NCBI RefSeq assembly: GCF_041248615.1
Contig: NZ_CP158426.1
Strand: one strand, 5' to 3'
DNA: 64,000 nucleotides
From: Escherichia coli
Lineage (GTDB): Bacteria; Pseudomonadota; Gammaproteobacteria; Enterobacterales; Enterobacteriaceae
Shown: piece after piece, positions 1 through 64,000 of the stretch
Position numbering within the stretch: position 1 is the first letter of the stretch
Layout: each line of letters opens with the position of its first letter
Made by a program: the position numbers and the translations under genes
The notes under the pieces: generated by a model
What the model was told of the DNA's origin: nothing
Database searches by the model: none
Seen by the model: the letters and a program-made list of their open reading frames with translations, nothing else

Positions 1-47
1 CAGGCCGGACTATGATGCCGGATGCCGACAATTAACGGCTCGCTCAT
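1..47 (-). CDS. yehM: 5' end of yehM-like gene (partial, runs off window)
   Basis: Reverse-complement of 1-47 reads ATG AGC GAG CCG TTA ATT GTC GGC ATC CGG CAT CAT AGT CCG GCC = MSEPLIVGIRHHSPA; lies immediately downstream of yehL on the same strand as in the K-12 yehLM arrangement. Identity by recollection. Confidence 0.5.
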   Translation of the reverse strand, partial: MSEPLIVGIRHHSPA

Positions 48-57
48 GCATCTTTCC

Positions 58-1146
58 TCACGGCAGGCGGTGGCGAGCTTGATAATAAGCCTGCCAGTGA
101 GCTTCTTTATGTGTGGCGACGCGCTGTTCGAAGTAACGGCGCAGACGCGCGCGATCTTCTTCGTTATCTTTAACGATGGTTCCGGCAATACAGTCCACCA
201 GGTCGGCAGGCTCCCCCGCGCGATTCGCTAAAAACCAGGCGCGGACGCCCACTGCGTGGGCCACGTTCACGGCTTCAGCGGTGGACATAATTGCCGTCAG
301 GGTATCCATTGACGTTTTCTTTTCGCCGTTGGCACGCAGATCGCGGAAGGTGCGGACCAGTAACTCCAGTACCGCGTCAGGCACTTTATGCGGAATACCG
401 CTATGGGCCAGCAAACGCGCCGAAGCACTGGCGACCAGTTCCAGCTCCTGGGCGAAATCCATAATCGGAAAGACGGTTTCAAAATCGAAGCGACGCTTTA
501 GCGCGGCACTCATCTCATTGACGCCGCGATCGCGGGTATTGGCAGTGGCAATAATATTAAAGCCTTCCCGCGCATAGAGCTGACTGGCTTCACCGGTGAG
601 TTCCGGCACCGTCATCACCCTGTCAGAAAGCATACCTAACAGACAGTCTTGTACTTCCAGCGGTGTACGTGTTATCTCTTCAAAACGGACGATTTTGCCG
701 TCGCGCATTCCCTGGTAAAGCGGGGCAGGGACCAGTGCTTCCGTTGACGGACCATGGTTGATAAGCAGGGCGTAGTTCCAGCCGTACTTGATTTGATCTT
801 CAGTAGTAGATGCGCCGCCCTGGATGGTTAACCCGGCATCGCCGCTAATAGCGGTTGCCAGTAATTCAGACAGGAGAGATTTTGCGGTGCCAGGTTCCCC
901 CACCAACATCAAACCGCGCCCGGTGGCAAGAGTGACTAACATACGTTCGACAGCGGAGGGACTAATCACCACTTTACGGCTAATATTTTGCGCTCTATCG
1001 CCAAGGATAAAAGCACGGGCCGCAGGCAAACTTAACTGCCAACCGGGCGGGCAAGGTGCGTTATCATTTTGTTTTAATTTTGCCAGTTCATCGGCGTATA
1101 ACACAGCAGCAGGCGGACGCTGCAGATGATTATTCTGCGGTGACAT
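58..1146 (-). CDS. yehL: AAA+ (MoxR-like) ATPase YehL; ORF track extends to 1212 but start at MSPQNNHL (1144-1146) fits the expected ~362 aa
   Basis: Walker A motif LVGEPGTAKS in translation; synteny with yehK/yehI. Start choice is inference. Confidence 0.8.
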   Translation of the reverse strand: MSPQNNHLQRPPAAVLYADELAKLKQNDNAPCPPGWQLSLPAARAFILGDRAQNISRKVVISPSAVERMLVTLATGRGLMLVGEPGTAKSLLSELLATAISGDAGLTIQGGASTTEDQIKYGWNYALLINHGPSTEALVPAPLYQGMRDGKIVRFEEITRTPLEVQDCLLGMLSDRVMTVPELTGEASQLYAREGFNIIATANTRDRGVNEMSAALKRRFDFETVFPIMDFAQELELVASASARLLAHSGIPHKVPDAVLELLVRTFRDLRANGEKKTSMDTLTAIMSTAEAVNVAHAVGVRAWFLANRAGEPADLVDCIAGTIVKDNEEDRARLRRYFEQRVATHKEAHWQAYYQARHRLP

Positions 1147-1254
1147 ATATTCATCCCTGAAATGTATTAATGAAATAAACGATATTTTACGCGCAATAAA
1201 TGTTTGGCGCATTAGTTGTTTGAGCGAAAAATATCTGGAAAGCAGATCACAGTA

Positions 1255-1292
1255 AATAAAAAAACCTGCTGGTGAGGCAGGTTCTTTTATTT
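1255..1292 (-). terminator. Hairpin (AACCTGC...GCAGGTT) flanked by A-run and T-run; candidate bidirectional rho-independent terminator between yehK and yehL
   Basis: Seen in sequence: aaaaaaacctgctggtgaggcaggttcttttattt. Confidence 0.5.
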
Positions 1293-1719
1293 ACTACAGT
1301 GACGCTAACTTGCTGATTGTGCAACATTTCGTACCAACGAATAAATTATAACCATATCCACACTCCATTGCAATTCAGTGAATGAGATTTATAATCCTGC
1401 CCGTTGGGAGGTTGTGCCGGATCGGACCAATTTTAAGTCCTGGCTGCTGGACGGGTGGTGCCGCAGGCGGTGCCCTGATCCGGAGAGCAACGTTTCGTAC
1501 CAACATACGTAAACCAGTATCGACAGGCAGTGTAAGGGTAAGGTGCTGGTGTTGCGCTCCTTAATAAGGAGAGCGGATGGACACGCTGACACAAAAGTTA
1601 ACCGTGCTCATTGCTGTACTGGAGCTATTAGTGGCTCTGTTACGGTTGATTGATTTGTTGAAGTAACGGGCAAATTGAAACGCATCTAAGGGGGAATACC
1701 GTTTCCCCCTTTAATAAAG

Positions 1720-2025
1720 CTATTTTTCTATTTGTTGGTTGAATATATTTTGTAGTTCGCGATTAAAAATTGCTATTACAGTTTCAGGTGATTCACCTCG
1801 TAATTTTCGCTCATCAATAAACTCATCTCTTATATAAATCAACGCATCATTTATTAGCGGGTCAGCATCATTAAATGTTGGACGTAGCCGGAATCGTTCC
1901 AGTCGATAGACGGAACCTGTAAATAATTCAGAGCGTTTATGGATCTCAAGCCTGAAGGAAAACGGCTCTTCAGGTACAGGGGCCTCATAATCGTAAATAG
2001 TGATCAGCTCTTTTTGCACGATCAT
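1720..2025 (-). CDS. yehK: Small conserved protein YehK
   Basis: 101-aa ORF in the expected position between yehI and yehL; identity by synteny and recollection. Confidence 0.7.
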   Translation of the reverse strand: MIVQKELITIYDYEAPVPEEPFSFRLEIHKRSELFTGSVYRLERFRLRPTFNDADPLINDALIYIRDEFIDERKLRGESPETVIAIFNRELQNIFNQQIEK

Positions 2026-2085
2026 CGCTTTTCCCGGTGGCAGGTCGTGTTAATAACGAGCAGTCGCATCACTGCCCGCTGTGTT

Positions 2086-5000
2086 TTAATGGAAAATGAC
2101 GTCGGGTGCGCTTAACGCCTCACTCAAATCAAACACATCAAGTTCGGCAAAAGTGACGGATTTATTCTCACGGTATACATGAAGAGAACGGAAGCTCATT
2201 AGCGCTTTGCTATCAACATTGTAGTGGTTAAAACCGGATGAAAACTTAAGGACCAGCCGGTACTCGCCCAAGTCATAGACAAATGCGTTCTCATAGCCTG
2301 ACTCCCAGCCTTTGTATCGCAATCCCATAAGTTGCCCAACGGTAGCAGATTTACCTTCCCAGCGATTCAAACTATTACTGGCTGACTCGTCAGGCGTGAG
2401 CAGCACCGTGCGGCGCGACAATTGGCGAAAAGGCGACATAATTTCGTAATCGGCAAAAAGCTGTGCAAATTCACTGCGCATTTCTGCTGTCATTTCTAAC
2501 GGGTGGGCAATGCCAATCAGAGCATCGGCAGGCAGGTCAATTGGCTCATCTTGCTCATTGCAGAACTCCCCCTCAGCGGCCACACGAAAGGCGTTGAGTA
2601 AACAACGCGGTTCATTTGCCGGATAAACACCCCATATCAATCGCTGAGTAACCAGGCGGGTAAAGGGATGATTAATAAACAGAGAATGAAAATCTGCCAG
2701 CGACCAGCGTCGGGTGGTGCGCAGGGCAGTTTCAAGACGCGGGAGCAGGTTTTTGCTCACCTGAGTAGCATCTTTTTTTAGCCCTTTTAGTCGGGCCAGT
2801 GCCTCGGGTGCTTTCAGTTGATCGTCATCGGCGCGCAACCGGGGAACGCTTTTCTGGCGAACGTTTTGCTGATCAAAGATAACCGGGTTGAGGTTTTCAT
2901 CGAAGCGAACGGTAAATTGCCGTGGACCAAAATCAAAAATCAACGCCTGCGGATCATCAAGACCCAGTGTTGGGACTAATCTGTCCGCTAACTGTTCCTG
3001 GCTTAGCCCGCGATTTTCTGCGACCACCTGAAGAAATTCCGCCGCGTTATCACGTAAGGGGCGGGATTTCGCCCGTTGCGATATATGATGCAGCTGCATC
3101 AGCGCCATATCATTATTCATCAGGGTAAGGATGTTCAGGCCACTGACAGCACGGGCAGATTTGCCTTCTTGTGGCCAGGCGAGGATCTGTGTCGTTAGAT
3201 CCCGTGTCGTGCTTTCGTCACCAAAGAGACTTAACGCCAGAAATGCCCAGTTGTCTTTTGCGGGGGCACCAGCTTGTTGCCACGCAGTGAAGAGATCCCA
3301 GGCAAAAGCTGCCAGCGTTTGTGGCTGGCAGAACGTTTTCAGTTGTTCCAGCCCGCTATAAAAACGTCCGCCTTGGGTAAAGCGCAGCATTTCGCCGATA
3401 ATTTCCAGAGCGTCATCGGTAACAGGCTGATTATTTGTGATAAGGCGCGGCCTGGACCGCATTTGCGGCTGCCAGAAATCAGGGGCTTTTGGAATGCGTG
3501 TCGGGTAAATCTCTATTGGACTCTGTTTAAGTAATTGCTCCAGGGCAGGCCATACATCTGTACGCTGCCAGCGGTTTGCCACGGTTTGCAGTAACTCGCC
3601 ATGTCCCTGTTCGTAAAGTAAACGCAGGGCAAGTAATGCAGCTTCGCTATTATCGCTGGATTTGGTGAAGACAAGAGGGATAAGTGCAGTAGCTGTATGT
3701 TCCGGCCAATGTAAAATCCACTGGCGAGCCAGATCACGCTGCGCCGCGAAACGTCGCCAGACGCGGGCAACGGGCAGGGCCAGTTCTGTTGCGCCAAAAT
3801 TTAAAATTAACGGAAATGTTTCTTTTGGACGATGTGAAAAAGCCAACAGCAGACCTGGTAGAGCATCCAATCCGAAGATACTGAGAAAATAGTCCTCACC
3901 CGCAGACAGATGCTTTTTCTCATTGATACGTAGCCAGAAAGTCAAAGCCATCTCACGCGGCAACTGCGCCAATAAATACAGGTTCCAGATACTCTTTTCC
4001 CGACGATAGCGTGAGTAGCTGTCATTTTCCCATATGTTAATGAACACTTCTACGTGACCGTTGCGAAGCGCCTGTTCTGCTAATTGAGCTTCCGGGGAGC
4101 TCCAGCCATTCATGATCTCTTCAACCCGCCCTGGGTAGTAATGCCACTGAACAATGAGTGAATTGCGTGCAGCATCCAGTTTTCCGGGGAGTATATAATT
4201 CAAAAACAGCCATACATCATCTCCAAAACCCAGCTCCTGTAATACAACTCGTCCACTTTTTTGTTCCATGCGTTCCGCAAGAGATTCCGTGCTGAAATAA
4301 CGGGCAGACTCAGTGGCGGCAAGCCTCTCTTGTTCGCCTGGTTGCCAGTAAACTTGCGGGGTTAATTCGAGCGGTGCCAAATCAAGACGTGGAGCTGTCA
4401 TTTTTTTCTTACTACGCCACGGTGGTGAAACGAGGATTTCAGGCAGATTGCTGTTATCGGTGCCATCAATAACCGGTTTGGGCGGTGCCGATAAATAACT
4501 ATTCAGCACTGCCCGGGCTTGAGTACTTAACCACGGCATCACTTCTGCTGCCAGTTGTGGCTGCGATGCCATCAGCGTTTGTAACAGCGTACGCCAGTAT
4601 TCATCACGTGCTTTTTGCTGTGCAGGCAGCTTTTTGTCTTCGATGATTGGATAACCAGGGCGCGTAGGTGGTTCTTTTAGCGCCAGCAGTTCTGCCAGTG
4701 CGGCAAGCGTCGCATGGGGGAAATTTTTACTGTATTTAGCTACACGTTGCAGGCTGGGTTTGTTTTTATCAGCAACTAACAGCAGGGTGCGGATGACCTG
4801 CGGATGGTTAATTTGTACCAGCAGACTGCCGCAATCTTCTTTATGGGCATACATTGCCAGGCGTGGAACGGCTGCCAGTCCTTGTTCGCGCAAAAGGGCA
4901 GCGCAGGCCGCGTAGCCGAAGTGGTTTTCATGCGACATGTAGCTGGCTTCCCGATCGCTAAATATATCCTGGCTCCAGTAGCGTTCGAGTTTTCTCACCG

Positions 5001-5718
5001 CTCTGGGGTCAATAGCAACAACTTTTAACCACTCCTTAGAATGAAAATGAGTCCACGGGCATTCAAGGCTTACCAACTCATTGGCGATTTCTGGTTTTTC
5101 CGGGAGGATCAGAGCAATAAAAGGGCGGCGAACTTTGGTTATTCCTGGCAGTGCGGCAATGAGTTTGTCGGCGCAACGCTGCCAGCTGCTTTCCTCTGCC
5201 AGAGAGAGATGCTTACGCAGTCGGAGATCGAATTCGTTATAGGTTTCTGATCGATAACCATAGCCATAATCCTCGTTCTGATACTGCAATGTCACTAGCA
5301 GAGGATCACTTTCATAACATCGTGTAATAAACTGGCGTGCAATCACCACCTCAGTCGCATATTCCAGTCCCTCTTGTTGGACGATTTCGTCGAGCAACTG
5401 TTGGCTATCATTTTGCGCGATACAGGCTAGCGCCGCCATTGTCCGGGCCGGAACTGAGGGTTTGTGTTCGCCAATCAAGTTGATGGCCTGCGTAATGGCC
5501 GACTGCCACTCCAGTGAAAAATTATCATAACGCCAGACAATGTTTTTTTTCTTCTCAGCTTTTTGTAGCAATTCATCACCCAGTGTCTGGATGAGGCTTT
5601 CAGTGATAACAGGCACCGGTTCGCCCGGCCAACTGCGATGGCTGAGCGGCGTTTTGCCTTTTTTATATTTCAGTTCCACTTGGGCGTTATCCGCCAGCCA
5701 CGGTAATTCCTTGTCCAT
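2086..5718 (-). CDS. yehI: Large DUF4132-type protein YehI (1210 aa), paralog of MolR
   Basis: 1210-aa ORF; shares motifs with the neighbouring 1249-aa ORF (e.g. FDLRLRKHLSLAEE vs FDVRLRKHLALAEE; DFGPRQFTV in both). Confidence 0.85.
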   Translation of the reverse strand: MDKELPWLADNAQVELKYKKGKTPLSHRSWPGEPVPVITESLIQTLGDELLQKAEKKKNIVWRYDNFSLEWQSAITQAINLIGEHKPSVPARTMAALACIAQNDSQQLLDEIVQQEGLEYATEVVIARQFITRCYESDPLLVTLQYQNEDYGYGYRSETYNEFDLRLRKHLSLAEESSWQRCADKLIAALPGITKVRRPFIALILPEKPEIANELVSLECPWTHFHSKEWLKVVAIDPRAVRKLERYWSQDIFSDREASYMSHENHFGYAACAALLREQGLAAVPRLAMYAHKEDCGSLLVQINHPQVIRTLLLVADKNKPSLQRVAKYSKNFPHATLAALAELLALKEPPTRPGYPIIEDKKLPAQQKARDEYWRTLLQTLMASQPQLAAEVMPWLSTQARAVLNSYLSAPPKPVIDGTDNSNLPEILVSPPWRSKKKMTAPRLDLAPLELTPQVYWQPGEQERLAATESARYFSTESLAERMEQKSGRVVLQELGFGDDVWLFLNYILPGKLDAARNSLIVQWHYYPGRVEEIMNGWSSPEAQLAEQALRNGHVEVFINIWENDSYSRYRREKSIWNLYLLAQLPREMALTFWLRINEKKHLSAGEDYFLSIFGLDALPGLLLAFSHRPKETFPLILNFGATELALPVARVWRRFAAQRDLARQWILHWPEHTATALIPLVFTKSSDNSEAALLALRLLYEQGHGELLQTVANRWQRTDVWPALEQLLKQSPIEIYPTRIPKAPDFWQPQMRSRPRLITNNQPVTDDALEIIGEMLRFTQGGRFYSGLEQLKTFCQPQTLAAFAWDLFTAWQQAGAPAKDNWAFLALSLFGDESTTRDLTTQILAWPQEGKSARAVSGLNILTLMNNDMALMQLHHISQRAKSRPLRDNAAEFLQVVAENRGLSQEQLADRLVPTLGLDDPQALIFDFGPRQFTVRFDENLNPVIFDQQNVRQKSVPRLRADDDQLKAPEALARLKGLKKDATQVSKNLLPRLETALRTTRRWSLADFHSLFINHPFTRLVTQRLIWGVYPANEPRCLLNAFRVAAEGEFCNEQDEPIDLPADALIGIAHPLEMTAEMRSEFAQLFADYEIMSPFRQLSRRTVLLTPDESASNSLNRWEGKSATVGQLMGLRYKGWESGYENAFVYDLGEYRLVLKFSSGFNHYNVDSKALMSFRSLHVYRENKSVTFAELDVFDLSEALSAPDVIFH

Positions 5719-5727
5719 GCTCTTTCC

Positions 5728-8700
5728 TTATTCAAACAGGGCTTCAATATCGTTAATGAGTTCGCTGGCGGTGATGTCGTCGAGCACGGAGAACTGCGCT
5801 TCCTGAGTTGAATTACTCCCCCAGCCATAGCTTTCCGCTTTGCCTTCCCATAGCCACAGCTTGCTTAAGACCTGCTCAGCGCTAAGATCGGCTGGTGACA
5901 TACCCACCGCAAAACCTTCGTCGATTTCCATGATTAACGACCAGCGACCGAGAGGTTTGATCATCCATCCGATCCAGCCTCCATCCTGTGGTTCGCCCTT
6001 TATCCAGCCTTTATTTGCCAGCCCCATGACCCGGCCGCTCGGGCATTTTCTGCCTGCCCAGCGGGTCAGTTCGCTGGCGTTGCGCTCGGCTTCTGTCAGG
6101 GCGTAACTGTTACGTTCAAGCTGACGGAACGGTGGTAGCAGTTCGTAGTCGGCAAAAAGCTGACCAAAGGCGACAGCATCCGTCGGTGATATTTCCAGAA
6201 CGTGAGGAATGCCGATAGAGATATCGCCTTCCTGCAAGGTGAAAAGATCATCGTCAGCGGTGCTGTAGCTGTTATCTTCCGCCACCCTAAAGCACGCCTG
6301 TAGCTGGTTTTCGGCGCTATAAACGCCCCAAATCAGACGGCGGGTTAAGTGACGAACCAGCGGATGCTCAACCAGGAAGAGCTGAAAGTTTTCCGGCGAC
6401 CAGCGGCGGCGCAGGCACATGGCGGATTCCAGCCTTGCTACCTGCTGGGCGGCGACGGTACGCGCATCTTTTTTCAGCAATTTGTAGCGGTTAACAGCAT
6501 CGTTTGCCTGTGATTCATCATCGCTTTTATTGGGTTTAGGTAAGTCTTTCAGGCGGCTGCCGGAAACATCGCGCACAAACGGTTTTAAGGTTTCATCAAA
6601 GCTGACGGTGAACTGCCGTGGGCCAAAATCCAGCAGCAGCGAACCGTTATCATCCAGACCGAGATCCGGTGCTAACCGGTCTTCAAGCTCCGGCACCGTG
6701 AGTTCGCGGCTCTCGGCAATGTCGGCAATTTTCTCTTTCGCCCGCTCCTGTAAGGCTTTGAATTTCAGTTTCTGGGCGATGCCGTTAAGCTGCATCAGGG
6801 CGATATCGCTGCCGATAGCGGCGAGAATATCCAACCCAACGGTGGCACGTTTATGCTGAGATTCGCCAGGCCAGGCGCGGATTAATGGCGTCAGTTTGCG
6901 GGCGGTGTCATCGTTACCGAGAACGCCTAACGCAGTGAACGCCCAACTTTCTTTCGACGGCGCGCCAGCGGTCTGCCAGGCGGTAAACAGATCCCAGGCA
7001 AATTCAGCCAGTGAGTCGGCGGTACAGGCATCTTTCACCTGCAATAATCCCGGATACAGCGCCTCCTCCTGATGGAAGCGGAGCATTTCACCGAGGTGGA
7101 GGAGGGCGCTATCTGGCAGTGATTGGGCATTTGCTTTTAATACCGGGCGGGTCCAGATCGATGGCTGATAAAAGGCCGGAAGAGTGGGGATTTTTGTCGG
7201 GTGATTATCTAAGGGATCGAGCGCAAGCATAGCGTTCACCGCATCTGTTACTTCCGGCTGGTTATAACGCCGGGCGATTTCTTGCAGTAATGGCTGATGA
7301 TCGTTTTCGATAAGCATACGCAAGGCAGCGCGGGCGTTATCCTGGGCTTCACCGGCTTTGCCGAGCGCCGCAGGCAGTAGGCCGGTAATGGCGTGTTCCG
7401 GGTATTTCAGCAGCCAGGTGCGGGCGTCTTGTCGTAGGGTTTTGAGTTTGTTGAAGGCGCGGGCGATCAGTGGCGCTAATTCGATAGCCGCAAAATATTG
7501 TGCTACAGGCAGAGCTTCTTGTGGATAGCGTGAAAAGGAGTGAATAAAACCCTGTAACCCAGCGAGTTGCAGGTGCGTCATGACAAACTCGACACCGACG
7601 TGTGGCTCTTTACTGAGGACATTCCACGCCTGCGCTGTTTTTTCGATAGGCAGGGCGGCTAACATGTAAAGCTGCCATTCCCGTTGATAGGAGTGCCAGA
7701 AGGTTTTAAATTCGCTGATTAGCGCAGAATAATCTCCCCTCTGCCAGAGTTCTACAACAGCATCAGACGCTTTCATATACTGGCCATTATTCCAGCGATT
7801 GAAACCCAGACGTGTCAGGTAGTTCTGAATATCCTCTTTTTGGCCGATGTCTATTTGATGTGCGTGCCAGCGATGCCTTGCATGAATCTCTTTTTCTGCC
7901 GTCTCGGTCAATGTGCAGCATGACTCCAGCGGTAATGGCGTTAAATCCAATACCGGCATTACAGATTTTTTCTTTTTCGAAAGCCAGGGCGGTGAGACTA
8001 ATACGGCAGGCAGCATATCGGCGCTGGCATGGTTTGAGGGCTGTGTCAGTTGTTGCTGGCATGATTTCAGCACTGCAACTGCGGGTGTTGAGAGCCAGGG
8101 AGTGACCTGTTCTGCTAGTGCCGGTTGCGAGATAAGCATCGTCATCAGCATAATGCGCCAACTATTCTCTTCTTTTTGCGCAAGAAGTTCCGCCAGTGCA
8201 GCCAGTGCTGCGTGTGGGAACGCAGCGCAAGCCTTAGTCATTCGTTCATGGCAGCGTTTAGTTTTGCCAGACACACGTATAAGTAGCATTAATGCTTGTG
8301 GGTGATTGATCTCTTCGAGAATACTTCCACAAAGATCAGCATAAGCATAGGGGGCGAAGCGAGCGATTCCGGCAATCCCTTGCTCCTGCAAAACGGTGAC
8401 ATTCCAGATGCAACCATGGTAATAGTCATTAAAAAGGTCGTACGCGCAATAAGATTCCAGCGCTTTGAGTAAGAAAGATTCTTGAACAACAAGTTTCAGC
8501 CATTCAACAGTTTGGACATTTTTCTGCTTCAGTAACCGTCGTGCGACTTCTTCTGCAATCTCCGGGCGTTCCGGTAGCATTAGCGCTACCATCGGTTGTT
8601 GAACGGGAGGAATATCAGGTAAAGCTGTAATGAATTTATCTACACAGCGTTGCCACAAAGTTTCTTCTGCAAGAGCCAAATGCTTACGCAGTCGAACGTC

Positions 8701-9477
8701 AAAGGGGGTAACACAATGTGCATGGTTTAATAATGGCTGAAAAGTAATGTGTATGCTTGTTCTGTGATAAGTGCAATCGAACGAGATATATTGCATGGCA
8801 ATAAACATATCCACGGCAAATTCTAGTCCGTAGACATAGACAATTTCATCCATGAGTTCAGGGCATTCGCCCCAGAATTTACGTGAAACCAGAACAACCT
8901 GTACAGCCAACGCAGCAGGAGAAAGTGGACCATTAGCGAGAGCTTCATTGATATTCTGCTGCCAGTTAGCAGAACATGCACTGAAATCGTATGTTGTTAT
9001 TTTTCCTGATAGATTATGAATATCCTGACCTAAATTCATAAGGAGGCTGTCTTGTGGTTCGCTTACAGCATCCCCAGGAAAACGTCGGGAAGGTAAGGCC
9101 TCCTGAGACTTTTTCTCCGATAGATGGATAGGGGAATCATCTGTCAGCCACGGGCATGGTGTCTCAGCAGGTTCAACAACCATACTTTGGTCAAATACGA
9201 CTGTGGTTTCTGCCACGCCAGTTGTATCTACTTCGATCGTTTCTATTTTGATTGCGGGTTGGGATGGCGAAGATAATTCTTCCACATACCCCTTCTTCAC
9301 CTTCTCCGCAATCAGCTTCAGTTCCGCTTTTTCCGCCGCCGCAGCATCTGCAAAGCTTTTTACCTGACTTTGCCCGTTAGTGCCGACTTTACCCCAGTTA
9401 ATATGCAGCTCGTTTCCCTGCTGCTCCACCGCCCAGAATTTATGTGATTTTTCGTCCTGATAGATAAAGTGTTTCAT
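5728..9477 (-). CDS. molR: MolR/YehH, intact 1249-aa ORF with N-terminal WGR-like segment
   Basis: Uninterrupted ORF beginning MKHFIYQDEKSHKFWAVEQQGNELHINWGKVG; paralogous to yehI. In K-12 this locus is recalled as a fragmented pseudogene. Confidence 0.8.
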   Translation of the reverse strand: MKHFIYQDEKSHKFWAVEQQGNELHINWGKVGTNGQSQVKSFADAAAAEKAELKLIAEKVKKGYVEELSSPSQPAIKIETIEVDTTGVAETTVVFDQSMVVEPAETPCPWLTDDSPIHLSEKKSQEALPSRRFPGDAVSEPQDSLLMNLGQDIHNLSGKITTYDFSACSANWQQNINEALANGPLSPAALAVQVVLVSRKFWGECPELMDEIVYVYGLEFAVDMFIAMQYISFDCTYHRTSIHITFQPLLNHAHCVTPFDVRLRKHLALAEETLWQRCVDKFITALPDIPPVQQPMVALMLPERPEIAEEVARRLLKQKNVQTVEWLKLVVQESFLLKALESYCAYDLFNDYYHGCIWNVTVLQEQGIAGIARFAPYAYADLCGSILEEINHPQALMLLIRVSGKTKRCHERMTKACAAFPHAALAALAELLAQKEENSWRIMLMTMLISQPALAEQVTPWLSTPAVAVLKSCQQQLTQPSNHASADMLPAVLVSPPWLSKKKKSVMPVLDLTPLPLESCCTLTETAEKEIHARHRWHAHQIDIGQKEDIQNYLTRLGFNRWNNGQYMKASDAVVELWQRGDYSALISEFKTFWHSYQREWQLYMLAALPIEKTAQAWNVLSKEPHVGVEFVMTHLQLAGLQGFIHSFSRYPQEALPVAQYFAAIELAPLIARAFNKLKTLRQDARTWLLKYPEHAITGLLPAALGKAGEAQDNARAALRMLIENDHQPLLQEIARRYNQPEVTDAVNAMLALDPLDNHPTKIPTLPAFYQPSIWTRPVLKANAQSLPDSALLHLGEMLRFHQEEALYPGLLQVKDACTADSLAEFAWDLFTAWQTAGAPSKESWAFTALGVLGNDDTARKLTPLIRAWPGESQHKRATVGLDILAAIGSDIALMQLNGIAQKLKFKALQERAKEKIADIAESRELTVPELEDRLAPDLGLDDNGSLLLDFGPRQFTVSFDETLKPFVRDVSGSRLKDLPKPNKSDDESQANDAVNRYKLLKKDARTVAAQQVARLESAMCLRRRWSPENFQLFLVEHPLVRHLTRRLIWGVYSAENQLQACFRVAEDNSYSTADDDLFTLQEGDISIGIPHVLEISPTDAVAFGQLFADYELLPPFRQLERNSYALTEAERNASELTRWAGRKCPSGRVMGLANKGWIKGEPQDGGWIGWMIKPLGRWSLIMEIDEGFAVGMSPADLSAEQVLSKLWLWEGKAESYGWGSNSTQEAQFSVLDDITASELINDIEALFE

Positions 9478-9569
9478 TCTGCATCCCTGTAATTTTATCC
9501 AGTTGAATGCTGATGCTACCAGTATTTATGCGGGTTAGAGAGAGACAAAATCGCAAGAAAACAAATTTA

Positions 9570-9608
9570 GGAATTTATAAAGAAAAGGCGCTGTCGATGC
9601 AGCGCCTT
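9570..9608 (-). terminator. Rho-independent terminator downstream of metG
   Basis: On the minus strand: AAGGCGCTG-CATCGA-CAGCGCCTT hairpin followed by TTCTTTATAAA. Confidence 0.6.
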
Positions 9609-9617
9609 GAAGGGGGA

Positions 9618-11651
9618 TTATTTCACCTGATGACCCGGTTTAGCACCGGCATCCGGGCTTAGCAGGAAAATATCTTTCCCGCCAGGACCGGCAGCCATCA
9701 CCATGCCTTCAGAGATACCGAAGCGCATTTTACGTGGTGCCAGGTTAGCCACCATAATGGTGTGACGACCAATCAGTGCCTGCGGATCCGGGTAGGCAGA
9801 ACGAATGCCGGAGAAGACATTGCGTTTTTCACCGCCGAGATCCAGCGTCAGGCGCAGCAGTTTGTCAGAACCTTCAACAAACTCTGCGTTTTCGATCAAC
9901 GCCACGCGCAGGTCAACTTTGGCGAAGTCGTCAAAGGTGATGGTTTCCTGAATCGGATCATCTGCCAGTGGGCCAGTTACTGGCGCGGCAGTGGCTTTCA
10001 CTTCTTCTTTAGAGGCTTCCACCAGTGCTTCAACCTGCTTCATGTCGATGCGGTTATACAGCGCTTTGAACGGATTCACTTTATGGCCCAACAGCGGTTG
10101 TTGGATACCATCCCAGGTCAGTTCCGTATTAAGGAATGCTTCTGCACGCTCGGTCAGTTTCGGCAGTACCGGCTTCAGGTAAGTCATCAGCACGCGGAAC
10201 AGGTTTATGCCCATCGAGCAAATTGCCTGCAGGTCGGCATCGCGGCCTTCCTGTTTTGCGACTACCCACGGAGCCTGTTCATCGACATAACGGTTAGCAA
10301 GATCAGCCAGCGCCATGATTTCGCGGATCGCTTTACCAAATTCGCGGCTTTCCCACGCTTCACCAATCACTTCAGCGGCATCAGTGAAGGTTTTGTACAG
10401 TTGCGGGTCAGCCAGTTCGCTTGCCAGCACACCGTCAAAACGCTTGTTGATAAAGCCCGCGTTACGGGAGGCCAGGTTAACCACTTTATTCACGATATCG
10501 GCATTCACACGCTGAACGAAATCTTCCAGGTTGAGATCGATATCATCAATGCGCGAAGAGAGTTTCGCAGTGTAGTAGTAACGCAGGCTGTCGGCGTCAA
10601 AATGATTCAGCCAGGTGCTGGCCTTAATAAAGGTACCGCGAGACTTAGACATCTTCGCGCCGTTCACCGTCACATAGCCATGAACAAACAGGTTAGTCGG
10701 CTTGCGGAAGTTGCTGCCTTCCAGCATTGCTGGCCAGAACAGGCTGTGGAAGTAAACAATATCTTTGCCGATGAAGTGATACAGCTCGGCGGTGGAATCT
10801 TTCTTCCAGTATTCATCGAAGCTGGTGGTGTCGCCGCGTTTGTCGCACAGATTCTTGAAGGAACCCATGTAGCCAATCGGCGCATCCAGCCAGACGTAGA
10901 AATATTTGCCCGGTGCGTTCGGAATTTCAAAACCGAAGTATGGCGCATCGCGGGAGATATCCCACTGTTGCAGGCCAGATTCAAACCACTCCTGCATTTT
11001 GTTTGCCACTTGCTCCTGCAACGCGCCGCTGCGGGTCCATGCCTGCAACATTTCGCTGAAAGAGGGCAGATCAAAGAAGAAGTGTTCAGAATCACGCATT
11101 ACCGGCGTAGCACCAGAAACCACCGATTTAGGCTCGATCAGCTCAGTCGGGCTGTAGGTCGCGCCACAAACTTCACAGTTATCGCCGTATTGATCCGGGG
11201 ATTTACATTTCGGGCAGGTGCCTTTTACAAAACGGTCCGGCAGGAACATGCCTTTTTCCGGATCGTACAGCTGAGAGATAGTGCGGTTTTTAATAAAACC
11301 GTTCTCTTTCAGGCGAGAATAAATAAGTTCTGAGAACTGGCGGTTCTCTTCGCTGTGCGTCGAGTGATAGTTGTCATAGCTGATGTTAAAGCCTGCGAAA
11401 TCAGTCTGATGCTCCTGACTCATTTCGCCAATCATCTGCTCCGGGGTGATACCAAGCTGCTGAGCTTTCAGCATGATCGGTGTGCCGTGGGCATCGTCGG
11501 CGCAAATGAAGTTGACCTCGTGGCCGCGCATTCGCTGGTAACGGACCCAGACATCAGCCTGGATGTGCTCCAGCATATGGCCGAGGTGGATTGAGCCGTT
11601 AGCGTACGGCAGTGCGCACGTCACCAGAATTTTCTTCGCGACTTGAGTCAT
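9618..11651 (-). CDS. metG: Methionyl-tRNA synthetase
   Basis: Translation [25 protein letters not shown] (HIGH motif) and KMSKS motif (GAKMSKSRG); ORF track starts 9 nt upstream (MPTMTQ...), start at MTQ chosen to give 677 aa. Confidence 0.95.
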
Positions 11652-11782
11652 AGTAGGCATTACTTCTTAATAGTGAAAAGGGGTTAGATAGTACCAAATG
11701 GGAAAATGTTAAGTAAGTACTTCTCTATATTCTTCAGGTAAACTATCAGCTGATGGTTTATCTATACAAAAAAGGAGTCGGG

Positions 11783-12892
11783 ATGAACGAACAATCCCAG
11801 GCCAAATCACCAGAAGCCTTGCGCGCAATGGTCGCCGGGACACTGGCCAATTTTCAGCACCCAACCCTGAAGCATAACCTCACCACGCTGAAAGCGTTGC
11901 ACCATGTCGCCTGGATGGACGACACGTTGCATGTGGAACTGGTTATGCCATTCGTCTGGCATAGCGCGTTCGAAGAGTTAAAAGAGCAATGTAGCGCCGA
12001 ACTGCTGCGCATCACCGGGGCGAAAGCTATCGACTGGAAACTGTCGCACAATATCGCCACCTTAAAACGCGTGAAGAATCAGCCGGGAATTAACGGCGTG
12101 AAGAACATCATTGCGGTCAGCTCCGGTAAAGGCGGCGTGGGTAAATCTTCCACGGCGGTAAACCTGGCGTTGGCACTCGCGGCGGAAGGGGCGAAAGTCG
12201 GCATTCTGGACGCCGATATCTACGGCCCATCAATCCCCACCATGCTGGGCGCAGAAAATCAGCGTCCAACTTCGCCGGACGGTACCCATATGGCACCGAT
12301 TATGTCTCATGGACTGGCAACCAATTCAATTGGTTATCTGGTCACTGACGACAATGCGATGGTGTGGCGTGGTCCGATGGCGAGCAAGGCGTTAATGCAG
12401 ATGTTGCAGGAAACCTTGTGGCCGGATCTCGACTATCTGGTGCTTGATATGCCGCCAGGCACCGGTGACATTCAATTGACACTGGCACAAAACATTCCAG
12501 TAACTGGCGCGGTAGTGGTCACCACCCCGCAGGACATTGCGTTGATCGATGCGAAAAAAGGCATTGTGATGTTCGAGAAAGTCGAGGTTCCGGTGCTCGG
12601 TATTGTCGAGAACATGAGTGTGCATATTTGCAGTAACTGTGGTCACCATGAACCGATTTTCGGTACCGGTGGTGCTGAGAAACTGGCTGAAAAATACCAC
12701 ACACAGCTGCTGGGGCAGATGCCGTTACACATCTCCTTACGTGAGGATCTCGATAAAGGCACGCCAACGGTTATCAGCCGTCCGGAGAGCGAATTTACCG
12801 CTATCTACCGCCAGCTGGCTGACCGCGTTGCAGCTCAGCTCTACTGGCAGGGTGAAGTCATTCCAGGCGAGATTTCCTTCCGCGCGGTCTAA
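11783..12892 (+). CDS. apbC: Fe-S cluster carrier ATPase ApbC/Mrp
   Basis: Walker A GKGGVGKSS; start chosen at MNEQSQAK preceded by GGAG Shine-Dalgarno (ORF track begins 30 nt upstream); divergent from metG as in E. coli. Confidence 0.9.
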   Translation: MNEQSQAKSPEALRAMVAGTLANFQHPTLKHNLTTLKALHHVAWMDDTLHVELVMPFVWHSAFEELKEQCSAELLRITGAKAIDWKLSHNIATLKRVKNQPGINGVKNIIAVSSGKGGVGKSSTAVNLALALAAEGAKVGILDADIYGPSIPTMLGAENQRPTSPDGTHMAPIMSHGLATNSIGYLVTDDNAMVWRGPMASKALMQMLQETLWPDLDYLVLDMPPGTGDIQLTLAQNIPVTGAVVVTTPQDIALIDAKKGIVMFEKVEVPVLGIVENMSVHICSNCGHHEPIFGTGGAEKLAEKYHTQLLGQMPLHISLREDLDKGTPTVISRPESEFTAIYRQLADRVAAQLYWQGEVIPGEISFRAV

Positions 12893-12922
12893 CGCCTATT
12901 AACCATTCTGGTTATTCTTCAT

Positions 12923-12965
12923 ACACCGCAGAGATGTTACATTGATGCGGTGTATTTGTTTTTGC
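12923..12965 (+). terminator. Candidate rho-independent terminator after apbC
   Basis: ACACCGCA...TGCGGTGT stem followed by ATTTGTTTTTG. Confidence 0.5.
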
Positions 12966-13154
12966 CGCATTAATGAACACTTATTTAATACTGCGAATAT
13001 TCTGCGGACCTTCGTCCGAAACTCTACAAAGTCGATTGATCGTACAGGCAATGCTTCATTATCATCCTTCGTGGCTGTGTAGTGGATGTACAGCTATAGT
13101 TTGTTATGCACTCATTCTATCCAGGCATAACCTTTACTACAGGGATAACGTTCA

Positions 13155-13436
13155 ATGAATAAGTATTGGCTGTCAGGAATTATTTTTCTTGCCTATGGAT
13201 TGGCTTCTCCCGCATTCTCTTCAGAGACTGCCACATTAGCGATTAATGGCAGGATCAGTCCCCCAACATGCAGTATGGCTATGGTTAATGGTCAACCTCA
13301 ACAGCATTGTGGTCAGTTAACGTATGATGTTGATACCCGTCATCAGGTTTCTTCGCCAGTCAAAGGTGTAACGACAGAAGTGGTTGTTGCAGGTAGCGAT
13401 AGCAAACGTCGAATCGTGTTAAATCGCTACGATTAA
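13155..13436 (+). CDS. yehE: Small secreted protein YehE
   Basis: 93-aa ORF with signal-peptide-like N-terminus, immediately upstream of the yehDCBA fimbrial cluster. Confidence 0.75.
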   Translation: MNKYWLSGIIFLAYGLASPAFSSETATLAINGRISPPTCSMAMVNGQPQQHCGQLTYDVDTRHQVSSPVKGVTTEVVVAGSDSKRRIVLNRYD

Positions 13437-13730
13437 TTTGCCACCCTGGTTTTTTAATCGAATTTAGAAAGCTGAAATCATCCGTGTGAATGATTTCAGC
13501 TTTTTTATTGATATCAATAATACCATTTACAAAAATCTGCATTAATTAATAGATGTGATAAATATTTAATATGCTTAAGTATTTGTTGTATTTATATTGC
13601 AATAGTTAATTTGTTTTAAATCAATAAAACAATATGTTTACATTGCTGCAACTTTTTTGATGTGAGAAATTTGTTTCCAAGAGATACAGACTCTTAACAA
13701 CCAAAAATAAATTTTATTAAGGAACATATT

Positions 13731-14273
13731 ATGAAACGTTCAATTATTGCTGCCGCTGTCTTTTCTTCTTTTTTTATGAGCGCTGGGGTATTTGCCGCAG
13801 ACGTTGATACCGGAACATTAACCATTAAAGGGAATATTGCAGAATCTCCGTGTAAATTCGAAGCGGGTGGCGATTCAGTAAGTATTAATATGCCAACTGT
13901 ACCAACCACTGTCTTTGAAGGTAAAGCTAAATACTCGACCTATGATGATGCAGTCGGTGTAACCAGCAGCATGTTAAAAATTAGCTGTCCGAAAGAAGTT
14001 GCTGGTGTAAAACTCTCGTTGATTACCAACGATAAAATAACCGGAAACGATAAGGCGATAGCCAGTAGCAACGATACCGTGGGGTACTATCTCTATTTAG
14101 GTGATAACAGCGATGTCCTGGATGTTTCTGCACCTTTTAACATTGAGAGTTATAAGACAGCGGAAGGTCAATATGCTATTCCGTTTAAAGCAAAATACCT
14201 GAAGCTGACAGATAATTCAGTGCAATCAGGTGATGTGTTATCTTCTCTGGTTATGCGTGTGGCGCAGGATTAA
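13731..14273 (+). CDS. yehD: Chaperone-usher fimbrial major subunit
   Basis: 180-aa ORF with signal peptide (MKRSIIAAAVFSSFFMSAGVFA) and fimbrial-subunit-like composition; first gene of yehDCBA. Confidence 0.85.
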   Translation: MKRSIIAAAVFSSFFMSAGVFAADVDTGTLTIKGNIAESPCKFEAGGDSVSINMPTVPTTVFEGKAKYSTYDDAVGVTSSMLKISCPKEVAGVKLSLITNDKITGNDKAIASSNDTVGYYLYLGDNSDVLDVSAPFNIESYKTAEGQYAIPFKAKYLKLTDNSVQSGDVLSSLVMRVAQD

Positions 14274-14353
14274 TAAATAAAATTTCAAGTTTCTCCAGGT
14301 AATAAACATGGCCGCTATCCCCATGGCGGCCTTTTAATTTAAGAGGCATTAAG

Positions 14354-15028
14354 ATGAAAGGATTATTTGCTTTACTCATTTCTTCTATGGTCCTTCCTGC
14401 ACATGCCGGTATTGTTATCTACGGGACGCGCATTATTTACCCGGCAGAAAATAAAGAAGTGATGGTGCAGTTGATGAATCAGGGAAACCGTTCTTCGCTG
14501 CTGCAGGCGTGGATTGATGATGGCGATACGTCGTTACCACCAGAAAAAATTCAGGTTCCTTTCATGTTAACGCCACCAGTGGCAAAAATAGGGGCAAATT
14601 CCGGGCAGCAAGTAAAAATCAAAATTATGCCGAATAAACTGCCCACTAATAAAGAGAGCATTTTTTATCTGAATGTTCTGGATATTCCACCAAATAGTCC
14701 AGAGCAAGAGGGCAAGAATGCACTGAAATTTGCAATGCAAAACAGAATCAAATTGTTTTACCGGCCTGCGGGTATTGCACCGGTAAATAAAGCGACATTT
14801 AAAAAGTTACTGGTAAATCGCAGTGGCAATGGATTGGTGATAAAAAATGACTCAGCAAATTGGGTGACGATTTCGGATGTCAAAGCTAATAATGTCAAAG
14901 TCAATTATGAAACTATTATGATTGCCCCCTTAGAAAGTCAGAGTATTAATGTCAAAAGTAATAATGCGAATAACTGGCATCTGACCATTATCGATGACCA
15001 TGGCAACTATATTAGTGACAAAATTTAA
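14354..15028 (+). CDS. yehC: Periplasmic fimbrial chaperone (PapD-like)
   Basis: Signal peptide plus 224-aa ORF positioned between subunit and usher genes. Confidence 0.85.
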   Translation: MKGLFALLISSMVLPAHAGIVIYGTRIIYPAENKEVMVQLMNQGNRSSLLQAWIDDGDTSLPPEKIQVPFMLTPPVAKIGANSGQQVKIKIMPNKLPTNKESIFYLNVLDIPPNSPEQEGKNALKFAMQNRIKLFYRPAGIAPVNKATFKKLLVNRSGNGLVIKNDSANWVTISDVKANNVKVNYETIMIAPLESQSINVKSNNANNWHLTIIDDHGNYISDKI

Positions 15029-15043
15029 TTGCAGGAGCTGCCT

Positions 15044-17524
15044 ATGTTGAGAATGACCCCACTTGCATCAGCAATCGTAGCGTTATTGCTCGGCATTGAA
15101 GCTTATGCAGCTGAAGAAACCTTTGATACCCATTTTATGATAGGTGGAATGAAAGACCAGCAGGTTGCAAATATTCGTCTTGATGATAATCAACCCTTGC
15201 CGGGGCAGTATGACATCGATATTTATGTCAATAAGCAATGGCGCGGGAAATATGAGATTATTGTTAAAGAAAACCCGCAAGAAACATGTTTATCAAGGGA
15301 AATTATCAAGCGGTTAGGCATTAATACCGATAACTTTTCCAGCGGTAAGCAATGTTTAACATTTAAGCAACTTATTCAGGGCGGGAGCTATACCTGGGAT
15401 ATCGGAGTTTTTCGTCTCGATTTCAGTGTCCCGCAAGCCTGGGTGGAAGAACTGGAAAGTGGCTATGTACCACCTGAAAACTGGGAGCGGGGTATTAATG
15501 CGTTTTATACCTCTTATTATATGAGTCAGTATTACAGCGATTATAAAGCGTCCGGTAATAGCAAGAGTACATATGTACGTTTTAACAGCGGGTTAAACTT
15601 ACTGGGGTGGCAACTGCATTCTGATGCCAGTTTCAGTAAAACAAATAACAATCCAGGGGTGTGGAAAAGCAATACCCTGTATCTGGAACGTGGATTTGCC
15701 CAACTTCTCGGCACGCTTCGCGTGGGTGATATGTACACATCAAGCGATATTTTTGATTCTGTTCGCTTCAGCGGTGTGCGGTTGTTTCGTGATATGCAGA
15801 TGTTGCCTAACTCGAAACAGAATTTTACTCCACGGGTGCAGGGGATTGCTCAGAGTAACGCGCTGGTAACTATTGAACAGAACGGCTTTGTGGTTTATCA
15901 GAAAGAGGTTCCTCCTGGCCCGTTTGCGATTACAGATTTGCAGTTGGCCGGTGGTGGAGCAGATCTTGATGTCAGCGTGAAAGAGGCGGACGGTTCGGTA
16001 ACCACCTATCTGGTGCCTTATGCAGCGGTGCCGAATATGCTGCAACCTGGCGTGTCGAAATATGATTTTGCGGCGGGTCGTAGCCATATTGAAGGGGCGA
16101 GCAAACAAAGTGATTTTGTCCAGGCGGGTTATCAGTATGGTTTTAATAACTTATTGACGCTGTATGGCGGATCGATGGTCGCGAATAATTATTACGCGTT
16201 CACTTTGGGGACTAGCTGGAATACACGCATTGGTGCCATTTCCGTCGATGCCACGAAGTCGCATAGTAAACAAGACAACGGCGATGTGTTTGACGGGCAA
16301 AGTTATCAAATTGCCTACAACAAATTTGTGAGCCAAACGTCGACGCGTTTTGGTCTGGCGGCCTGGCGTTATTCGTCGCGTGATTACCGGACATTTAACG
16401 ATCACGTTTGGGCAAACAATAAAGATAATTATCGCCGTGATGAAAACGATATCTATGACATTGCCGATTATTACCAGAACGATTTTGGCCGTAAAAATAG
16501 CTTTTCTGCCAATATGAGCCAGTCATTGCCAGAAGGCTGGGGTTCTGTGTCCTTAAGTACGTTATGGCGAGATTACTGGGGGCGTAGCGGCAGCAGTAAG
16601 GATTATCAGTTGAGTTATTCCAACAACCTGCGACGGATAAGCTATACCCTCGCGGCAAGCCAGGCTTATGACGAGAATCATCATGAAGAGAAACGTTTTA
16701 ATATTTTTATATCGATTCCCTTTGATTGGGGTGATGACGTTACGACGCCTCGTCGGCAAATATATATGTCTAACTCAACGACGTTTGATGATCAGGGTTT
16801 TGCCTCAAATAATACGGGATTATCGGGAACCGTTGGAAACCGGGATCAATTTAACTATGGGGTCAACCTGAGTCATCAGCATCAGGGAAATGAAACAACA
16901 GCTGGAGCGAATTTAACCTGGAACGCGCCGGTGGCAACGGTGAATGGCAGTTATAGTCAGTCGAGTACTTATCGACAGGCTGGAGCCAGTGTTTCAGGGG
17001 GCATTGTCGCCTGGTCGGGTGGCGTTAATCTGGCGAACCGTCTTTCCGAAACGTTTGCAGTGATGAATGCGCCAGGAATTAAAGATGCTTATGTCAATGG
17101 GCAAAAATATCGCACAACAAACCGTAATGGAGTGGTGGTATACGACGGAATGACACCTTATCGGGAAAATCACCTGATGCTGGATGTGTCGCAAAGCGAT
17201 AGCGAAGCAGAATTGCGCGGTAACCGGAAAATTGCCGCACCTTATCGCGGCGCGGTTGTACTGGTTAATTTTGATACCGATCAGCGCAAGCCCTGGTTTA
17301 TAAAAGCGTTAAGAACGGATGGGCAACCATTAACGTTTGGTTATGAAGTCAATGATATCCATGGTCATAATATTGGCGTTGTCGGCCAGGGAAGCCAGTT
17401 ATTTATTCGCACCAATGAAGTTCCGCCATCGGTTAATGTAGCAATTGATAAGCAACAAGGACTTTCATGCACAATCACCTTCGGTAAAGAGATTGATGAA
17501 AGTAGAAATTATATTTGCCAGTAA
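15044..17524 (+). CDS. yehB: Outer-membrane fimbrial usher
   Basis: About 826-aa ORF; start taken at MLRMTPL preceded by GCAGGAG SD (ORF track starts 15 nt earlier). Confidence 0.85.
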   Translation: MLRMTPLASAIVALLLGIEAYAAEETFDTHFMIGGMKDQQVANIRLDDNQPLPGQYDIDIYVNKQWRGKYEIIVKENPQETCLSREIIKRLGINTDNFSSGKQCLTFKQLIQGGSYTWDIGVFRLDFSVPQAWVEELESGYVPPENWERGINAFYTSYYMSQYYSDYKASGNSKSTYVRFNSGLNLLGWQLHSDASFSKTNNNPGVWKSNTLYLERGFAQLLGTLRVGDMYTSSDIFDSVRFSGVRLFRDMQMLPNSKQNFTPRVQGIAQSNALVTIEQNGFVVYQKEVPPGPFAITDLQLAGGGADLDVSVKEADGSVTTYLVPYAAVPNMLQPGVSKYDFAAGRSHIEGASKQSDFVQAGYQYGFNNLLTLYGGSMVANNYYAFTLGTSWNTRIGAISVDATKSHSKQDNGDVFDGQSYQIAYNKFVSQTSTRFGLAAWRYSSRDYRTFNDHVWANNKDNYRRDENDIYDIADYYQNDFGRKNSFSANMSQSLPEGWGSVSLSTLWRDYWGRSGSSKDYQLSYSNNLRRISYTLAASQAYDENHHEEKRFNIFISIPFDWGDDVTTPRRQIYMSNSTTFDDQGFASNNTGLSGTVGNRDQFNYGVNLSHQHQGNETTAGANLTWNAPVATVNGSYSQSSTYRQAGASVSGGIVAWSGGVNLANRLSETFAVMNAPGIKDAYVNGQKYRTTNRNGVVVYDGMTPYRENHLMLDVSQSDSEAELRGNRKIAAPYRGAVVLVNFDTDQRKPWFIKALRTDGQPLTFGYEVNDIHGHNIGVVGQGSQLFIRTNEVPPSVNVAIDKQQGLSCTITFGKEIDESRNYICQ

Positions 17525-17539
17525 TAGTCAGGTGGTTCT

Positions 17540-18574
17540 ATGAAAATTCGCATAATGCTATTTATATTAATGATGATGGTTATGCCAGTGAGCTATGCAG
17601 CATGTTATAGTGAGTTATCTGTTCAGCACAATTTGGTTGTTCAGGGGGATTTTGCACTTATTCAAACACAAATAGCGACATATGAGCATAATTTTAATGA
17701 TTCGTCATGCGTGAGTACAAATACTATCACCCCTATGAGCCCGTCGGATATTATTGTTGGACTTTATAACGATACCATTAAATTAAATTTACATTTTGAA
17801 TGGACCAATAAAAACAACATCACGTTGTCAAATAATCAGACCAGTTTCACCAGTGGTTATTCGGTAACGGTGACACCTGCGGCCAGTAATGCAAAAGTGA
17901 ATGTTTCTGCGGGGGGCGGCGGTTCAGTAATGATTAATGGTGTTGCAACATTATCCAGTGCTTCATCATCGACACGCGGGAGTGCTGCAGTACAATTTTT
18001 ACTGTGTTTATTCGGTGGCAAGTCATGGGATGCATGTGTAAATAGCTACAGAAATGCATTGGCACAAAATGCAGGTGTCTATTCCTTTAATCTGACATTG
18101 TCATACAACCCGATAACCACAACCTGCAAACCGGACGATTTATTAATTACTTTAGAGAGTATTCCCGTTTCACAATTACCAGCCAAAGGTAACAAAGCAA
18201 CAATAAATAGTAACAAAGGGGATATTGTTCTGCGTTGTAAAAACTTATTAGGTCAACAAAATCAAACATCACGGAAAATGCAGGTGTATTTATCAAGTTC
18301 TGACTTGTGGGGCAGTAGTAACACGATCCTGAAAGGTGCGGAAGATAATGGCGTAGGATTTATTCTTGAAAGTAATGGTTCGCCAGTCACACTTTTAAAT
18401 ATCACTAACAGCAGTAAAGGATATACAAATTTAAAGGAAGTTGCTGCGAAGTCAAAACTTACAGATACAACGGTTTCAATTCCGATAACTGCCAGTTACT
18501 ACGTCTACGATACAAACAAAGTTAAATCTGGCGCACTGGAGGCAACCGCATTAATCAACGTGAAATACGACTAA
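17540..18574 (+). CDS. yehA: Fimbrial adhesin-like subunit
   Basis: 344-aa ORF with signal peptide, last gene of the yeh chaperone-usher operon. Confidence 0.8.
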   Translation: MKIRIMLFILMMMVMPVSYAACYSELSVQHNLVVQGDFALIQTQIATYEHNFNDSSCVSTNTITPMSPSDIIVGLYNDTIKLNLHFEWTNKNNITLSNNQTSFTSGYSVTVTPAASNAKVNVSAGGGGSVMINGVATLSSASSSTRGSAAVQFLLCLFGGKSWDACVNSYRNALAQNAGVYSFNLTLSYNPITTTCKPDDLLITLESIPVSQLPAKGNKATINSNKGDIVLRCKNLLGQQNQTSRKMQVYLSSSDLWGSSNTILKGAEDNGVGFILESNGSPVTLLNITNSSKGYTNLKEVAAKSKLTDTTVSIPITASYYVYDTNKVKSGALEATALINVKYD

Positions 18575-18629
18575 TAACAAGCAAGACGAGCAAGTGGCTA
18601 ATAATAAAAATAATAAGGTGTCTGCATTT

Positions 18630-18656
18630 CCCCCTCTCTTCGAGGGGGCTTTTTTT
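18630..18656 (+). terminator. Rho-independent terminator after yehA
   Basis: CCCCCTC-TCTTC-GAGGGGG hairpin followed by CTTTTTTT. Confidence 0.7.
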
Positions 18657-18994
18657 CAGCGATGATAAAAAATCTCACCGTCGTAGGCTTTAATGATTTT
18701 ACCGTCGGTGTCGTTGATCAACACGTACGCGCCACCCATATAGGTCCAGTGTGTCCCGGCATCAGGCGCGGGCAGGTTACGTAACTGCCACTGCTTAATG
18801 TTGTACTCATCGGTGCGGTACATCTCTGGGACGGTATCGCCTGGTTTGAAATGCTTAAAGTCAGCAATGAAACTGCTTAACTCATACTTAGAAATTCCCG
18901 AGGTATTGGTCGAACCCGCGGTGGCTGGTGCGGCCCAGGCGGCACTGGTAACCAGCAAAAGCACACCCAGCAACATCTTATTTTTAATGGTCAT
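18656..18994 (-). CDS. rcnB: Periplasmic nickel/cobalt homeostasis protein RcnB (YohN)
   Basis: Start taken at MTIKNKMLLGVLLLVTSAAWA (signal peptide), giving 112 aa; ORF track extends upstream to 19174. Adjacent to rcnA. Confidence 0.85.
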   Translation of the reverse strand: MTIKNKMLLGVLLLVTSAAWAAPATAGSTNTSGISKYELSSFIADFKHFKPGDTVPEMYRTDEYNIKQWQLRNLPAPDAGTHWTYMGGAYVLINDTDGKIIKAYDGEIFYHR

Positions 18995-19212
18995 AAACTC
19001 TCCACTTTGGGGATCTGTAATATCAGTCGCATATCTTTCCTGCCATACAATATAACTGACAAGCGATATTTTGTTAGTGATCCCATGATTTCGTAAAAAG
19101 TGTAAATGAAAGGATGCCCTAAAAGCATCCTTAGCGAGCAGAGAGTCAGCGGAAATAGCTGATTTAAGAATCATCCTGGGCTGAAGATAACATGCAAGCC
19201 TAAAGGATTGAG

Positions 19213-20037
19213 TTATCGCATTATGCCCATGAAGCCATGTACGCCCATATACACACCAACTAAGCCAATCAACAGACTGGAAAAATAGGGGGCGCGTTTA
19301 GCGAGAGTGTTAAATCCGCTCCAGCGTTTTGCGACCTGCTGAACGCTGATTGCTGCGCCAACGCCTACGGTGACCAGCGTTAACGCCAGGCCAATGCTGA
19401 AACTGACGACCAGTGTTGCGCCCAGTGTCAGGGCTTTCAACTGAATGCAAATCAACAGCACGGTAATTGCTGCCGGGCAGGGGATAAGGCCACCGGTTAA
19501 GCCAAATAACAAAATTTGCCAGTTGGTGACCTCTCTACCATCAAAGCGTCGTTTAATGTCATTGGCATGGGCTCGTGCATGGGCATCCTGATACTCGCCA
19601 TGTTCGTGATGGTGATGATGTCCATGGTCGTGGTGATCTTCGTGATCGTGGTGATGATGCTCATGATCATGCTCGTGCATATTCTCCAGCCAGTTTCGTT
19701 CGCCGCGCCAGGTACGCCAGAACATCCAGAACGCGGTGCCAATAATGATCACTGCGGAAATCAACTGGAGCCACGGTTCTGCTGATTGAGCAGTAAAGCG
19801 CTTGCTGATCACCATCCCGCCAAAGGCAATCAACCAGACCACTGCGGTATGCGAAATGGTTGCTGCCAGTCCGAGCATCACCGCCTGTTTAATGGTGCCT
19901 TTGATGGCGATGATAAACGCCGCCATCATCGTTTTTGAGTGCCCTGGTTCCAGGCCATGAAGCGCACCAAGTAAGATGGCGCTGGGGATGAAGAACCAGG
20001 CGTTTCCTTGCTGAAGAAGAGTTGTAAATTCGGTCAT
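19213..20037 (-). CDS. rcnA: Ni/Co efflux membrane protein RcnA
   Basis: Polytopic membrane ORF with the long His/Asp/Glu-rich loop (HEHDHEHHHHDHEDHHDHGHHHHHEHGE). Confidence 0.95.
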   Translation of the reverse strand: MTEFTTLLQQGNAWFFIPSAILLGALHGLEPGHSKTMMAAFIIAIKGTIKQAVMLGLAATISHTAVVWLIAFGGMVISKRFTAQSAEPWLQLISAVIIIGTAFWMFWRTWRGERNWLENMHEHDHEHHHHDHEDHHDHGHHHHHEHGEYQDAHARAHANDIKRRFDGREVTNWQILLFGLTGGLIPCPAAITVLLICIQLKALTLGATLVVSFSIGLALTLVTVGVGAAISVQQVAKRWSGFNTLAKRAPYFSSLLIGLVGVYMGVHGFMGIMR

Positions 20038-20074
20038 GATAATAATTCTTAGTATTAATTCGGCAATCTGATTC

Positions 20075-20109
20075 TACTCCCCCCCAGTACCTGATACTAC
20101 CCCCCAGTA
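20075..20109. promoter_or_regulatory. Two RcnR operator sites (TACT-G/C-run-AGTA) in the rcnA-rcnR divergent region
   Basis: tactcccccccagta (20075-20089) and tactaccccccagta (20095-20109) seen in sequence; match the described RcnR operator architecture. Confidence 0.75.
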
Positions 20110-20157
20110 GATTAATAGTGCTATGATTTTTCATATTCTTATTAACCAGGTGTTGCC

Positions 20158-20430
20158 ATGTCTCATACCATCCGTGATAAACAGAAACTGAAAGCGCGTG
20201 CCAGTAAGATTCAGGGCCAGGTCGTGGCGCTCAAGAAAATGCTCGACGAGCCGCACGAATGCGCTGCAGTTTTACAACAGATTGCTGCTATCCGTGGCGC
20301 GGTAAACGGTCTGATGCGGGAAGTGATTAAAGGTCATCTGACGGAACACATCGTTCACCAGGGGGATGAGCTAAAACGTGAAGAAGATCTGGATGTCGTT
20401 CTGAAGGTGCTGGATTCTTATATCAAATAA
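20158..20430 (+). CDS. rcnR: Ni/Co-responsive repressor RcnR (CsoR/RcnR family)
   Basis: 90-aa [71 protein letters not shown]. Confidence 0.95.
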
Positions 20431-20519
20431 TTTATTAACGCTATTGTAAAACTGCCGTTTTTCCTCGTTTACAACGCGTGCGCTGGACATTACCATCCTC
20501 CTCTGCGATTTATCATCGC

Positions 20520-20599
20520 AACCAAACGACTCGGGGTGCCCTTCTGCGTGAAGGCTGAGAAATACCCGTATCACCTGATCTGGATAATGCCAGCGTAGG
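20520..20599 (+). repeat. Left 80-bp direct repeat (attL-like); copy of the thiM TPP-riboswitch aptamer sequence
   Basis: aaccaaacgactcggggtgcccttctgcgtgaaggctgagaaatacccgtatcacctgatctggataatgccagcgtagg is identical base for base to 33185-33264. Confidence 0.9.
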
Positions 20600-20654
20600 T
20601 TGCCAACATTCTGATTAGTATTCATGTGGTTACATTTCTTTTTGTCCGTGTGTA

Positions 20655-21986
20655 ATGCACCTAATGTACAAAAAGAGCGTAAACATGAGGTACAAAACTC
20701 TTCCATACACGTTTCAAAGAAACGGTAATTACTATCTACAGATTCGGCTTTCGAATGGTCGGATGTATAAAAAATCACTTCTCACTGACAGCTATCGTGA
20801 AGTCTCTGCTTTGATGATTGGTGTTGCTCCGTACATTCCTTTTGTTAAATCATTAGCCATCACAATCCCGATGTTTGATGCCTTTGTTTCAAACCTGATT
20901 ATGTCAAAACTTAGGGCTGTAAAAGTTCCGCTGCTATCACATCAGTCGGTAATTACCCCTGCTACATTCGAGGAACCAGCGACACAAGCCGAACCGCAAA
21001 ACATGCTAACTCTTTCTGATGCGTGGGCTATGTATAAAGCGGAAAAGGGTAAAACATGGACAAAGTCGATCTCAAGGGCGAATGAGCGTTACATGGAAGT
21101 CTTGATGGTTGTCTTGGGAGAGACAACTGACGTAGTTGCGATTTCTAAGCAGGACATCAAGCAGGTGATGGAAGTTGTTGAGAATTTGCCTAAGCGTGTT
21201 GTCCAACCGTATCGCTCAATGAACATCCAGCAACTGATTGAATGTGATGATGTATCACCGAATGAGTTAGTAGGAGTGGAAGCCATTCATAAGCATCTCA
21301 AAATCTACAAATCGCTTTTCAAGACTTTTCTAACAGAAAACAAAGATATTTTGATTAAATCCCCAACTGATGGGGTAGTAGCAGCACCATCTAAAGCAAG
21401 GTTTGGAGCATACAGTTCGGCGGAGATGAAGAAGTTTGTAGAGTGGGCACTTAAGCAGCCAGATGGCTGGCAGAAGTGGATAACATTGTTGTTGGCATAC
21501 ACAGGAGCCAGAAGGGGAGAAATTGCCAAACTGGAAAAATCACAAATAAAATATGATGAGGATAGCCATCGGTATTATTTCCTGATTGCAGAAGGAGGGC
21601 AGGGGAAAACCGAAAATGCTACCCGACAAGTAGTGATACACCCTAAGTTGATCGAATGGGGTTTCATGGAATACGTTGATCGCCAGTGGAAAGAACGGAT
21701 TTTTTCAGAAGTGGCTGGTACAAACATGACGAAGATCGGTAAAGAATTTGCTGATGTGCGTGACCAGCTTGACATTCCGTACTTAGACGATTTTGGACAG
21801 CGGAGGCTTTTGCATAGCATTCGTCATTCTGTTTGCTCTACTGCGATGGCTGGATGGGTAAAGAACATCTTGCATCTGCAACAAACAGTAGGCCATGAGA
21901 AAAGTGGAGGGATCACTAAACGCTACTTACATACGTTCCCACTATCATCAATTTGTTATGTTATTGATGGGATTAGTTGGGTCTGA
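20655..21986 (+). CDS. Tyrosine-type site-specific integrase (island integrase); start may be at MRYKTLPY (20685)
   Basis: C-terminal catalytic signature: AYTGARRGE (box I Arg), HSIRHSV (H-x-x-R), ITKRYLH (Tyr nucleophile). Sits directly next to the left repeat. Confidence 0.85.
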   Translation: MHLMYKKSVNMRYKTLPYTFQRNGNYYLQIRLSNGRMYKKSLLTDSYREVSALMIGVAPYIPFVKSLAITIPMFDAFVSNLIMSKLRAVKVPLLSHQSVITPATFEEPATQAEPQNMLTLSDAWAMYKAEKGKTWTKSISRANERYMEVLMVVLGETTDVVAISKQDIKQVMEVVENLPKRVVQPYRSMNIQQLIECDDVSPNELVGVEAIHKHLKIYKSLFKTFLTENKDILIKSPTDGVVAAPSKARFGAYSSAEMKKFVEWALKQPDGWQKWITLLLAYTGARRGEIAKLEKSQIKYDEDSHRYYFLIAEGGQGKTENATRQVVIHPKLIEWGFMEYVDRQWKERIFSEVAGTNMTKIGKEFADVRDQLDIPYLDDFGQRRLLHSIRHSVCSTAMAGWVKNILHLQQTVGHEKSGGITKRYLHTFPLSSICYVIDGISWV

Positions 21987-22203
21987 AACTGCTAAGAATG
22001 ATAGGAAAAGCTACTTAATGATCCTTAGTTTTGGATGAAATTGAAGATTACAAAGATCTTGAGCGAATAAGAGCGTTTTTTAATCAAAAAAGCCATAAAA
22101 ACTTTTCTTGACTGTATATTAACACAGTGCTTCTACTATGTAGAAGAAATCGACATGAAAAATTTGATATGGTAAATTTTATCCATGATAACAAAAAGGT
22201 ATT

Positions 22204-23106
22204 GTGGATATGTTACTACCAATACGAGTTCATAAACGATTTCTAACTTTATTTAAGACTTTGCAAATTGACGATTGCCCACCGCAATCAACTTTAAATA
22301 TTCATGTACTTAATATCGAAAGCAATGAATTTATATACTGTAAATTAGTTGAAGAATTACGTGACATAATAATTACTTATGTACATTCGAATAGAAGGCT
22401 TGAGGAGTTTAAGGAAAGTTATCCTTCGTATAGCCCTAAACCTTTTTTCGAAGCAATACAAAAATTTCGCAATTATACGTCAAACGAAGGTGAGTTAGGT
22501 GAACTGCTTTTATACGCTTTTCTTGAAACAGGACTAAATGCTCCGAAATTACTTTCCAAAATGCAATTGAAAACAGATTCTAATGATTACATTAAGGGTT
22601 CTGATGGTGTACATCTGTTAGAATTAGATGATGGTTATCAATTAATATTTGGAGAATCAAAGCTCTATGCCGATCTTTTAGAAGGTGCTCGAGAAGCGTT
22701 TGATTCTATTTTAGATTTTAAAAGTAATGGAATGGCATTTGAAAGAGGGCTGATAGATACACACGTTATAAATGAAATGGTTTCAGAAGAAGGTTATGAG
22801 AAAATAAAATCAATTCTTCTTCCTTCTTCTGGCGATGATGGGCCAGATCTTGATTTATCCTTTGGTATATTTCTTGGTTTTGAATTGAAAATAGATAGCT
22901 CACAGTTATCATTGAAAAACAAAGAGTTTAGAGATTGGGTTAATGAGTCCGTGAAACAACATGCTACTCGCGTGGTCAGTACGATACGAAGGAAAATTAT
23001 TAATCATAAATTATATGGTCACGAATTCCACATATATATAGTTCCTTTTACCGATATTGATGTTACACGAAAAAAATTAATTCATGAAATGCTAACAATT
23101 AAGTGA
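22204..23106 (+). CDS. PD-(D/E)xK nuclease-like protein, HamA (DUF1837)-like candidate; start GTG 22204 or ATG 22210
   Basis: Motifs in the order expected for the restriction-endonuclease fold: acidic helix EGELGELLLYAFLE, then SDGVHLLELDDG, then LIFGESKLY (E-x-K). AT-rich; stop overlaps the start of the next gene. Confidence 0.55.
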   Translation: MDMLLPIRVHKRFLTLFKTLQIDDCPPQSTLNIHVLNIESNEFIYCKLVEELRDIIITYVHSNRRLEEFKESYPSYSPKPFFEAIQKFRNYTSNEGELGELLLYAFLETGLNAPKLLSKMQLKTDSNDYIKGSDGVHLLELDDGYQLIFGESKLYADLLEGAREAFDSILDFKSNGMAFERGLIDTHVINEMVSEEGYEKIKSILLPSSGDDGPDLDLSFGIFLGFELKIDSSQLSLKNKEFRDWVNESVKQHATRVVSTIRRKIINHKLYGHEFHIYIVPFTDIDVTRKKLIHEMLTIK

Positions 23107-25691
23107 ACACTATGAATGAATTAAATTCAAGTAAAAACATTCATTTGGCAGCTCGTCTTGCAGATGATGCTTTTGAAAGTGCTTATTTTAAAGAAATCAA
23201 TAAGTTTATAAGTGGTTTATACAATTACAGTTTATTTAACTGCGATTCAGATGTTAGTCTCTCCGAGAGTGATAACAATAAAATAGCACACGCTTTGCGT
23301 TTTGCAGATATATTTTCACATTCTTCAAAAGAAAATCATAGATCATGTGCATTTGAAATTATAAGTAGAATAGCCTTATTAAAAAAACATGATCCTTATT
23401 TTAAATTTATAGGTACTGCTGTTATTAATCGGCTTGGGGTTTATGCAGCAGAAAAACTCATATCAAAAGGGGTAAAATTACCCTTAGATAGAGAAGTTGA
23501 TTCTATTATTAAAAAATCAGTTCAGAAAACAGATGAAGATGGAGTATATTTCACTGATAAACAACATGAGTTATACAAACTTTTAAAAAGTAGCAAAACA
23601 ATTAGTTTTGCTGGTCCCACTTCGATGGGAAAGTCATTTGTTATTAATGCATACATTAAGGAAATAACTCTTAAAAAAGAGCTTAAAAATATAGCTTTAA
23701 TTGTTCCTACACGGGCTTTAATAAGCCAAAATGCACTTAAGTTAAAAATTGATATTGCATTGTATAAGAATGAAAGCCCTTATAAAGTTGTTACGACATC
23801 CTACATTATTAATGGTGATGAAAGTAAAAATAAAGGCTATATTTTTATTCTCACCCCAGAAAGGCTGGTTAGTCTCATAAGCACTATTCCTGGACTAATG
23901 ATTGATTATGTTTTTGTAGATGAAGCTCAAAAGTTAACAACAAAAAATGATTCGAGGAGTCTTGTTACTTATTCAGCTATAGAGCAAACAATTAGTAAAA
24001 ATCCTGAGGCAAGATTATTCTTCTCTTCACCTAATTTATCTAATCCTGAAATATTTAATATTTTGTTTGATAGAAAAGACGCTTCGGTATATAGAAATAC
24101 AGAAGGTGCAACTACTCAGAATATGTATTTTATTGATCTTTTAAATAGCAGCTTTAGCTATGTTAATACCGAGAAAAGGACGCTTGAAAAAATAGATGAG
24201 ATCTCTAATACTTACACGAATACAAATGATGTTATCTATAAATTAAATAATGGTAAAAGTAAAATAATTTATTGTGGGGGGATAGAAAGCACGCTTGAGA
24301 GAACACGTAGCTTTATCAATTATCTCAAAATTAATAAGAAAAAAAGAAAGCATTTAAATTTAGAAATATCTTCTGAGATAAGAAACTTTGTTCATGATAA
24401 CTATGAACTTGCAGAAGCCATCAACTATGGTGTTGCTTTCCACTTTGGAAACTTGCCTCAATCGATTCGAGATTTAATTGAGCATCATTTCAAAATAGGA
24501 AATATTGACTATCTATTCTGTACATCAACCCTACTTGAGGGAGTCAATTTACCTGCAAGATCCGTATTTATTCTTACGCATAAAAAAGGCCCCAGTCCAT
24601 TAGAGTCGGTTGATTTTTGGAATCTGGCTGGGAGAGCTGGGCGATTATCTATGGAATTGTCAGGGGATATTTTTTGTATTAGGGATGATAATAAGCTTTG
24701 GAATAAAAAAGCTGTTGATAATATCCTTCTGTCTGACAAAAATAACATTTCATTAAAGCCAAGCTTCTATATTGAAGACGAAAAAAGATTGAACGATTTA
24801 CACCATATAATTACGACTGGTAAAACAGGGAATATTAAAAATGCTGAGTTCCTTAGAACTTTAGGAGATATGATAAGAATAGACACTCTGAGGGATTCTA
24901 AAGAACTTCCTCTTATTAGTTATTTCCAAAGCAGTGGAAAATCAGAAATTTTGTTAAGTGCAGAAAAAAGCACTGAAAATATTACCATGCCAATGAATAT
25001 CCTTTTGGCAAATAGTCATATTGCGATTGATTCGCAGTATCATGCTTTTAAAAAAATAAAAAGCCTTACAGTTAAGGAACTGAAATTATCATGGCAGCCT
25101 ACATACGAAGAAATTAAAGAAAAATTGAATTTGATATTCGATATTTACCAAGTTGAAAAGTTTGCAACAGGTAGAGAACGTCTTTATTTAAATTCAATTC
25201 CATATTATGCAGTATTACTGTTTCAATGGATTCGTGGAAATAGTCTACAGGAAATTATCTCGGGGGCAATTGCTTATAGAAAGAACAAAAGTATATATAT
25301 TAAAAATACACCTGTTCTTTTTGACAGCGAAAACCCAGCTCATTTAACTGCATTAGTTAATGAAACTATAAAAGACATTGAGTTGCGTGTAGGTTACCAG
25401 TTACAAAATTATTTTTCACATTACTGTCAGCTTCTGAATTATGTGTTACAAGGAAATCCAGGGGCAAACTGGTCTCAGTTCATTGAGTTTGGCTCTAATG
25501 AGCCAATAGTATGGCACCTACAAATGATGGGCTTTTCAAGGGATAGTGCAGTTTTTCTCAAGAAGAATTTTTCAAAACATCTTAAACTTGATAATGAAAT
25601 GAATAAACTCATCATAATGGATAAGGAACTGATCAAGCGTTCTTTCAAAAAAGATGGACTACATTACTTAGAAATCCAATCGTTATTATAA
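23103..25691 (+). CDS. Superfamily-2 helicase (DEAQ box), HamB-like candidate
   Basis: Walker A/motif I FAGPTSMGKSFV, motif II VFVDEAQKL, motif VI-like NLAGRAGRL; about 170-aa N-terminal extension before the helicase core; GTGA start/stop overlap with the upstream gene. Confidence 0.6.
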   Translation: MNTMNELNSSKNIHLAARLADDAFESAYFKEINKFISGLYNYSLFNCDSDVSLSESDNNKIAHALRFADIFSHSSKENHRSCAFEIISRIALLKKHDPYFKFIGTAVINRLGVYAAEKLISKGVKLPLDREVDSIIKKSVQKTDEDGVYFTDKQHELYKLLKSSKTISFAGPTSMGKSFVINAYIKEITLKKELKNIALIVPTRALISQNALKLKIDIALYKNESPYKVVTTSYIINGDESKNKGYIFILTPERLVSLISTIPGLMIDYVFVDEAQKLTTKNDSRSLVTYSAIEQTISKNPEARLFFSSPNLSNPEIFNILFDRKDASVYRNTEGATTQNMYFIDLLNSSFSYVNTEKRTLEKIDEISNTYTNTNDVIYKLNNGKSKIIYCGGIESTLERTRSFINYLKINKKKRKHLNLEISSEIRNFVHDNYELAEAINYGVAFHFGNLPQSIRDLIEHHFKIGNIDYLFCTSTLLEGVNLPARSVFILTHKKGPSPLESVDFWNLAGRAGRLSMELSGDIFCIRDDNKLWNKKAVDNILLSDKNNISLKPSFYIEDEKRLNDLHHIITTGKTGNIKNAEFLRTLGDMIRIDTLRDSKELPLISYFQSSGKSEILLSAEKSTENITMPMNILLANSHIAIDSQYHAFKKIKSLTVKELKLSWQPTYEEIKEKLNLIFDIYQVEKFATGRERLYLNSIPYYAVLLFQWIRGNSLQEIISGAIAYRKNKSIYIKNTPVLFDSENPAHLTALVNETIKDIELRVGYQLQNYFSHYCQLLNYVLQGNPGANWSQFIEFGSNEPIVWHLQMMGFSRDSAVFLKKNFSKHLKLDNEMNKLIIMDKELIKRSFKKDGLHYLEIQSLL

Positions 25692-25697
25692 AACTGC

Positions 25698-25728
25698 CGA
25701 ATCAGAGTCTTTTATTGATTCTGATTCG
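25698..25728 (+). terminator. Hairpin immediately after the helicase gene (weak terminator candidate)
   Basis: CGAATCAGA-(13 nt)-TCTGATTCG; no strong T-tract, so confidence is low. Confidence 0.3.
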
Positions 25729-25999
25729 CACTTATATAGTTAAATCAAAAGGAGCATTAAAATTTTTCAGTAGCGATTTAGTATGCTAAATCGCTGCATA
25801 ACGAATCTGCTTCTAAATCTTGATTAAGTGTTTCGAACTGCCTTGATTGTTTATTGCTACACTTTATAATTAATCGCAACACACAAAACAATACAATGTA
25901 GGCAGTTGCACAGAATTAATTACAGGCACATTATGGATATCGAGAGGATTCGAACAGTTTTAAACTGCAAGCCCTTTGACTTTATCCCCTCCTACTATA

Positions 26000-26575
26000 T
26001 CAGCGTTTGATGCCGCTAATACTGGCAAGCATTTCTTTCTTCACACGAAAAACTGTAGCCCTGCCGCAATCACATAACTTTGCTATCTCGTCTGGTGTAT
26101 TCTTCCCGGCCTGTAACATATCGATAATCTTGTTATGTAGCTCTTTGTTCTTTTGCTTGCCCTTGTACTTCTTAGCCTCTTTAGCAAGAGCAATCCCCTC
26201 ATTGCGACGAGATGCGATCATACCCCGCTCAAATTCTGCAGCGGCTCCCATCATGGTTAGGATAAGGCGTGATTGTGGGGAATTATCAAAACTCATAGAG
26301 TTTGCAAGGAATTGAACAGTGATTCCACGAGCCACGAGGTTATCAATCATTTCCAGCAAATCGCGGGTATTACGTGCAAGGCGATCAATCGAGTGAGTAA
26401 CGAGCGTGTCACCTTCGCGGAGGTGTGAAAGCAGGTTCAACAATTCAGGTCTTTCGCTGGTGGACTTACCTGATTCTTTCTCTGCCACAATTTTGTCACA
26501 AACAGGTTCCAGCACTGCCAACTGACGCTCAAGATTTTGATCCTTTGTTGAGACTCTCGCGTAACCAAAAATCAT
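26000..26575 (-). CDS. Serine recombinase (resolvase/invertase family)
   Basis: N-terminus MIFGYARVSTKDQNLERQ (catalytic Ser in YARVST context), C-terminal HTH-like tail; 191 aa. Confidence 0.85.
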   Translation of the reverse strand: MIFGYARVSTKDQNLERQLAVLEPVCDKIVAEKESGKSTSERPELLNLLSHLREGDTLVTHSIDRLARNTRDLLEMIDNLVARGITVQFLANSMSFDNSPQSRLILTMMGAAAEFERGMIASRRNEGIALAKEAKKYKGKQKNKELHNKIIDMLQAGKNTPDEIAKLCDCGRATVFRVKKEMLASISGIKR

Positions 26576-26600
26576 TTTCCTGCCCTCACTTACGTGAAAA

Positions 26601-26662
26601 GTATCATTTGAATTTACTTAATGATACAGTATCATTTAAATGCATTCAACATCTAAATGATA
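26601..26662. promoter_or_regulatory. Cluster of three dyad-symmetric elements upstream of the serine recombinase gene (res-like site)
   Basis: GTATCATT-11 nt-AATGATAC; TGATAC-A-GTATCA; ATCATTTAAATG...CATCTAAATGAT. Position immediately 5' of the resolvase start is typical of res sites. Confidence 0.45.
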
Positions 26663-27081
26663 CTAAACGAGACGAGAAAAGCGAGTATCGTTAGGGAGTA
26701 CCCAAAAGAGATTTTTGATCGTGCGTTTTTTAGTCAATGTAGGGTTAGTGAAAAGTTCAGTACCGAGATCTGAGTTCACGGCATTTTGTCGACGGGGTTG
26801 AACCTGATTAGGCGAACGAGATTTTAAATCAGGCGGAATAAAACAAGTTGTACTTTTATCTGAGTAAAAGATCCCTTTAACTTTTTAGTCAGAAATCGTG
26901 ATACTAGGGGTTTGGTTATTTTGTGTCCTTAAGGCCAGTACTTTTAGCGAGGACGAAAAAACGGCCTACATGAGAACGCTTACAGTAACTTAAGTATATT
27001 ATCCAAAAAGTCACTTAACTTAAATCAATTTGGATGCAAAATCGCCACACTTTGCAAGTGAACACATACCGGGCAACAAGC

Positions 27082-27109
27082 AAATAAAAAAGGCCACTTT
27101 CGCGACCTT
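27082..27109 (-). terminator. Rho-independent terminator after the 119-aa gene
   Basis: Minus-strand RNA: AAGGUCGC-GAAA-GUGGCCUU (GNRA tetraloop) followed by UUUUUAUUUG. Confidence 0.65.
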
Positions 27110-27125
27110 GTACCAGTACAAACAC

Positions 27126-27485
27126 TCATTCAGAACGATCAAGTACCATATATGCTGGCTGACACATGCTGCCCCGCTCCTGTAGCCAGTAGTAATCAAG
27201 ATCGGCAACACGCACGTCCAATCCAGAATCTACACGGTTGATCTGTAACCGTAGCCCTACAGTATCCTTGTACGATAAACCAGATTTAACATTGTATTTG
27301 TACTTAACACCGTTTTCCTGTTCAAACTGTTTAAGGAAAGGCGTCATTTGTTTCTGAATTTCTTTCAAACAAATAACCTCATTATCAATAGCAAAGGGGG
27401 GTTCTGTTTTTCCATCAGGTACAGCAGCCTGTAAATGAAAGGAAGTACTCAACAATAACAGCATTGCAACAGAAGTCTTTTTCAT
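27126..27485 (-). CDS. Small secreted/periplasmic protein of unknown function
   Basis: Sec-type signal peptide MKKTSVAMLLLLSTSFHLQA; 43 bp downstream of the membrane-protein gene, same strand. Confidence 0.6.
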   Translation of the reverse strand: MKKTSVAMLLLLSTSFHLQAAVPDGKTEPPFAIDNEVICLKEIQKQMTPFLKQFEQENGVKYKYNVKSGLSYKDTVGLRLQINRVDSGLDVRVADLDYYWLQERGSMCQPAYMVLDRSE

Positions 27486-27528
27486 TTTAATTCCTTATTA
27501 AAGAACAGTACATTATATTTCAATGGAC

Positions 27529-28569
27529 TTAATAACAATATTTTATATTTCCTTCGGGTTTTCTCATGCATTTAATTCCTTCAGGAATATAATCAGTTAC
27601 GGGAGCAGGTCTGGCATCAGGTCTTGAAAGACGATTGGATATAGAAGACAACAGACTGAAAACACACTCATTAAATGATTTTTGATATTTATTTTTTTCA
27701 TAAAAGTACTGCATGGTGATTTTATCTCTTTCGTATTGCAATTCTTTGCCAAGCTGAATCCTATCCATATCAATTCCATTTCTCATAGCATTAAATCTTT
27801 CGTTCAATAAATTAAATTGAGATTTATTCCATTCATTTAAAGGAAATAAAGAATTGTTAAGCCTTTGCCTACAATTAGATTGCTCGATAGCTGACATGTA
27901 TTCTTTCATACTAACGCCAATATCTAAGTATGTGAGTTGTCCAGCAGTTCTATCAACTGAGTTATTAGGGTAAGATTTAATTTCAGTAAGTATTGACTCT
28001 GTTAATACTGCATTTTCTTCTAAATCTTTGCTAATAGTTATTTGAGCTTGTTCTCTTTTATCCTTATCAAATATTGAAATGTATTTCTTTACTATATCCT
28101 GATTAGCTTTCTCGGCTGCTACTAACGCATCTTGAACCTTCTTTTCCGCCGCTTTAACTCGTTGTTCTTCTACAAATTTCGCGTAGTCATCAGTATTTGT
28201 AATGTGATTTTCACGAGCGATAGAAAACTCTTTACTATCTTTAAAACCAAGTTTTTGTGCTCTGGCTCCATCGCTTGAAGATCGGGCAGAACTTGCCACG
28301 AAAGCGAGCACAATGATCAGTACAGGAACCGTATAATTATTAACGAGTTTATAGGGTAAGAACTTCGCTTTAAGCGTACCATAACCCAAAACAGCCCAGC
28401 CTATCGCGGCAGTACTTGCCAGTAGCTGGCACAATCCAGCGACGGAAAGCATGATTACCGACCAGAAGCCTGTACCGACTGCGAAAAGATCACCAAATTT
28501 CTCCATTGACGCAAGGAATAAAAACACTCCCCAAATGCCATAAAATCCTATTTTCAAATATTTACTCAC
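27529..28569 (-). CDS. Inner-membrane protein (3-4 N-terminal TM helices) with coiled-coil-rich soluble C-terminal domain; function unknown
   Basis: Hydrophobic segments in the first ~100 aa; charged helical region (EEQRVKAAEKKVQDALVAAEKANQDIVKK); AT-rich codon usage. Confidence 0.6.
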   Translation of the reverse strand: MSKYLKIGFYGIWGVFLFLASMEKFGDLFAVGTGFWSVIMLSVAGLCQLLASTAAIGWAVLGYGTLKAKFLPYKLVNNYTVPVLIIVLAFVASSARSSSDGARAQKLGFKDSKEFSIARENHITNTDDYAKFVEEQRVKAAEKKVQDALVAAEKANQDIVKKYISIFDKDKREQAQITISKDLEENAVLTESILTEIKSYPNNSVDRTAGQLTYLDIGVSMKEYMSAIEQSNCRQRLNNSLFPLNEWNKSQFNLLNERFNAMRNGIDMDRIQLGKELQYERDKITMQYFYEKNKYQKSFNECVFSLLSSISNRLSRPDARPAPVTDYIPEGIKCMRKPEGNIKYCY

Positions 28570-28779
28570 CGCAATTATCCTTTAATAATTTTCCAAATCG
28601 ATGGTTCGTTCTATTTGTATTATCGACAATAATTCGTTTGCCTTTAGGTAGATCCCTTAAAAAGGAATCCCCCCAAAATTTATAGATTAGCAGTTGTACC
28701 ACTCTCACTGTTTTGTCACTCCCATTATCTTCTCTCAGGTCAAAAGTACGGACTTAAAGCCGTCCGTGTTCAGGTGCTC

Positions 28780-28900
28780 AAGAGTAGCACGCATATCAAT
28801 AAATGATCGATAAAAACGATCAATTAATGGCTTATTGATCGCTATAACCTATCAATGACTATTAATTCAATACAAATCAATAGGTAAAATCGATCAAGAG
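28780..28900. repeat. ATCAAT/GATC-rich iteron-like cluster in an ORF-poor region
   Basis: About six ATCAAT (or complement) motifs in both orientations and several GATC sites within ~120 bp; further GATC pair at 29096-29103. Confidence 0.4.
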
Positions 28901-29552
28901 GATTCGTCATCCATGAAAGGGGTTATGTATCTGATTTCAATACAGGGAGTATTAGCGATACCATCACGCAAACGCTCTTAAAGCGTAGCTACGGCGTTTT
29001 GTAGGGTTTTTGGTCATTCATGTGTGTCAGTAATGAACATCGCATTCAGGGGCTTCCTGTGCGTTTTGTCCGAAACACCATCATGAAGGGGGACAGATCG
29101 GATCGGGGTCGCTTCGCTCTGGTCAGTACTGGATAGTTCTTTTCCAGTAACTGAAACCGCAGATACCCCACTAAGTACACAAAGGAATTATTTGTAGAAT
29201 AAGTAATGAAATAACAGTCAGTTATGTACTTACTGACAGAACTAAAAACGCGATTAGGTTCGCTCTGTCAGTGACCGAAGGGAACGCAACAGTAGAATCT
29301 AATCCAGCGAACAGTACACGCAAGCGGGTGCTGTTTAATTGTTTTATCTATGTAAACAATGGGATAGCTATCAAGTACTCACTGCGTGAGCACTCTCACT
29401 AACTACCCGAAACAGTTCGCTTGCTTCGCCGCTCCTACTTTCAGGTAGTTAATTCGCTTTCGCTCGTTGTGATGTCCGAAATTTATTACCTATAGTATTA
29501 TAAGGTATTATTTTCCGGACATTTATGTATTTTTATGATGGTGTTCTGGACA

Positions 29553-31028
29553 TCATTTTTTGCTTTTTTGTACTTCCTTTTCGTATTTGTTCCACATAGC
29601 CTTTTGCTCTTCGGGACTGAGTGCTGTATTACCACTGGCAAGAAACACCTTGAACGCTTCTAACTCAAGCCCTGGGTTGCGGCTTTTCCAGCGGCGAAAA
29701 CGCTTAGCGTGATTATCATCAAGAGTGAAACGCTTTTGCTTATTCTTTGAACCTTGCGGCCTGCCTCTCGACCTCTGCTCATCATCAATACCGATATCTA
29801 TATACTCAATATTATCTGTAAGAGATCTGGCTTGCCATTCATCAAAAACATAAACAGTCTGTGTTTCAGTACTGTCAAAATCCCTTGAAATTCCTCGTAG
29901 TACGAACTGGTGTAAACTTTCGTACTCCCTCGCAACATGTATCGCCTCGCCGTCAATCTCAAAGAACAATTCGCACTGTTTAGCCTCTGTTTCAGAGGGA
30001 CGCATACAAGCGAGCCAGACGCACGTGAGCAAGTGTTGGTACTGGTTAAACCCTCTGGCATCCGGGCTTATCTCTGTGCCGTTTTTGAGGCTCTGAGAAT
30101 CGCTTTTGTTCTTCGTCCAGTAGAAATCCTGTCCCTCAAGTTTTTTATCAATAAATGAGTATATTTTTTGTACTTTATCAGGGTTATTAGTCTTCCATGT
30201 CTTCGATAGTTTTTGATTTTTTGAGAAGTAATAAACCTTTAATCTGTCTTTGAGAGCTGTTTTTCGTGTCAGTAATCCTCCAAGTTCAGTACTTTCAAAG
30301 AGTTCTTTATTGCCTTTATAGATCAATGAATTTTCGAAATTAGCTCCGAGAAAGGTGATTGATACGTCTTTGTACTTACTGAGATCTTTCCATGCGGTAA
30401 TATTAAGCTGTTCCTTTTTCGCATCGGTAAAGTACTCATTATTCATGATGAACATATCATTTTCGTTAATTGCTGGTAGCTGGTTCAAAATATTCTTCAG
30501 TACTTCCCCTTGTATTTCTGGTTTTCTTTCTGCCGCAATATACATATTTTTATCATCTAATGTCAGTACATTGTGTATTAATGAATTAAGAATTGTATTT
30601 TTTATATTAGTATCACCCTCATTAATATTCTGAAAAGAGTGAAAATTAGTAACGTCGTCAATATAAATATTACAGTCAGATAACAATTCAGGAGGAATTT
30701 TGAAAAACGTTTTATCTGTTATGAGTAATGTTTTATTACTTCCAGATGAAAGAAAGTTAATAACTGAATTAATAACACTTTCATCTTTTGGTACTGTATC
30801 TGTAATTATATACTCGCAATTATTGATTTGCTTTGCTGTCTGCTTAATAAGTTCTTGAGTGTTCTGTACTAAAATATATTTTTCAGTACTGTTATTGATT
30901 ATATTGCATATAGCAGTAGTTTTACCTGAACCACAAGGGGCGGAGACATACTTAAATTTATTATAAATAGGTGTGGGATTAATCATTTGTACACGCTCCA
31001 TATTGATTAATGTAGAAAGGTCAGCCAT
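29553..31028 (-). CDS. P-loop NTPase with basic C-terminal tail containing an AT-hook-like RGRP motif; function unknown
   Basis: N-terminal Walker A SAPCGSGKTT, Walker B-like NIYIDDV; C-terminus RSRGRPQGSKNKQKRF. Confidence 0.6.
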   Translation of the reverse strand: MADLSTLINMERVQMINPTPIYNKFKYVSAPCGSGKTTAICNIINNSTEKYILVQNTQELIKQTAKQINNCEYIITDTVPKDESVINSVINFLSSGSNKTLLITDKTFFKIPPELLSDCNIYIDDVTNFHSFQNINEGDTNIKNTILNSLIHNVLTLDDKNMYIAAERKPEIQGEVLKNILNQLPAINENDMFIMNNEYFTDAKKEQLNITAWKDLSKYKDVSITFLGANFENSLIYKGNKELFESTELGGLLTRKTALKDRLKVYYFSKNQKLSKTWKTNNPDKVQKIYSFIDKKLEGQDFYWTKNKSDSQSLKNGTEISPDARGFNQYQHLLTCVWLACMRPSETEAKQCELFFEIDGEAIHVAREYESLHQFVLRGISRDFDSTETQTVYVFDEWQARSLTDNIEYIDIGIDDEQRSRGRPQGSKNKQKRFTLDDNHAKRFRRWKSRNPGLELEAFKVFLASGNTALSPEEQKAMWNKYEKEVQKSKK

Positions 31029-31370
31029 TCCAGTGTCTGGCCTTTCGTTGTTTTAGTTATTAGTCTTTTTGAGTTGCGACAACTGCAAGAGAATGTTTAT
31101 AAACAAGTGAAATAAGCAGTTTTACCGCCTCAAAAGCTACAGTCAGTTTCGTAATTATTTTCGAAAGCATCGTAAATTTCACTTCGCTATCTTCTATGCA
31201 AAAATTAGCAGCCTGAGGTATTTAATGATTGAGATGTGGCCTGTTGATAAGAGGGTTTGTATTGCTTGTTCTGCTCTTTGTTAATTTGTGACTTATTCCT
31301 TTCACAATGATCGGCTATGTTTGATAACTCTGTTAGGAAATCACCTATGGCTACCATATTGGATTTGCCC

Positions 31371-32276
31371 CTATATTTCCAGACACCTGTTATCACTTAA
31401 CCCATTACTGGCCTGCTGCCGCAGATATTCCCGTGGCGAGCGATAACCCAGTGCACTATGCGGATGCCATTCGTTATAATGCTCGAACGCCTCTGCAAGG
31501 TTCTTTGCTGCCGTTAACCCGTCTGGTTTAGGCATGATACTGATGTAGTCACGCTTTATCGTTTTCACGAAGCTCTCTGCTATGCCGTTACTCTCCGGAC
31601 TCCGCACCGCCGTGTTCTTCGGTTCAAGCCCCAATATCCGGGCAAACTGCCGTGTTTCATTAGCCCGGTAGCATGAACCATTATCCGTCAGCCACTCTAC
31701 TGGAGACGCCGGAAGCTCGTTGCCGAAGCGGCGTTCCACCGCTCCCAGCATGACGTCCTGTACTGTTTCACTGTCGAAGCCGCCCGTAGTGACTGCCCAG
31801 TGCAGTGCCTCACGGTCACAGCAGTCCAGCGCGAACGTGACTCGCAGTTTTTCTCCGTTATCACAGCGGAACTCGAACCCGTCAGAGCACCATCGTTGAT
31901 TGCTTTCTTTCACGGCCACTTTGCCAGTATGTGCCCGTTTCGATGGCGGTACAGCGGTTTTTCGCTCAAGCAACAGCGCATTCTGGCGCATGATCCGGTA
32001 AACACGTTTGGCATTGATCGCAGGCGTACCATCAAGTTCGGCCTGTCTGCGAAGCAGCGCCCATACCCGACGATAACCATACGTGGGCAGCTCTCCGATA
32101 ACATGGTGTATACGGAGAAGCACATCCGTATCATCTGAGTGACGGCTGCGGCGACCATCTTTCCAGTCATCGGTTCGTCTGAGAATTACGTGCAACTGCG
32201 CACGCGACACCCGGAGACAACGGCTGACTAAGCTTACTCCCCATCCCCGGGCAATAAGGGCGCGTGCGCTATCCAC
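31371..32276 (-). CDS. insD: IS2 transposase OrfB (InsD), DDE domain
   Basis: 301-aa ORF recognised as IS2 InsD; overlaps insC in the -1 frame as expected for an orfAB frameshift fusion. Confidence 0.9.
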
Positions 32277-32599
32277 TTTTTTGCACGCCCGTATTCAACG
32301 GCTTCTTTAAGGAGTTCATTTTCCATCGTTTTTTTGCCGAGCAGGCGCTGGAGTTCTTTAATCTGCTTCATGGCAGCAGCAAGTTCAGAGGCAGGAACGA
32401 CCTGCTCTCCTGCGGCCACAGCAGTAAGACTTCCCTCCTGGTATTGCTTGCGCCAGAGAAATAACTGGCTGGCTGCCACACCGTGTTGCCGGGCAACAAG
32501 GGAGACCTTCATTCCCGGTTCAAAACTCTGCTGAACAATAGCGATCTTTTCCTGTGTAGTACGCCGTCTGCGTTTCTCCGGTCCTAAGACATCAATCAT
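32234..32599 (-). CDS. insC: IS2 OrfA (InsC), HTH protein
   Basis: [56 protein letters not shown]...; start taken at MIDVL (ORF track begins 45 nt upstream). Confidence 0.9.
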
Positions 32600-33184
32600 C
32601 TGCTCTCCAATGACTAGTCTAAAAACTAGTATTAAGACTATCACTTATTTAAGTGATATTGGTTGTCTGGAGATTCATGGGGCCAGTCTACATATAATCA
32701 TGTTCATCTTCTAATTCTTTAAATTTTAATAGAGAAATCTCTTCATAATATTCTTTCATTTTCATATAAATCACCTTTTATTTTTTTGTTGTTAACACAG
32801 GTTTTTTTCTGCACTACACATTATAGCACATAGAATTAATTCGTTTCATTTTCTGTCAATGAAATAGAGTAAAGATAAATGCTTTTATAAAGCACTTATC
32901 ACATCCGTTGCCTTGCTATATATAAAAAGTTCTCCAAACTATACTGGTGTATATTTTCCCCATCAGATACAGTTGTTTTTAAACATTACAATGTTGGATT
33001 CTTGGTTCCAAATAAATCGAGCAACTATTAGTGTTTCAAAATGAAGTTGGGAGCTATTCCTTAATTCGTATGAGGTACAAAATGGGGTACTCGGTGGGGT
33101 ACAGCGTGTATAAGTGACGTCACCACGGGTAAACTTGCATCGGCGAGCAACTTAACCTAAGCTGACAAAAATTAAGAGAAATGT

Positions 33185-33317
33185 AACCAAACGACTCGGG
33201 GTGCCCTTCTGCGTGAAGGCTGAGAAATACCCGTATCACCTGATCTGGATAATGCCAGCGTAGGGAAGTCACGGACCACCAGGTCATTGCTTCTTCACGT
33301 TATGGCAGGAGCAAACT
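33185..33317 (+). promoter_or_regulatory. thiM TPP riboswitch (thi-box aptamer plus expression platform); its first 80 bp are also the right direct repeat (attR-like) of the island
   Basis: Sequence ...cgactcggggtgcccttctgcgtgaaggctgagaaatacccgtatcacctgatctggataatgccagcgtagggaagtcacggaccaccaggtcattgcttcttcacgttatggcaggagcaaactATG matches the recalled E. coli thiM riboswitch. Confidence 0.9.
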
Positions 33318-34106
33318 ATGCAAGTCGACCTGCTGAGTTCCGCGCAATCTGCGCACGCGTTACACCTTTTTCACCAACATTCCCCTCTTGTGCACTGCAT
33401 GACCAACGATGTGGTGCAAACCTTTACTGCCAATACCTTGCTGGCGCTCGGTGCATCGCCAGCGATGGTTATCGAAACCGAAGAGGCCAGTCAGTTTGCG
33501 GCTATCGCCAGTGCGTTGCTGATTAACGTTGGCACGCTGACGCAGCCACGCGCACAGGCGATGCGTGCCGCCGTTGAACAGGCAAAACGCTCTCAAACAC
33601 CCTGGATGCTTGATCCAGTAGCGGTGGGTGCACTCGATTATCGCCGCCGTTTTTGTCTGGAACTTCTGTCTCATAAGCCAACCGCCATACGTGGTAATGC
33701 TTCGGAAATCATGGCATTAGCTGGCGTTGCTAATGGTGGACGGGGAGTGGATACCACTGACGCCGCAGCTAACGCGATACCCGCTGCACAAACACTGGCA
33801 CGGGAAACTGGCGCAATCGTCGTGGTCACTGGCGAGATGGATTATGTTACCGATGGACATCGTATCATTGGTATTCACGGTGGCGATCCGTTAATGACCA
33901 AAGTGGTAGGAACTGGCTGTGCATTATCGGCGGTTGTCGCTGCCTGTTGTGCGTTACCAGGCGATACGCTGGAAAATGTCGCATCTGCCTGTCACTGGAT
34001 GAAACAAGCCGGAGAACGCGCAGTCGCCAGTAGCGAGGGGCCAGGCAGTTTTGTTCCACATTTCCTTGATGCGCTCTGGCAATTGACGCCGGAGGTGCAG
34101 GCATGA
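33318..34106 (+). CDS. thiM: Hydroxyethylthiazole kinase
   Basis: 262-aa [36 protein letters not shown]...; 4-bp overlap with thiD. Confidence 0.95.
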
Positions 34107-34903
34107 AACGAATTAACGCTCTGACGATTGCCGGTACTGATCCGAGTGGTGGTGCGGGGATTCAGGCCGATCTTAAAACCTTCTCGGCACTTGGCGCTTA
34201 TGGTTGCTCAGTGATTACTGCACTGGTGGCGCAAAATACCCGTGGCGTACAGTCGGTGTATCGCATTGAGCCTGATTTTGTCGCCGCCCAGCTCGATTCG
34301 GTGTTCAGCGATGTGCGAATCGATACCACTAAAATCGGTATGTTGGCGGAAACCGATATTGTTGAAGCGGTGGCAGAACGGTTGCAACGTTATCAGATCC
34401 AAAACGTGGTACTCGACACCGTTATGCTGGCAAAAAGCGGCGACCCGCTGCTTTCACCTTCGGCGGTTGCTACGCTGCGCAGTCGATTATTGCCACAGGT
34501 TTCATTAATAACGCCAAACTTGCCCGAAGCTGCTGCCTTGCTCGACGCGCCACACGCGCGCACCGAACAGGAAATGCTGGAACAAGGGCGATCGCTGTTG
34601 GCGATGGGCTGTGGCGCAGTGCTAATGAAAGGTGGTCATCTGGATGATGAGCAAAGCCCGGACTGGCTGTTTACTCGCGAGGGAGAACAACGGTTTACCG
34701 CACCGCGCATTATGACCAAAAACACCCACGGCACTGGTTGTACGCTCTCTGCGGCGTTGGCTGCACTACGCCCGCGCCATACAAACTGGGCTGACACCGT
34801 ACAGGAGGCAAAAAGCTGGCTTTCATCGGCGTTAGCCCAGGCCGACACGCTGGAAGTTGGTCACGGTATTGGTCCGGTTCACCACTTCCACGCCTGGTGG
34901 TGA
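34103..34903 (+). CDS. thiD: Hydroxymethylpyrimidine/phosphomethylpyrimidine kinase
   Basis: 266-aa [37 protein letters not shown]... Confidence 0.95.
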
Positions 34904-34958
34904 GCACCGTACTATAGCTGCTTTGGTTATTGTCAGCCTTTGGCACTGACATTCAGGG

Positions 34959-35786
34959 ATGAAACCAATGCAGCTAAGAATCACCAGTCGAAAAAAACTC
35001 ACCGCTTTATTATGCGCTCTTGGGCTAATTTCCATCGTTGCGATTCATCCGCGTCAGACGGTGAATTTTTTCTATTCGACAGCAATTCAGATTAAAGACT
35101 ACATCCACTTCTACGGTTATCGCCCGGTTAAATCTTTCGCTATTCGCATTCCTGCCAGTTACACCATTCACGGAATAGATGTTTCGCGCTGGCAGGAGCG
35201 AATCGACTGGCAGCGGGTGGCAAAAATGCGCGATAACGGTATTCGCTTGCAATTTGCCTTTATCAAGGCGACGGAAGGCGAAAAGCTGGTGGACCCCTAT
35301 TTTTCGCGTAACTGGCAACTAAGCCGCGAAAATGGCCTGCTGCGCGGGGCGTATCATTATTTTTCCCCGTCGGTATCCGCTTCAGTTCAGGCGAGATTAT
35401 TTCTGCAAACGGTGGATTTCTCACAAGGCGATTTCCCTGCCGTGCTGGACGTAGAAGAACGGGGAAAATTATCGGCAAAAGAATTACGCAAGCGGGTAAG
35501 TCAGTGGCTAAAAATGGTCGAAAAAAGTACGGGGAAAAAGCCGATTATTTACTCAGGAGCCGTTTTTTATCACACGAATCTGGCGGGCTATTTCAATGAA
35601 TATCCGTGGTGGGTGGCTCATTACTATCAACGTCGTCCGGACAATGACGGCATGGCCTGGCGCTTCTGGCAGCATTCCGACCGTGGACAGGTAGATGGCA
35701 TTAATGGTCCGGTGGATTTTAATGTGTTTAATGGCACGGTGGAGGAGTTGCAGGTATTCGTTGATGGGATTAAAGAAACGCCTTAA
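34959..35786 (+). CDS. yegX: Glycoside hydrolase family 25 (lysozyme-like) protein
   Basis: 275-aa ORF with signal/anchor N-terminus and GH25-like motifs (GIDVSRWQ..., FAFIKATEG); synteny next to thiD. Confidence 0.8.
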   Translation: MKPMQLRITSRKKLTALLCALGLISIVAIHPRQTVNFFYSTAIQIKDYIHFYGYRPVKSFAIRIPASYTIHGIDVSRWQERIDWQRVAKMRDNGIRLQFAFIKATEGEKLVDPYFSRNWQLSRENGLLRGAYHYFSPSVSASVQARLFLQTVDFSQGDFPAVLDVEERGKLSAKELRKRVSQWLKMVEKSTGKKPIIYSGAVFYHTNLAGYFNEYPWWVAHYYQRRPDNDGMAWRFWQHSDRGQVDGINGPVDFNVFNGTVEELQVFVDGIKETP

Positions 35787-35837
35787 ATAAGAAGCAGTGA
35801 TATACTCCCACCAGACTCCCTGGCAGGAAAAAGACAA

Positions 35838-36584
35838 ATGGAACAAGCGCATACCCAGCTGATTGCCCAACTGAACGAACGTATTTTAGCGGCGGATAAC
35901 ACGCCGCTTTATATTAAGTTTGCCGAAACGGTAAAAAATGCCGTGCGCAGCGGGGTGCTGGAGCATGGCAATATTTTGCCCGGTGAGCGTGATTTAAGTC
36001 AGTTAACCGGCGTTTCGCGCATTACGGTGCGCAAGGCGATGCAGGCGCTGGAAGAAGAGGGCGTGGTGACGCGTTCGCGTGGTTACGGTACGCAGATCAA
36101 CAACATCTTCGAATACTCGTTGAAAGAAGCGCGAGGTTTTTCTCAGCAGGTGGTATTGCGCGGGAAAAAGCCCGATACACTATGGGTTAACAAGCGTGTC
36201 GTGAAATGTCCCGAAGAAGTCGCGCAGCAGCTAGCGGTCGAAGCAGGAAGTAATGTCTTTTTGCTTAAGCGTATTCGCTATGTCGATGAAGAAGCGGTAT
36301 CAATTGAGGAATCGTGGGTTCCGGCGCATTTAATTCATGATGTTGATGCCATCGGAATTTCTCTTTATGACTACTTCCGCAGCCAGCACATTTACCCACA
36401 ACGTACGCGTTCCCGCGTTAGCGCCCGGATGCCGGATGCCGAGTTTCAGTCACATATTCAGTTAGATAGCAAAATACCGGTGCTGGTGATCAAGCAAGTG
36501 GCGCTTGACCAACAGCAACGGCCTATTGAGTACAGCATTAGCCACTGTCGCAGCGATCTATACGTTTTTGTGTGCGAGGAGTAG
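35838..36584 (+). CDS. yegW: GntR-family transcriptional regulator
   Basis: N-terminal HTH (LPGERDLSQLTGVSRITVRKAMQALEEEG) and UTRA-like C-terminal domain; 248 aa. Confidence 0.85.
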   Translation: MEQAHTQLIAQLNERILAADNTPLYIKFAETVKNAVRSGVLEHGNILPGERDLSQLTGVSRITVRKAMQALEEEGVVTRSRGYGTQINNIFEYSLKEARGFSQQVVLRGKKPDTLWVNKRVVKCPEEVAQQLAVEAGSNVFLLKRIRYVDEEAVSIEESWVPAHLIHDVDAIGISLYDYFRSQHIYPQRTRSRVSARMPDAEFQSHIQLDSKIPVLVIKQVALDQQQRPIEYSISHCRSDLYVFVCEE

Positions 36585-37523
36585 TTCCTCGCGCGTTGGC
36601 GCACAATCACCGCCCCGATGCCCGACAACCCATGACGCCACTGCATTGCCCAGTAATACAGCATCCGCCAGTGGCAGACCAGAGGCCAGCCCGGCAAGTA
36701 CGCCGCCGGCATGACTGTCGCCCGCCCCAATGGTGTCTACAACTTGAGTTGGAAATGCCGGAATGCAGCCAGAAGCGTCGTTGCTGAAATACCATGCGCC
36801 CTCTTTATCGAGACGAATGATCAACGGCGCGGCAAATTTCTCCTGCCATTGCTTGCCAAGTGTTGTTATCTCTGCGGATAAAGCAAAACGTTCGGCGGCA
36901 ATCTCAGCCTCCTGACGATTGAGTGACACTAAAGGTCGACAGGCCATGATCCGCGCCAGTAATGCATCCGGGATATCGCCAATACGTGGGCCAAAATCGA
37001 TAAACGGCGTCACGTCTTGCAGCTTTTCCAGCCATTCCACTAATAATTCGCCGCAGGGCGAGGCCAGTTGATAACCGGAAAAATAGAGCAGGCTGCCAGG
37101 CGCAACGGTTAATCGCGCCAGCCACTGGCGATTCCACTGATTTTCCACACCGCTGAATGACATAAAAGTGCGTTCGCCATCCGGCTCAACCAGCGCCAGA
37201 CACCAGCCGTTATCGCCTTCGGCGTTATCGATCAGGCTGATTAACCCCTCTTTCGCCATCCGGTTGCGAATAATCTCCGCCCACACGCCCTGACCGAGCG
37301 GCAAGGCATTACCCGCTTCGATGCCGAGGCGCTTTAACGCCACGGCAATATTCAGTGCGCAGCCGCCAACGTTAACGCTCTGCTGTTTCAGTTCGATATC
37401 GCACCCACGCCAGGGGAGGGCATAAGCGTCGGCGATCACATCAATGACCGCCGCGCCGACGACCATCACCGGCTGACGCGTGGCTAATTCAGGCAGCAGC
37501 GTGTGTAATCGAGCGCCGCTCAT
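36558..37523 (-). CDS. yegV: PfkB-family sugar/nucleoside kinase
   Basis: 321-aa ORF with ribokinase-like motifs (DTIGAGDSHAGG); convergent 27-bp overlap with the yegW 3' end. Confidence 0.8.
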   Translation of the reverse strand: MSGARLHTLLPELATRQPVMVVGAAVIDVIADAYALPWRGCDIELKQQSVNVGGCALNIAVALKRLGIEAGNALPLGQGVWAEIIRNRMAKEGLISLIDNAEGDNGWCLALVEPDGERTFMSFSGVENQWNRQWLARLTVAPGSLLYFSGYQLASPCGELLVEWLEKLQDVTPFIDFGPRIGDIPDALLARIMACRPLVSLNRQEAEIAAERFALSAEITTLGKQWQEKFAAPLIIRLDKEGAWYFSNDASGCIPAFPTQVVDTIGAGDSHAGGVLAGLASGLPLADAVLLGNAVASWVVGHRGGDCAPTREELLLAHKNV

Positions 37524-38524
37524 ATCGCCTCCCGTTGTTGGCGATACTTCGCCAGCGCCGTGGCATAGCGGTTGAAATCAAGCTGATTTACCGCATCCAG
37601 TTCCGTCTTTAACGCAGGATCGATTGCGTTAACGCCATGCAACGCGCCACAAATTGCCGTCGCCATAGCACCGATGGTGTCTGTGTCGCCGCCAAGGTTA
37701 GCGCACAGGACGGCGCAACGGTTCGGGTCGGTTTGTGCCAGTTCAACCAGCGCAATGGCGCACGGAACGGACTCAATAGTGCTGGTACCTGCGCCAACGA
37801 CCTGGTAAAGCTGTTCGCTGGCGGATTCGGTGCCGTCGGCATTGCGCACAATTTTCAGCGCAATCTCCAGACGTGCTGCCAGTGAGGCGCTGAAGGTAGT
37901 GATGCGTTTTTGTTGAGCATGTCGCGCAATTGAAGGCAGTGAATCAACAATTGCTGACCAGCTTTCTCCGTCAATGGCACGAGAAATCGCCCATGCGATG
38001 ACTACCGCCCCCGCAACCGCCAGATCGGATTTATGTGTCGGGCTGGAGGCCAGCGCCACATCATCAATAAAGGAATCAACATCACGCGCCGGAAGCAAAC
38101 AACCTAATGGCGAGACGCGCATCGCTGCGCCGTTGGTCACGCCGTTATTTTCCAGTTCAGCAACGGGTTTACCGTCGCGAATGGCGTTAAGCGCAATCTT
38201 CGAGGTCGGACCTAGTACGTTTTTGTTAAAGGCGTCGAAACGCAGCGCCCAGTCGAGAATATTACGCCCAATCAGATCTGGATCGATCTTGCCTTCACGT
38301 TCCAGTAACGCATCCGCCAGACACAGCGCCATCGAGGTATCGTCGGTGAATTCGGCGCGGTTAAAATAACAGGCTGCGTTATTCTCCTTTGGTCCAGGCA
38401 GAAAACGATCAATCCAGCCAAAGTGTGCTTTAACGCGGCTGCGTGGCCAAAGCTCGGAGGGCATCCCCATCGCATCCCCTAACGCCTGCCCATAAAGAGC
38501 ACCGAGAATACGTTCTGTTTTCAT
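37520..38524 (-). CDS. yegU: ADP-ribosylglycohydrolase-family protein
   Basis: 334-aa ORF; 4-bp overlaps with yegV and yegT (operon yegTUV). Confidence 0.8.
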   Translation of the reverse strand: MKTERILGALYGQALGDAMGMPSELWPRSRVKAHFGWIDRFLPGPKENNAACYFNRAEFTDDTSMALCLADALLEREGKIDPDLIGRNILDWALRFDAFNKNVLGPTSKIALNAIRDGKPVAELENNGVTNGAAMRVSPLGCLLPARDVDSFIDDVALASSPTHKSDLAVAGAVVIAWAISRAIDGESWSAIVDSLPSIARHAQQKRITTFSASLAARLEIALKIVRNADGTESASEQLYQVVGAGTSTIESVPCAIALVELAQTDPNRCAVLCANLGGDTDTIGAMATAICGALHGVNAIDPALKTELDAVNQLDFNRYATALAKYRQQREAI

Positions 38525-39798
38525 TTAACTTCCCCTTGTGTCAACGCAATATCGCGATCATCGACCTTGATAGCCGTAATTTCGTTGTCGGATTCGCGGA
38601 AAAAAATCATGAACAGCACGGCGATAATGGCAATCATCACCGCGCCAAAAGTCCACATCCCGGACCAGTTGAAAGTCAGTCCGTTTACCGGTTCCTGATA
38701 AGCGAACATCTTTTCCATCATCACACCGCCAAGACGATAGCCGAGCAAACTGCCGAAGCCCTGGCAGCAGAGCGTGATCAGCCCCTGCGCAGCGGTACGC
38801 ATATGCACGGGGGCTTTTTTATCGACATAGATGTAAGCGGTAACGTAGTAAAAATCGTAACTTACTCCATGCAGCAAAATGCCGAGGAACAGTAACGCGT
38901 AGGTGAAATATTCATCCGCACTACCGTAAATAAAGAAGCCATAGCGGATCGCAGCGGTGACCAGACCAAGTAATAATACCTTTTTGATACCAAAGCGTTT
39001 GGTGAAAAACGGCAATGCCAGCATAAAGAAGATTTCAGAGAACTGGCCGAGCGTCATCCAGCCAGTGGCGTTTTTCATACCGACTTCGGTCAGATAACCG
39101 TTGGCAAAGATGTAATAGAACGCCAGTGGCATCGCAAACAGGAATGAACAGAAGAAAAAGACGAGGAAGTTTTTATCGCGCAGCAGGATCAGCGCATCCA
39201 GGCCGAGCATGACTTTAATGTCCATTTTGCCGGTGCTTTTTGGCGGCGTGTCGGGCAGGAAAAACGCAAACACACCGAGCAGAGCAGAACTTCCGGCGGT
39301 AATCAGCAGCGGGATGTTAGTCGGAGAGATATCGGCATAACCCAGCATTTGCGGCAAAAATCCACATGCCAGACCAGAGGCAATCCAGCCGATAGTGCCC
39401 ATCACACGAATGCGTGGGAAATCACGCTCCACATCCGGCACGTTGGCAAAAGCGATACTGTTAGTCAGCGCAATGGTCGGCATATAGGTTAGCGAGTAGG
39501 CCAGCAGTAACGGGAAGAACCCGGCAAAAGTGGTCTGTTGCGCAGCGAAATACATCAGCGCCGCACCAGCGAACATCAATACCGCCAGCACTTTCTGCGC
39601 CGAGAAAAAGCGGTCAGTGATGGAGCCAACCAGAATTGGCGACAGGATCGCCGCAATGGCGGTACAGGCATACGACCAGCCAATTTCTCCGGCACTAAAA
39701 CCGCTTTTACTTAACCACAACCACAATGGCACAAACCACGCGCCCCAGATAAACCATTCAACAAACATCATGAACGACAGCTTTGCTGTTGTTTTCAT
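38521..39798 (-). CDS. yegT: MFS nucleoside transporter (NHS family)
   Basis: 425-aa polytopic membrane ORF. Confidence 0.8.
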   Translation of the reverse strand: MKTTAKLSFMMFVEWFIWGAWFVPLWLWLSKSGFSAGEIGWSYACTAIAAILSPILVGSITDRFFSAQKVLAVLMFAGAALMYFAAQQTTFAGFFPLLLAYSLTYMPTIALTNSIAFANVPDVERDFPRIRVMGTIGWIASGLACGFLPQMLGYADISPTNIPLLITAGSSALLGVFAFFLPDTPPKSTGKMDIKVMLGLDALILLRDKNFLVFFFCSFLFAMPLAFYYIFANGYLTEVGMKNATGWMTLGQFSEIFFMLALPFFTKRFGIKKVLLLGLVTAAIRYGFFIYGSADEYFTYALLFLGILLHGVSYDFYYVTAYIYVDKKAPVHMRTAAQGLITLCCQGFGSLLGYRLGGVMMEKMFAYQEPVNGLTFNWSGMWTFGAVMIAIIAVLFMIFFRESDNEITAIKVDDRDIALTQGEVK

Positions 39799-40054
39799 CT
39801 TTTAATTCCTTCATGACAGGTAATGTAAGGTACGCGATGACAACACCATTTAATAATACCTTTTAAATACCTTTGCGGTGAAAACTTGACCGCGGTAACA
39901 TTTTTTCTGATGAATCGAGCCAACAGAAAACGCTGAAAAAACATCCAAAAGATGGAAAAACTCGCCTGTAACGACCAGGATTATGATTGCCCGCAAAAGG
40001 CGGGCCAGGACAATCCATAGCCGATATCCAATCGGAATTTACGGGAGCATAGTA

Positions 40055-41107
40055 ATGACAGATATTGCGCAGTTGCTTGGCAAAGACGCCGACAACCTTT
40101 TACAGCACCGTTGTATGACTATTCCTTCTGACCAGCTTTATCTCCCCGGACATGACTACGTAGACCGCGTGATGATTGACAATAATCGCCCGCCAGCGGT
40201 GTTACGTAATATGCAGACGTTGTACAACACTGGGCGTCTGGCTGGCACAGGATATCTTTCTATTCTGCCCGTTGACCAGGGCGTTGAGCACTCTGCCGGA
40301 GCTTCATTTGCCGCTAACCCGCTCTACTTTGACCCGAAAAACATTGTTGAACTGGCGATCGAAGCGGGCTGTAACTGTGTGGCGTCAACTTACGGCGTGC
40401 TGGCGTCGGTATCGCGGCGTTACGCGCATCGCATTCCATTCCTCGTCAAACTTAATCACAACGAGACGCTAAGTTACCCGAATACCTACGATCAAACGCT
40501 GTATGCCAGCGTGGAGCAGGCGTTCAACATGGGCGCGGTGGCGGTTGGTGCGACTATCTATTTTGGCTCGGAAGAGTCACGTCGCCAGATTGAAGAAATT
40601 TCTGCGGCTTTTGAACGTGCGCACGAGCTGGGCATGGTGACTGTGCTGTGGGCCTATTTGCGTAACTCCGCCTTTAAGAAAGATGGCGTTGATTACCATG
40701 TTTCCGCCGACCTGACTGGTCAGGCGAACCATCTTGCGGCAACCATAGGTGCAGATATCGTCAAACAAAAAATGGCGGAAAATAACGGCGGCTATAAAGC
40801 AATTAATTACGGTTATACCGACGATCGCGTGTACAGCAAGTTAACCAGCGAAAACCCGATTGATCTGGTGCGTTATCAGTTAGCTAACTGCTATATGGGC
40901 CGGGCTGGGTTGATAAACTCCGGCGGTGCTGCAGGCGGTGAAACTGACCTCAGCGATGCAGTGCGTACTGCGGTTATCAACAAACGCGCTGGCGGAATGG
41001 GGCTGATTCTTGGACGTAAGGCGTTCAAGAAATCGATGGCTGACGGCGTGAAACTGATTAACGCCGTGCAGGACGTTTATCTCGATAGCAAAATTACTAT
41101 CGCCTGA
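40055..41107 (+). CDS. fbaB: Class I fructose-bisphosphate aldolase
   Basis: Start at [35 protein letters not shown] (350 aa); ORF track begins 72 nt upstream. Confidence 0.9.
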
Positions 41108-41192
41108 TACGCCTTATACGAACAGCACTACCCCGTATGACGGAAAAGGCGTTTACGTCGCATCCGGCATAAAAACACGCGCACTTTGCTAC

Positions 41193-41220
41193 GGCTTCCC
41201 TATCGGGAGGCCGTTTTTTT
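41193..41220 (+). terminator. Rho-independent terminator after fbaB
   Basis: GGCTTCCC-TATC-GGGAGGCC hairpin followed by GTTTTTTT. Confidence 0.65.
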
Positions 41221-41280
41221 GCCTGTCATTCTGATTAATTTTCGAATTGTCGTTTTTGTGATCGTTATCTCGAGATTTAA

Positions 41281-43480
<2,200 letters not shown>

Positions 43481-43489
43481 GGACGGTAT

Positions 43490-43942
43490 ATGACTAACCT
43501 GTTTGTTCGTAGCGGAATTTCTTTTGTCGATCGTAGCGAAGTTTTAACCCATATCGGTACTGAGATGCTCGCGAAAGGTGTGGTTCATGATACCTGGCCA
43601 CAGGCATTAATTGCCAGAGAAGCAGAATTCCCTACCGGGATAATGCTTGAGCAGCACGCCATTGCAATACCGCATTGTGAGGCGATTCATGCTAAGTCGT
43701 CAGCCATTTATCTGTTAAGGCCAGCAAATAAAGTTCATTTTCAGCAAGCGGATGATGATAATGACGTGGCGGTATCGTTGGTTATTGCGTTGATTGTGGA
43801 AAATCCGCAGCAGCAATTGAAACTTTTACGCTGTTTATTTGGCAAGTTACAACAGCCCGATATCGTCGAGACACTAATCACTCTTCATGAAACCCAGTTA
43901 AAGGAATACTTCACAAAGTATGTTTTAGATTCAGACGAATAA
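43490..43942 (+). CDS. gatA: Galactitol PTS EIIA
   Basis: 150-aa ORF in gat operon position. Confidence 0.9.
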   Translation: MTNLFVRSGISFVDRSEVLTHIGTEMLAKGVVHDTWPQALIAREAEFPTGIMLEQHAIAIPHCEAIHAKSSAIYLLRPANKVHFQQADDDNDVAVSLVIALIVENPQQQLKLLRCLFGKLQQPDIVETLITLHETQLKEYFTKYVLDSDE

Positions 43943-43972
43943 ATCCCTCTGTAACAATAAAAAGGACTATTT

Positions 43973-44257
43973 ATGAAACGCAAGATTATTGTCGCTTGCG
44001 GAGGCGCGGTTGCGACCTCTACGATGGCGGCGGAAGAAATTAAAGAGTTGTGTCAGAGTCATAATATTCCTGTTGAATTAATCCAGTGTCGGGTTAATGA
44101 AATAGAGACCTATATGGATGGTGTGCATTTGATATGTACTACCGCCAAAGTTGACCGTAGTTTTGGCGATATTCCGTTAGTTCACGGCATGCCTTTTGTT
44201 TCTGGTGTCGGTATCGAAGCATTACAAAATAAAATTCTGACTATCTTACAGGGGTGA
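43973..44257 (+). CDS. gatB: Galactitol PTS EIIB
   Basis: 94-aa ORF with [16 protein letters not shown] (phospho-Cys motif). Confidence 0.9.
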
Positions 44258-44260
44258 CCT

Positions 44261-45616
44261 ATGTTTTCAGAAGTCATGCGTTATATTCTCGACCTCGGCC
44301 CTACGGTGATGCTGCCGATTGTCATCATTATTTTTTCTAAAATATTAGGCATGAAGGCAGGCGATTGCTTTAAAGCGGGTCTGCATATCGGGATTGGCTT
44401 TGTTGGCATTGGCCTTGTGATTGGCTTAATGCTGGATTCCATTGGTCCGGCGGCGAAAGCGATGGCGGAAAATTTCGACCTGAATCTGCATGTGGTCGAT
44501 GTCGGCTGGCCGGGCTCTTCACCAATGACCTGGGCGTCGCAAATTGCGCTGGTGGCGATTCCGATTGCGATTCTGGTTAACGTGGCGATGCTACTGACCC
44601 GTATGACGCGGGTGGTAAATGTTGATATCTGGAATATCTGGCATATGACCTTCACCGGCGCATTGCTGCATCTGGCAACCGGTTCATGGATGATAGGGAT
44701 GGCGGGTGTGGTAATTCACGCGGCGTTTGTTTATAAGCTCGGCGACTGGTTTGCCCGCGATACCCGAAATTTCTTTGAGCTGGAAGGCATTGCTATTCCG
44801 CACGGTACGTCGGCGTATCTGGGGCCAATTGCGGTGCTGGTGGATGCTATCATCGAGAAAATCCCAGGCGTTAACCGTATTAAATTTAGCGCCGACGATA
44901 TTCAGCGCAAATTTGGTCCGTTTGGCGAGCCTGTCACCGTGGGTTTTGTGATGGGGCTGATTATCGGCATCCTCGCGGGTTACGATGTCAAAGGTGTATT
45001 GCAGCTGGCGGTAAAAACGGCGGCAGTTATGCTGTTGATGCCACGGGTGATTAAACCCATCATGGATGGTTTAACGCCTATCGCTAAGCAGGCCCGTAGT
45101 CGTTTACAGGCGAAGTTCGGCGGTCAGGAGTTCCTGATTGGCCTTGATCCGGCGTTGCTGCTGGGGCATACGGCGGTGGTATCGGCAAGCCTGATTTTTA
45201 TCCCGCTCACCATTTTAATTGCTGTTTGTGTTCCGGGTAATCAGGTACTGCCGTTTGGCGACCTTGCCACCATCGGTTTCTTTGTGGCGATGGCGGTCGC
45301 CGTGCATCGTGGAAATCTGTTCCGCACCTTAATCTCGGGTGTCATCATTATGAGCATCACCCTGTGGATCGCGACGCAAACTATTGGTTTGCACACCCAA
45401 CTGGCGGCTAACGCTGGGGCGTTAAAAGCCGGAGGCATGGTGGCATCAATGGATCAGGGCGGTTCTCCCATTACCTGGTTACTGATTCAGGTTTTCTCCC
45501 CGCAAAATATTCCCGGTTTCATTATTATCGGTGCCATTTATCTTACCGGTATTTTCATGACCTGGCGTAGAGCGCGCGGCTTTATTAAACAAGAGAAAGC
45601 CGTTCTCGCAGAATAA
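44261..45616 (+). CDS. gatC: Galactitol PTS EIIC permease
   Basis: 451-aa polytopic membrane ORF. Confidence 0.9.
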   Translation: MFSEVMRYILDLGPTVMLPIVIIIFSKILGMKAGDCFKAGLHIGIGFVGIGLVIGLMLDSIGPAAKAMAENFDLNLHVVDVGWPGSSPMTWASQIALVAIPIAILVNVAMLLTRMTRVVNVDIWNIWHMTFTGALLHLATGSWMIGMAGVVIHAAFVYKLGDWFARDTRNFFELEGIAIPHGTSAYLGPIAVLVDAIIEKIPGVNRIKFSADDIQRKFGPFGEPVTVGFVMGLIIGILAGYDVKGVLQLAVKTAAVMLLMPRVIKPIMDGLTPIAKQARSRLQAKFGGQEFLIGLDPALLLGHTAVVSASLIFIPLTILIAVCVPGNQVLPFGDLATIGFFVAMAVAVHRGNLFRTLISGVIIMSITLWIATQTIGLHTQLAANAGALKAGGMVASMDQGGSPITWLLIQVFSPQNIPGFIIIGAIYLTGIFMTWRRARGFIKQEKAVLAE

Positions 45617-45663
45617 TTTTTACCTGAGGGGGAGTTTATCCCCCTTAATAATCAGGAGTTTTT

Positions 45664-46704
45664 ATGAAATCAGTGGTGAATGATACTGATGGTATCGTGC
45701 GCGTTGCCCAACGAGTCATTCCTGAAATTAAACATCAGGATGAGGTGCGGGTAAAAATTGCCAGCTCGGGATTATGTGGTTCCGATTTACCCAGAATATT
45801 TAAAAATGGTGCACATTATTATCCAATAACGTTAGGTCATGAATTTAGCGGCTATATTGATGCGGTGGGATCCGGTGTTGATGATTTACATCCTGGCGAT
45901 GCGGTTGCCTGTGTGCCGTTATTACCCTGTTTTACTTGTCCAGAGTGTTTGAAAGGGTTTTATTCCCAGTGCGCAAAATATGATTTTATTGGCTCGCGGC
46001 GTGATGGTGGATTTGCTGAGTATATTGTCGTTAACCGAAAAAATGTCTTTGCTCTACCCACGGATATGCCTATTGAGGATGGGGCTTTTATTGAACCGAT
46101 TACCGTTGGCCTGCATGCTTTCCATTTAGCGCAAGGTTGTGAGAATAAAAACGTTATTATTATTGGTGCCGGAACCATTGGCCTGCTGGCAATTCAGTGC
46201 GCTGTCGCGCTGGGAGCAAAGAGTGTGACGGCTATCGACATTAGCTCAGAAAAACTGGCACTGGCAAAATCTTTCGGTGCGATGCAAACATTTAACAGCC
46301 TTGAAATGAGCGCGCCGCAAATGCAGGGCGTTTTACGCGAGCTGCGCTTTAATCAGCTTATCCTCGAGACGGCTGGCGTCCCGCAAACCGTCGAACTGGC
46401 GGTAGAGATTGCCGGGCCTCATGCCCAGCTGGCGCTGGTGGGTACGTTGCATCAAGATTTGCATTTAACATCGGCAACGTTTGGCAAAATATTACGTAAA
46501 GAGCTGACGGTTATCGGCAGTTGGATGAACTACTCCAGCCCTTGGCCGGGGCAGGAGTGGGAAACGGCGAGCCGGTTGCTGACAGAACGTAAGTTAAGCC
46601 TGGAGCCATTAATCGCTCACCGTGGAAGCTTTGAAAGCTTCGCCCAGGCGGTGCGTGACATCGCTCGTAATGCTATGCCGGGCAAAGTGTTGCTTATTCC
46701 CTGA
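45664..46704 (+). CDS. gatD: Galactitol-1-phosphate 5-dehydrogenase (Zn-dependent MDR family)
   Basis: 346-aa ORF with GHEFSG and GAGTIG (Rossmann) motifs. Confidence 0.9.
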   Translation: MKSVVNDTDGIVRVAQRVIPEIKHQDEVRVKIASSGLCGSDLPRIFKNGAHYYPITLGHEFSGYIDAVGSGVDDLHPGDAVACVPLLPCFTCPECLKGFYSQCAKYDFIGSRRDGGFAEYIVVNRKNVFALPTDMPIEDGAFIEPITVGLHAFHLAQGCENKNVIIIGAGTIGLLAIQCAVALGAKSVTAIDISSEKLALAKSFGAMQTFNSLEMSAPQMQGVLRELRFNQLILETAGVPQTVELAVEIAGPHAQLALVGTLHQDLHLTSATFGKILRKELTVIGSWMNYSSPWPGQEWETASRLLTERKLSLEPLIAHRGSFESFAQAVRDIARNAMPGKVLLIP

Positions 46705-46803
46705 AACCGCGGGCCAGCGTGATGCTGGCCCGGTATTGTGCAAAACAGATCATTCACCAATGGTCCCCCTTCGTTTACACTAGCCACAATTGAATATGGG
46801 TAA

Positions 46804-47583
46804 ATGACGATGAATTCATTCGAGCGAAGGAATAAGATCATCCAATTAGTGAATGAACAGGGAACCGTGCTTGTTCAGGATCTGGCGGGAGTATTTGCTG
46901 CCTCGGAAGCGACAATCCGTGCCGATTTGCGCTTTCTCGAACAAAAAGGCGTGGTTACGCGCTTTCATGGCGGTGCGGCGAAAATAATGTCCGGTAATAG
47001 TGAAACCGAGACCCAGGAAGTTGGGTTTAAAGAGCGATTTCAGCTCGCCAGCGCGCCAAAAAACAGAATAGCGCAGGCGGCAGTCAAAATGATCCACGAA
47101 GGGATGACCGTTATTCTCGACAGCGGAAGTACGACAATGCTTATCGCCGAAGGATTAATGACCGCCAAAAATATCACGGTGATTACCAACAGTCTCCCGG
47201 CAGCATTTGCCCTTTCCGAAAATAAAGACATTACTCTGGTCGTCTGTGGTGGGACCGTCCGCCATAAAACACGCTCGATGCATGGTTCCATTGCCGAGCG
47301 TTCATTGCAGGATATTAATGCCGATTTAATGTTTGTCGGTGCTGATGGTATTGATGCGGTTAATGGTATTACGACCTTTAATGAAGGTTATTCGATTAGC
47401 GGGGCGATGGTTACAGCCGCAAATAAAGTGATTGCCGTTCTCGATTCATCGAAATTTAATCGTCGCGGTTTTAATCAGGTACTGCCAATCGAAAAAATTG
47501 ACATTATTATTACCGATGATGCCGTGTCAGAGGTGGATAAACTGGCATTGCAGAAGACACGGGTGAAATTAATTACGGTGTAG
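46804..47583 (+). CDS. gatR: DeoR-family repressor of the gat operon, uninterrupted
   Basis: 259-aa continuous ORF with N-terminal HTH (RRNKIIQLVNEQGTVLVQDLAGVFAASEATIRADL). Confidence 0.85.
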   Translation: MTMNSFERRNKIIQLVNEQGTVLVQDLAGVFAASEATIRADLRFLEQKGVVTRFHGGAAKIMSGNSETETQEVGFKERFQLASAPKNRIAQAAVKMIHEGMTVILDSGSTTMLIAEGLMTAKNITVITNSLPAAFALSENKDITLVVCGGTVRHKTRSMHGSIAERSLQDINADLMFVGADGIDAVNGITTFNEGYSISGAMVTAANKVIAVLDSSKFNRRGFNQVLPIEKIDIIITDDAVSEVDKLALQKTRVKLITV

Positions 47584-47664
47584 TATTGCTCTGTATGCCG
47601 GATAAAGTTTTTACACCGCATCCGGCATTACGGATTCTCCCTGGTTCAAGAGAGAATAGTGTGA

Positions 47665-48564
47665 TTAACGCAACAATGGGCAATCTGGTGGTAATCGACA
47701 ACGCAACGCCGCCGGAAGTATTTCAATATGAAAGTTTTGTCCGCTCAACGGTTCGCCATCAAGATTAAAAGTGATTTCGTGTGGGGCTTGTATATCAAAC
47801 CACGACGAAGCGCCTTCGATAATATTCGGGTTATCTTCGTCAGATTTTAATGTTGATACGAGAGCCGGAAGAATTTCATCGCCGGTAAAAATGCGCAGTT
47901 GCAGCAAGCCATCGTTAATTAACGCGTTCGGGCACAATTGCTGACCGCCACCGGCCTGACGCCCGTTACCAATACCAATGACCAGGGCGTCACCTTGCCA
48001 GTGAAAGTTTTCACCGCGGATCTCACAACGGTCCGGTTGCAGAGTATCCATGCGCATTAAGCCATGAATGATGTAAGAGACGCCACCCAGCGCGGCTTTT
48101 AATTTTTCCGGCGTTTCTGTGGTAATACGCGTCCCAAATCCGCCTGTCGCCATATTAATAAAACAGGTTTGTTTGTTGACCTGCGCCATATCTATCGCAA
48201 TGGCGTCACCGGCAATTGCCAGTTTCAGCGCCTTATCCAGTGCCTCAGGAATCCTTACACTGGTGGCAAAATCATTGGCGGTTCCTAATGGCAAAATTCC
48301 TAGCGCGGGTATGTCATCCCCCTCACACTGAATCAACGCCGTAGAAACTTCATTAATGGTGCCATCGCCACCACCGGCAATCACCGTTGCGACGCCCAAC
48401 TTCCGGGCCTCCTCTACATATCGTGCGGCATCGCCTTTCTCCCAGGTGACCCGCACATGGATCGTCATTCCTTCCTCACGCAACAGCATAATTGCTTCGC
48501 GCAAGGGTAGATTGTCAGTGCTTTTGCCATTAAGAATCAGTAAGCTGGCGGGAATTTCTGCCAT
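47665..48564 (-). CDS. yegS: Lipid kinase YegS (diacylglycerol-kinase catalytic domain family)
   Basis: 299-aa ORF with GGDGT motif. Confidence 0.9.
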
Positions 48565-48978
48565 GATCGTATGTGCCTTTATGATTGGTCTGTAGATAGT
48601 GTAGAGCAGAAAAGAAAAGGTGGAGTCAGAACAGGATGAAAGTCGGAGGATAAAAAGTCAGTTCAAGTATGGGGGATTCAGTGGTTACCACCAGGAGCTT
48701 GCAATGGGGACAGCGAATACTAACGGCAGCCACCGATAAATTTCAAAAAAGAGCATATACCTAATATTCAACTAAACAGTGGCATCTTCAATATACTATT
48801 AAAAATATATTAACCCCCCCATGGGGTTACCCGGAAGGGCATCCGTGTATGTAATTCCTACTTATGTAGGAAATGTTGTACAGAACATTTATTATAATCC
48901 TATTCAATTATAATAATCATGCCATTATTATATTTAAACACCAGAGCGTGTCGTTGGTATTTAATGGGGGAAGGTGAG

Positions 48979-49296
48979 ATGAAAAAGATAGCTGCTATAT
49001 CATTAATTAGTATTTTTCTTATGTCTGGTTGTGCTGTGCATAATGATGAGACAAGTATCGGTAAATTTGGTCTTGCATATAAAAGTAATATTCAGCGTAA
49101 ACTCGATAACCAATACTACACCGAAGCCGAAGCTTCTTTAGCCAGGGGCAGAATATCTGGTGCAGAAAATATAGTAAAAAATGATGCAGCTCATTTCTGT
49201 GTTACTCAGGGCAAAAAAATGCAGATAGTTGACCTGAAGACAGAAGGTGCAGGATTACATGGCGTCGCTCGTCTGACATTCAAATGTGGAGAGTGA
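48979..49296 (+). CDS. yegR: Small lipoprotein YegR
   Basis: Start at MKKIAAISLISIFLMSGC (lipobox), 105 aa; ORF track begins 60 nt upstream. Confidence 0.75.
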   Translation: MKKIAAISLISIFLMSGCAVHNDETSIGKFGLAYKSNIQRKLDNQYYTEAEASLARGRISGAENIVKNDAAHFCVTQGKKMQIVDLKTEGAGLHGVARLTFKCGE

Positions 49297-49453
49297 GAAT
49301 ATTTTTGGTAAGCGTCAAACATGCGCGTTCTGGTTGTGCTTAGCCGGAACCTGTGCGAGCACGATGCCGTTACGTGAAAGGCATCGTGCTATGAAGAGAG
49401 ATTCTATCGATGTGGTCAATGGAAGACGGTGACCAGGGATAGGGCTTATGCAT

Positions 49454-49540
49454 AAAAAATAAGCCCGTGTAAGGGAGATTACACAGGCTAAGGAGGTGGT
49501 TCCTGGTACAGCTAGCATTTTATGGGTTATGTTTTTCAGC
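49454..49540 (-). ncRNA. cyaR: CyaR (RyeE) Hfq-dependent small RNA
   Basis: Minus-strand sequence GCTGAAAAACATAACCCATAAAATGCTAGCTGTACCAGGAACCACCTCCTTAGCCTGTGTAATCTCCCTTACACGGGCTTATTTTTT matches the recalled CyaR sequence, ending in a terminator hairpin and U-tract. Confidence 0.9.
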
Positions 49541-49624
49541 GAAACGGATGATAACCTTAATAAATGCAGCTGTATGTGATCGGTTTCTAAGAATTTTCCA
49601 TCCGGGAAAAATAATCGAAATTAA

Positions 49625-50986
49625 TCACTTACCGTGGGGGTTACGCGTGGTTTCCCCGGAGAAATTACGCATCAGCAGCGCGTAATTTAGCTCAAGATCC
49701 TGCGGCACCGGGATCCACACAGTATAACCATCGCCCGGTGCGACCGGCATTGCTTCGCCTTTGGCGTTTTCCATGTGCTCAAGGGTAAAGTTAATGTTCC
49801 CTTGCGGCGTCATCAGCTCAAGGCTGTCGCCAACGGAGAATTTATTTTTCACCGCTACCGCCGCGAGGTCGCCCTTGCGCTCACTGGTAAACTCACCAAC
49901 AAACTGCTGGCGGTCAGAAACTGAATAACCGTATTCGTAGTTCTGATAATCGTCGTGAGTATGACGACGCAGGAAACCTTCGGTATAGCCACGATGCGCC
50001 AGACCTTCCAGGGTTTCCAGCAGGCTGGTATCGAATGGTTTTCCCGCAGCTGCGTCATCGATAGCTTTACGGTAAACCTGCGCGGTGCGTGCGCAATAGT
50101 AGAAAGATTTGGTACGGCCTTCGATTTTCAGCGAATGCACGCCCATTTTGGTCAGGCGTTCAACATGGGCGATGGCGCGCAGATCTTTCGAGTTCATGAT
50201 GTAAGTGCCGTGCTCATCTTCAAACGCGGTCATATACTCGCCCGGACGCTGGGCTTCTTCGATCATAAACACTTTGTCGGTTGGTGCGCCGATCCCCAGC
50301 GTCGGTTCAACGTTTTGCACCGGAATCGGTTCGTACTTGTGTACGATGTTGCCGACGTCATCTTCTTTCCCTTCCTGGACGTTATACTCCCAGCGGCAGG
50401 CGTTGGTGCAGGTGCCCTGGTTCGGGTCGCGCTTGTTGATATAGCCAGAGAGCAGGCAGCGACCGGAGTAGGCCATGCACAGCGCGCCGTGAACGAAGAT
50501 TTCGATCTCCATATCTGGCACCTGATTGCGGATCTCTTCAATCTCTTCCAGTGACAGTTCGCGAGAGAGGATCACGCGGGTCAGACCCATTTGCTGCCAG
50601 AATTTCACCGTCGCCCAGTTCACGGCGTTAGCCTGTACTGAGAGATGGATCGGCATTTCAGGGAAGTGCTCGCGCACCAGCATAATCAGCCCTGGATCAG
50701 ACATAATCAGCGCATCCGGCCCCATTTCCACCACCGGTTTCAGGTCACGGATAAAGGTTTTCAGCTTGGCGTTGTGCGGTGCAATGTTGACCACGACATA
50801 AAACTTTTTCCCCAGCGCGTGGGCTTCATTGATGCCGAGCTGAAGATTTTCGTGGTTAAATTCGTTGTTGCGCACACGCAGGGAGTAACGCGGCTGGCCC
50901 GCATAAACAGCATCTGCGCCATAAGCGAAAGCGTAACGCATATTTTTCAGCGTTCCCGCCGGGGAAAGGAGTTCCGGTTTAAACAT
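49625..50986 (-). CDS. yegQ: Peptidase U32-family protein
   Basis: 453-aa ORF MFKPELLSPAGTLKNMRYAFAYGADAVYAG... Confidence 0.9.
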   Translation of the reverse strand: MFKPELLSPAGTLKNMRYAFAYGADAVYAGQPRYSLRVRNNEFNHENLQLGINEAHALGKKFYVVVNIAPHNAKLKTFIRDLKPVVEMGPDALIMSDPGLIMLVREHFPEMPIHLSVQANAVNWATVKFWQQMGLTRVILSRELSLEEIEEIRNQVPDMEIEIFVHGALCMAYSGRCLLSGYINKRDPNQGTCTNACRWEYNVQEGKEDDVGNIVHKYEPIPVQNVEPTLGIGAPTDKVFMIEEAQRPGEYMTAFEDEHGTYIMNSKDLRAIAHVERLTKMGVHSLKIEGRTKSFYYCARTAQVYRKAIDDAAAGKPFDTSLLETLEGLAHRGYTEGFLRRHTHDDYQNYEYGYSVSDRQQFVGEFTSERKGDLAAVAVKNKFSVGDSLELMTPQGNINFTLEHMENAKGEAMPVAPGDGYTVWIPVPQDLELNYALLMRNFSGETTRNPHGK

Positions 50987-51133
50987 AATTCTCTCGTTCT
51001 GATGACAGGTCAGATCCGCTTCACCTGATGAAGCGGCCAGGGGAGTGCCCCCACTTTAAGGGCGGGCATTGTAGCGCTGTAGGGGGGAGCTGGTAAAGCG
51101 CCGGACGCCAACAACCCACGCCCGGCATCGTAA

Positions 51134-51466
51134 TTACGTATTGTCTTTCACCGTCTGGCTTGTGCCATTGGCTTTAACGGAGGCAATTCCGGTTTCACGA
51201 GATTGCGCGGTGGCGTACATCTGGCTGGAGCCGATAATTTGATGATTAGCGGCTTTCAGATTGAAATAGAATTTGCCGTTGCTTGCCGTTTTTTTCTCAT
51301 AGCGTTCTTCTTGCGGGCTGTTGCTACGCACCGACGCGATGCCCTTTTCCGCAGAGGCTTTTGAGGTATACAGCTCGCTGGTAAGGATAGTCTCACCATT
51401 GCCCGCTTTTAGCACAAACCGAAATTGATTATCACTGCTTTTACTGAGTTCAAACCAACCAGCCAT
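51134..51466 (-). CDS. yegP: DUF1508-family protein YegP
   Basis: Start at MAGWFELSKSSDNQFRF (110 aa) with two repeated halves; ORF track begins 39 nt upstream. Confidence 0.8.
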   Translation of the reverse strand: MAGWFELSKSSDNQFRFVLKAGNGETILTSELYTSKASAEKGIASVRSNSPQEERYEKKTASNGKFYFNLKAANHQIIGSSQMYATAQSRETGIASVKANGTSQTVKDNT

Positions 51467-51645
51467 AATGACTCCTTGATTGAAATTGCGTATCGAAAAC
51501 AGCATCTAAAAGGACTGTTTACCGATTAAAGTATGAGCGATTTTCTGGTGCCTGCCAGGGCGGAGAGATAATGTCAGTTTGCTGACCATGCGTGGGATTA
51601 TGTTGCCGGATGCGGCGTGAATGCCTTCTCCGGCAGGTAAAAATG

Positions 51646-52368
51646 TTAAACGATGCGGCAGGCGTCGGCTTCCCAGCGGTAACCGACGCCGTAAACGGCA
51701 CGGATAAAGGACTGTTCGGCGTCGAGAGATTCCAGCTTGCGACGCAGGTTTTTAATGTGGCTGTCGATGGTGCGGTCGGTTACTACGCGGTAGTCGTCAT
51801 AAAGATGATTGAGCAATTGCTCGCGGGAGAACACTTTTCCTGGTTCATGAGAGAGCGTTTTCAGCAGACGAAATTCCGCAGGCGTCAGGTCAAGCATTTT
51901 ACCGCGCCATGAAGCCTGAAAACGACCTTCGTCGATAATCAACGGGCTTTCAGCATCCTGTTGCTGCAACTCACGCTGCGGTTTGCAACGGCGCAAAATG
52001 GTTTTGACGCGCGCTACCACTTCCCGTGGGCTGTACGGCTTGCAGATGTAGTCATCTGCACCAATCTCCAGCCCCAGCAGGCGGTCGATCTCTTCGATTT
52101 TTGCTGTCACCATCACGATCGGAATGTCAGAAAAACGACGAATTTCCCGGCACAGCGTCAGGCCATCGGTGCCAGGAAGCATAAGATCCAGCAGGATCAG
52201 ATCCGGTGGTGTCTGGCGCACATACGGCAGTACCTGATCGCCGTGGCTGATAAGCGTCGGCGCATAGCTCGCAGCACGCAGATAATCAATGAGCAACTGC
52301 CCCAGCTTCGGTTCATCTTCCACGATCAAAATACGCGGTGTGTTTTCGTCGATTGGTAACTCGGTCAT
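51646..52368 (-). CDS. baeR: Envelope-stress response regulator BaeR (OmpR family)
   Basis: 240-aa ORF with receiver domain and winged-helix C-terminus; overlaps baeS stop. Confidence 0.95.
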
Positions 52369-53768
52369 ACTTCTCTCTGTAAATCCCGTTCCAGCGGTAA
52401 CTCTACTGTAATGCTTACCCCGCCAAAAGGCGAATGGGCGGCAATAATGCGGCCATTATGTGCTTCAACAATGTTCAGGCAAATCGCCAGCCCCAGCCCG
52501 GAACCGCCGCTGGCTCGGTTGCGGGAACCTTCGGTGCGATAAAAACGTTCAAACAATTTTTGTAGCTGATCGTCACTGACGCCCGGCGCGCTGTCGGCAA
52601 AGGTCAGTCGCACCGTTTTGTCGTGCTGCTCGGCAGAGATTTTCAGGCTACCGCCGCTGTCAGTGTAGCGCAGGCTGTTTTCCAGTAAGTTATTGAATAA
52701 CTGCATTAAACGGTCGCGATCGCCAAATACGGTAATACTGTCTGGCAGGGAAAATTGCAGTTTCAGGCCACGGCTGGCGAATCTTTCGCGAAATGCGCCG
52801 CCCGCCACTTCCAGCAGTGGGATCAAATCTACCGGTGCTTTTTGATAGGCGAGAGCGCCTTCATCAGACATCGACAACTGATGGAGATCGTCAACCAGTT
52901 TGGTCAGTGTACCGACCTCCGCCTGTAAAGACGCCACCGTCTCCGGCGTGAATTTACGCACGCCATCCTGAATGGCTTCCAGTTCACCGCGCAGCACCGC
53001 TAATGGCGTACGCAGTTCGTGAGAAATATCGGCCATAAAATCGCGCCGCATTTGCTGGTTTTTCTCCAGCGTGCTGGCAAGCTGGTTGAAGTCTTGCGCC
53101 AGTTTGCCCAGTTCATCTTCACTGGTGGGTGTCACGCGGGTAGTGAAATCGCCCGCCGCCAGTTTGTGCGTGCCGTCCACCAGCCGTTTGACCGGGGCCA
53201 ACAGACCACGCGCCAGCAGAAAGGTGGCGAGTGCCGCGAGTAACGTAGCCAGGGCGACAATCAGCCAGCTGGTTTGCCGCTGTTGTTTATCGAAATTGAT
53301 ATCAGTATTGCGGGTCAGTCGCTCAATAGGGGAGGCAATCACCGCACCCACTTCCGCACCGTTGACCAGAATGGGTCGCCGTGTACCGTCAGGTGGAATC
53401 GGCGCTCGCGGACCAACCAGCACTTTGTTGTTTTGATCGACCACCCAGAACTGAGTACGCCAGCCGTGCGGCGGCATACCCGGGCCGGGTTTATCTTCCG
53501 AATTATCGTGTTCAAATGAACGCAGGATCTGAAAGACAAAGCGATCGTTGTTGCGCAGGAAGCGCCAGTTACCATGCTGCGCATACTGCTCGCCAAGCGC
53601 ATCACTTAACAGCTGTAATCGCTGTTCATTGCCGTGTTTGATGTAATCAATAAAGCCACGCTCAAAACTGATACGCACCGCCCAGTGCATACTGATCAGC
53701 AAGACAATGCAGGTGGCGAAAATCGCCAGAAACAGTTTGCCGGTAATACCGGGTCGCCAGAACTTCAT
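52365..53768 (-). CDS. baeS: Sensor histidine kinase BaeS
   Basis: 467-aa ORF with two TM segments, HAMP, H-box ISHELRTPL and ATPase motifs. Confidence 0.95.
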
Positions 53769-55180
53769 TGCGCGCTCCTTTTTCGCCGCGAAATAGCTAC
53801 ATTTTGATGCGTATCGTTCGGCACTCTGGCAAAGATGAACGCCGGAAGGGCGATGATAAACGCCATGCTAAGCCAGGTGTACATAAAGACGGTTTGTGTG
53901 GTGCCGCTGTCGATGCTGACATGCTGCGAACCAAAAAGCCCCAGCAACAGCCCGGCGATGGTGACGCCGATACTCATCGACAATTGCATAATCATCGACA
54001 GCAGACTGTTGCCGCTGCTCGCCAGATTGTCCGGGAGATCTTTCAGCGTCAGGGTGTTCATGGAGGAGAAACGGGTCGAGTTGACCATCCCTTGTAAAAA
54101 CAGGACGAACGGCAAAACGTAGTACCAGCCCAGCAGAGCGGTAGTCATAAACAATAGGGTGACCAGCGACAGACCCAGCGTGGTCGCCACCAGCACCCGA
54201 CGGTAGCCAAAGCGATTCACTACCTGTACCACAATTCGCTTCATTCCCATGCTGCCGAGTACCATCGGGATCATCATCAGTCCGGCATGAAACGGCGAGA
54301 AACCGAGGCCAATTTGCAGGAAAACCGGTGTCATAAAGGGCAACATGCCACTGCCAATACGTCCGGCAAAGCTCCCCGCCAGGCCCAGCGAAAAGGTACG
54401 AGTGCGGAACAGTTTCAGACTGAACAGGGCGCGGTTGTTATTTCTGGCGTGCAGCAGATAAAGCACCAGTGCCACCACGCCAACTGCGACCAGGCCAGCA
54501 ATCGCCAGCGGCGATAAACCTGTACCTTTACTGCCGTCCAGCGCCAGGGTTAATACCGCCATGCCAATCGCCAGCAATAAAAAGCCGGAGAGATCGAAGC
54601 GCCGCGTCTGCATGGTGTAGTTCGGCATTAACATCAGTGTGGCGATCGCGCCGATAATTCCCACCGGAATGTTGATCAAAAAGATCCAGTGCCACGACGC
54701 GTACTCCACCAGCAGGCCGCCGAGCGCCGGACCGAGCAGCGGCCCGACCTGACCGGGTAACGTGACAAAGGTCATCGCCGCCATATATTGCTCGCGCGGT
54801 ACGATTTTCATCACCGTCAACCTGCCGACCGGCACCATCATCGCACCGCCAACGCCCTGTAACGCGCGTGCCAGCAACAGTTCGTTCAGCGTGCCGGAAA
54901 GCGCGCAAAACAGTGAACCGAGAGTAAACAGCACGATGGCGGTAAAGAAAATATTGCGCACGCCGACTTTGTCCGCCAGCCAGCCGCTGGCGGGCAGCAT
55001 CACCGCCACGGTCAGTACATAAGAGACAATGACCATGTGCATATGCAACGGACTTTCCCCGAGGCTTTGCGCCATTGAGGGAAGCGCGGTGTTGACGATG
55101 GTGGTGTCCAGCGACTGCATAAAGAAGCCGAAAGCCACAATCCACAATTGCCAGCGGGTGCTGTCGGGAAGATCTGTCAT
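53765..55180 (-). CDS. mdtD: MFS transporter MdtD
   Basis: 471-aa 14-TM-like ORF downstream of mdtC in the same operon. Confidence 0.9.
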
Positions 55181-58100
55181 TTACTCGGTTACCGTTTGTT
55201 TAGGTTTACGCGAAAAACGCAGCCGCAGACGGTCGAAAAAGAGATACACCACCGGCGTGGTATACAGCGTCAGAAGCTGGCTCATTACCAGACCGCCGAC
55301 AATGGTGATCCCCAGGGGTTGGCGCAGCTCCGAGCCGTCACCGCCCGACAACACCAGCGGCAGCGCGCCAAACAGCGCCGCCAGGGTAGTCATCATAATC
55401 GGGCGAAAACGCAGCAGACAGGCCTGGAAAATAGCTTCCTGCGGCGTCAGGTTACCGTGCCGTTGGGCTTCAAGCGCAAAATCGACCATCATGATGGCGT
55501 TTTTCTTTACGATGCCGATTAATAGCATGATCCCTATCAGGGCGATTAGGCTGAACGGGGCATTGAACAGCTCCAGCGCCAGCAGCGCTCCAACGCCCGC
55601 CGAGGGCAGAGTGGAGAGAATCGTCAGCGGATGTACGTAACTCTCGTAAAGGATACCCAGCACGATATACACCGTGGCGATGGCGGCGATAATCAGGATC
55701 ACCTGCGAGTTCATCGTCTCCTGGAACACCTGCGCCGTGCCGGCAAAACTACCGCGCACCGTCGAAGGCACACCAAGCTGGGTCATTGCGCGATCGATCG
55801 CCGCACTGGCGTCCGAGAGCGATTTCCCGGTCGGCAGGTTGAACGAGATGGTCGAGGCTGCCGATAATCCCTGATGATTCACCGATAGTGGGGCATTCGC
55901 CGGTTGCCATTTAGCGAAATACGACAGCGGGATCGCTTTTCCTTCGTTATTGATAACGAACATTTTTTCCAGCGCGCTGATGTCCTGGGTATAACGCGGA
56001 TCCACTTCCATCACCACTTTGTACTGGTTCATTGGCTGATAAATGGTCGAGATTTGCCGCTGACCGAAGGCGTTATTTAACAGGCTGTTGGCGGCCTGTA
56101 CGTCGATTCCCAGCCGTGCCATGGTGTCGCGATCGTAAACCAGATTCATCTCCGCGCCGTTATCCTGCTGATCGGAGTTCACGTCCGCCAGTTCCGGCAA
56201 CGTCGCCAGTTTTTTGCGGATTTTCGGCTCCCATTCGCGCAGTGCCGCCAGGTCGTCGGATAACAACGTGTACTGGTAGCTGGCGTTCGACTGACGCCCA
56301 CCAACGCGAATATCCTGTACCGCCATCAGGAACAGATTCGCCCCCGGTTCTTTCGCCAGTTTTACGCGCAGACGGTCGATAATTTGCTGCGCCGTTTCGC
56401 TGCGTTCGTCGCGTGGCTTGAGGGTGATAAACATCATCCCACTGTTCACCCGCGAACCGCCGGTAAAGCCGGTGACATTATCCACCGCCGGATCGTCACG
56501 GATAATTTTCATAAAATCCTGCAACTTACCGCGCATCGCCTGAAACGAAATACTCTGATCCGCCTGTATCCCGCCCATCAACACGCCGGTGTCCTGCTCC
56601 GGGAAGAAGGTTTTCGGGATCGAGATATATAGCCAGATATTCAGCGCAATGGTGCCAAGCAGCACCACGCCCACCAGACGGGTATGATTGAGCACCCATT
56701 TCAGCGACTTGCCATAGCCTTGTTGCAGGGCTACCAACATGCGACCAAAACCACGCAGTCGCTTTTGCTCGCGCGGCTTGCTGGCTTTCAGCATCCAGCC
56801 ACACATCATCGGCGTTAGCGTCAGGGAAACCAGCAACGAAATACCAATGGCGACAGAAAGCGTCACGGCAAACTCGCGTAACAGTCGGCCCGGCAATCCG
56901 CCCATCAACAGCAGCGGCAGGAACACCGCCACCAGTGACAGACTCATCGACAGCACCGTAAAACCGACTTCGCGAGTACCTTGCAGTGCGGCTTGCAACG
57001 GTTTCATTCCCGCTTCCAGATGACGTGCAATGTTTTCCAGCACCACGATGGCGTCATCCACCACGAAACCAGTAGCAATGGTGAGCGCCATTAACGAAAG
57101 ATTATTGAGACTGAAACCGCACAGGTACATCGCCGCAAACGTACCAATCAGCGAAACCGGCACCGCAACGGCGGGAATAATAGTGGCGCGACCCGAGCGC
57201 AGGAATAAAAAGACCACCAGAATGACCAGCGCCACCGAGATAATCAGCGTTTGCTCGACTTCCTCCAGCGAGGCGCGAATAGTGGGGGAGCGATCCTGGG
57301 CAATTTGCAGATCAATCGCCGCCGGAATGGTCTCCTGCAACTCCGGTAATTTTGCCCGGATGCTGTCAACCGTCTGGATTATATTGGCTTCCGGCAGCTT
57401 GCGGATCATCAGCAAAATAGCCGGTTTGGCGTTGGTCATCCCGGCGTTACGTACATCTTGTACAGAGTCGGTCACCGTCGCCACATCGCCCAGACGAACC
57501 GCGCCGCCGTTGTTGTAATGAATAATCAACGGCTGATATTCAGCGGCGGTTTTCAGTTCATCGTTAGTCTGGATCTGCCAGCGGTGAGTATCATCTTCCA
57601 GCGCCCCCTGCGGTTTACGCACGTTGGCATTGCTGATGGCGGTGCGCACATCGTCCAGCGACACGCCCTGATTAAACAGCGCCTGCGGATTCAGCCCGAC
57701 GCGTACGGCGGGCAGTGAGCTGCCGCCGACATCGACATCACCAACACCGTCGATTTGCGAAATCGTCGGAGCCAGCTGCGTCGAGGCGAAATCGTACAGT
57801 TCACCCTGCGAATAAGTATCGGATGTCAGCGTGAGGATCATTATTGGCGCATCCGACGGGTTCGCTTTGCGATAGGTCGGACGGCTTGGCATCCCGCTGG
57901 GCAGCAAACTTTGCGCGGCGTTGATCGCCGCTTGCACATCGCGCGCTGCGCCGTTGATATCGCGGTCAAAATCAAACTGCAAAATAATGCGCGTGCTGCC
58001 GAGCGAACTGCTGGAGGTCATTTCACTGACCCCGGCAATGCGCCCAAGTGAGCGCTCCAGCGGCGTGGCAACGGAAGACGCCATTGTTTCTGGTGACGCA

Positions 58101-58258
58101 CCGGGCAGCGAGGCGCTGACCATAATCACCGGAAAATCGACCTGCGGCAGCGGGGCGACCGGCAGCATACGGAAGCCCAGTATGCCGCACAGGGTAATGG
58201 CGACCGACAGTAAAATCGTCGCCACCGGGCGGTAAATGAAGAGGGCAAAAAACTTCAT
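55181..58258 (-). CDS. mdtC: RND multidrug efflux pump subunit MdtC
   Basis: 1025-aa RND permease ORF, directly abutting mdtB and mdtD. Confidence 0.95.
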
Positions 58259-61200
58259 TTACGCCTCCTCTTCATGACGGGCAAAGCGGCTTTTGGTCCA
58301 CAATGCCAGGCGGTCGAATAGCAGATAAATCACTGGCGTGGTAAACAGCGTCAGCACCTGGCTGACAATCAGACCGCCGACCATGCCGATACCTAACGGA
58401 CGACGCAGTTCCGCGCCGACCCCGGTACTCAACATCAGCGGCAGCGCGCCAAGCAGAGCCGCCAGAGTGGTCATCAGGATCGGACGAAAACGCAACAGAC
58501 AAGCCTGGTAGATGGCATCGCGCGGCGACATGCCTTGCTCGCGCTCAGCAGCCAGCGCGAAGTCGATCATCATGATGGCGTTCTTCTTCACGATACCGAT
58601 CAGCAAAATAATGCCGATAATGGCAATCACATCCAGTTCGCTACCGGCAATCATTAACGCCAGCAGTGCGCCGACCCCTGCGGTGGGTAGCGTCGAGAGA
58701 ATGGTGATCGGGTGAATAAAGCTCTCGTACAGAATGCCGAGCACGATATACATCGCCACCACCGCCGCGACAATCAGCCAGACAGTGCTGCCCAACGCCG
58801 ACTGGAAGGCGAGGGTGCTGCCCTGGAACTGCGTGGTGATATCCACCGGCAGATTCAGCGTCTTTTCGGTGTCCATAATCGCCTGCACCGCATCGCCCAG
58901 CGAATAGTTATCCGGCACGTTAAAGGAGATGGTCGTTACCGGGAACTGATCCAGATGGTTGATGGAAAGCGGCGCAAAACGCTGCTCAATTTTGGCAATT
59001 GAGCTTAACGGCACCACTCCACCGTCGCTGCTGGTCAGGCGAATGGTATCCAGCGCCGCGAGGCCTGGGGTATTTTCGGTGTTGTGTTCCAGCACCACGC
59101 GATACTGGTTAGCCTGAGTATAAATAGTGGAAATCAGCCGCTGACCAAACGCGTTGTACAGGGCGTTATCGACATCCGCCATGCTGATCCCCAGACGGCT
59201 GGCGCTGTCGCGATCAACATTGACATACGCCACCAGCCCTTTGTCCTGCCAGTCGCTGGAGACATCAGATAGCTGTGGCAGCTGCTGGAGTTTTTCCATC
59301 AACTGTGGCACCCAGGTACTGAGCGCATCCAGTGACGTGGCCTGCAAGGTAAACTGGTACTGGGTGCGGCTGACCTGAGTATCGATGGTCAGGTCCTGCG
59401 TTGGTTGCAGGAAGAGATCGACGCCCGGCACTTTATCCACCGCCGTTTGCAGACGGGCGATGACTTTTTGCACCCGATCATCACGTTCATCCAACGGTTT
59501 GAGGTTGATCTGCAAACGCGCACTGTTCAGCGACGGGTTAGTGCCATCAACGCCAACAAACGAGGTCAGGCTTTGCACTGCCGGATCCTGCAAAATCACA
59601 TCCGCGACCTGGCGTTGCCGCTGGGCCATATTGGCAAAGGAGCTGGATTGCGGTGCCTGCAAAGTGCCCTGAATAATGCCGTTGTCCTGTACCGGGAAGA
59701 AACCTTTCGGAATGAACACCCACAACAGCACGCTAAGCAGCAGCGTGCTGAGCGCCACGCTTAAGGTCAGCCACGGATGATTCAGCACTTTCGCCAGTCC
59801 ACGACCATAGGCGGTGATTATCCTGTCGAACATTTTCTCCAAGGCTCGGGAGAAGCGGTTCTGTTTACGCAGCGACTCCTGGCTGAGCATCCGCGCGCAC
59901 ATCATCGGTGTCAGGGTCAGCGACACCACTGCTGAGATCAAAATCGCGACGGCCAGAGTAATAGCAAATTCGCGGAACAGTCGCCCGACGATATCGCCCA
60001 TAAACAGCAGTGGGATCAACACCGCAATCAGTGAGAAGGTCAGCGAGATAATGGTAAAGCCGATTTCACCTGCGCCTTTGAGCGCCGCCGCCAGCGGTTT
60101 TTCGCCTTTTTCGATATAGCGCGAAATGTTCTCGATCACCACGATGGCGTCATCGACCACGAATCCGGTGGCGATAGTTAACGCCATCAGCGTCAGGTTA
60201 TTGATCGAAAAATCGAGAAACACCATAACCGCGAAAGTGCCGATTAACGACAGCGGTACAGCAACACCGGGAATGATGGTCGCCGGAATATTGCGCAAAA
60301 ACAGGTAGATAATCATGACTACCAGCGCGATAGCCATCATCAATTCAAACTGGGTATCGTTGACCGATGCGCGGATGTTGGTGGTGCGGTCAGAAAGCAC
60401 TGTCACCTTCACCGATTTCGGCAAACTCTCGGTGAGCTGTGGCAGCATCTGCCGGATGCTGTCGGCGGTGGAGATAATGTTAGCACCGGGCTGGCGCTGA
60501 ACATTCATCACAATGGCCTGTTCTTTGTTCGCCCACGCGCCGAGCCAGCTGTTTTCTGCTCCTTGCTCTACGGTTGCGACATCGCCCAGACGAATCGGCG
60601 CGCCGTTCTGGTAGGCAATAATTAGCTGGCGATACTCTTCGGCGGATTGCATCTGGTCGTTCGCGGAAAGGGTGACCGCGCGGGAAGGGCCGTCGAGGCT
60701 ACCTTTTGCCGAGTTAACGTTAGCGCCGGTAATAGCGGTGCGCACGGTTTCGCTGGTCAGGCCGAGGGCGGCAATCGCCTGAGCGTTAAGTTTGACACGA
60801 ACAGCCGGACGCTGGCCGCTGGAAAGCGTCACCAGGCCGACACCGGAAATCTGCGAGATTTTCTGCGCGACGCGGGTTTCCACCATATCTTCCACTTGCG
60901 TCATTGGCATGGCGGTTGAGGTGACGGCGAGCGTCATGATTGGTGGATCTGCCGGGTTCACTTTGCTGTAAACCGGCGGGTTAGGCAGATCGCTCGGCAA
61001 CAAGTTGGTCGCAGCGTTAATCGCGGCCTGCACTTCCTGCTCGGCGACATCCAGCGGTAATGTTAGCTGGAACTGCAAAGTGATAACTGACGCACCGCCG
61101 GAACTTTGCGACGACATCTGTTTCAGGCCAGACATCTGCCCAAACTGGCGTTCAAGCGGCGCGGTAACGGCAGAGGTCATGACATCCGGGCTCGCACCTG

Positions 61201-61381
61201 GGTAGAGCGTGACTACCTGAATGGTCGGATAGTCCACTTCCGGCAGCGCCGAAACGGGCAGGGCTCGATAACCGATAATCCCGGCGAGTAAGATCGCCAC
61301 CATCAGCAGCGTGGTGGCGACAGGACGCATAATAAACAGGCGCGACGGGCCGCCTGTGCTGCTCGGGGGTAACACCTGCAT
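58259..61381 (-). CDS. mdtB: RND multidrug efflux pump subunit MdtB
   Basis: 1040-aa RND permease ORF. Confidence 0.95.
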
Positions 61382-62628
61382 CAGGAGCGTGCTCCTTTTT
61401 TCGCGTATTCGCGGCTGGTGGCTTTCTCTTCCGGAGTGGTGGCGCTCTGGGCTTCCACTACTTCCACTTTCGCCCCTTCGGTCAGGCGATCAATGCCGTC
61501 TGTCACTACGCGGTCGCCCGCAGAAATACCTGCGCGGATCACCACTTTCTGACTGTCCTGAATGCCCGGCGTCACCAGATGTTTGCTGACCTTGTTTTCG
61601 CTATTCAGCACCCAGACAAAATGGCCTTCGTTGCCCATTTGCAGAGCGGCGGTGGGGATCACTACGGCGTTTTGTTCGGTGTCGACTAACATACGCGCGT
61701 TAACAAACTGATTGGGAAACAGCGCATCATCCTGATTATTAAAGCGTGCTTTCACTTTAATCGTACCGGTAGTGGCATCGATTTGGTTATCGAGACTTAA
61801 CAGCGTGCCTTCACTTAATTTCTTCGAGTTGGTGCGATCCCAGGCTTCAACAACCAGCGGTTTTCCGGCTTTTTGCGCCTGTACTACGGTAGCGATATCG
61901 CTTTCCGGCAGGGTAAAGAGCAAATCGATAGGATGCGTCTGGGTGATCACCACAATCCCGGTGGTATCACCACTGGAGATTTGGTTACCAACATCAACCT
62001 GCTTGAGACCAACGCGACCATCGATTGGTGCGGTGATGCGGCTCCAGTCGAGCTGCAGCTGCGCGCTGGCGACGCTTGCTTCATCAGCCTTAATGGTGCC
62101 TTCGGTTTCACTGACCAGCGCCTGTTGGGCATCCAGCTCCTGGCGGGAGACAAGATTGGTTTTTGCCAGTTGTTGATAACGCGCCAGGTCACGGCGGGCG
62201 TTGGCAAGCGTGGCTTTATCTTTTGCCAGTTGGCCCTGGGCTTGTGCTAATGCAACTTTGAACTGGCTTGGGTCAATTTCTGCCAGTAAATCGCCTGCTT
62301 TGACCTGCTGGCCTTCCTGGAAATGTAACGCCATCAGTTGACCGTCCACGCGGCTGCGCACCGTAACGGTATTAGCGGCGGTAATGGTGCCAAGCCCGGT
62401 GAGATAACGTGGCACAGCTTGTTCTACGGCAGTCGCCGCCTGAACCGGGGCTAATGGGCCGGCACGCATACCACGGCGACCACCCGCTGGCGATTGCTGC
62501 GCTTGTTTCGTCGCCCCTGGGGCTGCACTCTGGGAGTCATTGCGGCCTTGCCAGAACCAGAATGCGGCGATGGCGGCGATAACCAACACGATTACGATTA
62601 CCCAACGGGATTTATAACTGCCTTTCAT
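61381..62628 (-). CDS. mdtA: RND membrane fusion protein MdtA
   Basis: Start at [24 protein letters not shown] (415 aa); ORF track extends to 62775. Confidence 0.9.
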
Positions 62629-62681
62629 CGTTAAGAGTTTCTCTTCCTGAAACGTTTCACGGAATGATACTAGTGTAGCCA

Positions 62682-62699
62682 GCCAATAAGGGAGAAAAA
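62682..62699 (-). promoter_or_regulatory. BaeR box upstream of mdtA
   Basis: Minus-strand TTTTTCTCCCTTATTGGC matches the recalled BaeR-binding consensus; position relative to the mdtA start inferred. Confidence 0.5.
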
Positions 62700-62856
62700 T
62701 GGAGGAATTATGAAACACTGTCGGGAATCGTCTGAATGACGGGCACATTTGCGAGCACGCATCCAGTAATAACACATGAAACTATTTTATCTGCAAGTTA
62801 GCGATAGACTGCTTGCATGGCGAAAGGAGGTAAGCCGCCGTTTTCAGCGGGACGCT

Positions 62857-62999
62857 GAAACGGGAAAGCCCCTCCCGAGGAAGGGGCCTTAAATAAGGAA
62901 AGGGTCATGATGAAGCTACTCATCATCGTGGTGCTCTTAGTGATTAGCTACCCAGCATACTAAGACTACCAGGGCGGGGGAAACCCCGCTCTACCCTCA
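62857..62999 (-). ncRNA. sibB: Sib antisense sRNA, copy 1 (ends approximate)
   Basis: Minus-strand promoter TTGACA (63029-63034)-17 nt-TACTTT (63006-63011); terminator hairpin GCCCCTTCCTCGGGAGGGGC plus UUUCCCGUUU near 62860-62888; fully overlaps the ibs ORF. Confidence 0.65.
62907..62963 (+). CDS. ibsB: Ibs type I toxin peptide, copy 1 (MMKLLIIVVLLVISYPAY)
   Basis: 18-codon hydrophobic ORF with AGGAAAGGG SD; matches the Ibs peptide family. A/B assignment is approximate. Confidence 0.75.
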   Translation: MMKLLIIVVLLVISYPAY

Positions 63000-63184
63000 C
63001 TCCTGAAAGTATGCCTTCACGATAAGATTGTCAATCTGCAGGCTTTGCAGTCTGCGATCCTGCCAGCAAATATTCTTTGCGAGACGTTACGCAATAATCA
63101 CACTGGAAACTATTTTATCCGCAAGTCAGCGATAGACTGCATACAGGGCGAAAGGAGGTAAGCCGACGATTTCAGCGGGACGCT

Positions 63185-63327
63185 GAAACGGGAAAGCCCC
63201 TCCCGAGGAAGGGGCCTTAAATAAGGAAAGGGTCATGATGAAGATACTCATCATCGTGGTGCTCTTAGTGATTAGCTACCCAGCATACTAAGACTACCAG
63301 GGCGGGGGAAACCCCGCTCTACCCTCA
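63185..63327 (-). ncRNA. Sib antisense sRNA, copy 2 (ends approximate)
   Basis: Same promoter (TTGACA at 63357-63362) and terminator architecture, offset 328 bp from copy 1. Confidence 0.6.
63235..63291 (+). CDS. Ibs type I toxin peptide, copy 2 (MMKILIIVVLLVISYPAY)
   Basis: Identical to copy 1 except L4I; same SD context. Confidence 0.75.
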   Translation: MMKILIIVVLLVISYPAY

Positions 63328-63513
63328 CTCCTGAAAGTATGCCTTCACGATAAGATTGTCAATCCGCAGGCTTTGCAGTCTGCGATCCTGCCAGCAAATA
63401 TTCTTTGCGAGTCGTTACGCAATAATCACAGAGGAAACTATTTTGGTCACGCGTTAGCGATAGACTGCATTCAGGGCGAAAGGAGGTAAGCCGACGATTT
63501 CAGCGGGACGCTG

Positions 63514-63662
63514 AAACGGGAAACCCTCTCCCGGAGAAGAGGGCTTTTAATAAGGAAAGGGTTATGATGAAGCACGTCATCATACTGGAGATACTCTTAG
63601 TGATTAGCTTCCAGGCTTACTAAGAACACCAGGGGGAGGGAGAAACCTCTCCCTAACCCTCA
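63514..63662 (-). ncRNA. sibA: Sib antisense sRNA, copy 3 (ends approximate)
   Basis: Promoter TTGACA (63692-63697)-17 nt-TAATTT (63669-63674) on the minus strand; hairpin CCCTCTCCCGGAGAAGAGGG at 63524-63543. Confidence 0.6.
63564..63623 (+). CDS. ibsA: Ibs type I toxin peptide, copy 3 (MMKHVIILEILLVISFQAY)
   Basis: 19-codon ORF of IbsA type; contains a Glu codon (GAG) inside the hydrophobic stretch. Confidence 0.7.
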   Translation: MMKHVIILEILLVISFQAY

Positions 63663-63843
63663 CTCCTGAAATTATGTCACTCCGCCCTTAGTGTCAATCG
63701 ACGGCTCTCCGTTCTTGCGAGGCGAATAGCAAAATTTTCTGCGCCGCCGGGCCTAATTCTGAAAGTTTCTTCGTTTGCTCTTATTTCATTATTGCAATCG
63801 GTATGATACCGGGCCTCAATAATTCTCTAAGAAAGGATTTCTT

Positions 63844-64000
63844 ATGAGCGAACAAATCACGTTTGCCACCAGCGATTTTGCCAGTAACCCGGAACCACGT
63901 TGCCCCTGCATTTTGCTGCTGGATGTTTCTGGTTCTATGAACGGTAGACCTATTAATGAACTTAACGCCGGATTGGTTACCTTTCGCGATGAGCTGCTTG
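63844..64000 (+). CDS. yegL: 5' end of vWA-domain protein YegL (partial, runs off window)
   Basis: ATG at 63844 after AAAGGA SD; [41 protein letters not shown] (vWA MIDAS-like DxSxS). Confidence 0.7.

Follow-up and report, generated by a model that had tools for sequence, protein, structure and literature searches.

The galactitol locus studied here raises the question of whether its gatR gene, which follows gatD in the window (the whole 64,000-nucleotide stretch of Escherichia coli DNA that was analyzed), is intact, and whether galactitol catabolism in this strain is to be expected to be inducible rather than constitutive. The original description of GatR is that of Nobelmann & Lengeler (1996, J Bacteriol 178:6790), as cited in PMC5850726, PMC10878103, and PMC4072538, and the passages of these papers that cite the original work state that in K-12 the gene is interrupted by an insertion sequence, so that gat expression is constitutive. 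The same interruption and its consequence are likewise stated in PMC9189660.

In the window, gatR lies in a single 259-codon frame on the plus strand (46804..47583) that begins with ATG and contains no internal stop, as revealed both by the listing of open reading frames and by direct reading of the DNA. This longest ORF begins 100 bases after the end of gatD (45664..46704). Its first ATG, however, aligns with ATC or ATT triplets in the upstream DNA of Enterobacter, Kosakonia, and Phytobacter, and we have therefore set the 259-aa start at 46804 aside. Because this ATG is not conserved in the other genera, the second ATG, at 46810, is favored and is probably the real start, giving a product of 257 rather than 259 aa. 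The RefSeq/PGAP annotation in strain NRZ14408 also begins from the second ATG and describes a 257-aa DeoR/GlpR-family regulator (WP_001295426.1), and the GatR orthologs of seven other Enterobacteriaceae are all 257 aa long with the N-terminus MNSFERRNK.

The Pfam search identified an N-terminal helix-turn-helix and a C-terminal sensor domain in the gatR product (Table 1), the latter match spanning profile positions 5–159 of 160. Both domains, together with a length of 257–259 aa against the approximately 250 aa expected, place the protein in the DeoR/GlpR family. The nearest solved structure, and the sole one detectable by sequence, is the C-terminal domain of DeoR (7L6L, E=1.9e-11, aa 83-254). 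The evidence that gatR is a true gene is far beyond chance.

Table 1. Features of the gat locus, in window coordinates
Feature	Position	Strand	Details
Candidate upstream GatR operator units TTTCGAAT, TGTCGTTT	41240..41255	+	Putative; in the gatY promoter
CRP-like site TGTGA-N6-TCTCG	41257..41272	+	Putative, by match to the consensus; invariant in 8 E. coli alleles
Candidate gatY promoter	41274..41302	+	Putative; -35 GATTTA, 17-nt spacer, -10 TATATT
Candidate downstream GatR operator units TGTCGTTT, TTTCGATT	41307..41324	-	Putative; between the -10 and the gatY ribosome-binding site
gatY, gatZ, gatA, gatB, gatC, gatD	41335..46704	+	284, 420, 150, 94, 451, 346 aa; all full length
9-bp G+C-rich hairpin	46710..46732	+	Just after the gatD stop, between gatD and gatR; from a repeat search; -20.5 kcal/mol, z=-2.7
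Candidate gatR promoter	46753..46781	+	Putative; -35 TTCACC (46753-46758), 17-nt spacer, -10 TACACT (46776-46781)
Operator-like unit CTTCGTTT	46769-46776	+	Putative; overlaps the spacer and -10 of the candidate gatR promoter
gatR CDS	46810..47583	+	257 aa plus stop; longest ORF opens two codons earlier, at 46804
DeoR-type helix-turn-helix, N-terminal	46825..46983	+	PF08220 (HTH_DeoR); aa 8-60 of the 259-aa ORF; E=1.3e-16, 60.5 bits (cut-off 21)
DeoRC sensor (effector-binding) domain, C-terminal	47056..47517	+	PF00455; aa 85-238; E=2.5e-51, 174.2 bits (cut-off 31.8)
GAC triplet, IS3 target site in K-12	47106..47108	+	Duplicated in K-12, uninterrupted in the window (blastn against the K-12-type locus and junctions)
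REP-like hairpin	47597..47626	.	In the 81-bp convergent spacer between gatR and yegS

Comparison with E. coli HS revealed the same RefSeq protein, WP_001295426.1, at the same position after gatD and before yegS. Counted from 46810, our own translation gave no amino-acid differences between the window and HS, all 16 nucleotide differences being synonymous, and the 120 bp upstream of gatR were the same in both except for one base inside gatD. The seven orthologs from other Enterobacteriaceae (Citrobacter, Enterobacter, Kosakonia, Phytobacter, Superficieibacter, Scandinavium, and a Klebsiella-labelled isolate) share 72–86% identity with the window GatR and align with it end to end, at 100% coverage and without gaps save for the two additional residues at the N-terminus of the longest ORF. 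No frameshift, stop, insertion, or truncation was found in the window gatR relative to these seven full-length homologs, and the residues that are invariant across the eight orthologs are all kept in it. The five orthologs whose contigs were examined, all of 257 aa, lie within gatYZABCD-R clusters. The original prediction of a continuous DeoR-family ORF after gatD is thus borne out by the frame itself, the Pfam domains, and the end-to-end alignment, in which the frameshift or truncation that it had named as counter-evidence did not appear. Its length of 259 aa holds for the longest ORF, whereas the likely product, judged by the RefSeq start and the orthologs, has 257 aa.

The K-12-type allele was represented by AML002_ev01, in which the annotation shows gatR as two partial pseudogene fragments with an IS3-family transposase between them, and whose gatR/IS3 junction recurs in MG1655 and ER1709. 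By blastn, the K-12 break falls after the base equivalent to window 47108, with the 3-bp target duplication GAC on either side. Upon removal of IS3 and one GAC copy from the K-12-type gatR, a 780-nt frame was obtained whose product is identical to that of the window. The annotation, the junction, and the literature therefore all agree with the statement in the original prediction that K-12 gatR is disrupted by an insertion sequence and that gat is constitutive there. The element was named IS3E in PMC4072538; one passage of PMC5850726 terms it 'IS1', whereas the RefSeq annotation and PMC4072538 give IS3/IS3E. Across window positions 46701-47700, the nucleotide identity to the K-12-type allele falls from 99.5% 5' of the IS3 site to 96.6% 3' of it, and the gatR of HS displays the same skew, its first 300 nt holding only 2 of the 16 differences. 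This skew inside gatR may mark an old recombination boundary, and the changes involved are all synonymous.

Our survey of 5,426 complete E. coli genomes revealed a gatR match in 5,109 and no match in 317. The gene was in one piece in 4,756 of the 5,426 (~88%), where one piece denotes at least 80% of gatR in contiguous form, a coverage criterion that is blind to point-mutation pseudogenes. An 80-base probe for the K-12 gatR/IS3 junction was present in exactly 349/5,426 genomes, a number that equals, to within a few, that of the genomes with a gatR match broken into separate pieces. Listed examples such as MG1655 and ER1709 suggest that the 349 are K-12-derived strains. In E. coli, gatR is normally intact, and the IS3 disruption is a trait of the K-12 lineage; given the 4,756 genomes with an intact gene, the window feature is therefore not distinctive. 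Nucleotide identity to the window gatR is 95–99% in nearly all genomes matched. Four divergent E. coli alleles differ from it by 11, 16, 26, and 29 nucleotides (82 in all) and carry zero or one conservative residue change each, two in all (E241D and I196V). The gatR of strain 95NR1, with 26 nucleotide differences and 96.7% nucleotide identity, encodes a protein identical to that of the window. The gene is under strong purifying selection, the differences among its alleles being almost all synonymous. A separate case is E. coli PCP06238 (contig 5288-6082), in which fbaB, gatYZABCD, and gatR except for its last 82 bases are missing and an IS1 lies beside a shortened yegT instead; the gat locus has thus been damaged a second time, independently, in association with an IS.

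The genes that GatR is expected to control are also preserved in the window. The six gat structural genes have the same lengths as in HS, and none carries a pseudogene flag in the annotation. The locus begins with fbaB, continues with gatYZABCD and gatR on the same strand, and ends with the convergent yegS, and gatR lies directly downstream of gatYZABCD in the window, HS, M217, Enterobacter, Kosakonia, and Phytobacter. Window positions 36000-60000 are 100% identical to the chromosome of E. coli NRZ14408 (NZ_LT599825.1), and an Rfam scan of 40900-49400 returned no RNA family. The start of gatY is placed at 41329 by the ORF listing (MKMYVV, 286 aa) and at 41335 by PGAP (MYVV, 284 aa), and at the upstream of these two start codons E. 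coli alleles carry either ATG or GTG. The chromosomal location of the gatYZABCD-gatR cluster varies among Enterobacteriaceae: it is flanked by garD and rsmI/lpoA in Enterobacter, Kosakonia, and Phytobacter (contigs ~2460-8774) and by fbaB and yegS in E. coli. Two gaps in the surroundings also vary within the species. The yegR/yegQ gap of K-12 (6357-6869 of the K-12-type locus) holds a P2-like remnant, made up of ogrK and part of a late control D gene, that is absent from the window (49298-49624), M217, and HS, and the fbaB-gatY gap of HS (29554-29860 of the HS locus) holds ~80 bp of extra REP-like DNA that is absent from the window (~41150) and M217.

With the coding sequence intact, regulation would further depend on the expression of gatR and on its target sites. 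A hairpin at the gatD-gatR position is conserved in three other genera, and downstream of it the block CCTTCG(A/T)TTA(C/G)A(C/A)TA, which holds the -10-like TACACT, is conserved in E. coli, Enterobacter, Kosakonia, and Phytobacter. The consensus promoter/terminator scan at the gatY and gatR promoters yielded nothing useful and did not list the gatR candidate, which has only 4/6 consensus matches per hexamer; the candidate is based on cross-genus conservation instead. In the cross-genus alignment, a conserved CCTTCGNTT unit overlaps the gatR -10 region. The operator-like unit that lies over the candidate gatR promoter suggests that GatR may regulate its own gene.

At the gatY promoter, the octamer TGTCGTTT is present in the only two copies found in the 64 kb, which are inverted relative to each other (41248-41255 and 41317-41324). 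These copies bracket the CRP-like site and the candidate gatY -35/-10, with the TTTCGAAT and TTTCGATT units adjoining. The excess of the operator motif in the E. coli gatY promoter is modest (2 observed against 0.14–0.45 expected, for a motif defined post hoc), and the DNA upstream of gatY in Enterobacter, Kosakonia, and Phytobacter contains 3–6 TTTCG(A/T) units per ~130 bp against 0.17–0.26 expected (P 7e-4 to 1e-7, this motif being chosen post hoc as well). The element AAACGA(A/C)AGG, just before the gatY ribosome-binding site, is common to E. coli and the same three genera. From these patterns we infer that the TTTCG/TGTCG units are candidate GatR operators in the gat promoters, partly conserved across genera.

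Within E. coli, the fbaB-gatY intergenic region (41190-41340) varies much more than the genes beside it. Eight diverse E. coli alleles of the gatY promoter all share the block ATTGTCGTTTTTGTGATCGTTATCTCGA unchanged, and three of them vary in the right-hand TGTCGTTT unit. The window allele is rare, being matched at ≥99% identity in 45 of the 5,426 genomes, at 90–95% in 4,022, and at 80–90% in 356, and it differs from the allele used in the HS/K-12 experiment described below. Its differences, several SNPs and a 2-bp indel, lie close together at 41222-41247, right before the invariant core; one variant base creates a TTTCG unit and destroys none, and the ATTGTCGTTTTTGTGATCGTTATCTCGA block and TTTTGAAATCGAAA element are unchanged. 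A shift in the tightness of GatR repression or the ease of induction due to this rare allele (with its additional TTTCG unit at 41240-41247 and, upstream, a deletion of 2 bp) is conceivable, although we consider it unlikely. If it did occur, lineages would differ in their gat regulatory set-point by promoter variation and not by loss of gatR.

The answer to the opening question is that the window gatR is very likely a functional wild-type gene for the DeoR-family repressor of the galactitol gatYZABCD operon, with gat expression predicted to be inducible. Replacement of the K-12 pseudogene by the native HS gatR rendered the operon regulated, and the fragment that conferred regulation in K-12 was HS gatD-to-yegS (PMC5850726). 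Since the window GatR is identical to that of HS and the gatR promoter region is the same, regulation is to be expected in the window strain. Such identity is the nearest to a functional test that sequence analysis permits. Inducible, GatR-repressed galactitol catabolism in the window strain can be regarded as a well-supported prediction, and in this form the expectation that an intact gatR entails inducible gat genes gains support from the HS comparison. When the gatR-restored strain was placed in the mouse gut, constitutive mutants re-emerged, and targeted PCR pointed to new IS insertions in gatR as a possible cause (PMC5850726).

In the mechanism that we propose, GatR would be produced from its own weak candidate promoter, and its N-terminal helix-turn-helix would bind TTTCG/TGTCG-type repeat units. 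The bound units would bracket the gatY CRP site and core promoter, one further unit would overlap the gatR promoter, and this binding would keep the gat operon off. The GatABC PTS would import and phosphorylate galactitol, and a phosphorylated intermediate of the pathway would then bind the DeoRC domain and lead to the release of GatR. Effectors of DeoR-family repressors are typically phosphorylated pathway intermediates, and by analogy with other members of the family the inducer would most likely be galactitol-1-phosphate. The gat genes would thus be inducible in the window strain, whereas K-12, lacking the repressor, expresses them constitutively.

An intact ORF could nevertheless belong to a silent or ineffective regulator, with gat still constitutive or leaky owing to a weak or dead gatR promoter or to a poorly bound gatY allele. 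The unusual polymorphism of the gatY promoter would fit such a situation, as would the rarity of the window allele with its 2-bp indel and several SNPs at 41222-41247 and the weak consensus match of the gatR promoter. Yet upstream of gatR the window has the same sequence as HS, the strain from which the gatD-to-yegS fragment that conferred regulation was taken, and the gatY variants lie upstream of a ATTGTCGTTTTTGTGATCGTTATCTCGA block that, like the TTTTGAAATCGAAA element, is unchanged, one of them even creating a TTTCG unit. We therefore judge a silent regulator to be very improbable, and a repressor that is both produced and bound remains the preferred reading.

The identity of the gene can be questioned on other grounds, as the best NCBIfam models for its product are AgaR (232.9 bits) and SrlR (226.3 bits) and its RefSeq name is no more specific than 'DeoR/GlpR family', so that it might be an AgaR or SrlR paralog, another DeoR-family sugar repressor, standing beside gat by chance. 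These scores, however, fall below the curated cut-offs (260 for AgaR, NF040755, and 350 for SrlR, NF007753), the protein is identical to HS GatR and to the rebuilt K-12 GatR, the gene follows gatD in other genera as well, and the orthologs are called 'galactitol utilization operon repressor' in several sources. On the sub-cut-off scores, the synteny, and the identity to HS GatR, we rejected the paralog, whose probability we consider negligible. It is just as hard to credit that gatR is a recently decayed pseudogene, inactivated by a missense change though seemingly intact: nothing was found in favor of this reading, there are no amino-acid differences from the functional HS allele, all residues invariant in the eight orthologs are retained, and allele differences are almost all synonymous. 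The evidence continues to favor a functional GatR.

Both the gene and its K-12 disruption, with the resulting phenotype, are already known, having been described in 1996 and re-tested in 2017, and the present result matters little beyond correct annotation. The clinical-type E. coli analyzed here appears to possess the ancestral, regulated galactitol system, and the constitutive gat expression of K-12 represents a lineage-specific lesion, with one common junction in 349 of the 5,426 complete genomes. This bears on the extrapolation of K-12 gut-colonization results to natural isolates: during gut colonization by K-12, loss of gat is strongly selected because its expression is constitutive, and strains with an intact gatR show a different behavior in mice (PMC5850726).

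Compared with known systems, the window shares with E. coli HS the GatR protein, the locus position, and the upstream region, and differs from it by the 16 synonymous gatR changes, by another gatY promoter allele, and by the ~80 bp of extra REP-like DNA in HS. The K-12 gatR::IS3 allele is the same gene and encodes the same protein after removal of IS3 and one GAC, but its IS3 element of ~1.26 kb splits the gene near codon 100 and leaves gat expression constitutive, whereas the window carries no insertion. AgaR, the N-acetylgalactosamine/galactosamine repressor of the DeoR family, has the same two-domain architecture and is the top NCBIfam model for the gatR product, but it belongs to a different operon, and the gatR product scores below the AgaR equivalog cut-off (232.9 vs 260). 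AgaR operators contain TTTCRTTT-like repeats, and these resemble the units in the gat promoters. E. coli DeoR (PDB 7L6L) shares the sensor domain family with GatR but is a distant paralog with a different effector and regulon.

Follow-up and report, generated by a model that had tools for sequence, protein, structure and literature searches.

The stretch of Escherichia coli DNA analysed here (64 kb; hereafter the window) carries, at positions 49454-49480, what its sequence indicates is the unoccupied attachment site (attB locI) used by phage P2 and its close relatives, an assignment to which we give a probability of roughly 90%. A free P2 attB locI lying over the CyaR terminator is already described and is ordinary for E. 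coli. The core sequence published for locI, AAAAAATAAGCCCGTGTAAGGGAGATT, is presented in PMC3931495 as that of the site that P2 prefers for integration into E. coli C, and the same article states that locI "is occupied by a remnant of a P2 prophage in E. coli K-12", citing a study (PMID 1597423) through which the description of both locI and the K-12 remnant goes back to Barreiro and Haggard-Ljungquist in 1992; ryeE, a synonym of cyaR, is also listed as a known phage target in PMC3603311. The new element of the present analysis is modest and concerns the history of the site, as the "empty" locI seems to be the edge of an older P2-type vestige that contains yegR.

The position of the site relative to CyaR was established with several tools. 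A covariance-model search with Rfam RF00112 placed CyaR at 49457-49542 on the minus strand with a score of 100.7 bits (gathering threshold of 47; E = 9.6e-20) and with model positions 1-85 covered, and mapping of the K-12 annotation onto the window gave 49454-49540; CyaR does not differ in sequence between the window and K-12 as far as the core extends. A terminator scan together with RNA folding identified the intrinsic terminator of CyaR as an 11-pair hairpin at 49462-49489 followed by a U-tract, and the P2 core takes up this terminator from its loop through the 3' stem half to the U-tract (Table 1). The core is found exactly, and only once, in the window and is identical to the attP core annotated at 24356-24382 of the P2 genome (AF063097), with the exact match between window and phage covering 28 bp (AF063097 24355-24382, annotated as attP and Int core). 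At the level tested, no difference separates the window from locI of E. coli C, as both have an identical 27-bp core, which is also that of attP, at an equal chromosomal position.

Table 1. Features of the cyaR-yegR locus, given in window coordinates.
Feature	Position	Strand	Description
yegS	47665-48564	-	Directly after cyaR in taxa without the yegR block
yegR block	48652-49453		802 bp, 40% G+C; present in E. coli, missing in related taxa
Degenerate direct copy of the core, AAAAAGTCAGTTCAAGTATGGGGGATT	48652-48678	+	19/27 matches; at the left block edge; read as a relic of attL
Weak P'-side homology	48683-48707	+	P2 24388-24411, at the same offset from the core
yegR	48980-49296	+	Predicted small lipoprotein gene, PF27694 family; inside the E. 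coli-specific block
yegR-core spacer	49297-49453		Without P2 gene, based on blastn against K-12 and tblastn of P2 proteins
14-bp inverted repeat (hairpin)	49358-49390		Just upstream of the putative P-arm relic
Putative relic of the P2 P-arm Int arm-binding site, TCGATGTGGTCAATG-GAAGACGGTGACCAG	49406-49436	+	Match to P2 24293-24322
CyaR (RyeE) small RNA gene	49454-49542	-	Rfam RF00112 and mapped K-12 annotation
P2 core (predicted attB locI), AAAAAATAAGCCCGTGTAAGGGAGATT	49454-49480	+	27 bp, intact; last 27 nt of CyaR
yegQ/trhP	49625-50986	-	Conserved; upstream of cyaR

P2 Int, together with IHF, recombines the attP core with the bacterial core. Integration at the window site would place a prophage between cyaR and yegR, with int at the yegR side and the D-ogr-P arm at the cyaR side, and because the attP and attB cores are identical, this event would rebuild the CyaR 3' end from phage DNA. 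Use of locI by a P2-type integrase is seen in strain A5, a natural lysogen in which the core and then int, C, and cox follow right after the yegR flank. The arrangement resembles that of tRNA-gene targets in that the core lies over the terminator of a structured RNA, whose gene is rebuilt from an identical phage copy, and differs from it in that the target is an Hfq-dependent small RNA instead of a tRNA.

Elsewhere in the window, a 12.6-kb island that is absent from K-12 (20520-33264, between thiM and rcnR) represents another integration into a structured RNA, here a riboswitch that is rebuilt by an 80-bp duplication. Its flanks are perfect 80-bp direct repeats (20520-20599 and 33185-33264) that correspond to the 5' part of the thiM TPP riboswitch, and since this part is duplicated, Rfam reports two TPP matches (20522-20617 and 33187-33283). 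Besides the Hachiman defense pair HamA/HamB (22204-25691), the island encodes a tyrosine integrase (20655-21986), a resolvase, an IS3-family transposase, and two further ORFs (27529-28569 and 29553-31028). Other differences from K-12 include an intact gatR (46804-47583; 259 aa, DeoR type), which is split by IS3E in K-12 MG1655 such that the window/K-12 alignment skips exactly this IS at window 47106-47108, as well as three tandem repeats of the Sib RNA/ibs toxin-antitoxin type (62892-63034, 63220-63362, and 63549-63697) where K-12 has two (sibA and sibB). Near yehK/yehL, the window carries 285 extra bases (1437-1720), and it aligns poorly with K-12 at 7541-9281, over yehF/yehH, where K-12 has a pseudogene.

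The original prediction for this locus, made from the sequence of the window, held that only about 160 bp, with no ORF, separate the yegR stop codon from the CyaR terminator and that the strain represents the unoccupied form of a site that carries a P2-derived remnant in K-12. Between the yegR stop (49296) and the 3' end of CyaR (49454-49457, depending on the annotation used), there are indeed 157-160 bp. The statement on ORFs holds in a loose sense; two mechanical ORFs, encoding 48 aa (49286-49432, plus strand) and 67 aa (49315-49518, minus strand), cross the interval, and neither of them resembles a P2 protein. Searches of the whole window with P2 gpD, Ogr, Int, and C (tblastn) yielded nothing in the yegR-CyaR interval at E ≤ 10, and no similarity to Ogr or gpD was detected anywhere in the 64 kb, while the identical tblastn query recovered both gpD (1e-40) and Ogr (4e-49) from K-12 as a positive control. 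When P2 sequences were compared with the cyaR-yegR locus by tblastn and blastn, the only matches were the core and the putative arm relic described below.

For K-12, the expected P2 remnant between yegR and cyaR is borne out by the annotation of MG1655, in which NC_000913.3 2167183-2167811 is designated "cryptic prophage PR-X" and comprises ogrK and a yegZ pseudogene. Aligned by blastn, the window and K-12 are collinear at this locus except for a K-12 insert of 629 bp, with breakpoints that overlap by 26 bp (window 49446-49471); the yegR-cyaR distance in K-12 is 788 bp, instead of equalling that of the window. The two strains thus share the locus, the core, and the CyaR sequence, and the window is devoid of all 629 bp; because it is without the PR-X segment and has an intact 27-bp core, its site can be classified as unoccupied, as had been proposed.

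PR-X is 96.7% identical to P2 23742-24373 and consists of the last 213 nt of gene D, ogr, the ogr terminator, the P arm, and the core; it contains neither int nor cox. The core is perfect at the cyaR side, and only its first 18 nt are present at the yegR side, where this partial core runs straight into gene D (P2 position 23742); in terms of the window, PR-X is thus located past the right end of the yegR-core spacer, within the core. This fusion indicates that PR-X arose by a deletion reaching from within attL into D, and the K-12 arrangement reflects a single P2 integration followed by the loss of everything except the end of D, ogr, and the P arm. At the inner join (positions 3304-3330 of the K-12 locus as extracted here; P2 23730-23750), the D stretch GCGTTGCGGAGTTC is loosely similar to the right core half, GTGTAAGGGAGATT, which hints at an Int-mediated or microhomology-mediated deletion.

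While the site is free of PR-X, its flank does not appear to be free of phage history. We consider it rather likely that the yegR block (48652-49453) is what remains of an ancient prophage of the P2 family that had integrated at the same core, and that the "empty" locI is the attR end of this prophage. This reading draws on three observations, namely a degenerate core with P'-side homology at the left end of the block, an arm-type site at its right end, and the absence of the block from sister taxa. The order of elements in the vestige would be attL relic, yegR, hairpin, P-arm relic, and attR, the last being the present locI core; yegR would be either cargo of the prophage or a later tenant of its remains. 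K-12 would then carry two P2 remnants in tandem, with PR-X as the younger one, nested at the attR of the older.

At the right end of the block, positions 49406-49436, which were first seen as a weak blastn match, agree with the P2 segment annotated as "Int P arm" (24293-24322) at 27 of 31 positions. The local alignment score of 38 compares with 14.8 +/- 2.3 for dinucleotide shuffles and was reached by none of 2000 such shuffles. The side and orientation of this putative relic are those of the P arm in attP, and its distance from the core is 17 bp as compared to 33 bp in attP, so that it lacks the IHF region. Of the two arm repeats, the first, TGTGGTCA, is intact and fits tgTGGaCa, the consensus given for arm repeats of P2-type Int sites in PMC3448106; the second repeat is degenerate. 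The hairpin upstream of the putative relic sits roughly where P2 has the ogr/F-operon terminator, and no T-tract follows it.

At the left end of the block, the degenerate copy of the core is the only match of at least 19/27 besides the true core among 128,000 window positions, where 0.15 such matches are expected by chance. At a fixed site, the probability of a match of this quality is 1.2e-6, or 1.7e-4 if five shared A's are left out. The adjoining P'-side homology amounts to 18 of 24 positions against P2, a score that was reached by 43 of 5000 shuffles; in the comparison with the attL of an Escherichia albertii remnant, described below, the score was reached by 26 of 5000 shuffles (p of about 0.005-0.009 over both comparisons), and a blastn match between the window and the E. 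albertii attL region extends through window position 48707. Direct repeats of the core, one at 19/27 and one perfect, thus lie at both ends of a block with a low G+C content (40%), a property that we also counted in favor of a prophage origin.

To follow the distribution of the block, the conserved CyaR core was searched for in a single genome of each species, which gave at least 120 loci; none of the outgroup loci listed is identified by name as E. fergusonii, E. marmotae, or a member of the cryptic clades. In a diverged Escherichia (CP089930, labelled E. coli E69 and here termed L092), which is a separate species representative with 87-95% nucleotide identity to the window in this region, window 47600-48656 matches L092 1484-2537 and window 49454-49867 matches L092 2534-2947 (blastn), and the block is hence inserted, relative to L092, exactly at the left edge of the core. 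Among the loci listed, two non-coli Escherichia genomes and other Enterobacteriaceae lack the block, and yegS follows cyaR on the same strand, without yegR, in Klebsiella oxytoca, Pseudescherichia, and diverged Escherichia; yegS is located about 100 bp from cyaR in L092 and two other loci (L059 and L079) and further away in a fourth (L027). No locus listed from another genus has yegR next to cyaR. Within E. coli, by contrast, almost all complete genomes have the left junction of the block (5,381 of 5,426; >99%). A truncated match to this junction in one genome reflects only an IS1 insertion.

The closest parallel to the proposed vestige is found in E. albertii NBRC 107761 (locus L011), in which a well-preserved attL, consisting of the core and the P' side, lies by yegS, and a well-preserved attR, consisting of the P arm and the core, lies by cyaR. 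Between attL and attR, this locus (approximately 3494-6880 in window orientation) contains cdtABC-like ORFs, including one of 269 aa that is CdtB-like, with all of these assignments made by eye from N-terminal sequences; yegR is not present. The cdtABC-like genes are cargo of a P2-like remnant at the cyaR/yegS junction. The E. albertii remnant and the E. coli block use the same two junctions, but the arms are preserved and accompanied by cdtABC-like cargo in E. albertii, whereas in E. coli they are strongly decayed and enclose only yegR.

Several results count against a prophage origin of the block. Neither a phage gene nor a fragment of int was detected in it, nor any site of the Cox or P' arm type, and a search of 48679-48979 for relics of int, the Cox site, and the P' arm gave matches at chance level only; Rfam in E-value mode likewise found nothing in the block. 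Comparison of the spacer, the left part of the block, and the YegR protein with a phage database returned only AY639599 and ON470606, both of which include host flank; independent phage homology of yegR or the spacers was thus not obtained. ON470606.1 (vB_EcoM-720R8) contains, at 31977-32988, host DNA of the cyaR locus including yegR. A spacer match to phage 186 (E = 2) was treated as chance. YegR matched no family in the local copy of Pfam, and while it matches PHROG 21109 at 4.6e-72, we discounted this match as phage evidence, as the family probably results from prophage calls extended too far into the host sequence, of which ON470606 is an example. Distant YegR homologs are found in IS-rich or ordinary chromosomal, non-phage contexts. 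In addition, neither the second arm repeat nor the IHF site has survived, and the P'-side homology is only moderately significant.

We also weighed an explanation in which the yegR block is not a prophage vestige, yegR arrived by another route, and the core repeat and P-arm-like motif are due either to chance or to host-to-phage transfer, in which a P2 ancestor copied sequence downstream of cyaR. The lack of phage genes in the block and the settings of YegR homologs elsewhere fit this explanation, and phages that integrate in RNA genes are known to carry host-derived 3' ends. Taking both versions together, we nevertheless regard it as unlikely. Chance is excluded for the P-arm motif by the shuffles and is improbable for the copy of the core. 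Host-to-phage transfer is at odds with the finding that arm-type sites with the same consensus are present in P2-like phages that use other integration sites (described in PMC3448106), which marks these sites as phage elements rather than captured E. coli flank. Also against this explanation are the absence of the block in related taxa precisely at the core and the unmistakable attL and attR that E. albertii has at the two block junctions.

A prophage vestige is the reading of the block that we consider best, and its right part, the 157-bp spacer between yegR and the core, can be considered separately. Folded as plus-strand RNA, 49297-49456 reaches -59.9 kcal/mol (z = -4.6) with two long hairpins (49323-49356 and 49358-49390), and the spacer is conserved at ≥95% across E. 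coli. These properties speak for a functional RNA element, for instance the terminator or 3' UTR of yegR, or a small RNA or peptide that is missing from the annotation, and such a function would be compatible with both the free attB and its flanking relics. We consider it quite unlikely nonetheless, given that neither hairpin is followed by a T-tract, that no Rfam family matches the spacer at E ≤ 1, that the 48-aa and 67-aa ORFs are mechanical only, and that conservation within a species is uninformative. The spacer could be a yegR 3' UTR or a decayed phage terminator region.

In order to place the window among other E. coli strains, we searched 5,426 complete genomes of the species with three megablast queries, each specific to one type of junction. 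A contiguous empty site is present in 4,142 genomes, the yegR flank followed by the core and a P2-type integrase in 817, and a K-12-type junction (D'/partial core) in 358; taken together, 98% of the genomes show one of these states. The state of the window, without PR-X, is thus the norm, being found in about three quarters of E. coli. The proposed use of this strain as a reference for the boundaries of the K-12 remnant is correspondingly only partly justified; the window flank does delimit PR-X, but the strain is not a special reference, because the empty state is that of the majority, and the flank itself bears what appear to be older P2-type relics. That the empty site of the window strain is secondary relative to PR-X, through the clean loss of an earlier K-12-type remnant or full prophage, is very improbable: P2-like prophages are common at locI and Int/Cox excision of a complete prophage restores a perfect core, so that cleanly excised past occupancy leaves no trace, but the K-12 remnant lacks int and cox and has the left 18 nt of the core fused to D, which makes its clean excision unlikely, and its junction is found in far fewer genomes than the empty site.

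A further length difference at this locus concerns 171 extra AT-rich bases that are present right after the yegR stop in some strains, e.g., FDAARGOS_1266 (positions 1903-2073 of locus L003), and that correspond to window position 49301/49302. This segment resembles neither P2 nor any part of the window, and a smaller P2 remnant was rejected as its explanation; it represents an AT-rich indel at the yegR stop that is unrelated to the att site.

Outside Escherichia, P2-type P arms are located directly after the cyaR terminator in Citrobacter, Enterobacter, and Buttiauxella among the loci listed (L012, L035, L039, L042, L085, L100, and L118). Three of these loci (L039, L042, and L118) retain homologs of Ogr or gpD, and some of the loci with P arms also retain Int homologs. 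The cores in these genera follow the local terminator, with ACGCAGGC in place of ACACGGGC. The presence of P arms after cyaR in other genera indicates that the cyaR 3' end is a recurrent target of the P2 family, with cores that are adapted to the terminator of the host.

With regard to the unoccupied site itself, our analysis re-derives a result from 1992, and its practical value lies in precise coordinates for the core (49454-49480) and in the exact length of PR-X (629 bp). If the yegR block is a prophage vestige, yegR and its flanks would probably be prophage-derived DNA, and the putative arm-type Int site 17 bp from the core could affect the preference of P2 for locI. The use of the cyaR 3' end as a recurrent landing pad across Escherichia, Citrobacter, Enterobacter, and Buttiauxella represents a small contribution to the understanding of how small RNA 3' ends seed genomic islands.

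Follow-up and report, generated by a model that had tools for sequence, protein, structure and literature searches.

A three-unit sib/ibs type I toxin-antitoxin array between mdtA and yegL of Escherichia coli, at a site where copy number is commonly polymorphic

The 64,000-nucleotide stretch of Escherichia coli DNA analyzed here (the window) contains, with a probability that we put at about 0.93, the chromosomal array of sib/ibs type I toxin-antitoxin units in the mdtA-yegL interval where it normally lies, here in a three-unit form of a locus whose copy number is commonly polymorphic. Three tandem units of ∼328 bp occupy positions 62748-63735, and the genomic site is orthologous to that of K-12 sibA/sibB, being the mdtA-yegL interval in both. 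An earlier reading of the same DNA from its letters (the sequence-only reading) had already placed a sib/ibs locus of three tandem ∼328-bp units here, and this is borne out by matches to the Rfam family RF00113, by repeat searches, and by the open reading frames (ORFs). The extent then given, 62780-63700, captured the array but not its boundaries, which lie slightly wider, at about 62748 and about 63735. Tandem Repeats Finder reported a single array at 62767-63676 with a period of 328, 2.8 copies, and 90% matches, and the repeat search returned three in-register copies with a spacing of 328/328-335 nt. The left flank is mdtA (61381-62628, minus strand), located from the ORF list and from the RefSeq annotation of E. 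coli strain GN02461 (482-1729 in its locus, offset +60899), to which the window locus is 100% identical. The right flank is the 5′ end of yegL (63844-64000, plus strand, truncated by the window end), mapped from 2945-3604 of the GN02461 locus and from the sequence. Between these two genes, RefSeq lists three "type I toxin-antitoxin system Ibs family toxin" genes in GN02461, and all three ibs products of the window thereby carry the Ibs family toxin name given by the NCBI pipeline in that identical strain. Published work already describes the locus, how it acts, and its presence in several copies, and the three genes are already in RefSeq for the identical strain.

Each of the three units has an ibs ORF of 18-19 codons on the plus strand that is covered in full by a Sib RNA on the minus strand, and the assignment of units 1 and 2 to the IbsB type and of unit 3 to the IbsA type also stands. 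Unit 1 (62748-63075), delimited by the repeat search, is an IbsB-type unit with the LL-Y allele and shares 98.5% identity with the first unit of the four-unit arrays of STN0717-11 and A10; its left ∼35 nt are the variant typical of first units. Unit 2 (63076-63403) is IbsB-type and, by a segment mismatch table and difference maps, a chimera. Unit 3 (63404-63735), which adjoins yegL, was typed by its alignment with K-12 sibA and by unit identities. The plus-strand ORFs lie at 62907-62963 (18 codons plus stop, MMKLLIIVVLLVISYPAY; WP_001386901.1, "Ibs family toxin" in GN02461), at 63235-63291 (18 codons plus stop, MMKILIIVVLLVISYPAY; WP_012767742.1 in GN02461), and at 63564-63623 (19 codons plus stop, MMKHVIILEILLVISFQAY, which is K-12 IbsA with a V9E substitution; WP_072146903.1 in GN02461). 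A Shine-Dalgarno region, AAGGAAAGGG, precedes each ORF, the copy in unit 1 lying at 62895, 12 nt upstream of the ATG.

The Rfam SIB_RNA model (RF00113) gave three full-length minus-strand matches, at 62892-63034, 63220-63362, and 63549-63697, which scored 141.6, 140.8, and 145.9 bits where the gathering score is 56; it matched nowhere else in the 64-kb window. The transcripts, ∼143-149 nt in length, are placed on the minus strand at 62856-62998 (Sib RNA 1), 63184-63326 (Sib RNA 2), and 63513-63661 (Sib RNA 3, SibA-type) on the evidence of these matches and of their folds. Their putative start sites, +1G at 62998, +1 at 63326, and +1G at 63661, follow from reports of a +1G start in sibA and sibB and of a 35-bp upstream stretch that suffices as the sibD promoter (PMC12956327). 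The Sib promoter proposed earlier, TTGACA-17-TA(C/A)TTT, was readily recovered by pattern search at 63006-63034 and 63334-63362 (TACTTT in both) and at 63669-63697 (TAATTT), all on the minus strand; matches to TTGACA-N17-TAMTTT in the 64-kb window number exactly three, one in each unit, against 0.04 expected from shuffles. A generic promoter and terminator scan detected no Sib promoter or terminator at the array, and it misses the promoters because their -10 element matches just three of the six consensus bases. The proposed terminator, an 11-bp GC-rich hairpin with a U-rich tail, is likewise found in all three units.

The predicted Sib folds reproduce the family structure, with a closing stem, three internal hairpins, the 11-bp GC-rich terminator hairpin, and the U-rich tail, at z scores of about -4. 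Sib RNA 1 folds at -59.6 kcal/mol (z = -4.1), with its terminator hairpin at 62866-62890 followed by the U-rich tail, and Sib RNA 3 at -54.8 kcal/mol (z = -4.0), with its terminator hairpin at 63521-63546. Sib RNA 2 differs from Sib RNA 1 at a single base, A at 63244 versus C at 62916, which is Sib position +83 in a hairpin loop. Within the Sib RNAs, the ibs ORFs correspond to positions +36 to +92 in units 1 and 2 and +39 to +98 in unit 3; the Shine-Dalgarno region also lies inside, and each Sib is perfectly complementary to this region and to the entire ORF.

Overproduced Ibs peptides depolarize the inner membrane and stop growth (PMC8309996), and Salmonella IbsA has been reported to bind subunits of the F0F1 ATP synthase (bioRxiv 10.1101/2025.05.26.656083). 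The toxicity of overproduced Ibs and its repression by the cognate Sib are known for the K-12 pairs (PMC2943612, PMC8309996), in which the Sib RNAs are constitutive and cover the entire ibs ORF together with the ribosome-binding site. Recognition between SibC and ibsC involves two independent domains, TRD1 (+46 to +68, in the ORF) and TRD2 (+99 to +115, in the initiation region), which fall in the most variable regions of the family and confer the cognate specificity of each Sib, with the exception of ibsA, which is repressible by non-cognate Sibs (PMC2943612). Once Sib has paired with ibs, translation is blocked and RNase III-dependent decay follows (PMC4147584). By analogy with these pairs, the plus strand of each window unit would make a hydrophobic Ibs peptide of 18-19 residues and the minus strand a Sib of ∼143-149 nt, running from its own promoter to an intrinsic terminator. 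The Sib would then pair with the ibs mRNA through two recognition domains, leading to a translation block and RNase III decay, and the peptide would be kept off. The +83 difference between Sib 1 and Sib 2 lies outside the regions corresponding to SibC TRD1 and TRD2, and because this loop base is the sole difference between the two RNAs, Sib 1 and Sib 2 should repress both IbsB-type mRNAs interchangeably.

A sigma-70 scan for an ibs promoter found nothing. A TAnnnT element (TAGACT in E. coli) located ∼95 nt upstream of the ATG is conserved in the Escherichia, Citrobacter, Salmonella, and Kluyvera units and is the sole candidate for the ibs promoter; on the strength of this conservation, putative ibs -10 elements with the sequence TAGACT are placed on the plus strand at 62805-62810 in unit 1, 63133-63138 in unit 2, and 63461-63466 in unit 3. 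A by-eye search also considered the conserved TTTGCGAG and TAGACT blocks as the two parts of one sigma-70 ibs promoter, and this was rejected because the blocks are ∼50 nt apart and cannot form a single promoter. A further Shine-Dalgarno-like stretch, AAGGAGGT, stands upstream of each ibs ORF at 62824-62831, 63152-63159, and 63480-63487 (plus strand), with no start codon following. The Escherichia, Citrobacter, and Salmonella units largely retain it, and Kluyvera lacks it; it could act as a standby site for ribosomes or pair with a downstream CCTCCC stretch.

The window Ibs peptides differ from K-12 IbsB and IbsA by one or two residues. In the IbsA of unit 3, the change is V9E (GTG to GAG at 63588-63590), which puts a charged residue into the hydrophobic core of a 19-residue transmembrane peptide. 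Of the 4,488 genomes with an IbsA-type unit, 15 carry exactly this allele. Since O166:H15 strains share the three-unit layout of the window and have a normal IbsA, V9E arose within a clade that was already three-unit. As summarized in PMC8309996, mutagenesis of IbsC found that central hydrophobic residues and at least 10 hydrophobic residues are required for toxicity, and, on the basis of that summary, V9E may weaken or abolish the toxicity of IbsA. The IbsA-type unit as a whole is missing from 938 of 5,426 complete genomes (17%), among them F11 and UTME-7, which have arrays of IbsB-type units alone.

To compare the units, we cut them from 13 arrays and aligned them for pairwise identity. The sequence-only reading had described copies 1 and 2 as nearly identical, which holds for the Sib/ibs core, where one difference falls in the 143-nt Sib-transcribed stretch, and does not hold for the whole unit, where 20 of 328 positions differ (93.9% identity) and 18 of these differences lie within the initial 94 nt, upstream of the ibs ORF. 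The recent tandem duplication that had been suggested on this ground does not survive the comparison. If a K-12-like two-unit array had recently gained a duplicate of its IbsB-type unit in this strain or lineage, that would agree with the single base separating the two cores and with the two units of K-12; we nevertheless regard such a duplication as very improbable. The whole units differ at those 20 positions, and both are closer to units of other strains than to each other, unit 1 at the 98.5% given above and unit 2, a recombinant, at 96.6% for its best match in any other strain. The near identity of LL-Y and IL-Y cores is also found in many strains and is not peculiar to the window, both IbsB-type cores of the window have five ORF base differences from K-12 sibB, and three-unit arrays whose allele orders differ occur widely. 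Unit 3, for its part, shares 99.1% identity with unit 4 of STN0717-11/A10 and 98.2% with unit 2 of K-12. These identities mark the window units as old paralogs.

The same comparisons bear on whether the third copy is an assembly artifact, that is, a mis-expanded repeat, for which nothing speaks beyond the general risk attached to tandem repeats and to which we give practically no credence. The units are distinguishable from one another (6% and about 20% different), eight independent complete genomes match the unit 1-unit 2 stretch exactly over 401 nt, and the stretch is present at an identity of at least 99% in 44 of 5,422 records (about 0.8%). Over the full 2.2-kb locus, nine records reach an identity of at least 99%. 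The sharing of the exact stretch by eight independent genomes excludes the artifact as a way of dismissing the third copy.

The mismatch pattern along unit 2 indicates that it is a chimera of two older unit classes, with a WI-class 5′ part and an IL-Y-class core. Its segment 63076-63174 has no mismatches to the WI-class (UTME-7, LHM10-1, and S1-CAM-01-A unit 3) and 11 to the IL-Y units of STN/A10, whereas its segment 63232-63298 has none to the IL-Y class and 8-9 to the WI-class; mismatches in the reciprocal comparisons are also put at 8-9 and 8. The WI-class unit of STN0717-11 has six mismatches to the 5′ segment of unit 2 and is not the best match there, a point against the four-to-three history proposed below. 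In three independent four-unit arrays, a WI-F unit and an IL-Y unit are adjacent in this order. An ancestral four-unit array of the form LL-Y / WI-F / IL-Y / IbsA could have undergone an unequal crossover between its middle units, WI-F and IL-Y, within the identical stretch 63175-63231, which would delete exactly one unit length and leave LL-Y / chimera / IbsA, the array of the window. Because WI-F and IL-Y are adjacent in those arrays and window units 1 and 3 are nearest to their outer units, a single crossover is the most economical route, and we lean toward such a four-to-three loss as the history of the window array.

A history without a deletion from a four-unit array, in which unit 2 became chimeric by gene conversion with the unit number unchanged or in which the four-unit arrays came from duplication in three-unit ones, appears rather unlikely, although several observations agree with it. 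Units are mosaic in many strains, the allele orders conflict between arrays (O157 has IL-Y, WI-F, A; STN has LL-Y, WI-F, IL-Y, A; CP026085 has LL-Y, LL-F, A), and T-HYM1, which carries the unit 1-unit 2 junction of the window together with an extra LL-Y unit, resembles a gain. Set against these are the recurrence of WI-F followed by IL-Y in the three four-unit arrays and the fact that the nearest matches of window units 1 and 3 are the outer units in the same arrays, both of which argue for the crossover. The chimeric unit 2 could also have its source in a crossover in a different parental array. The conflicting orders and the extra LL-Y unit of T-HYM1 suggest that gain and loss are both ongoing. 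A fixed ancestral order of five unit types with strain-specific deletions was considered and rejected, as the orders of O157 and STN0717-11, and those of CP026085 and UTME-7, conflict.

A broader reading, which we advance tentatively and with some doubt, is that the mdtA-yegL array is an actively recombining cassette array and that in this lineage IbsA may be disabled by V9E, with the intact SibA then being effectively an orphan antitoxin. If this were so, crossover and conversion would repeatedly combine the upstream half of one unit, with its promoter and 5′ UTR, and the toxin/antitoxin core of a second, as seen in unit 2 of the window, and such unit fusions would give rise to new combinations of regulation and specificity.

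Three units is one of the two commonest states in E. coli (∼40% of complete genomes, by sample) and is ordinary. Frequencies were taken from two evenly spaced samples, one of 40 and one of 60 records, drawn from the 5,422 E. coli records that matched, rather than from a full count. A three-unit query with 600-nt flanks reached 80% coverage in 4,547 of 5,419 genomes, and a two-unit query was unusable for a count at this coverage because it joined three-unit genomes across the extra unit. The sample of 40 had a three-unit span in 17 records and a two-unit span in 15. The sample of 60, examined with longer flanks, had three units in 24 records, two in 25, one in 1, and four or more in about 7, the remainder being interrupted or odd arrays (2/60) and a short record without the locus (1/60). 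The idea that three copies are an unusual state is thus refuted by the comparison that the sequence-only reading had itself named, as the reference strains O157:H7 and BL21 carry three, in line with the 17/40 and 24/60 of the samples. Its statement that K-12 carries two copies was correct, MG1655 having two units, IbsB-type and then IbsA. Arrays of one and of two units were verified by example, the latter including K-12 and arrays without an IbsA-type unit. Three-unit arrays were verified in O157:H7 (including TW14359/Z869), a record labeled DH5alpha, BL21-RIPL, LHM10-1, and two relatives of the window, and four-unit arrays in examples that include STN0717-11, A10, and T-HYM1.

Repetition of ibs-sib inside one intergenic region has been described, with seven Ibs genes in O157:H7 Sakai (PMC2887945), and five Ibs genes are reported for K-12 MG1655 (PMC4147584). 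The sole survey of type I copy number in E. coli that a literature search found (PMC11264685; 2,212 genomes for zor/orz) covers zor/orz, tisB/istR, and shoB/ohsC, not ibs/sib. With two and three units about equally common, K-12 should not be taken as the reference state for the array, and mosaicism at the level of units means that the "ibsB" of one strain is not a simple ortholog of the "ibsB" of another. Work on Ibs toxicity or on Sib-ibs specificity could draw on the rare V9E allele of IbsA and on the chimeric unit as natural variants.

Several records drew attention during these comparisons. In two strains, IS421 and IS150 lie inside the array between units (3586-4704 and 3359-4728 of the respective extracted loci). 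The 4.83-Mb record NZ_CP026085.1, labeled "DH5alpha," has a three-unit array, whereas K-12 derivatives have two, and it is probably not a true DH5alpha; one DH5alpha assembly has been noted to disagree with others in zor/orz copy number (PMC11264685). In BL21-RIPL (NZ_CP083273.1, 669-2160 of the extracted locus), chaA and not mdtA adjoins the ibs array, which points to a rearrangement, or a misassembly, that ends at the array.

The K-12 pairs sibB/ibsB and sibA/ibsA are known as QUAD/Sib repeats (Fozo et al. 2008, as cited in PMC2887945 and PMC2943612). The window array resembles them in its mdtA-yegL site, unit length, organization, promoter architecture, and RNA family, with identities of 98.2% between unit 3 and the K-12 sibA unit and of 95.7% between unit 1 and the K-12 sibB unit. 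It differs from K-12 in having one extra IbsB-type unit, in its IbsB-type peptides, which end in ISYPAY where those of K-12 end in ISFPAY, with five base changes in the ORF part of the Sib, and in the V9E of IbsA. The arrays of O157:H7 and BL21 share the layout of the window, with three tandem units at the same site and RefSeq Ibs family toxins, but their allele composition and order differ: IL-Y, WI-F, IbsA in O157 and WI-F, LL-F, IbsA in BL21, against LL-Y, chimeric IL-Y, IbsA(V9E) in the window. Further parallels are the E. coli ldr/rdl (LDR repeats) and zor/orz systems, which also combine a small hydrophobic toxin with an antisense RNA, are repeated in one intergenic region, and vary in copy number between strains. 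Their sequences are unrelated to sib/ibs, and their antitoxins overlap the 5′ part of the mRNA only, whereas Sib covers the whole ibs ORF and the Shine-Dalgarno region.

Beyond E. coli, we scanned one genome per species for a Sib/Ibs unit beside mdtA and used the Rfam model for unit counts. An mdtA-adjacent unit was found in Escherichia albertii, Escherichia whittamii, two further Escherichia species, many Citrobacter, Pseudocitrobacter, Kluyvera, and Salmonella enterica subsp. diarizonae. By the Rfam model, these relatives mostly have one unit at the mdtA site, with two in Escherichia sp. E1V33 and Pseudocitrobacter faecalis; exactly one lies between mdtA and yegL in Escherichia sp. MOD1-EC7003. 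The single units of Citrobacter and Salmonella encode IbsA-like peptides of 19 residues. Since most relatives have one unit at this site, a single unit beside mdtA is probably the ancestral state, with amplification to two to four units within Escherichia.

The 64-kb window also contains a second type I toxin-antitoxin locus, with one match to the OrzO-P antitoxin (RF02083, 88.8 bits) at 1258-1331 on the minus strand and an intact 29-codon zorO-type ORF (MDTLTQKLTVLIAVLELLVALLRLIDLLK) at 1577-1666 on the plus strand. One OrzO-P match and one intact zorO-type ORF make this a single zor/orz copy; many strains have two copies or a locus with orz only (PMC11264685). Two TPP riboswitches and the CyaR small RNA (20522-20617, 33187-33283 (+), 49457-49542 (-)) are ordinary for this part of the E. 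coli chromosome.

What the first reader, a model, noticed from the sequence alone, without database searches (positions are those of the whole stretch)
63564..63623. IbsA-type peptide copy carries a glutamate in the middle of its hydrophobic segment
Copy 3 translates to MMKHVIILEILLVISFQAY. A charged residue inside a membrane-inserting toxin helix is unexpected, and the codon is GAG where a single-base change would give GTG (Val). This may be a detoxifying substitution or a sequencing error.
Basis: partly seen in the sequence, partly recalled or inferred. Interest (0 to 1): 0.35.

Follow-up and report, generated by a model that had tools for sequence, protein, structure and literature searches.

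The report
Rare natural Val-to-Glu allele of ibsA
The glutamate is real: it is a rare, inherited single-base variant (15 of 5,426 complete E. coli genomes) of the well-known 19-residue IbsA membrane toxin, not a sequencing error. It probably weakens one redundant toxin copy, so the finding is ordinary but offers a ready-made natural mutant.

Summary
Window 63564-63623 (+) translates to MMKHVIILEILLVISFQAY*, with codon 9 = GAG. It is the third unit of a three-copy ibs/Sib type I toxin-antitoxin array between mdtA and yegL in E. coli. The window is 100% identical to strain NRZ14408.

The reference IbsA has Val (GTG) at codon 9. GTG occurs in 4,474 of 5,426 complete genomes and GAG in 15.

A sequencing error is excluded. 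Fourteen of the 15 carriers come from different countries, hosts and laboratories. They share an essentially identical 5-kb haplotype (ibsA-yegL-pphC-yegI-yegD) that is 2.2% from the nearest other haplotype. Their flanks are mosaic, which points to a single origin followed by recombination.

"Detoxifying" is plausible but untested:
- Position 9 is V/I/A in all 39 other 19-residue Ibs peptides surveyed across six genera.
- No acidic residue occurs in any of 47 peptides.
- Glu cuts the 10-residue hydrophobic run into 4+5 and costs about 3 kcal/mol of insertion energy.

The same base is also the fifth pair of a conserved 6-bp stem in SibA and in ibsA mRNA (predicted cost about 4 kcal/mol). It lies outside the published target-recognition domains.

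This is a known system, and the allele is already in RefSeq (WP_072146903.1). Interest is low.

The parts
63564..63623 (+). ibsA ORF, V9E allele (MMKHVIILEILLVISFQAY*). The SNP is A at 63589, the middle base of codon 9 (63588-63590).
   Evidence: Annotated as ibsA / WP_072146903.1 in identical RefSeq records. 18 of 19 residues match K-12 IbsA.
63518..63661 (-). SibA antitoxin RNA (144 nt), with ends placed by homology to K-12 sibA. It is fully antisense to ibsA. The SNP is SibA nt +73, U here and A in the reference.
   Evidence: K-12 annotation, alignment A2 and the Rfam RF00113 hit at 63549-63697, 145.9 bits. Fold z-score -4.4.
63662..63697 (-). sibA promoter region: TTGACA at 63697-63692 and an extended -10 TGACATAAT ending at 63671. 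It is unchanged between the E and V haplotypes.
   Evidence: Read from the sequence and from Rfam model positions 1-30. The only differences from the nearest V haplotype are at 63446, 63589 and 63641. This is a consensus reading only; the simple promoter scan did not call it because the spacer is 15 nt.
63524..63543 (.). GC-rich hairpin. On the minus strand it is the SibA terminator stem. On the plus strand it sits in the ibsA 5' UTR just upstream of the ribosome-binding site AAGGAAAGGG (63552-63561).
63585..63590 (.). 5' arm (ibsA-strand sense) of a 6-bp stem, CUGGAG here and CUGGUG in the reference. It pairs with CACCAG at 63627-63632. The mirror stem in SibA is nt 30-35 with nt 72-77. The SNP turns the fifth pair into A.A in the mRNA and U.U in SibA.
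   Evidence: Folds. Pair conservation is U:A in 26/29, U.G in 1, C.A in 1, and U.U only here.
63627..63632 (.). 3' arm (CACCAG) of that stem, just after the ibsA stop codon.
63235..63291 (+). ibs copy 2, IbsB-type, MMKILIIVVLLVISYPAY* (WP_012767742.1). Its Sib RNA lies on the minus strand at 63220-63362.
62907..62963 (+). ibs copy 1, IbsB-type, MMKLLIIVVLLVISYPAY* (WP_001386901.1). Its Sib RNA lies on the minus strand at 62892-63034.
61381..62628 (-). mdtA, the left flank of the array.
63844..64000 (+). yegL (vWA-domain protein), the right flank, cut by the window end. It is the first gene of the 5-kb haplotype block that travels with the E allele.

Best explanation
Shown: this is a genuine, vertically and recombinationally inherited missense allele (GTG to GAG, Val9Glu) of the chromosomal type I toxin gene ibsA. 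It sits in the yegL-proximal unit of a three-unit ibs/Sib array of E. coli. The change arose once, on a distinctive ibsA-yegL-pphC-yegI-yegD haplotype, and is now found in about 0.3% of complete genomes. Everything else in the module is unchanged: the sibA promoter, SibA, the ibsA ribosome-binding site and start codon, and the other 18 residues.

Inferred: the Glu most likely attenuates or abolishes the membrane toxicity of this one peptide. It places an ionisable residue at the centre of the only hydrophobic segment and cuts the 10-residue hydrophobic run into 4+5. The allele persists because IbsA is a redundant, weakly selected copy. Two intact IbsB-type units sit next to it. About 17% of E. 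coli genomes lack an ibsA-type copy. K-12 tolerates loss of SibA. Because SibA is encoded on the opposite strand, toxin-antitoxin complementarity is preserved automatically, so the module stays regulated but would deliver a blunted peptide.
For: Real allele:
- GAG is in 15/5,426 genomes and GTG in 4,474. These were counted with 55-mers in which every 28-base seed covers the SNP.
- Carriers come from Japan, USA, Italy, Australia (a pygmy possum) and a German reference-centre isolate.
- All 11 carriers fetched at +/-10 kb have 0-1 SNP across about 5 kb from ibsA to yegD. Their flanks fall into three patterns of 10-40 SNP/kb.
- That 5-kb block is at least 99% identical in only 14 genomes, all carriers. 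The next haplotype is 97.8% identical.

Attenuation:
- Position 9 is V33/I5/A1 in 39 other 19-residue Ibs peptides from six genera, and no Asp or Glu occurs in any of 47 peptides.
- The longest hydrophobic run falls from 10 to 5 residues. Core Kyte-Doolittle GRAVY falls from 3.67 to 3.02.
- The review PMC8309996 summarises Mok et al. 2010: IbsC needs at least 10 hydrophobic residues, including those near the centre.

Redundancy:
- 946 records have only an 80-90% match, meaning no ibsA-type copy.
- Han et al. [quoted passage not shown]

Intact regulation:
- Only three SNPs separate the E haplotype from the nearest V haplotype in 341 bp, and none lies in the sibA promoter or the ribosome-binding site.
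Against: - No toxicity, membrane-insertion or expression data exist for this allele.
- Ibs toxicity is notoriously tolerant of sequence change. Ala at every position except 3 and 11 kept Salmonella IbsA active, including Ile9Ala. Even frameshifted IbsC stays toxic (PMC7192591).
- A protonated Glu is cheap to bury: on the Wimley-White octanol scale the core sums to -10.3 against -10.9 kcal/mol for Val.
- On the Hessa scale the core still sums to a negative insertion energy with Glu.
- The haplotype shows no further decay, although with zero variation among carriers this says little.
- The primary mutagenesis paper (Mok 2010) could not be read.
Confidence: 0.6

Rival explanations
1. The substitution is functionally neutral. 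Glu9 is buried in its protonated form or is tolerated, the peptide still inserts and is as toxic as IbsA(V9) when derepressed, and the allele drifts as a neutral polymorphism.
For: - The family tolerates sequence change widely: the Ala scan and toxic frameshifted IbsC.
- A protonated Glu costs only about 0.6 kcal/mol relative to Val on the octanol scale.
- The Hessa core sum stays negative.
- The allele has persisted long enough to spread worldwide and for both flanks to recombine.
Against: - Hydrophobic identity at position 9 is strict: 39/39 other homologues, with no acidic residue in 47 peptides. That argues that selection removes such changes.
- The reviews report a requirement for at least 10 hydrophobic residues including the centre.
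Confidence: 0.25
2. The primary effect is on RNA rather than protein. The base change removes the fifth pair of the 6-bp stem that closes the large SibA loop carrying the TRD1-equivalent region, and of the mirror stem in ibsA mRNA. This would alter folding, stability or pairing kinetics of the toxin-antitoxin RNAs.
For: - Reverting only this base lowers the predicted minimum free energy by about 4 kcal/mol in SibA (-54.8 to -58.8) and in the ibsA mRNA segment (-70.3 to -74.4).
- The pair is U:A in 26/29 IbsA-type homologues and becomes U.G in the only Ala9 variant.
- The stem covaries between Ibs subtypes: CUGGUG/CACCAG against CUGAUUG/CAAUCAG.
Against: - The base lies outside TRD1 (+46 to +68) and TRD2 (+99 to +115). 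It maps to SibC +74.
- Predicted accessibility of those regions and of the ribosome-binding site barely changes.
- Rfam annotates only the outer 4 bp.
- Conservation of the A in Sib is confounded by the need for a T in the second position of hydrophobic codons.
- Cis-encoded complementarity is unaffected.
Confidence: 0.07
3. The substitution changes or adds function. The buried Glu might drive helix-helix association, make insertion pH-dependent (neutral and inserting at acid pH), or change binding to a membrane target such as the Fo a/b subunits reported for Salmonella IbsA.
For: - It is established that polar and ionisable residues can drive transmembrane helix association, and that acidic residues make peptide insertion pH-dependent (for example pHLIP). 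This is recalled, not tested here.
- Salmonella IbsA is reported to act by binding Fo subunits rather than by generic membrane damage.
- An ibsA mutant showed a pH-sensitive depolarisation phenotype.
Against: - Nothing in the sequence data points to positive selection on ibsA itself, because the allele hitch-hikes on a 5-kb block.
- Its frequency is 0.3%.
- No other Ibs peptide has an acidic residue.
- Glu9 has no charged partner at i+/-3 or i+/-4.
Confidence: 0.07
4. The A at 63589 is a sequencing or assembly error.
For: It is a single-base difference from the common allele.
Against: The same base is present in 15 independent complete assemblies from different laboratories, and 14 of them share one essentially identical 5-kb haplotype seen in no other genome.
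Confidence: 0.01

Closest known systems
IbsA/SibA of E. coli K-12 (b4667/b4436), a type I toxin-antitoxin pair between yegL and mdtA
   Same: It has the same locus and orientation relative to yegL. 18 of 19 residues match. SibA aligns over its full length with three differences including the SNP. It matches Rfam RF00113.
   Different: Residue 9 is Glu instead of Val. SibA nt +73 is U instead of A. The array here has three units (two IbsB-type plus IbsA) rather than two.
IbsC/SibC of E. coli K-12, the experimentally dissected family member (Han 2010; Mok 2010)
   Same: Both have a 19-residue MMxxVIIL...S..AY peptide inside a cis-antisense RNA of about 140 nt, and the same stem-loop architecture. 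TRD1 and TRD2 map onto SibA by alignment.
   Different: It is a paralogue at another locus (fau-serA). Position 9 is Ile. SibC discriminates its cognate target strictly, whereas ibsA is the reported exception.
Salmonella Typhimurium IbsA (bioRxiv 10.1101/2025.05.26.656083)
   Same: It is a 19-residue Ibs toxin with a SibA antisense RNA and a hydrophobic residue at position 9 (Ile).
   Different: It starts MMHQ... and only H3A and L11A abolish its activity. It is reported to bind ATP synthase Fo a/b subunits. No charged substitution was tested.
Other natural Ibs copies with core-breaking residues (Citrobacter amalonaticus S646 Arg7; C. braakii Pro11; S. diarizonae Gly10/Pro13)
   Same: These are single radical substitutions inside the hydrophobic core of otherwise canonical Ibs peptides. 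They suggest occasional decay of copies in a multi-copy family.
   Different: They involve different positions and residues, and none is acidic. Each was seen in only one species-representative genome and was not followed up.

Membership tests
Ibs/Sib type I toxin-antitoxin family (Rfam RF00113 SIB_RNA; NCBI 'Ibs family toxin') | The antisense RNA matches the SIB_RNA covariance model above its gathering score. | tested here: met
   145.9 bits against a gathering score of 56, E = 9.9e-32, full model 1-147, at 63549-63697 on the minus strand.
Ibs/Sib type I toxin-antitoxin family (Rfam RF00113 SIB_RNA; NCBI 'Ibs family toxin') | An 18-19-codon ORF lies entirely within, and antisense to, the Sib RNA and is preceded by the conserved AAGGAAAGGG ribosome-binding site. 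| tested here: met
   The ORF at 63564-63623 (+) lies inside SibA at 63518-63661 (-). The ribosome-binding site is at 63552-63561.
Ibs/Sib type I toxin-antitoxin family (Rfam RF00113 SIB_RNA; NCBI 'Ibs family toxin') | The peptide follows the family pattern: MM at 1-2, I6, L8, L12, S15 and Y19 invariant. | tested here: met
   All the positions that are invariant in 39 homologues are present.
Ibs/Sib type I toxin-antitoxin family (Rfam RF00113 SIB_RNA; NCBI 'Ibs family toxin') | The hydrophobic core is uninterrupted (positions 5-14 all aliphatic). | tested here: not met
   Glu is at position 9. Position 9 is V/I/A in 39/39 others. The hydrophobic run is split from 10 residues to 4+5.
Ibs/Sib type I toxin-antitoxin family (Rfam RF00113 SIB_RNA; NCBI 'Ibs family toxin') | The peptide is toxic on overexpression and is repressed by its cognate Sib RNA. 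| not testable with these tools
   This needs an experiment. No data on this allele were found in the held literature.
ibsA orthologue (as opposed to another ibs paralogue) | It is syntenic with K-12 ibsA (the unit adjacent to yegL) and has the IbsA-specific residues K3 H4 ... F16 Q17. | tested here: met
   The order mdtA | ibsB-type x2 | ibsA | yegL matches K-12 yegL-ibsA-ibsB-mdtA. 18 of 19 residues are identical. RefSeq gives the gene name ibsA but the product name 'Ibs family toxin' rather than 'toxin IbsA'.

The most novel reading that the evidence does not exclude
Glu9 may turn IbsA into a conditionally active peptide. While the carboxylate is charged at neutral cytoplasmic pH, it would be kept out of the bilayer or kept from assembling. 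On acid stress or protonation it would insert or oligomerise. That would make it a natural pH-gated type I toxin riding on a haplotype spread by recombination.
Probability: 0.05. Interest if true: 0.5.

Novelty: already known. Interest (0 to 1): 0.15.

Why it matters
It matters little for genome interpretation. The locus is the textbook ibsA/SibA module, and RefSeq already catalogues and annotates the allele. Its modest value is as a ready-made natural experiment. It is a single, centrally placed charged substitution in a 19-residue toxin, with the antitoxin automatically co-mutated, present in strains that can be obtained. Comparing E9 with V9 would test two things directly: whether an unbroken hydrophobic core is required for Ibs toxicity, and whether the conserved stem at the base of the SibA recognition loop matters. 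It also shows that single radical substitutions occur in copies of this multi-copy type I toxin family.

Tried and rejected
- The two key primary papers are not held: Mok et al. 2010 JBC and Fozo et al. 2008 Mol Microbiol. Their content is cited only through reviews and through Han 2010.
- The simple promoter and terminator scan gave nothing above shuffled expectation in the array, and it missed the sibA promoter because of its 15-nt spacer. The ibsA promoter and 5' end remain unplaced.
- My first base-pair tally used indices off by one. It was discarded and redone.
- A sequencing error was considered and rejected.
- I considered that the SNP disrupts Sib target recognition and rejected it. 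The SNP lies outside TRD1 and TRD2, and cis-encoding preserves complementarity.
- I did not determine the sequence type or phylogroup of the carriers, and I did not fetch the remaining four carriers. The fifteenth carrier (OZ547136) has the SNP but did not reach 99% identity over the 5-kb block. I did not examine it further.

Full report
**1. The observation**

Window 63564-63623 on the plus strand translates to MMKHVIILEILLVISFQAY*. Codon 9 is GAG at 63588-63590, and a T at 63589 would give GTG. The reverse frame has no ORF. The description is accurate.

**2. What the locus is**

Rfam's SIB_RNA model (RF00113) matches the minus strand three times: at 62892-63034, 63220-63362 and 63549-63697. 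Scores are 141-146 bits against a gathering score of 56.

Each match overlaps a short plus-strand ORF:
- 62907-62963 encodes MMKLLIIVVLLVISYPAY.
- 63235-63291 encodes MMKILIIVVLLVISYPAY.
- 63564-63623 is the finding.

The three units are about 87% identical and repeat every 328-329 bp. To the left lie mdtB and mdtA on the minus strand, and to the right yegL begins at 63844.

This is the yegL-ibsA-ibsB-mdtA locus of E. coli K-12, read in the opposite orientation and with an extra IbsB-type unit. The last 25 kb of the window are 100% identical to E. coli NRZ14408 (NZ_LT599825.1). In that record the ORF is annotated as ibsA, WP_072146903.1, "type I toxin-antitoxin system Ibs family toxin". K-12 IbsA is MMKHVIILVILLVISFQAY, so the only peptide difference is Val9Glu.

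**3. Is it an error?**

I searched 5,426 complete E. coli genomes with a 55-mer centred on the SNP. Every 28-base megablast seed in that query must contain the variant base.
- The GAG version is found in 15 genomes.
- The GTG version is found in 4,474 genomes.
- Together these account for essentially all records with an ibsA-type unit: 4,471 records with at least 90% identity over 341 bp.
- A further 946 records have only an 80-90% match, which means they carry other paralogues only.

The carriers were sequenced by different groups. They come from human blood, urine and faeces, from a Tokyo isolate with no recorded source, and from an Australian pygmy possum.

Eleven carriers aligned over +/-10 kb show 0-1 SNP across about 5 kb, from ibsA through yegL, pphC and yegI to yegD. 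The mdtABCD flank and the alkA/dgcE flank fall into three different patterns with 10-40 SNP per kb. The 5-kb block is at least 99% identical in only 14 genomes, all of them carriers. The next best haplotype is 97.8% identical and carries Val.

The allele therefore arose once on a distinctive haplotype. Either the block has moved between backgrounds by homologous recombination, or its flanks have been replaced. A sequencing error is excluded. No Val version of this haplotype exists in the collection, so the age of the mutation along that 2.2% branch cannot be fixed.

**4. How unusual is Glu here?**

A pattern scan of one genome per species recovered Ibs units from Escherichia, Citrobacter, Kluyvera, Salmonella, Phytobacter and Pseudocitrobacter.
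- Among 39 other 19-residue peptides, position 9 is Val in 33, Ile in 5 and Ala in 1.
- Positions 6, 8 and 12 are invariant.
- No Asp or Glu occurs anywhere in 47 peptides.

A few copies carry other radical core changes: Arg7 in a Citrobacter amalonaticus genome, Pro11 in C. braakii, and Gly10 plus Pro13 in S. diarizonae. Single copies with a core-breaking change therefore do occur in this multi-copy family.

**5. Likely consequence for the peptide (inferred)**

Glu9 cuts the uninterrupted hydrophobic run from 10 residues to 4+5. It lowers the core Kyte-Doolittle GRAVY from 3.67 to 3.02. It raises the summed core insertion energy from about -4.5 to -1.5 kcal/mol on the Hessa biological scale (scale values are from memory). 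It has no charged partner at i+/-3 or i+/-4.

Reviews summarising Mok et al. 2010 state that IbsC needs at least 10 hydrophobic residues, including those near the centre, and that the hydrophobic centre determines toxicity. Attenuation is therefore the most likely outcome.

Against this:
- A protonated Glu is nearly as cheap to bury as Val on the octanol scale.
- Ile9Ala and most other Ala substitutions leave Salmonella IbsA active.
- Even frameshifted IbsC remains toxic.

I put attenuation at about 0.6, neutrality at about 0.25, and altered function at about 0.07.

**6. Why it would persist**

IbsA looks like the most dispensable member of the family. SibA-deficient K-12 is viable, and ibsA expression in a deletion host had no effect on survival, possibly because other Sib RNAs cross-repress it (Han et al. 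2010). About one genome in six lacks an ibsA-type unit. Here two intact IbsB-type units sit beside it. An ibsA mutant does show reduced depolarisation after DNA damage at pH 5.2, so the gene is not inert.

**7. The RNA side**

SibA is encoded on the opposite strand, so the mutation is mirrored in the antitoxin (SibA nt +73, A to U) and complementarity is preserved. By alignment the position corresponds to SibC +74. That places it between TRD1 (+46 to +68) and TRD2 (+99 to +115) of Han et al., outside both.

It is, however, the fifth pair of a 6-bp stem, CUGGUG/CACCAG (SibA nt 30-35 with 72-77). This stem closes the large loop carrying the TRD1-equivalent region. The mirror stem in ibsA mRNA joins codons 8-9 to the sequence just after the stop codon.
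- Among 29 IbsA-type homologues the pair is U:A in 26 and U.G in the single Ala9 variant. It is U.U only here.
- The stem covaries between Ibs subtypes.
- Reverting this base alone improves the predicted minimum free energy by about 4 kcal/mol in both RNAs. It hardly changes the predicted accessibility of the recognition regions or of the ribosome-binding site.
- The conservation is confounded by the need for a T in the second position of hydrophobic codons.

I treat an RNA-level phenotype as a minor rival (about 0.07).

The other two differences from the nearest Val haplotype do not touch the sibA promoter, the ribosome-binding site or the start codon. One is at 63446, in the ibsA upstream region. 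The other is at 63641, in the first SibA hairpin.

**8. Comparison with what is known, and verdict**

The unit meets every sequence-level criterion for the Ibs/Sib family and for orthology with K-12 ibsA, except one: the unbroken hydrophobic core. Toxicity and repression cannot be tested here.

The system is textbook and the allele is already a RefSeq protein. I found no paper that discusses it.

The "sequencing error" option is wrong. The "detoxifying" option is reasonable but unproven.

Interest is low (0.15). The allele's value is as a natural point mutant for testing the hydrophobic-core requirement. The most novel reading not excluded is a pH-gated toxin, at about 5% probability.

Noticed in passing
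window 62640-63700; L016 (GMF065); L004 (K-12): The number of ibs/Sib units between mdtA and yegL varies between strains. There are three here and in most carriers, and two in K-12 and in carrier GMF065. The two IbsB-type copies here differ at residue 4 (Leu or Ile), and KE55 carries yet another copy-2 protein (WP_012767741.1).
   Followed up: partly
L015:10000-15000 (window 63561 onward, beyond the window end): A block of about 5 kb (ibsA-yegL-pphC-yegI-yegD) is essentially identical in 14 genomes and 2.2% from every other haplotype among 5,426 genomes. Both flanks are mosaic, with three patterns. NRZ14408 shares its upstream flank with GMF065 and KE55 and its downstream flank with the ST70/M114 group. 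This is a clear local recombination mosaic.
   Followed up: partly
L049 (Citrobacter amalonaticus S646), L047 (C. braakii ATCC 51113), L053 (S. enterica subsp. diarizonae): Other natural Ibs peptides carry radical core substitutions: MMKYVIRLVILLVISLPAY (Arg7), MMKQVIILVIPLVISLPAY (Pro11) and MMQQVIILIGLLPISFAAY (Gly10, Pro13). They may be decaying copies, or they may show that the core tolerates more than assumed.
   Followed up: no
window 63524-63543: One GC-rich hairpin reads as a terminator on both strands. It is the SibA terminator on the minus strand. On the plus strand it is followed by CTTTTAAT in the ibsA 5' UTR, immediately upstream of the ribosome-binding site, so it could attenuate or structure the toxin mRNA leader.
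   Followed up: no
L006-L016 and L018 versus L003/L017 and L004: The E haplotype and the Val-carrying control HCP5S3 lack yegJ, and pphC and yegI overlap by 4 bp. K-12 and strain 7/2 carry yegJ between pphC and yegI. This is a presence/absence polymorphism next to the array.
   Followed up: no
window 63446 and 63641: Two further SNPs distinguish the window's ibsA unit from the nearest Val haplotype. G63446 lies in the ibsA upstream region and is T in the second carrier group. A63641 lies in the loop or stem of the first SibA hairpin and is linked to the Glu allele in all three carrier sequences compared over this 341-bp unit (window, L001, L002).
   Followed up: partly
window 61381-62775 (-): The mechanical ORF list extends mdtA to a GTG start at 62775 (464 residues), which would run into the first ibs/Sib unit. 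RefSeq annotates the 415-residue form ending at 62628, which leaves the array intergenic.
   Followed up: no
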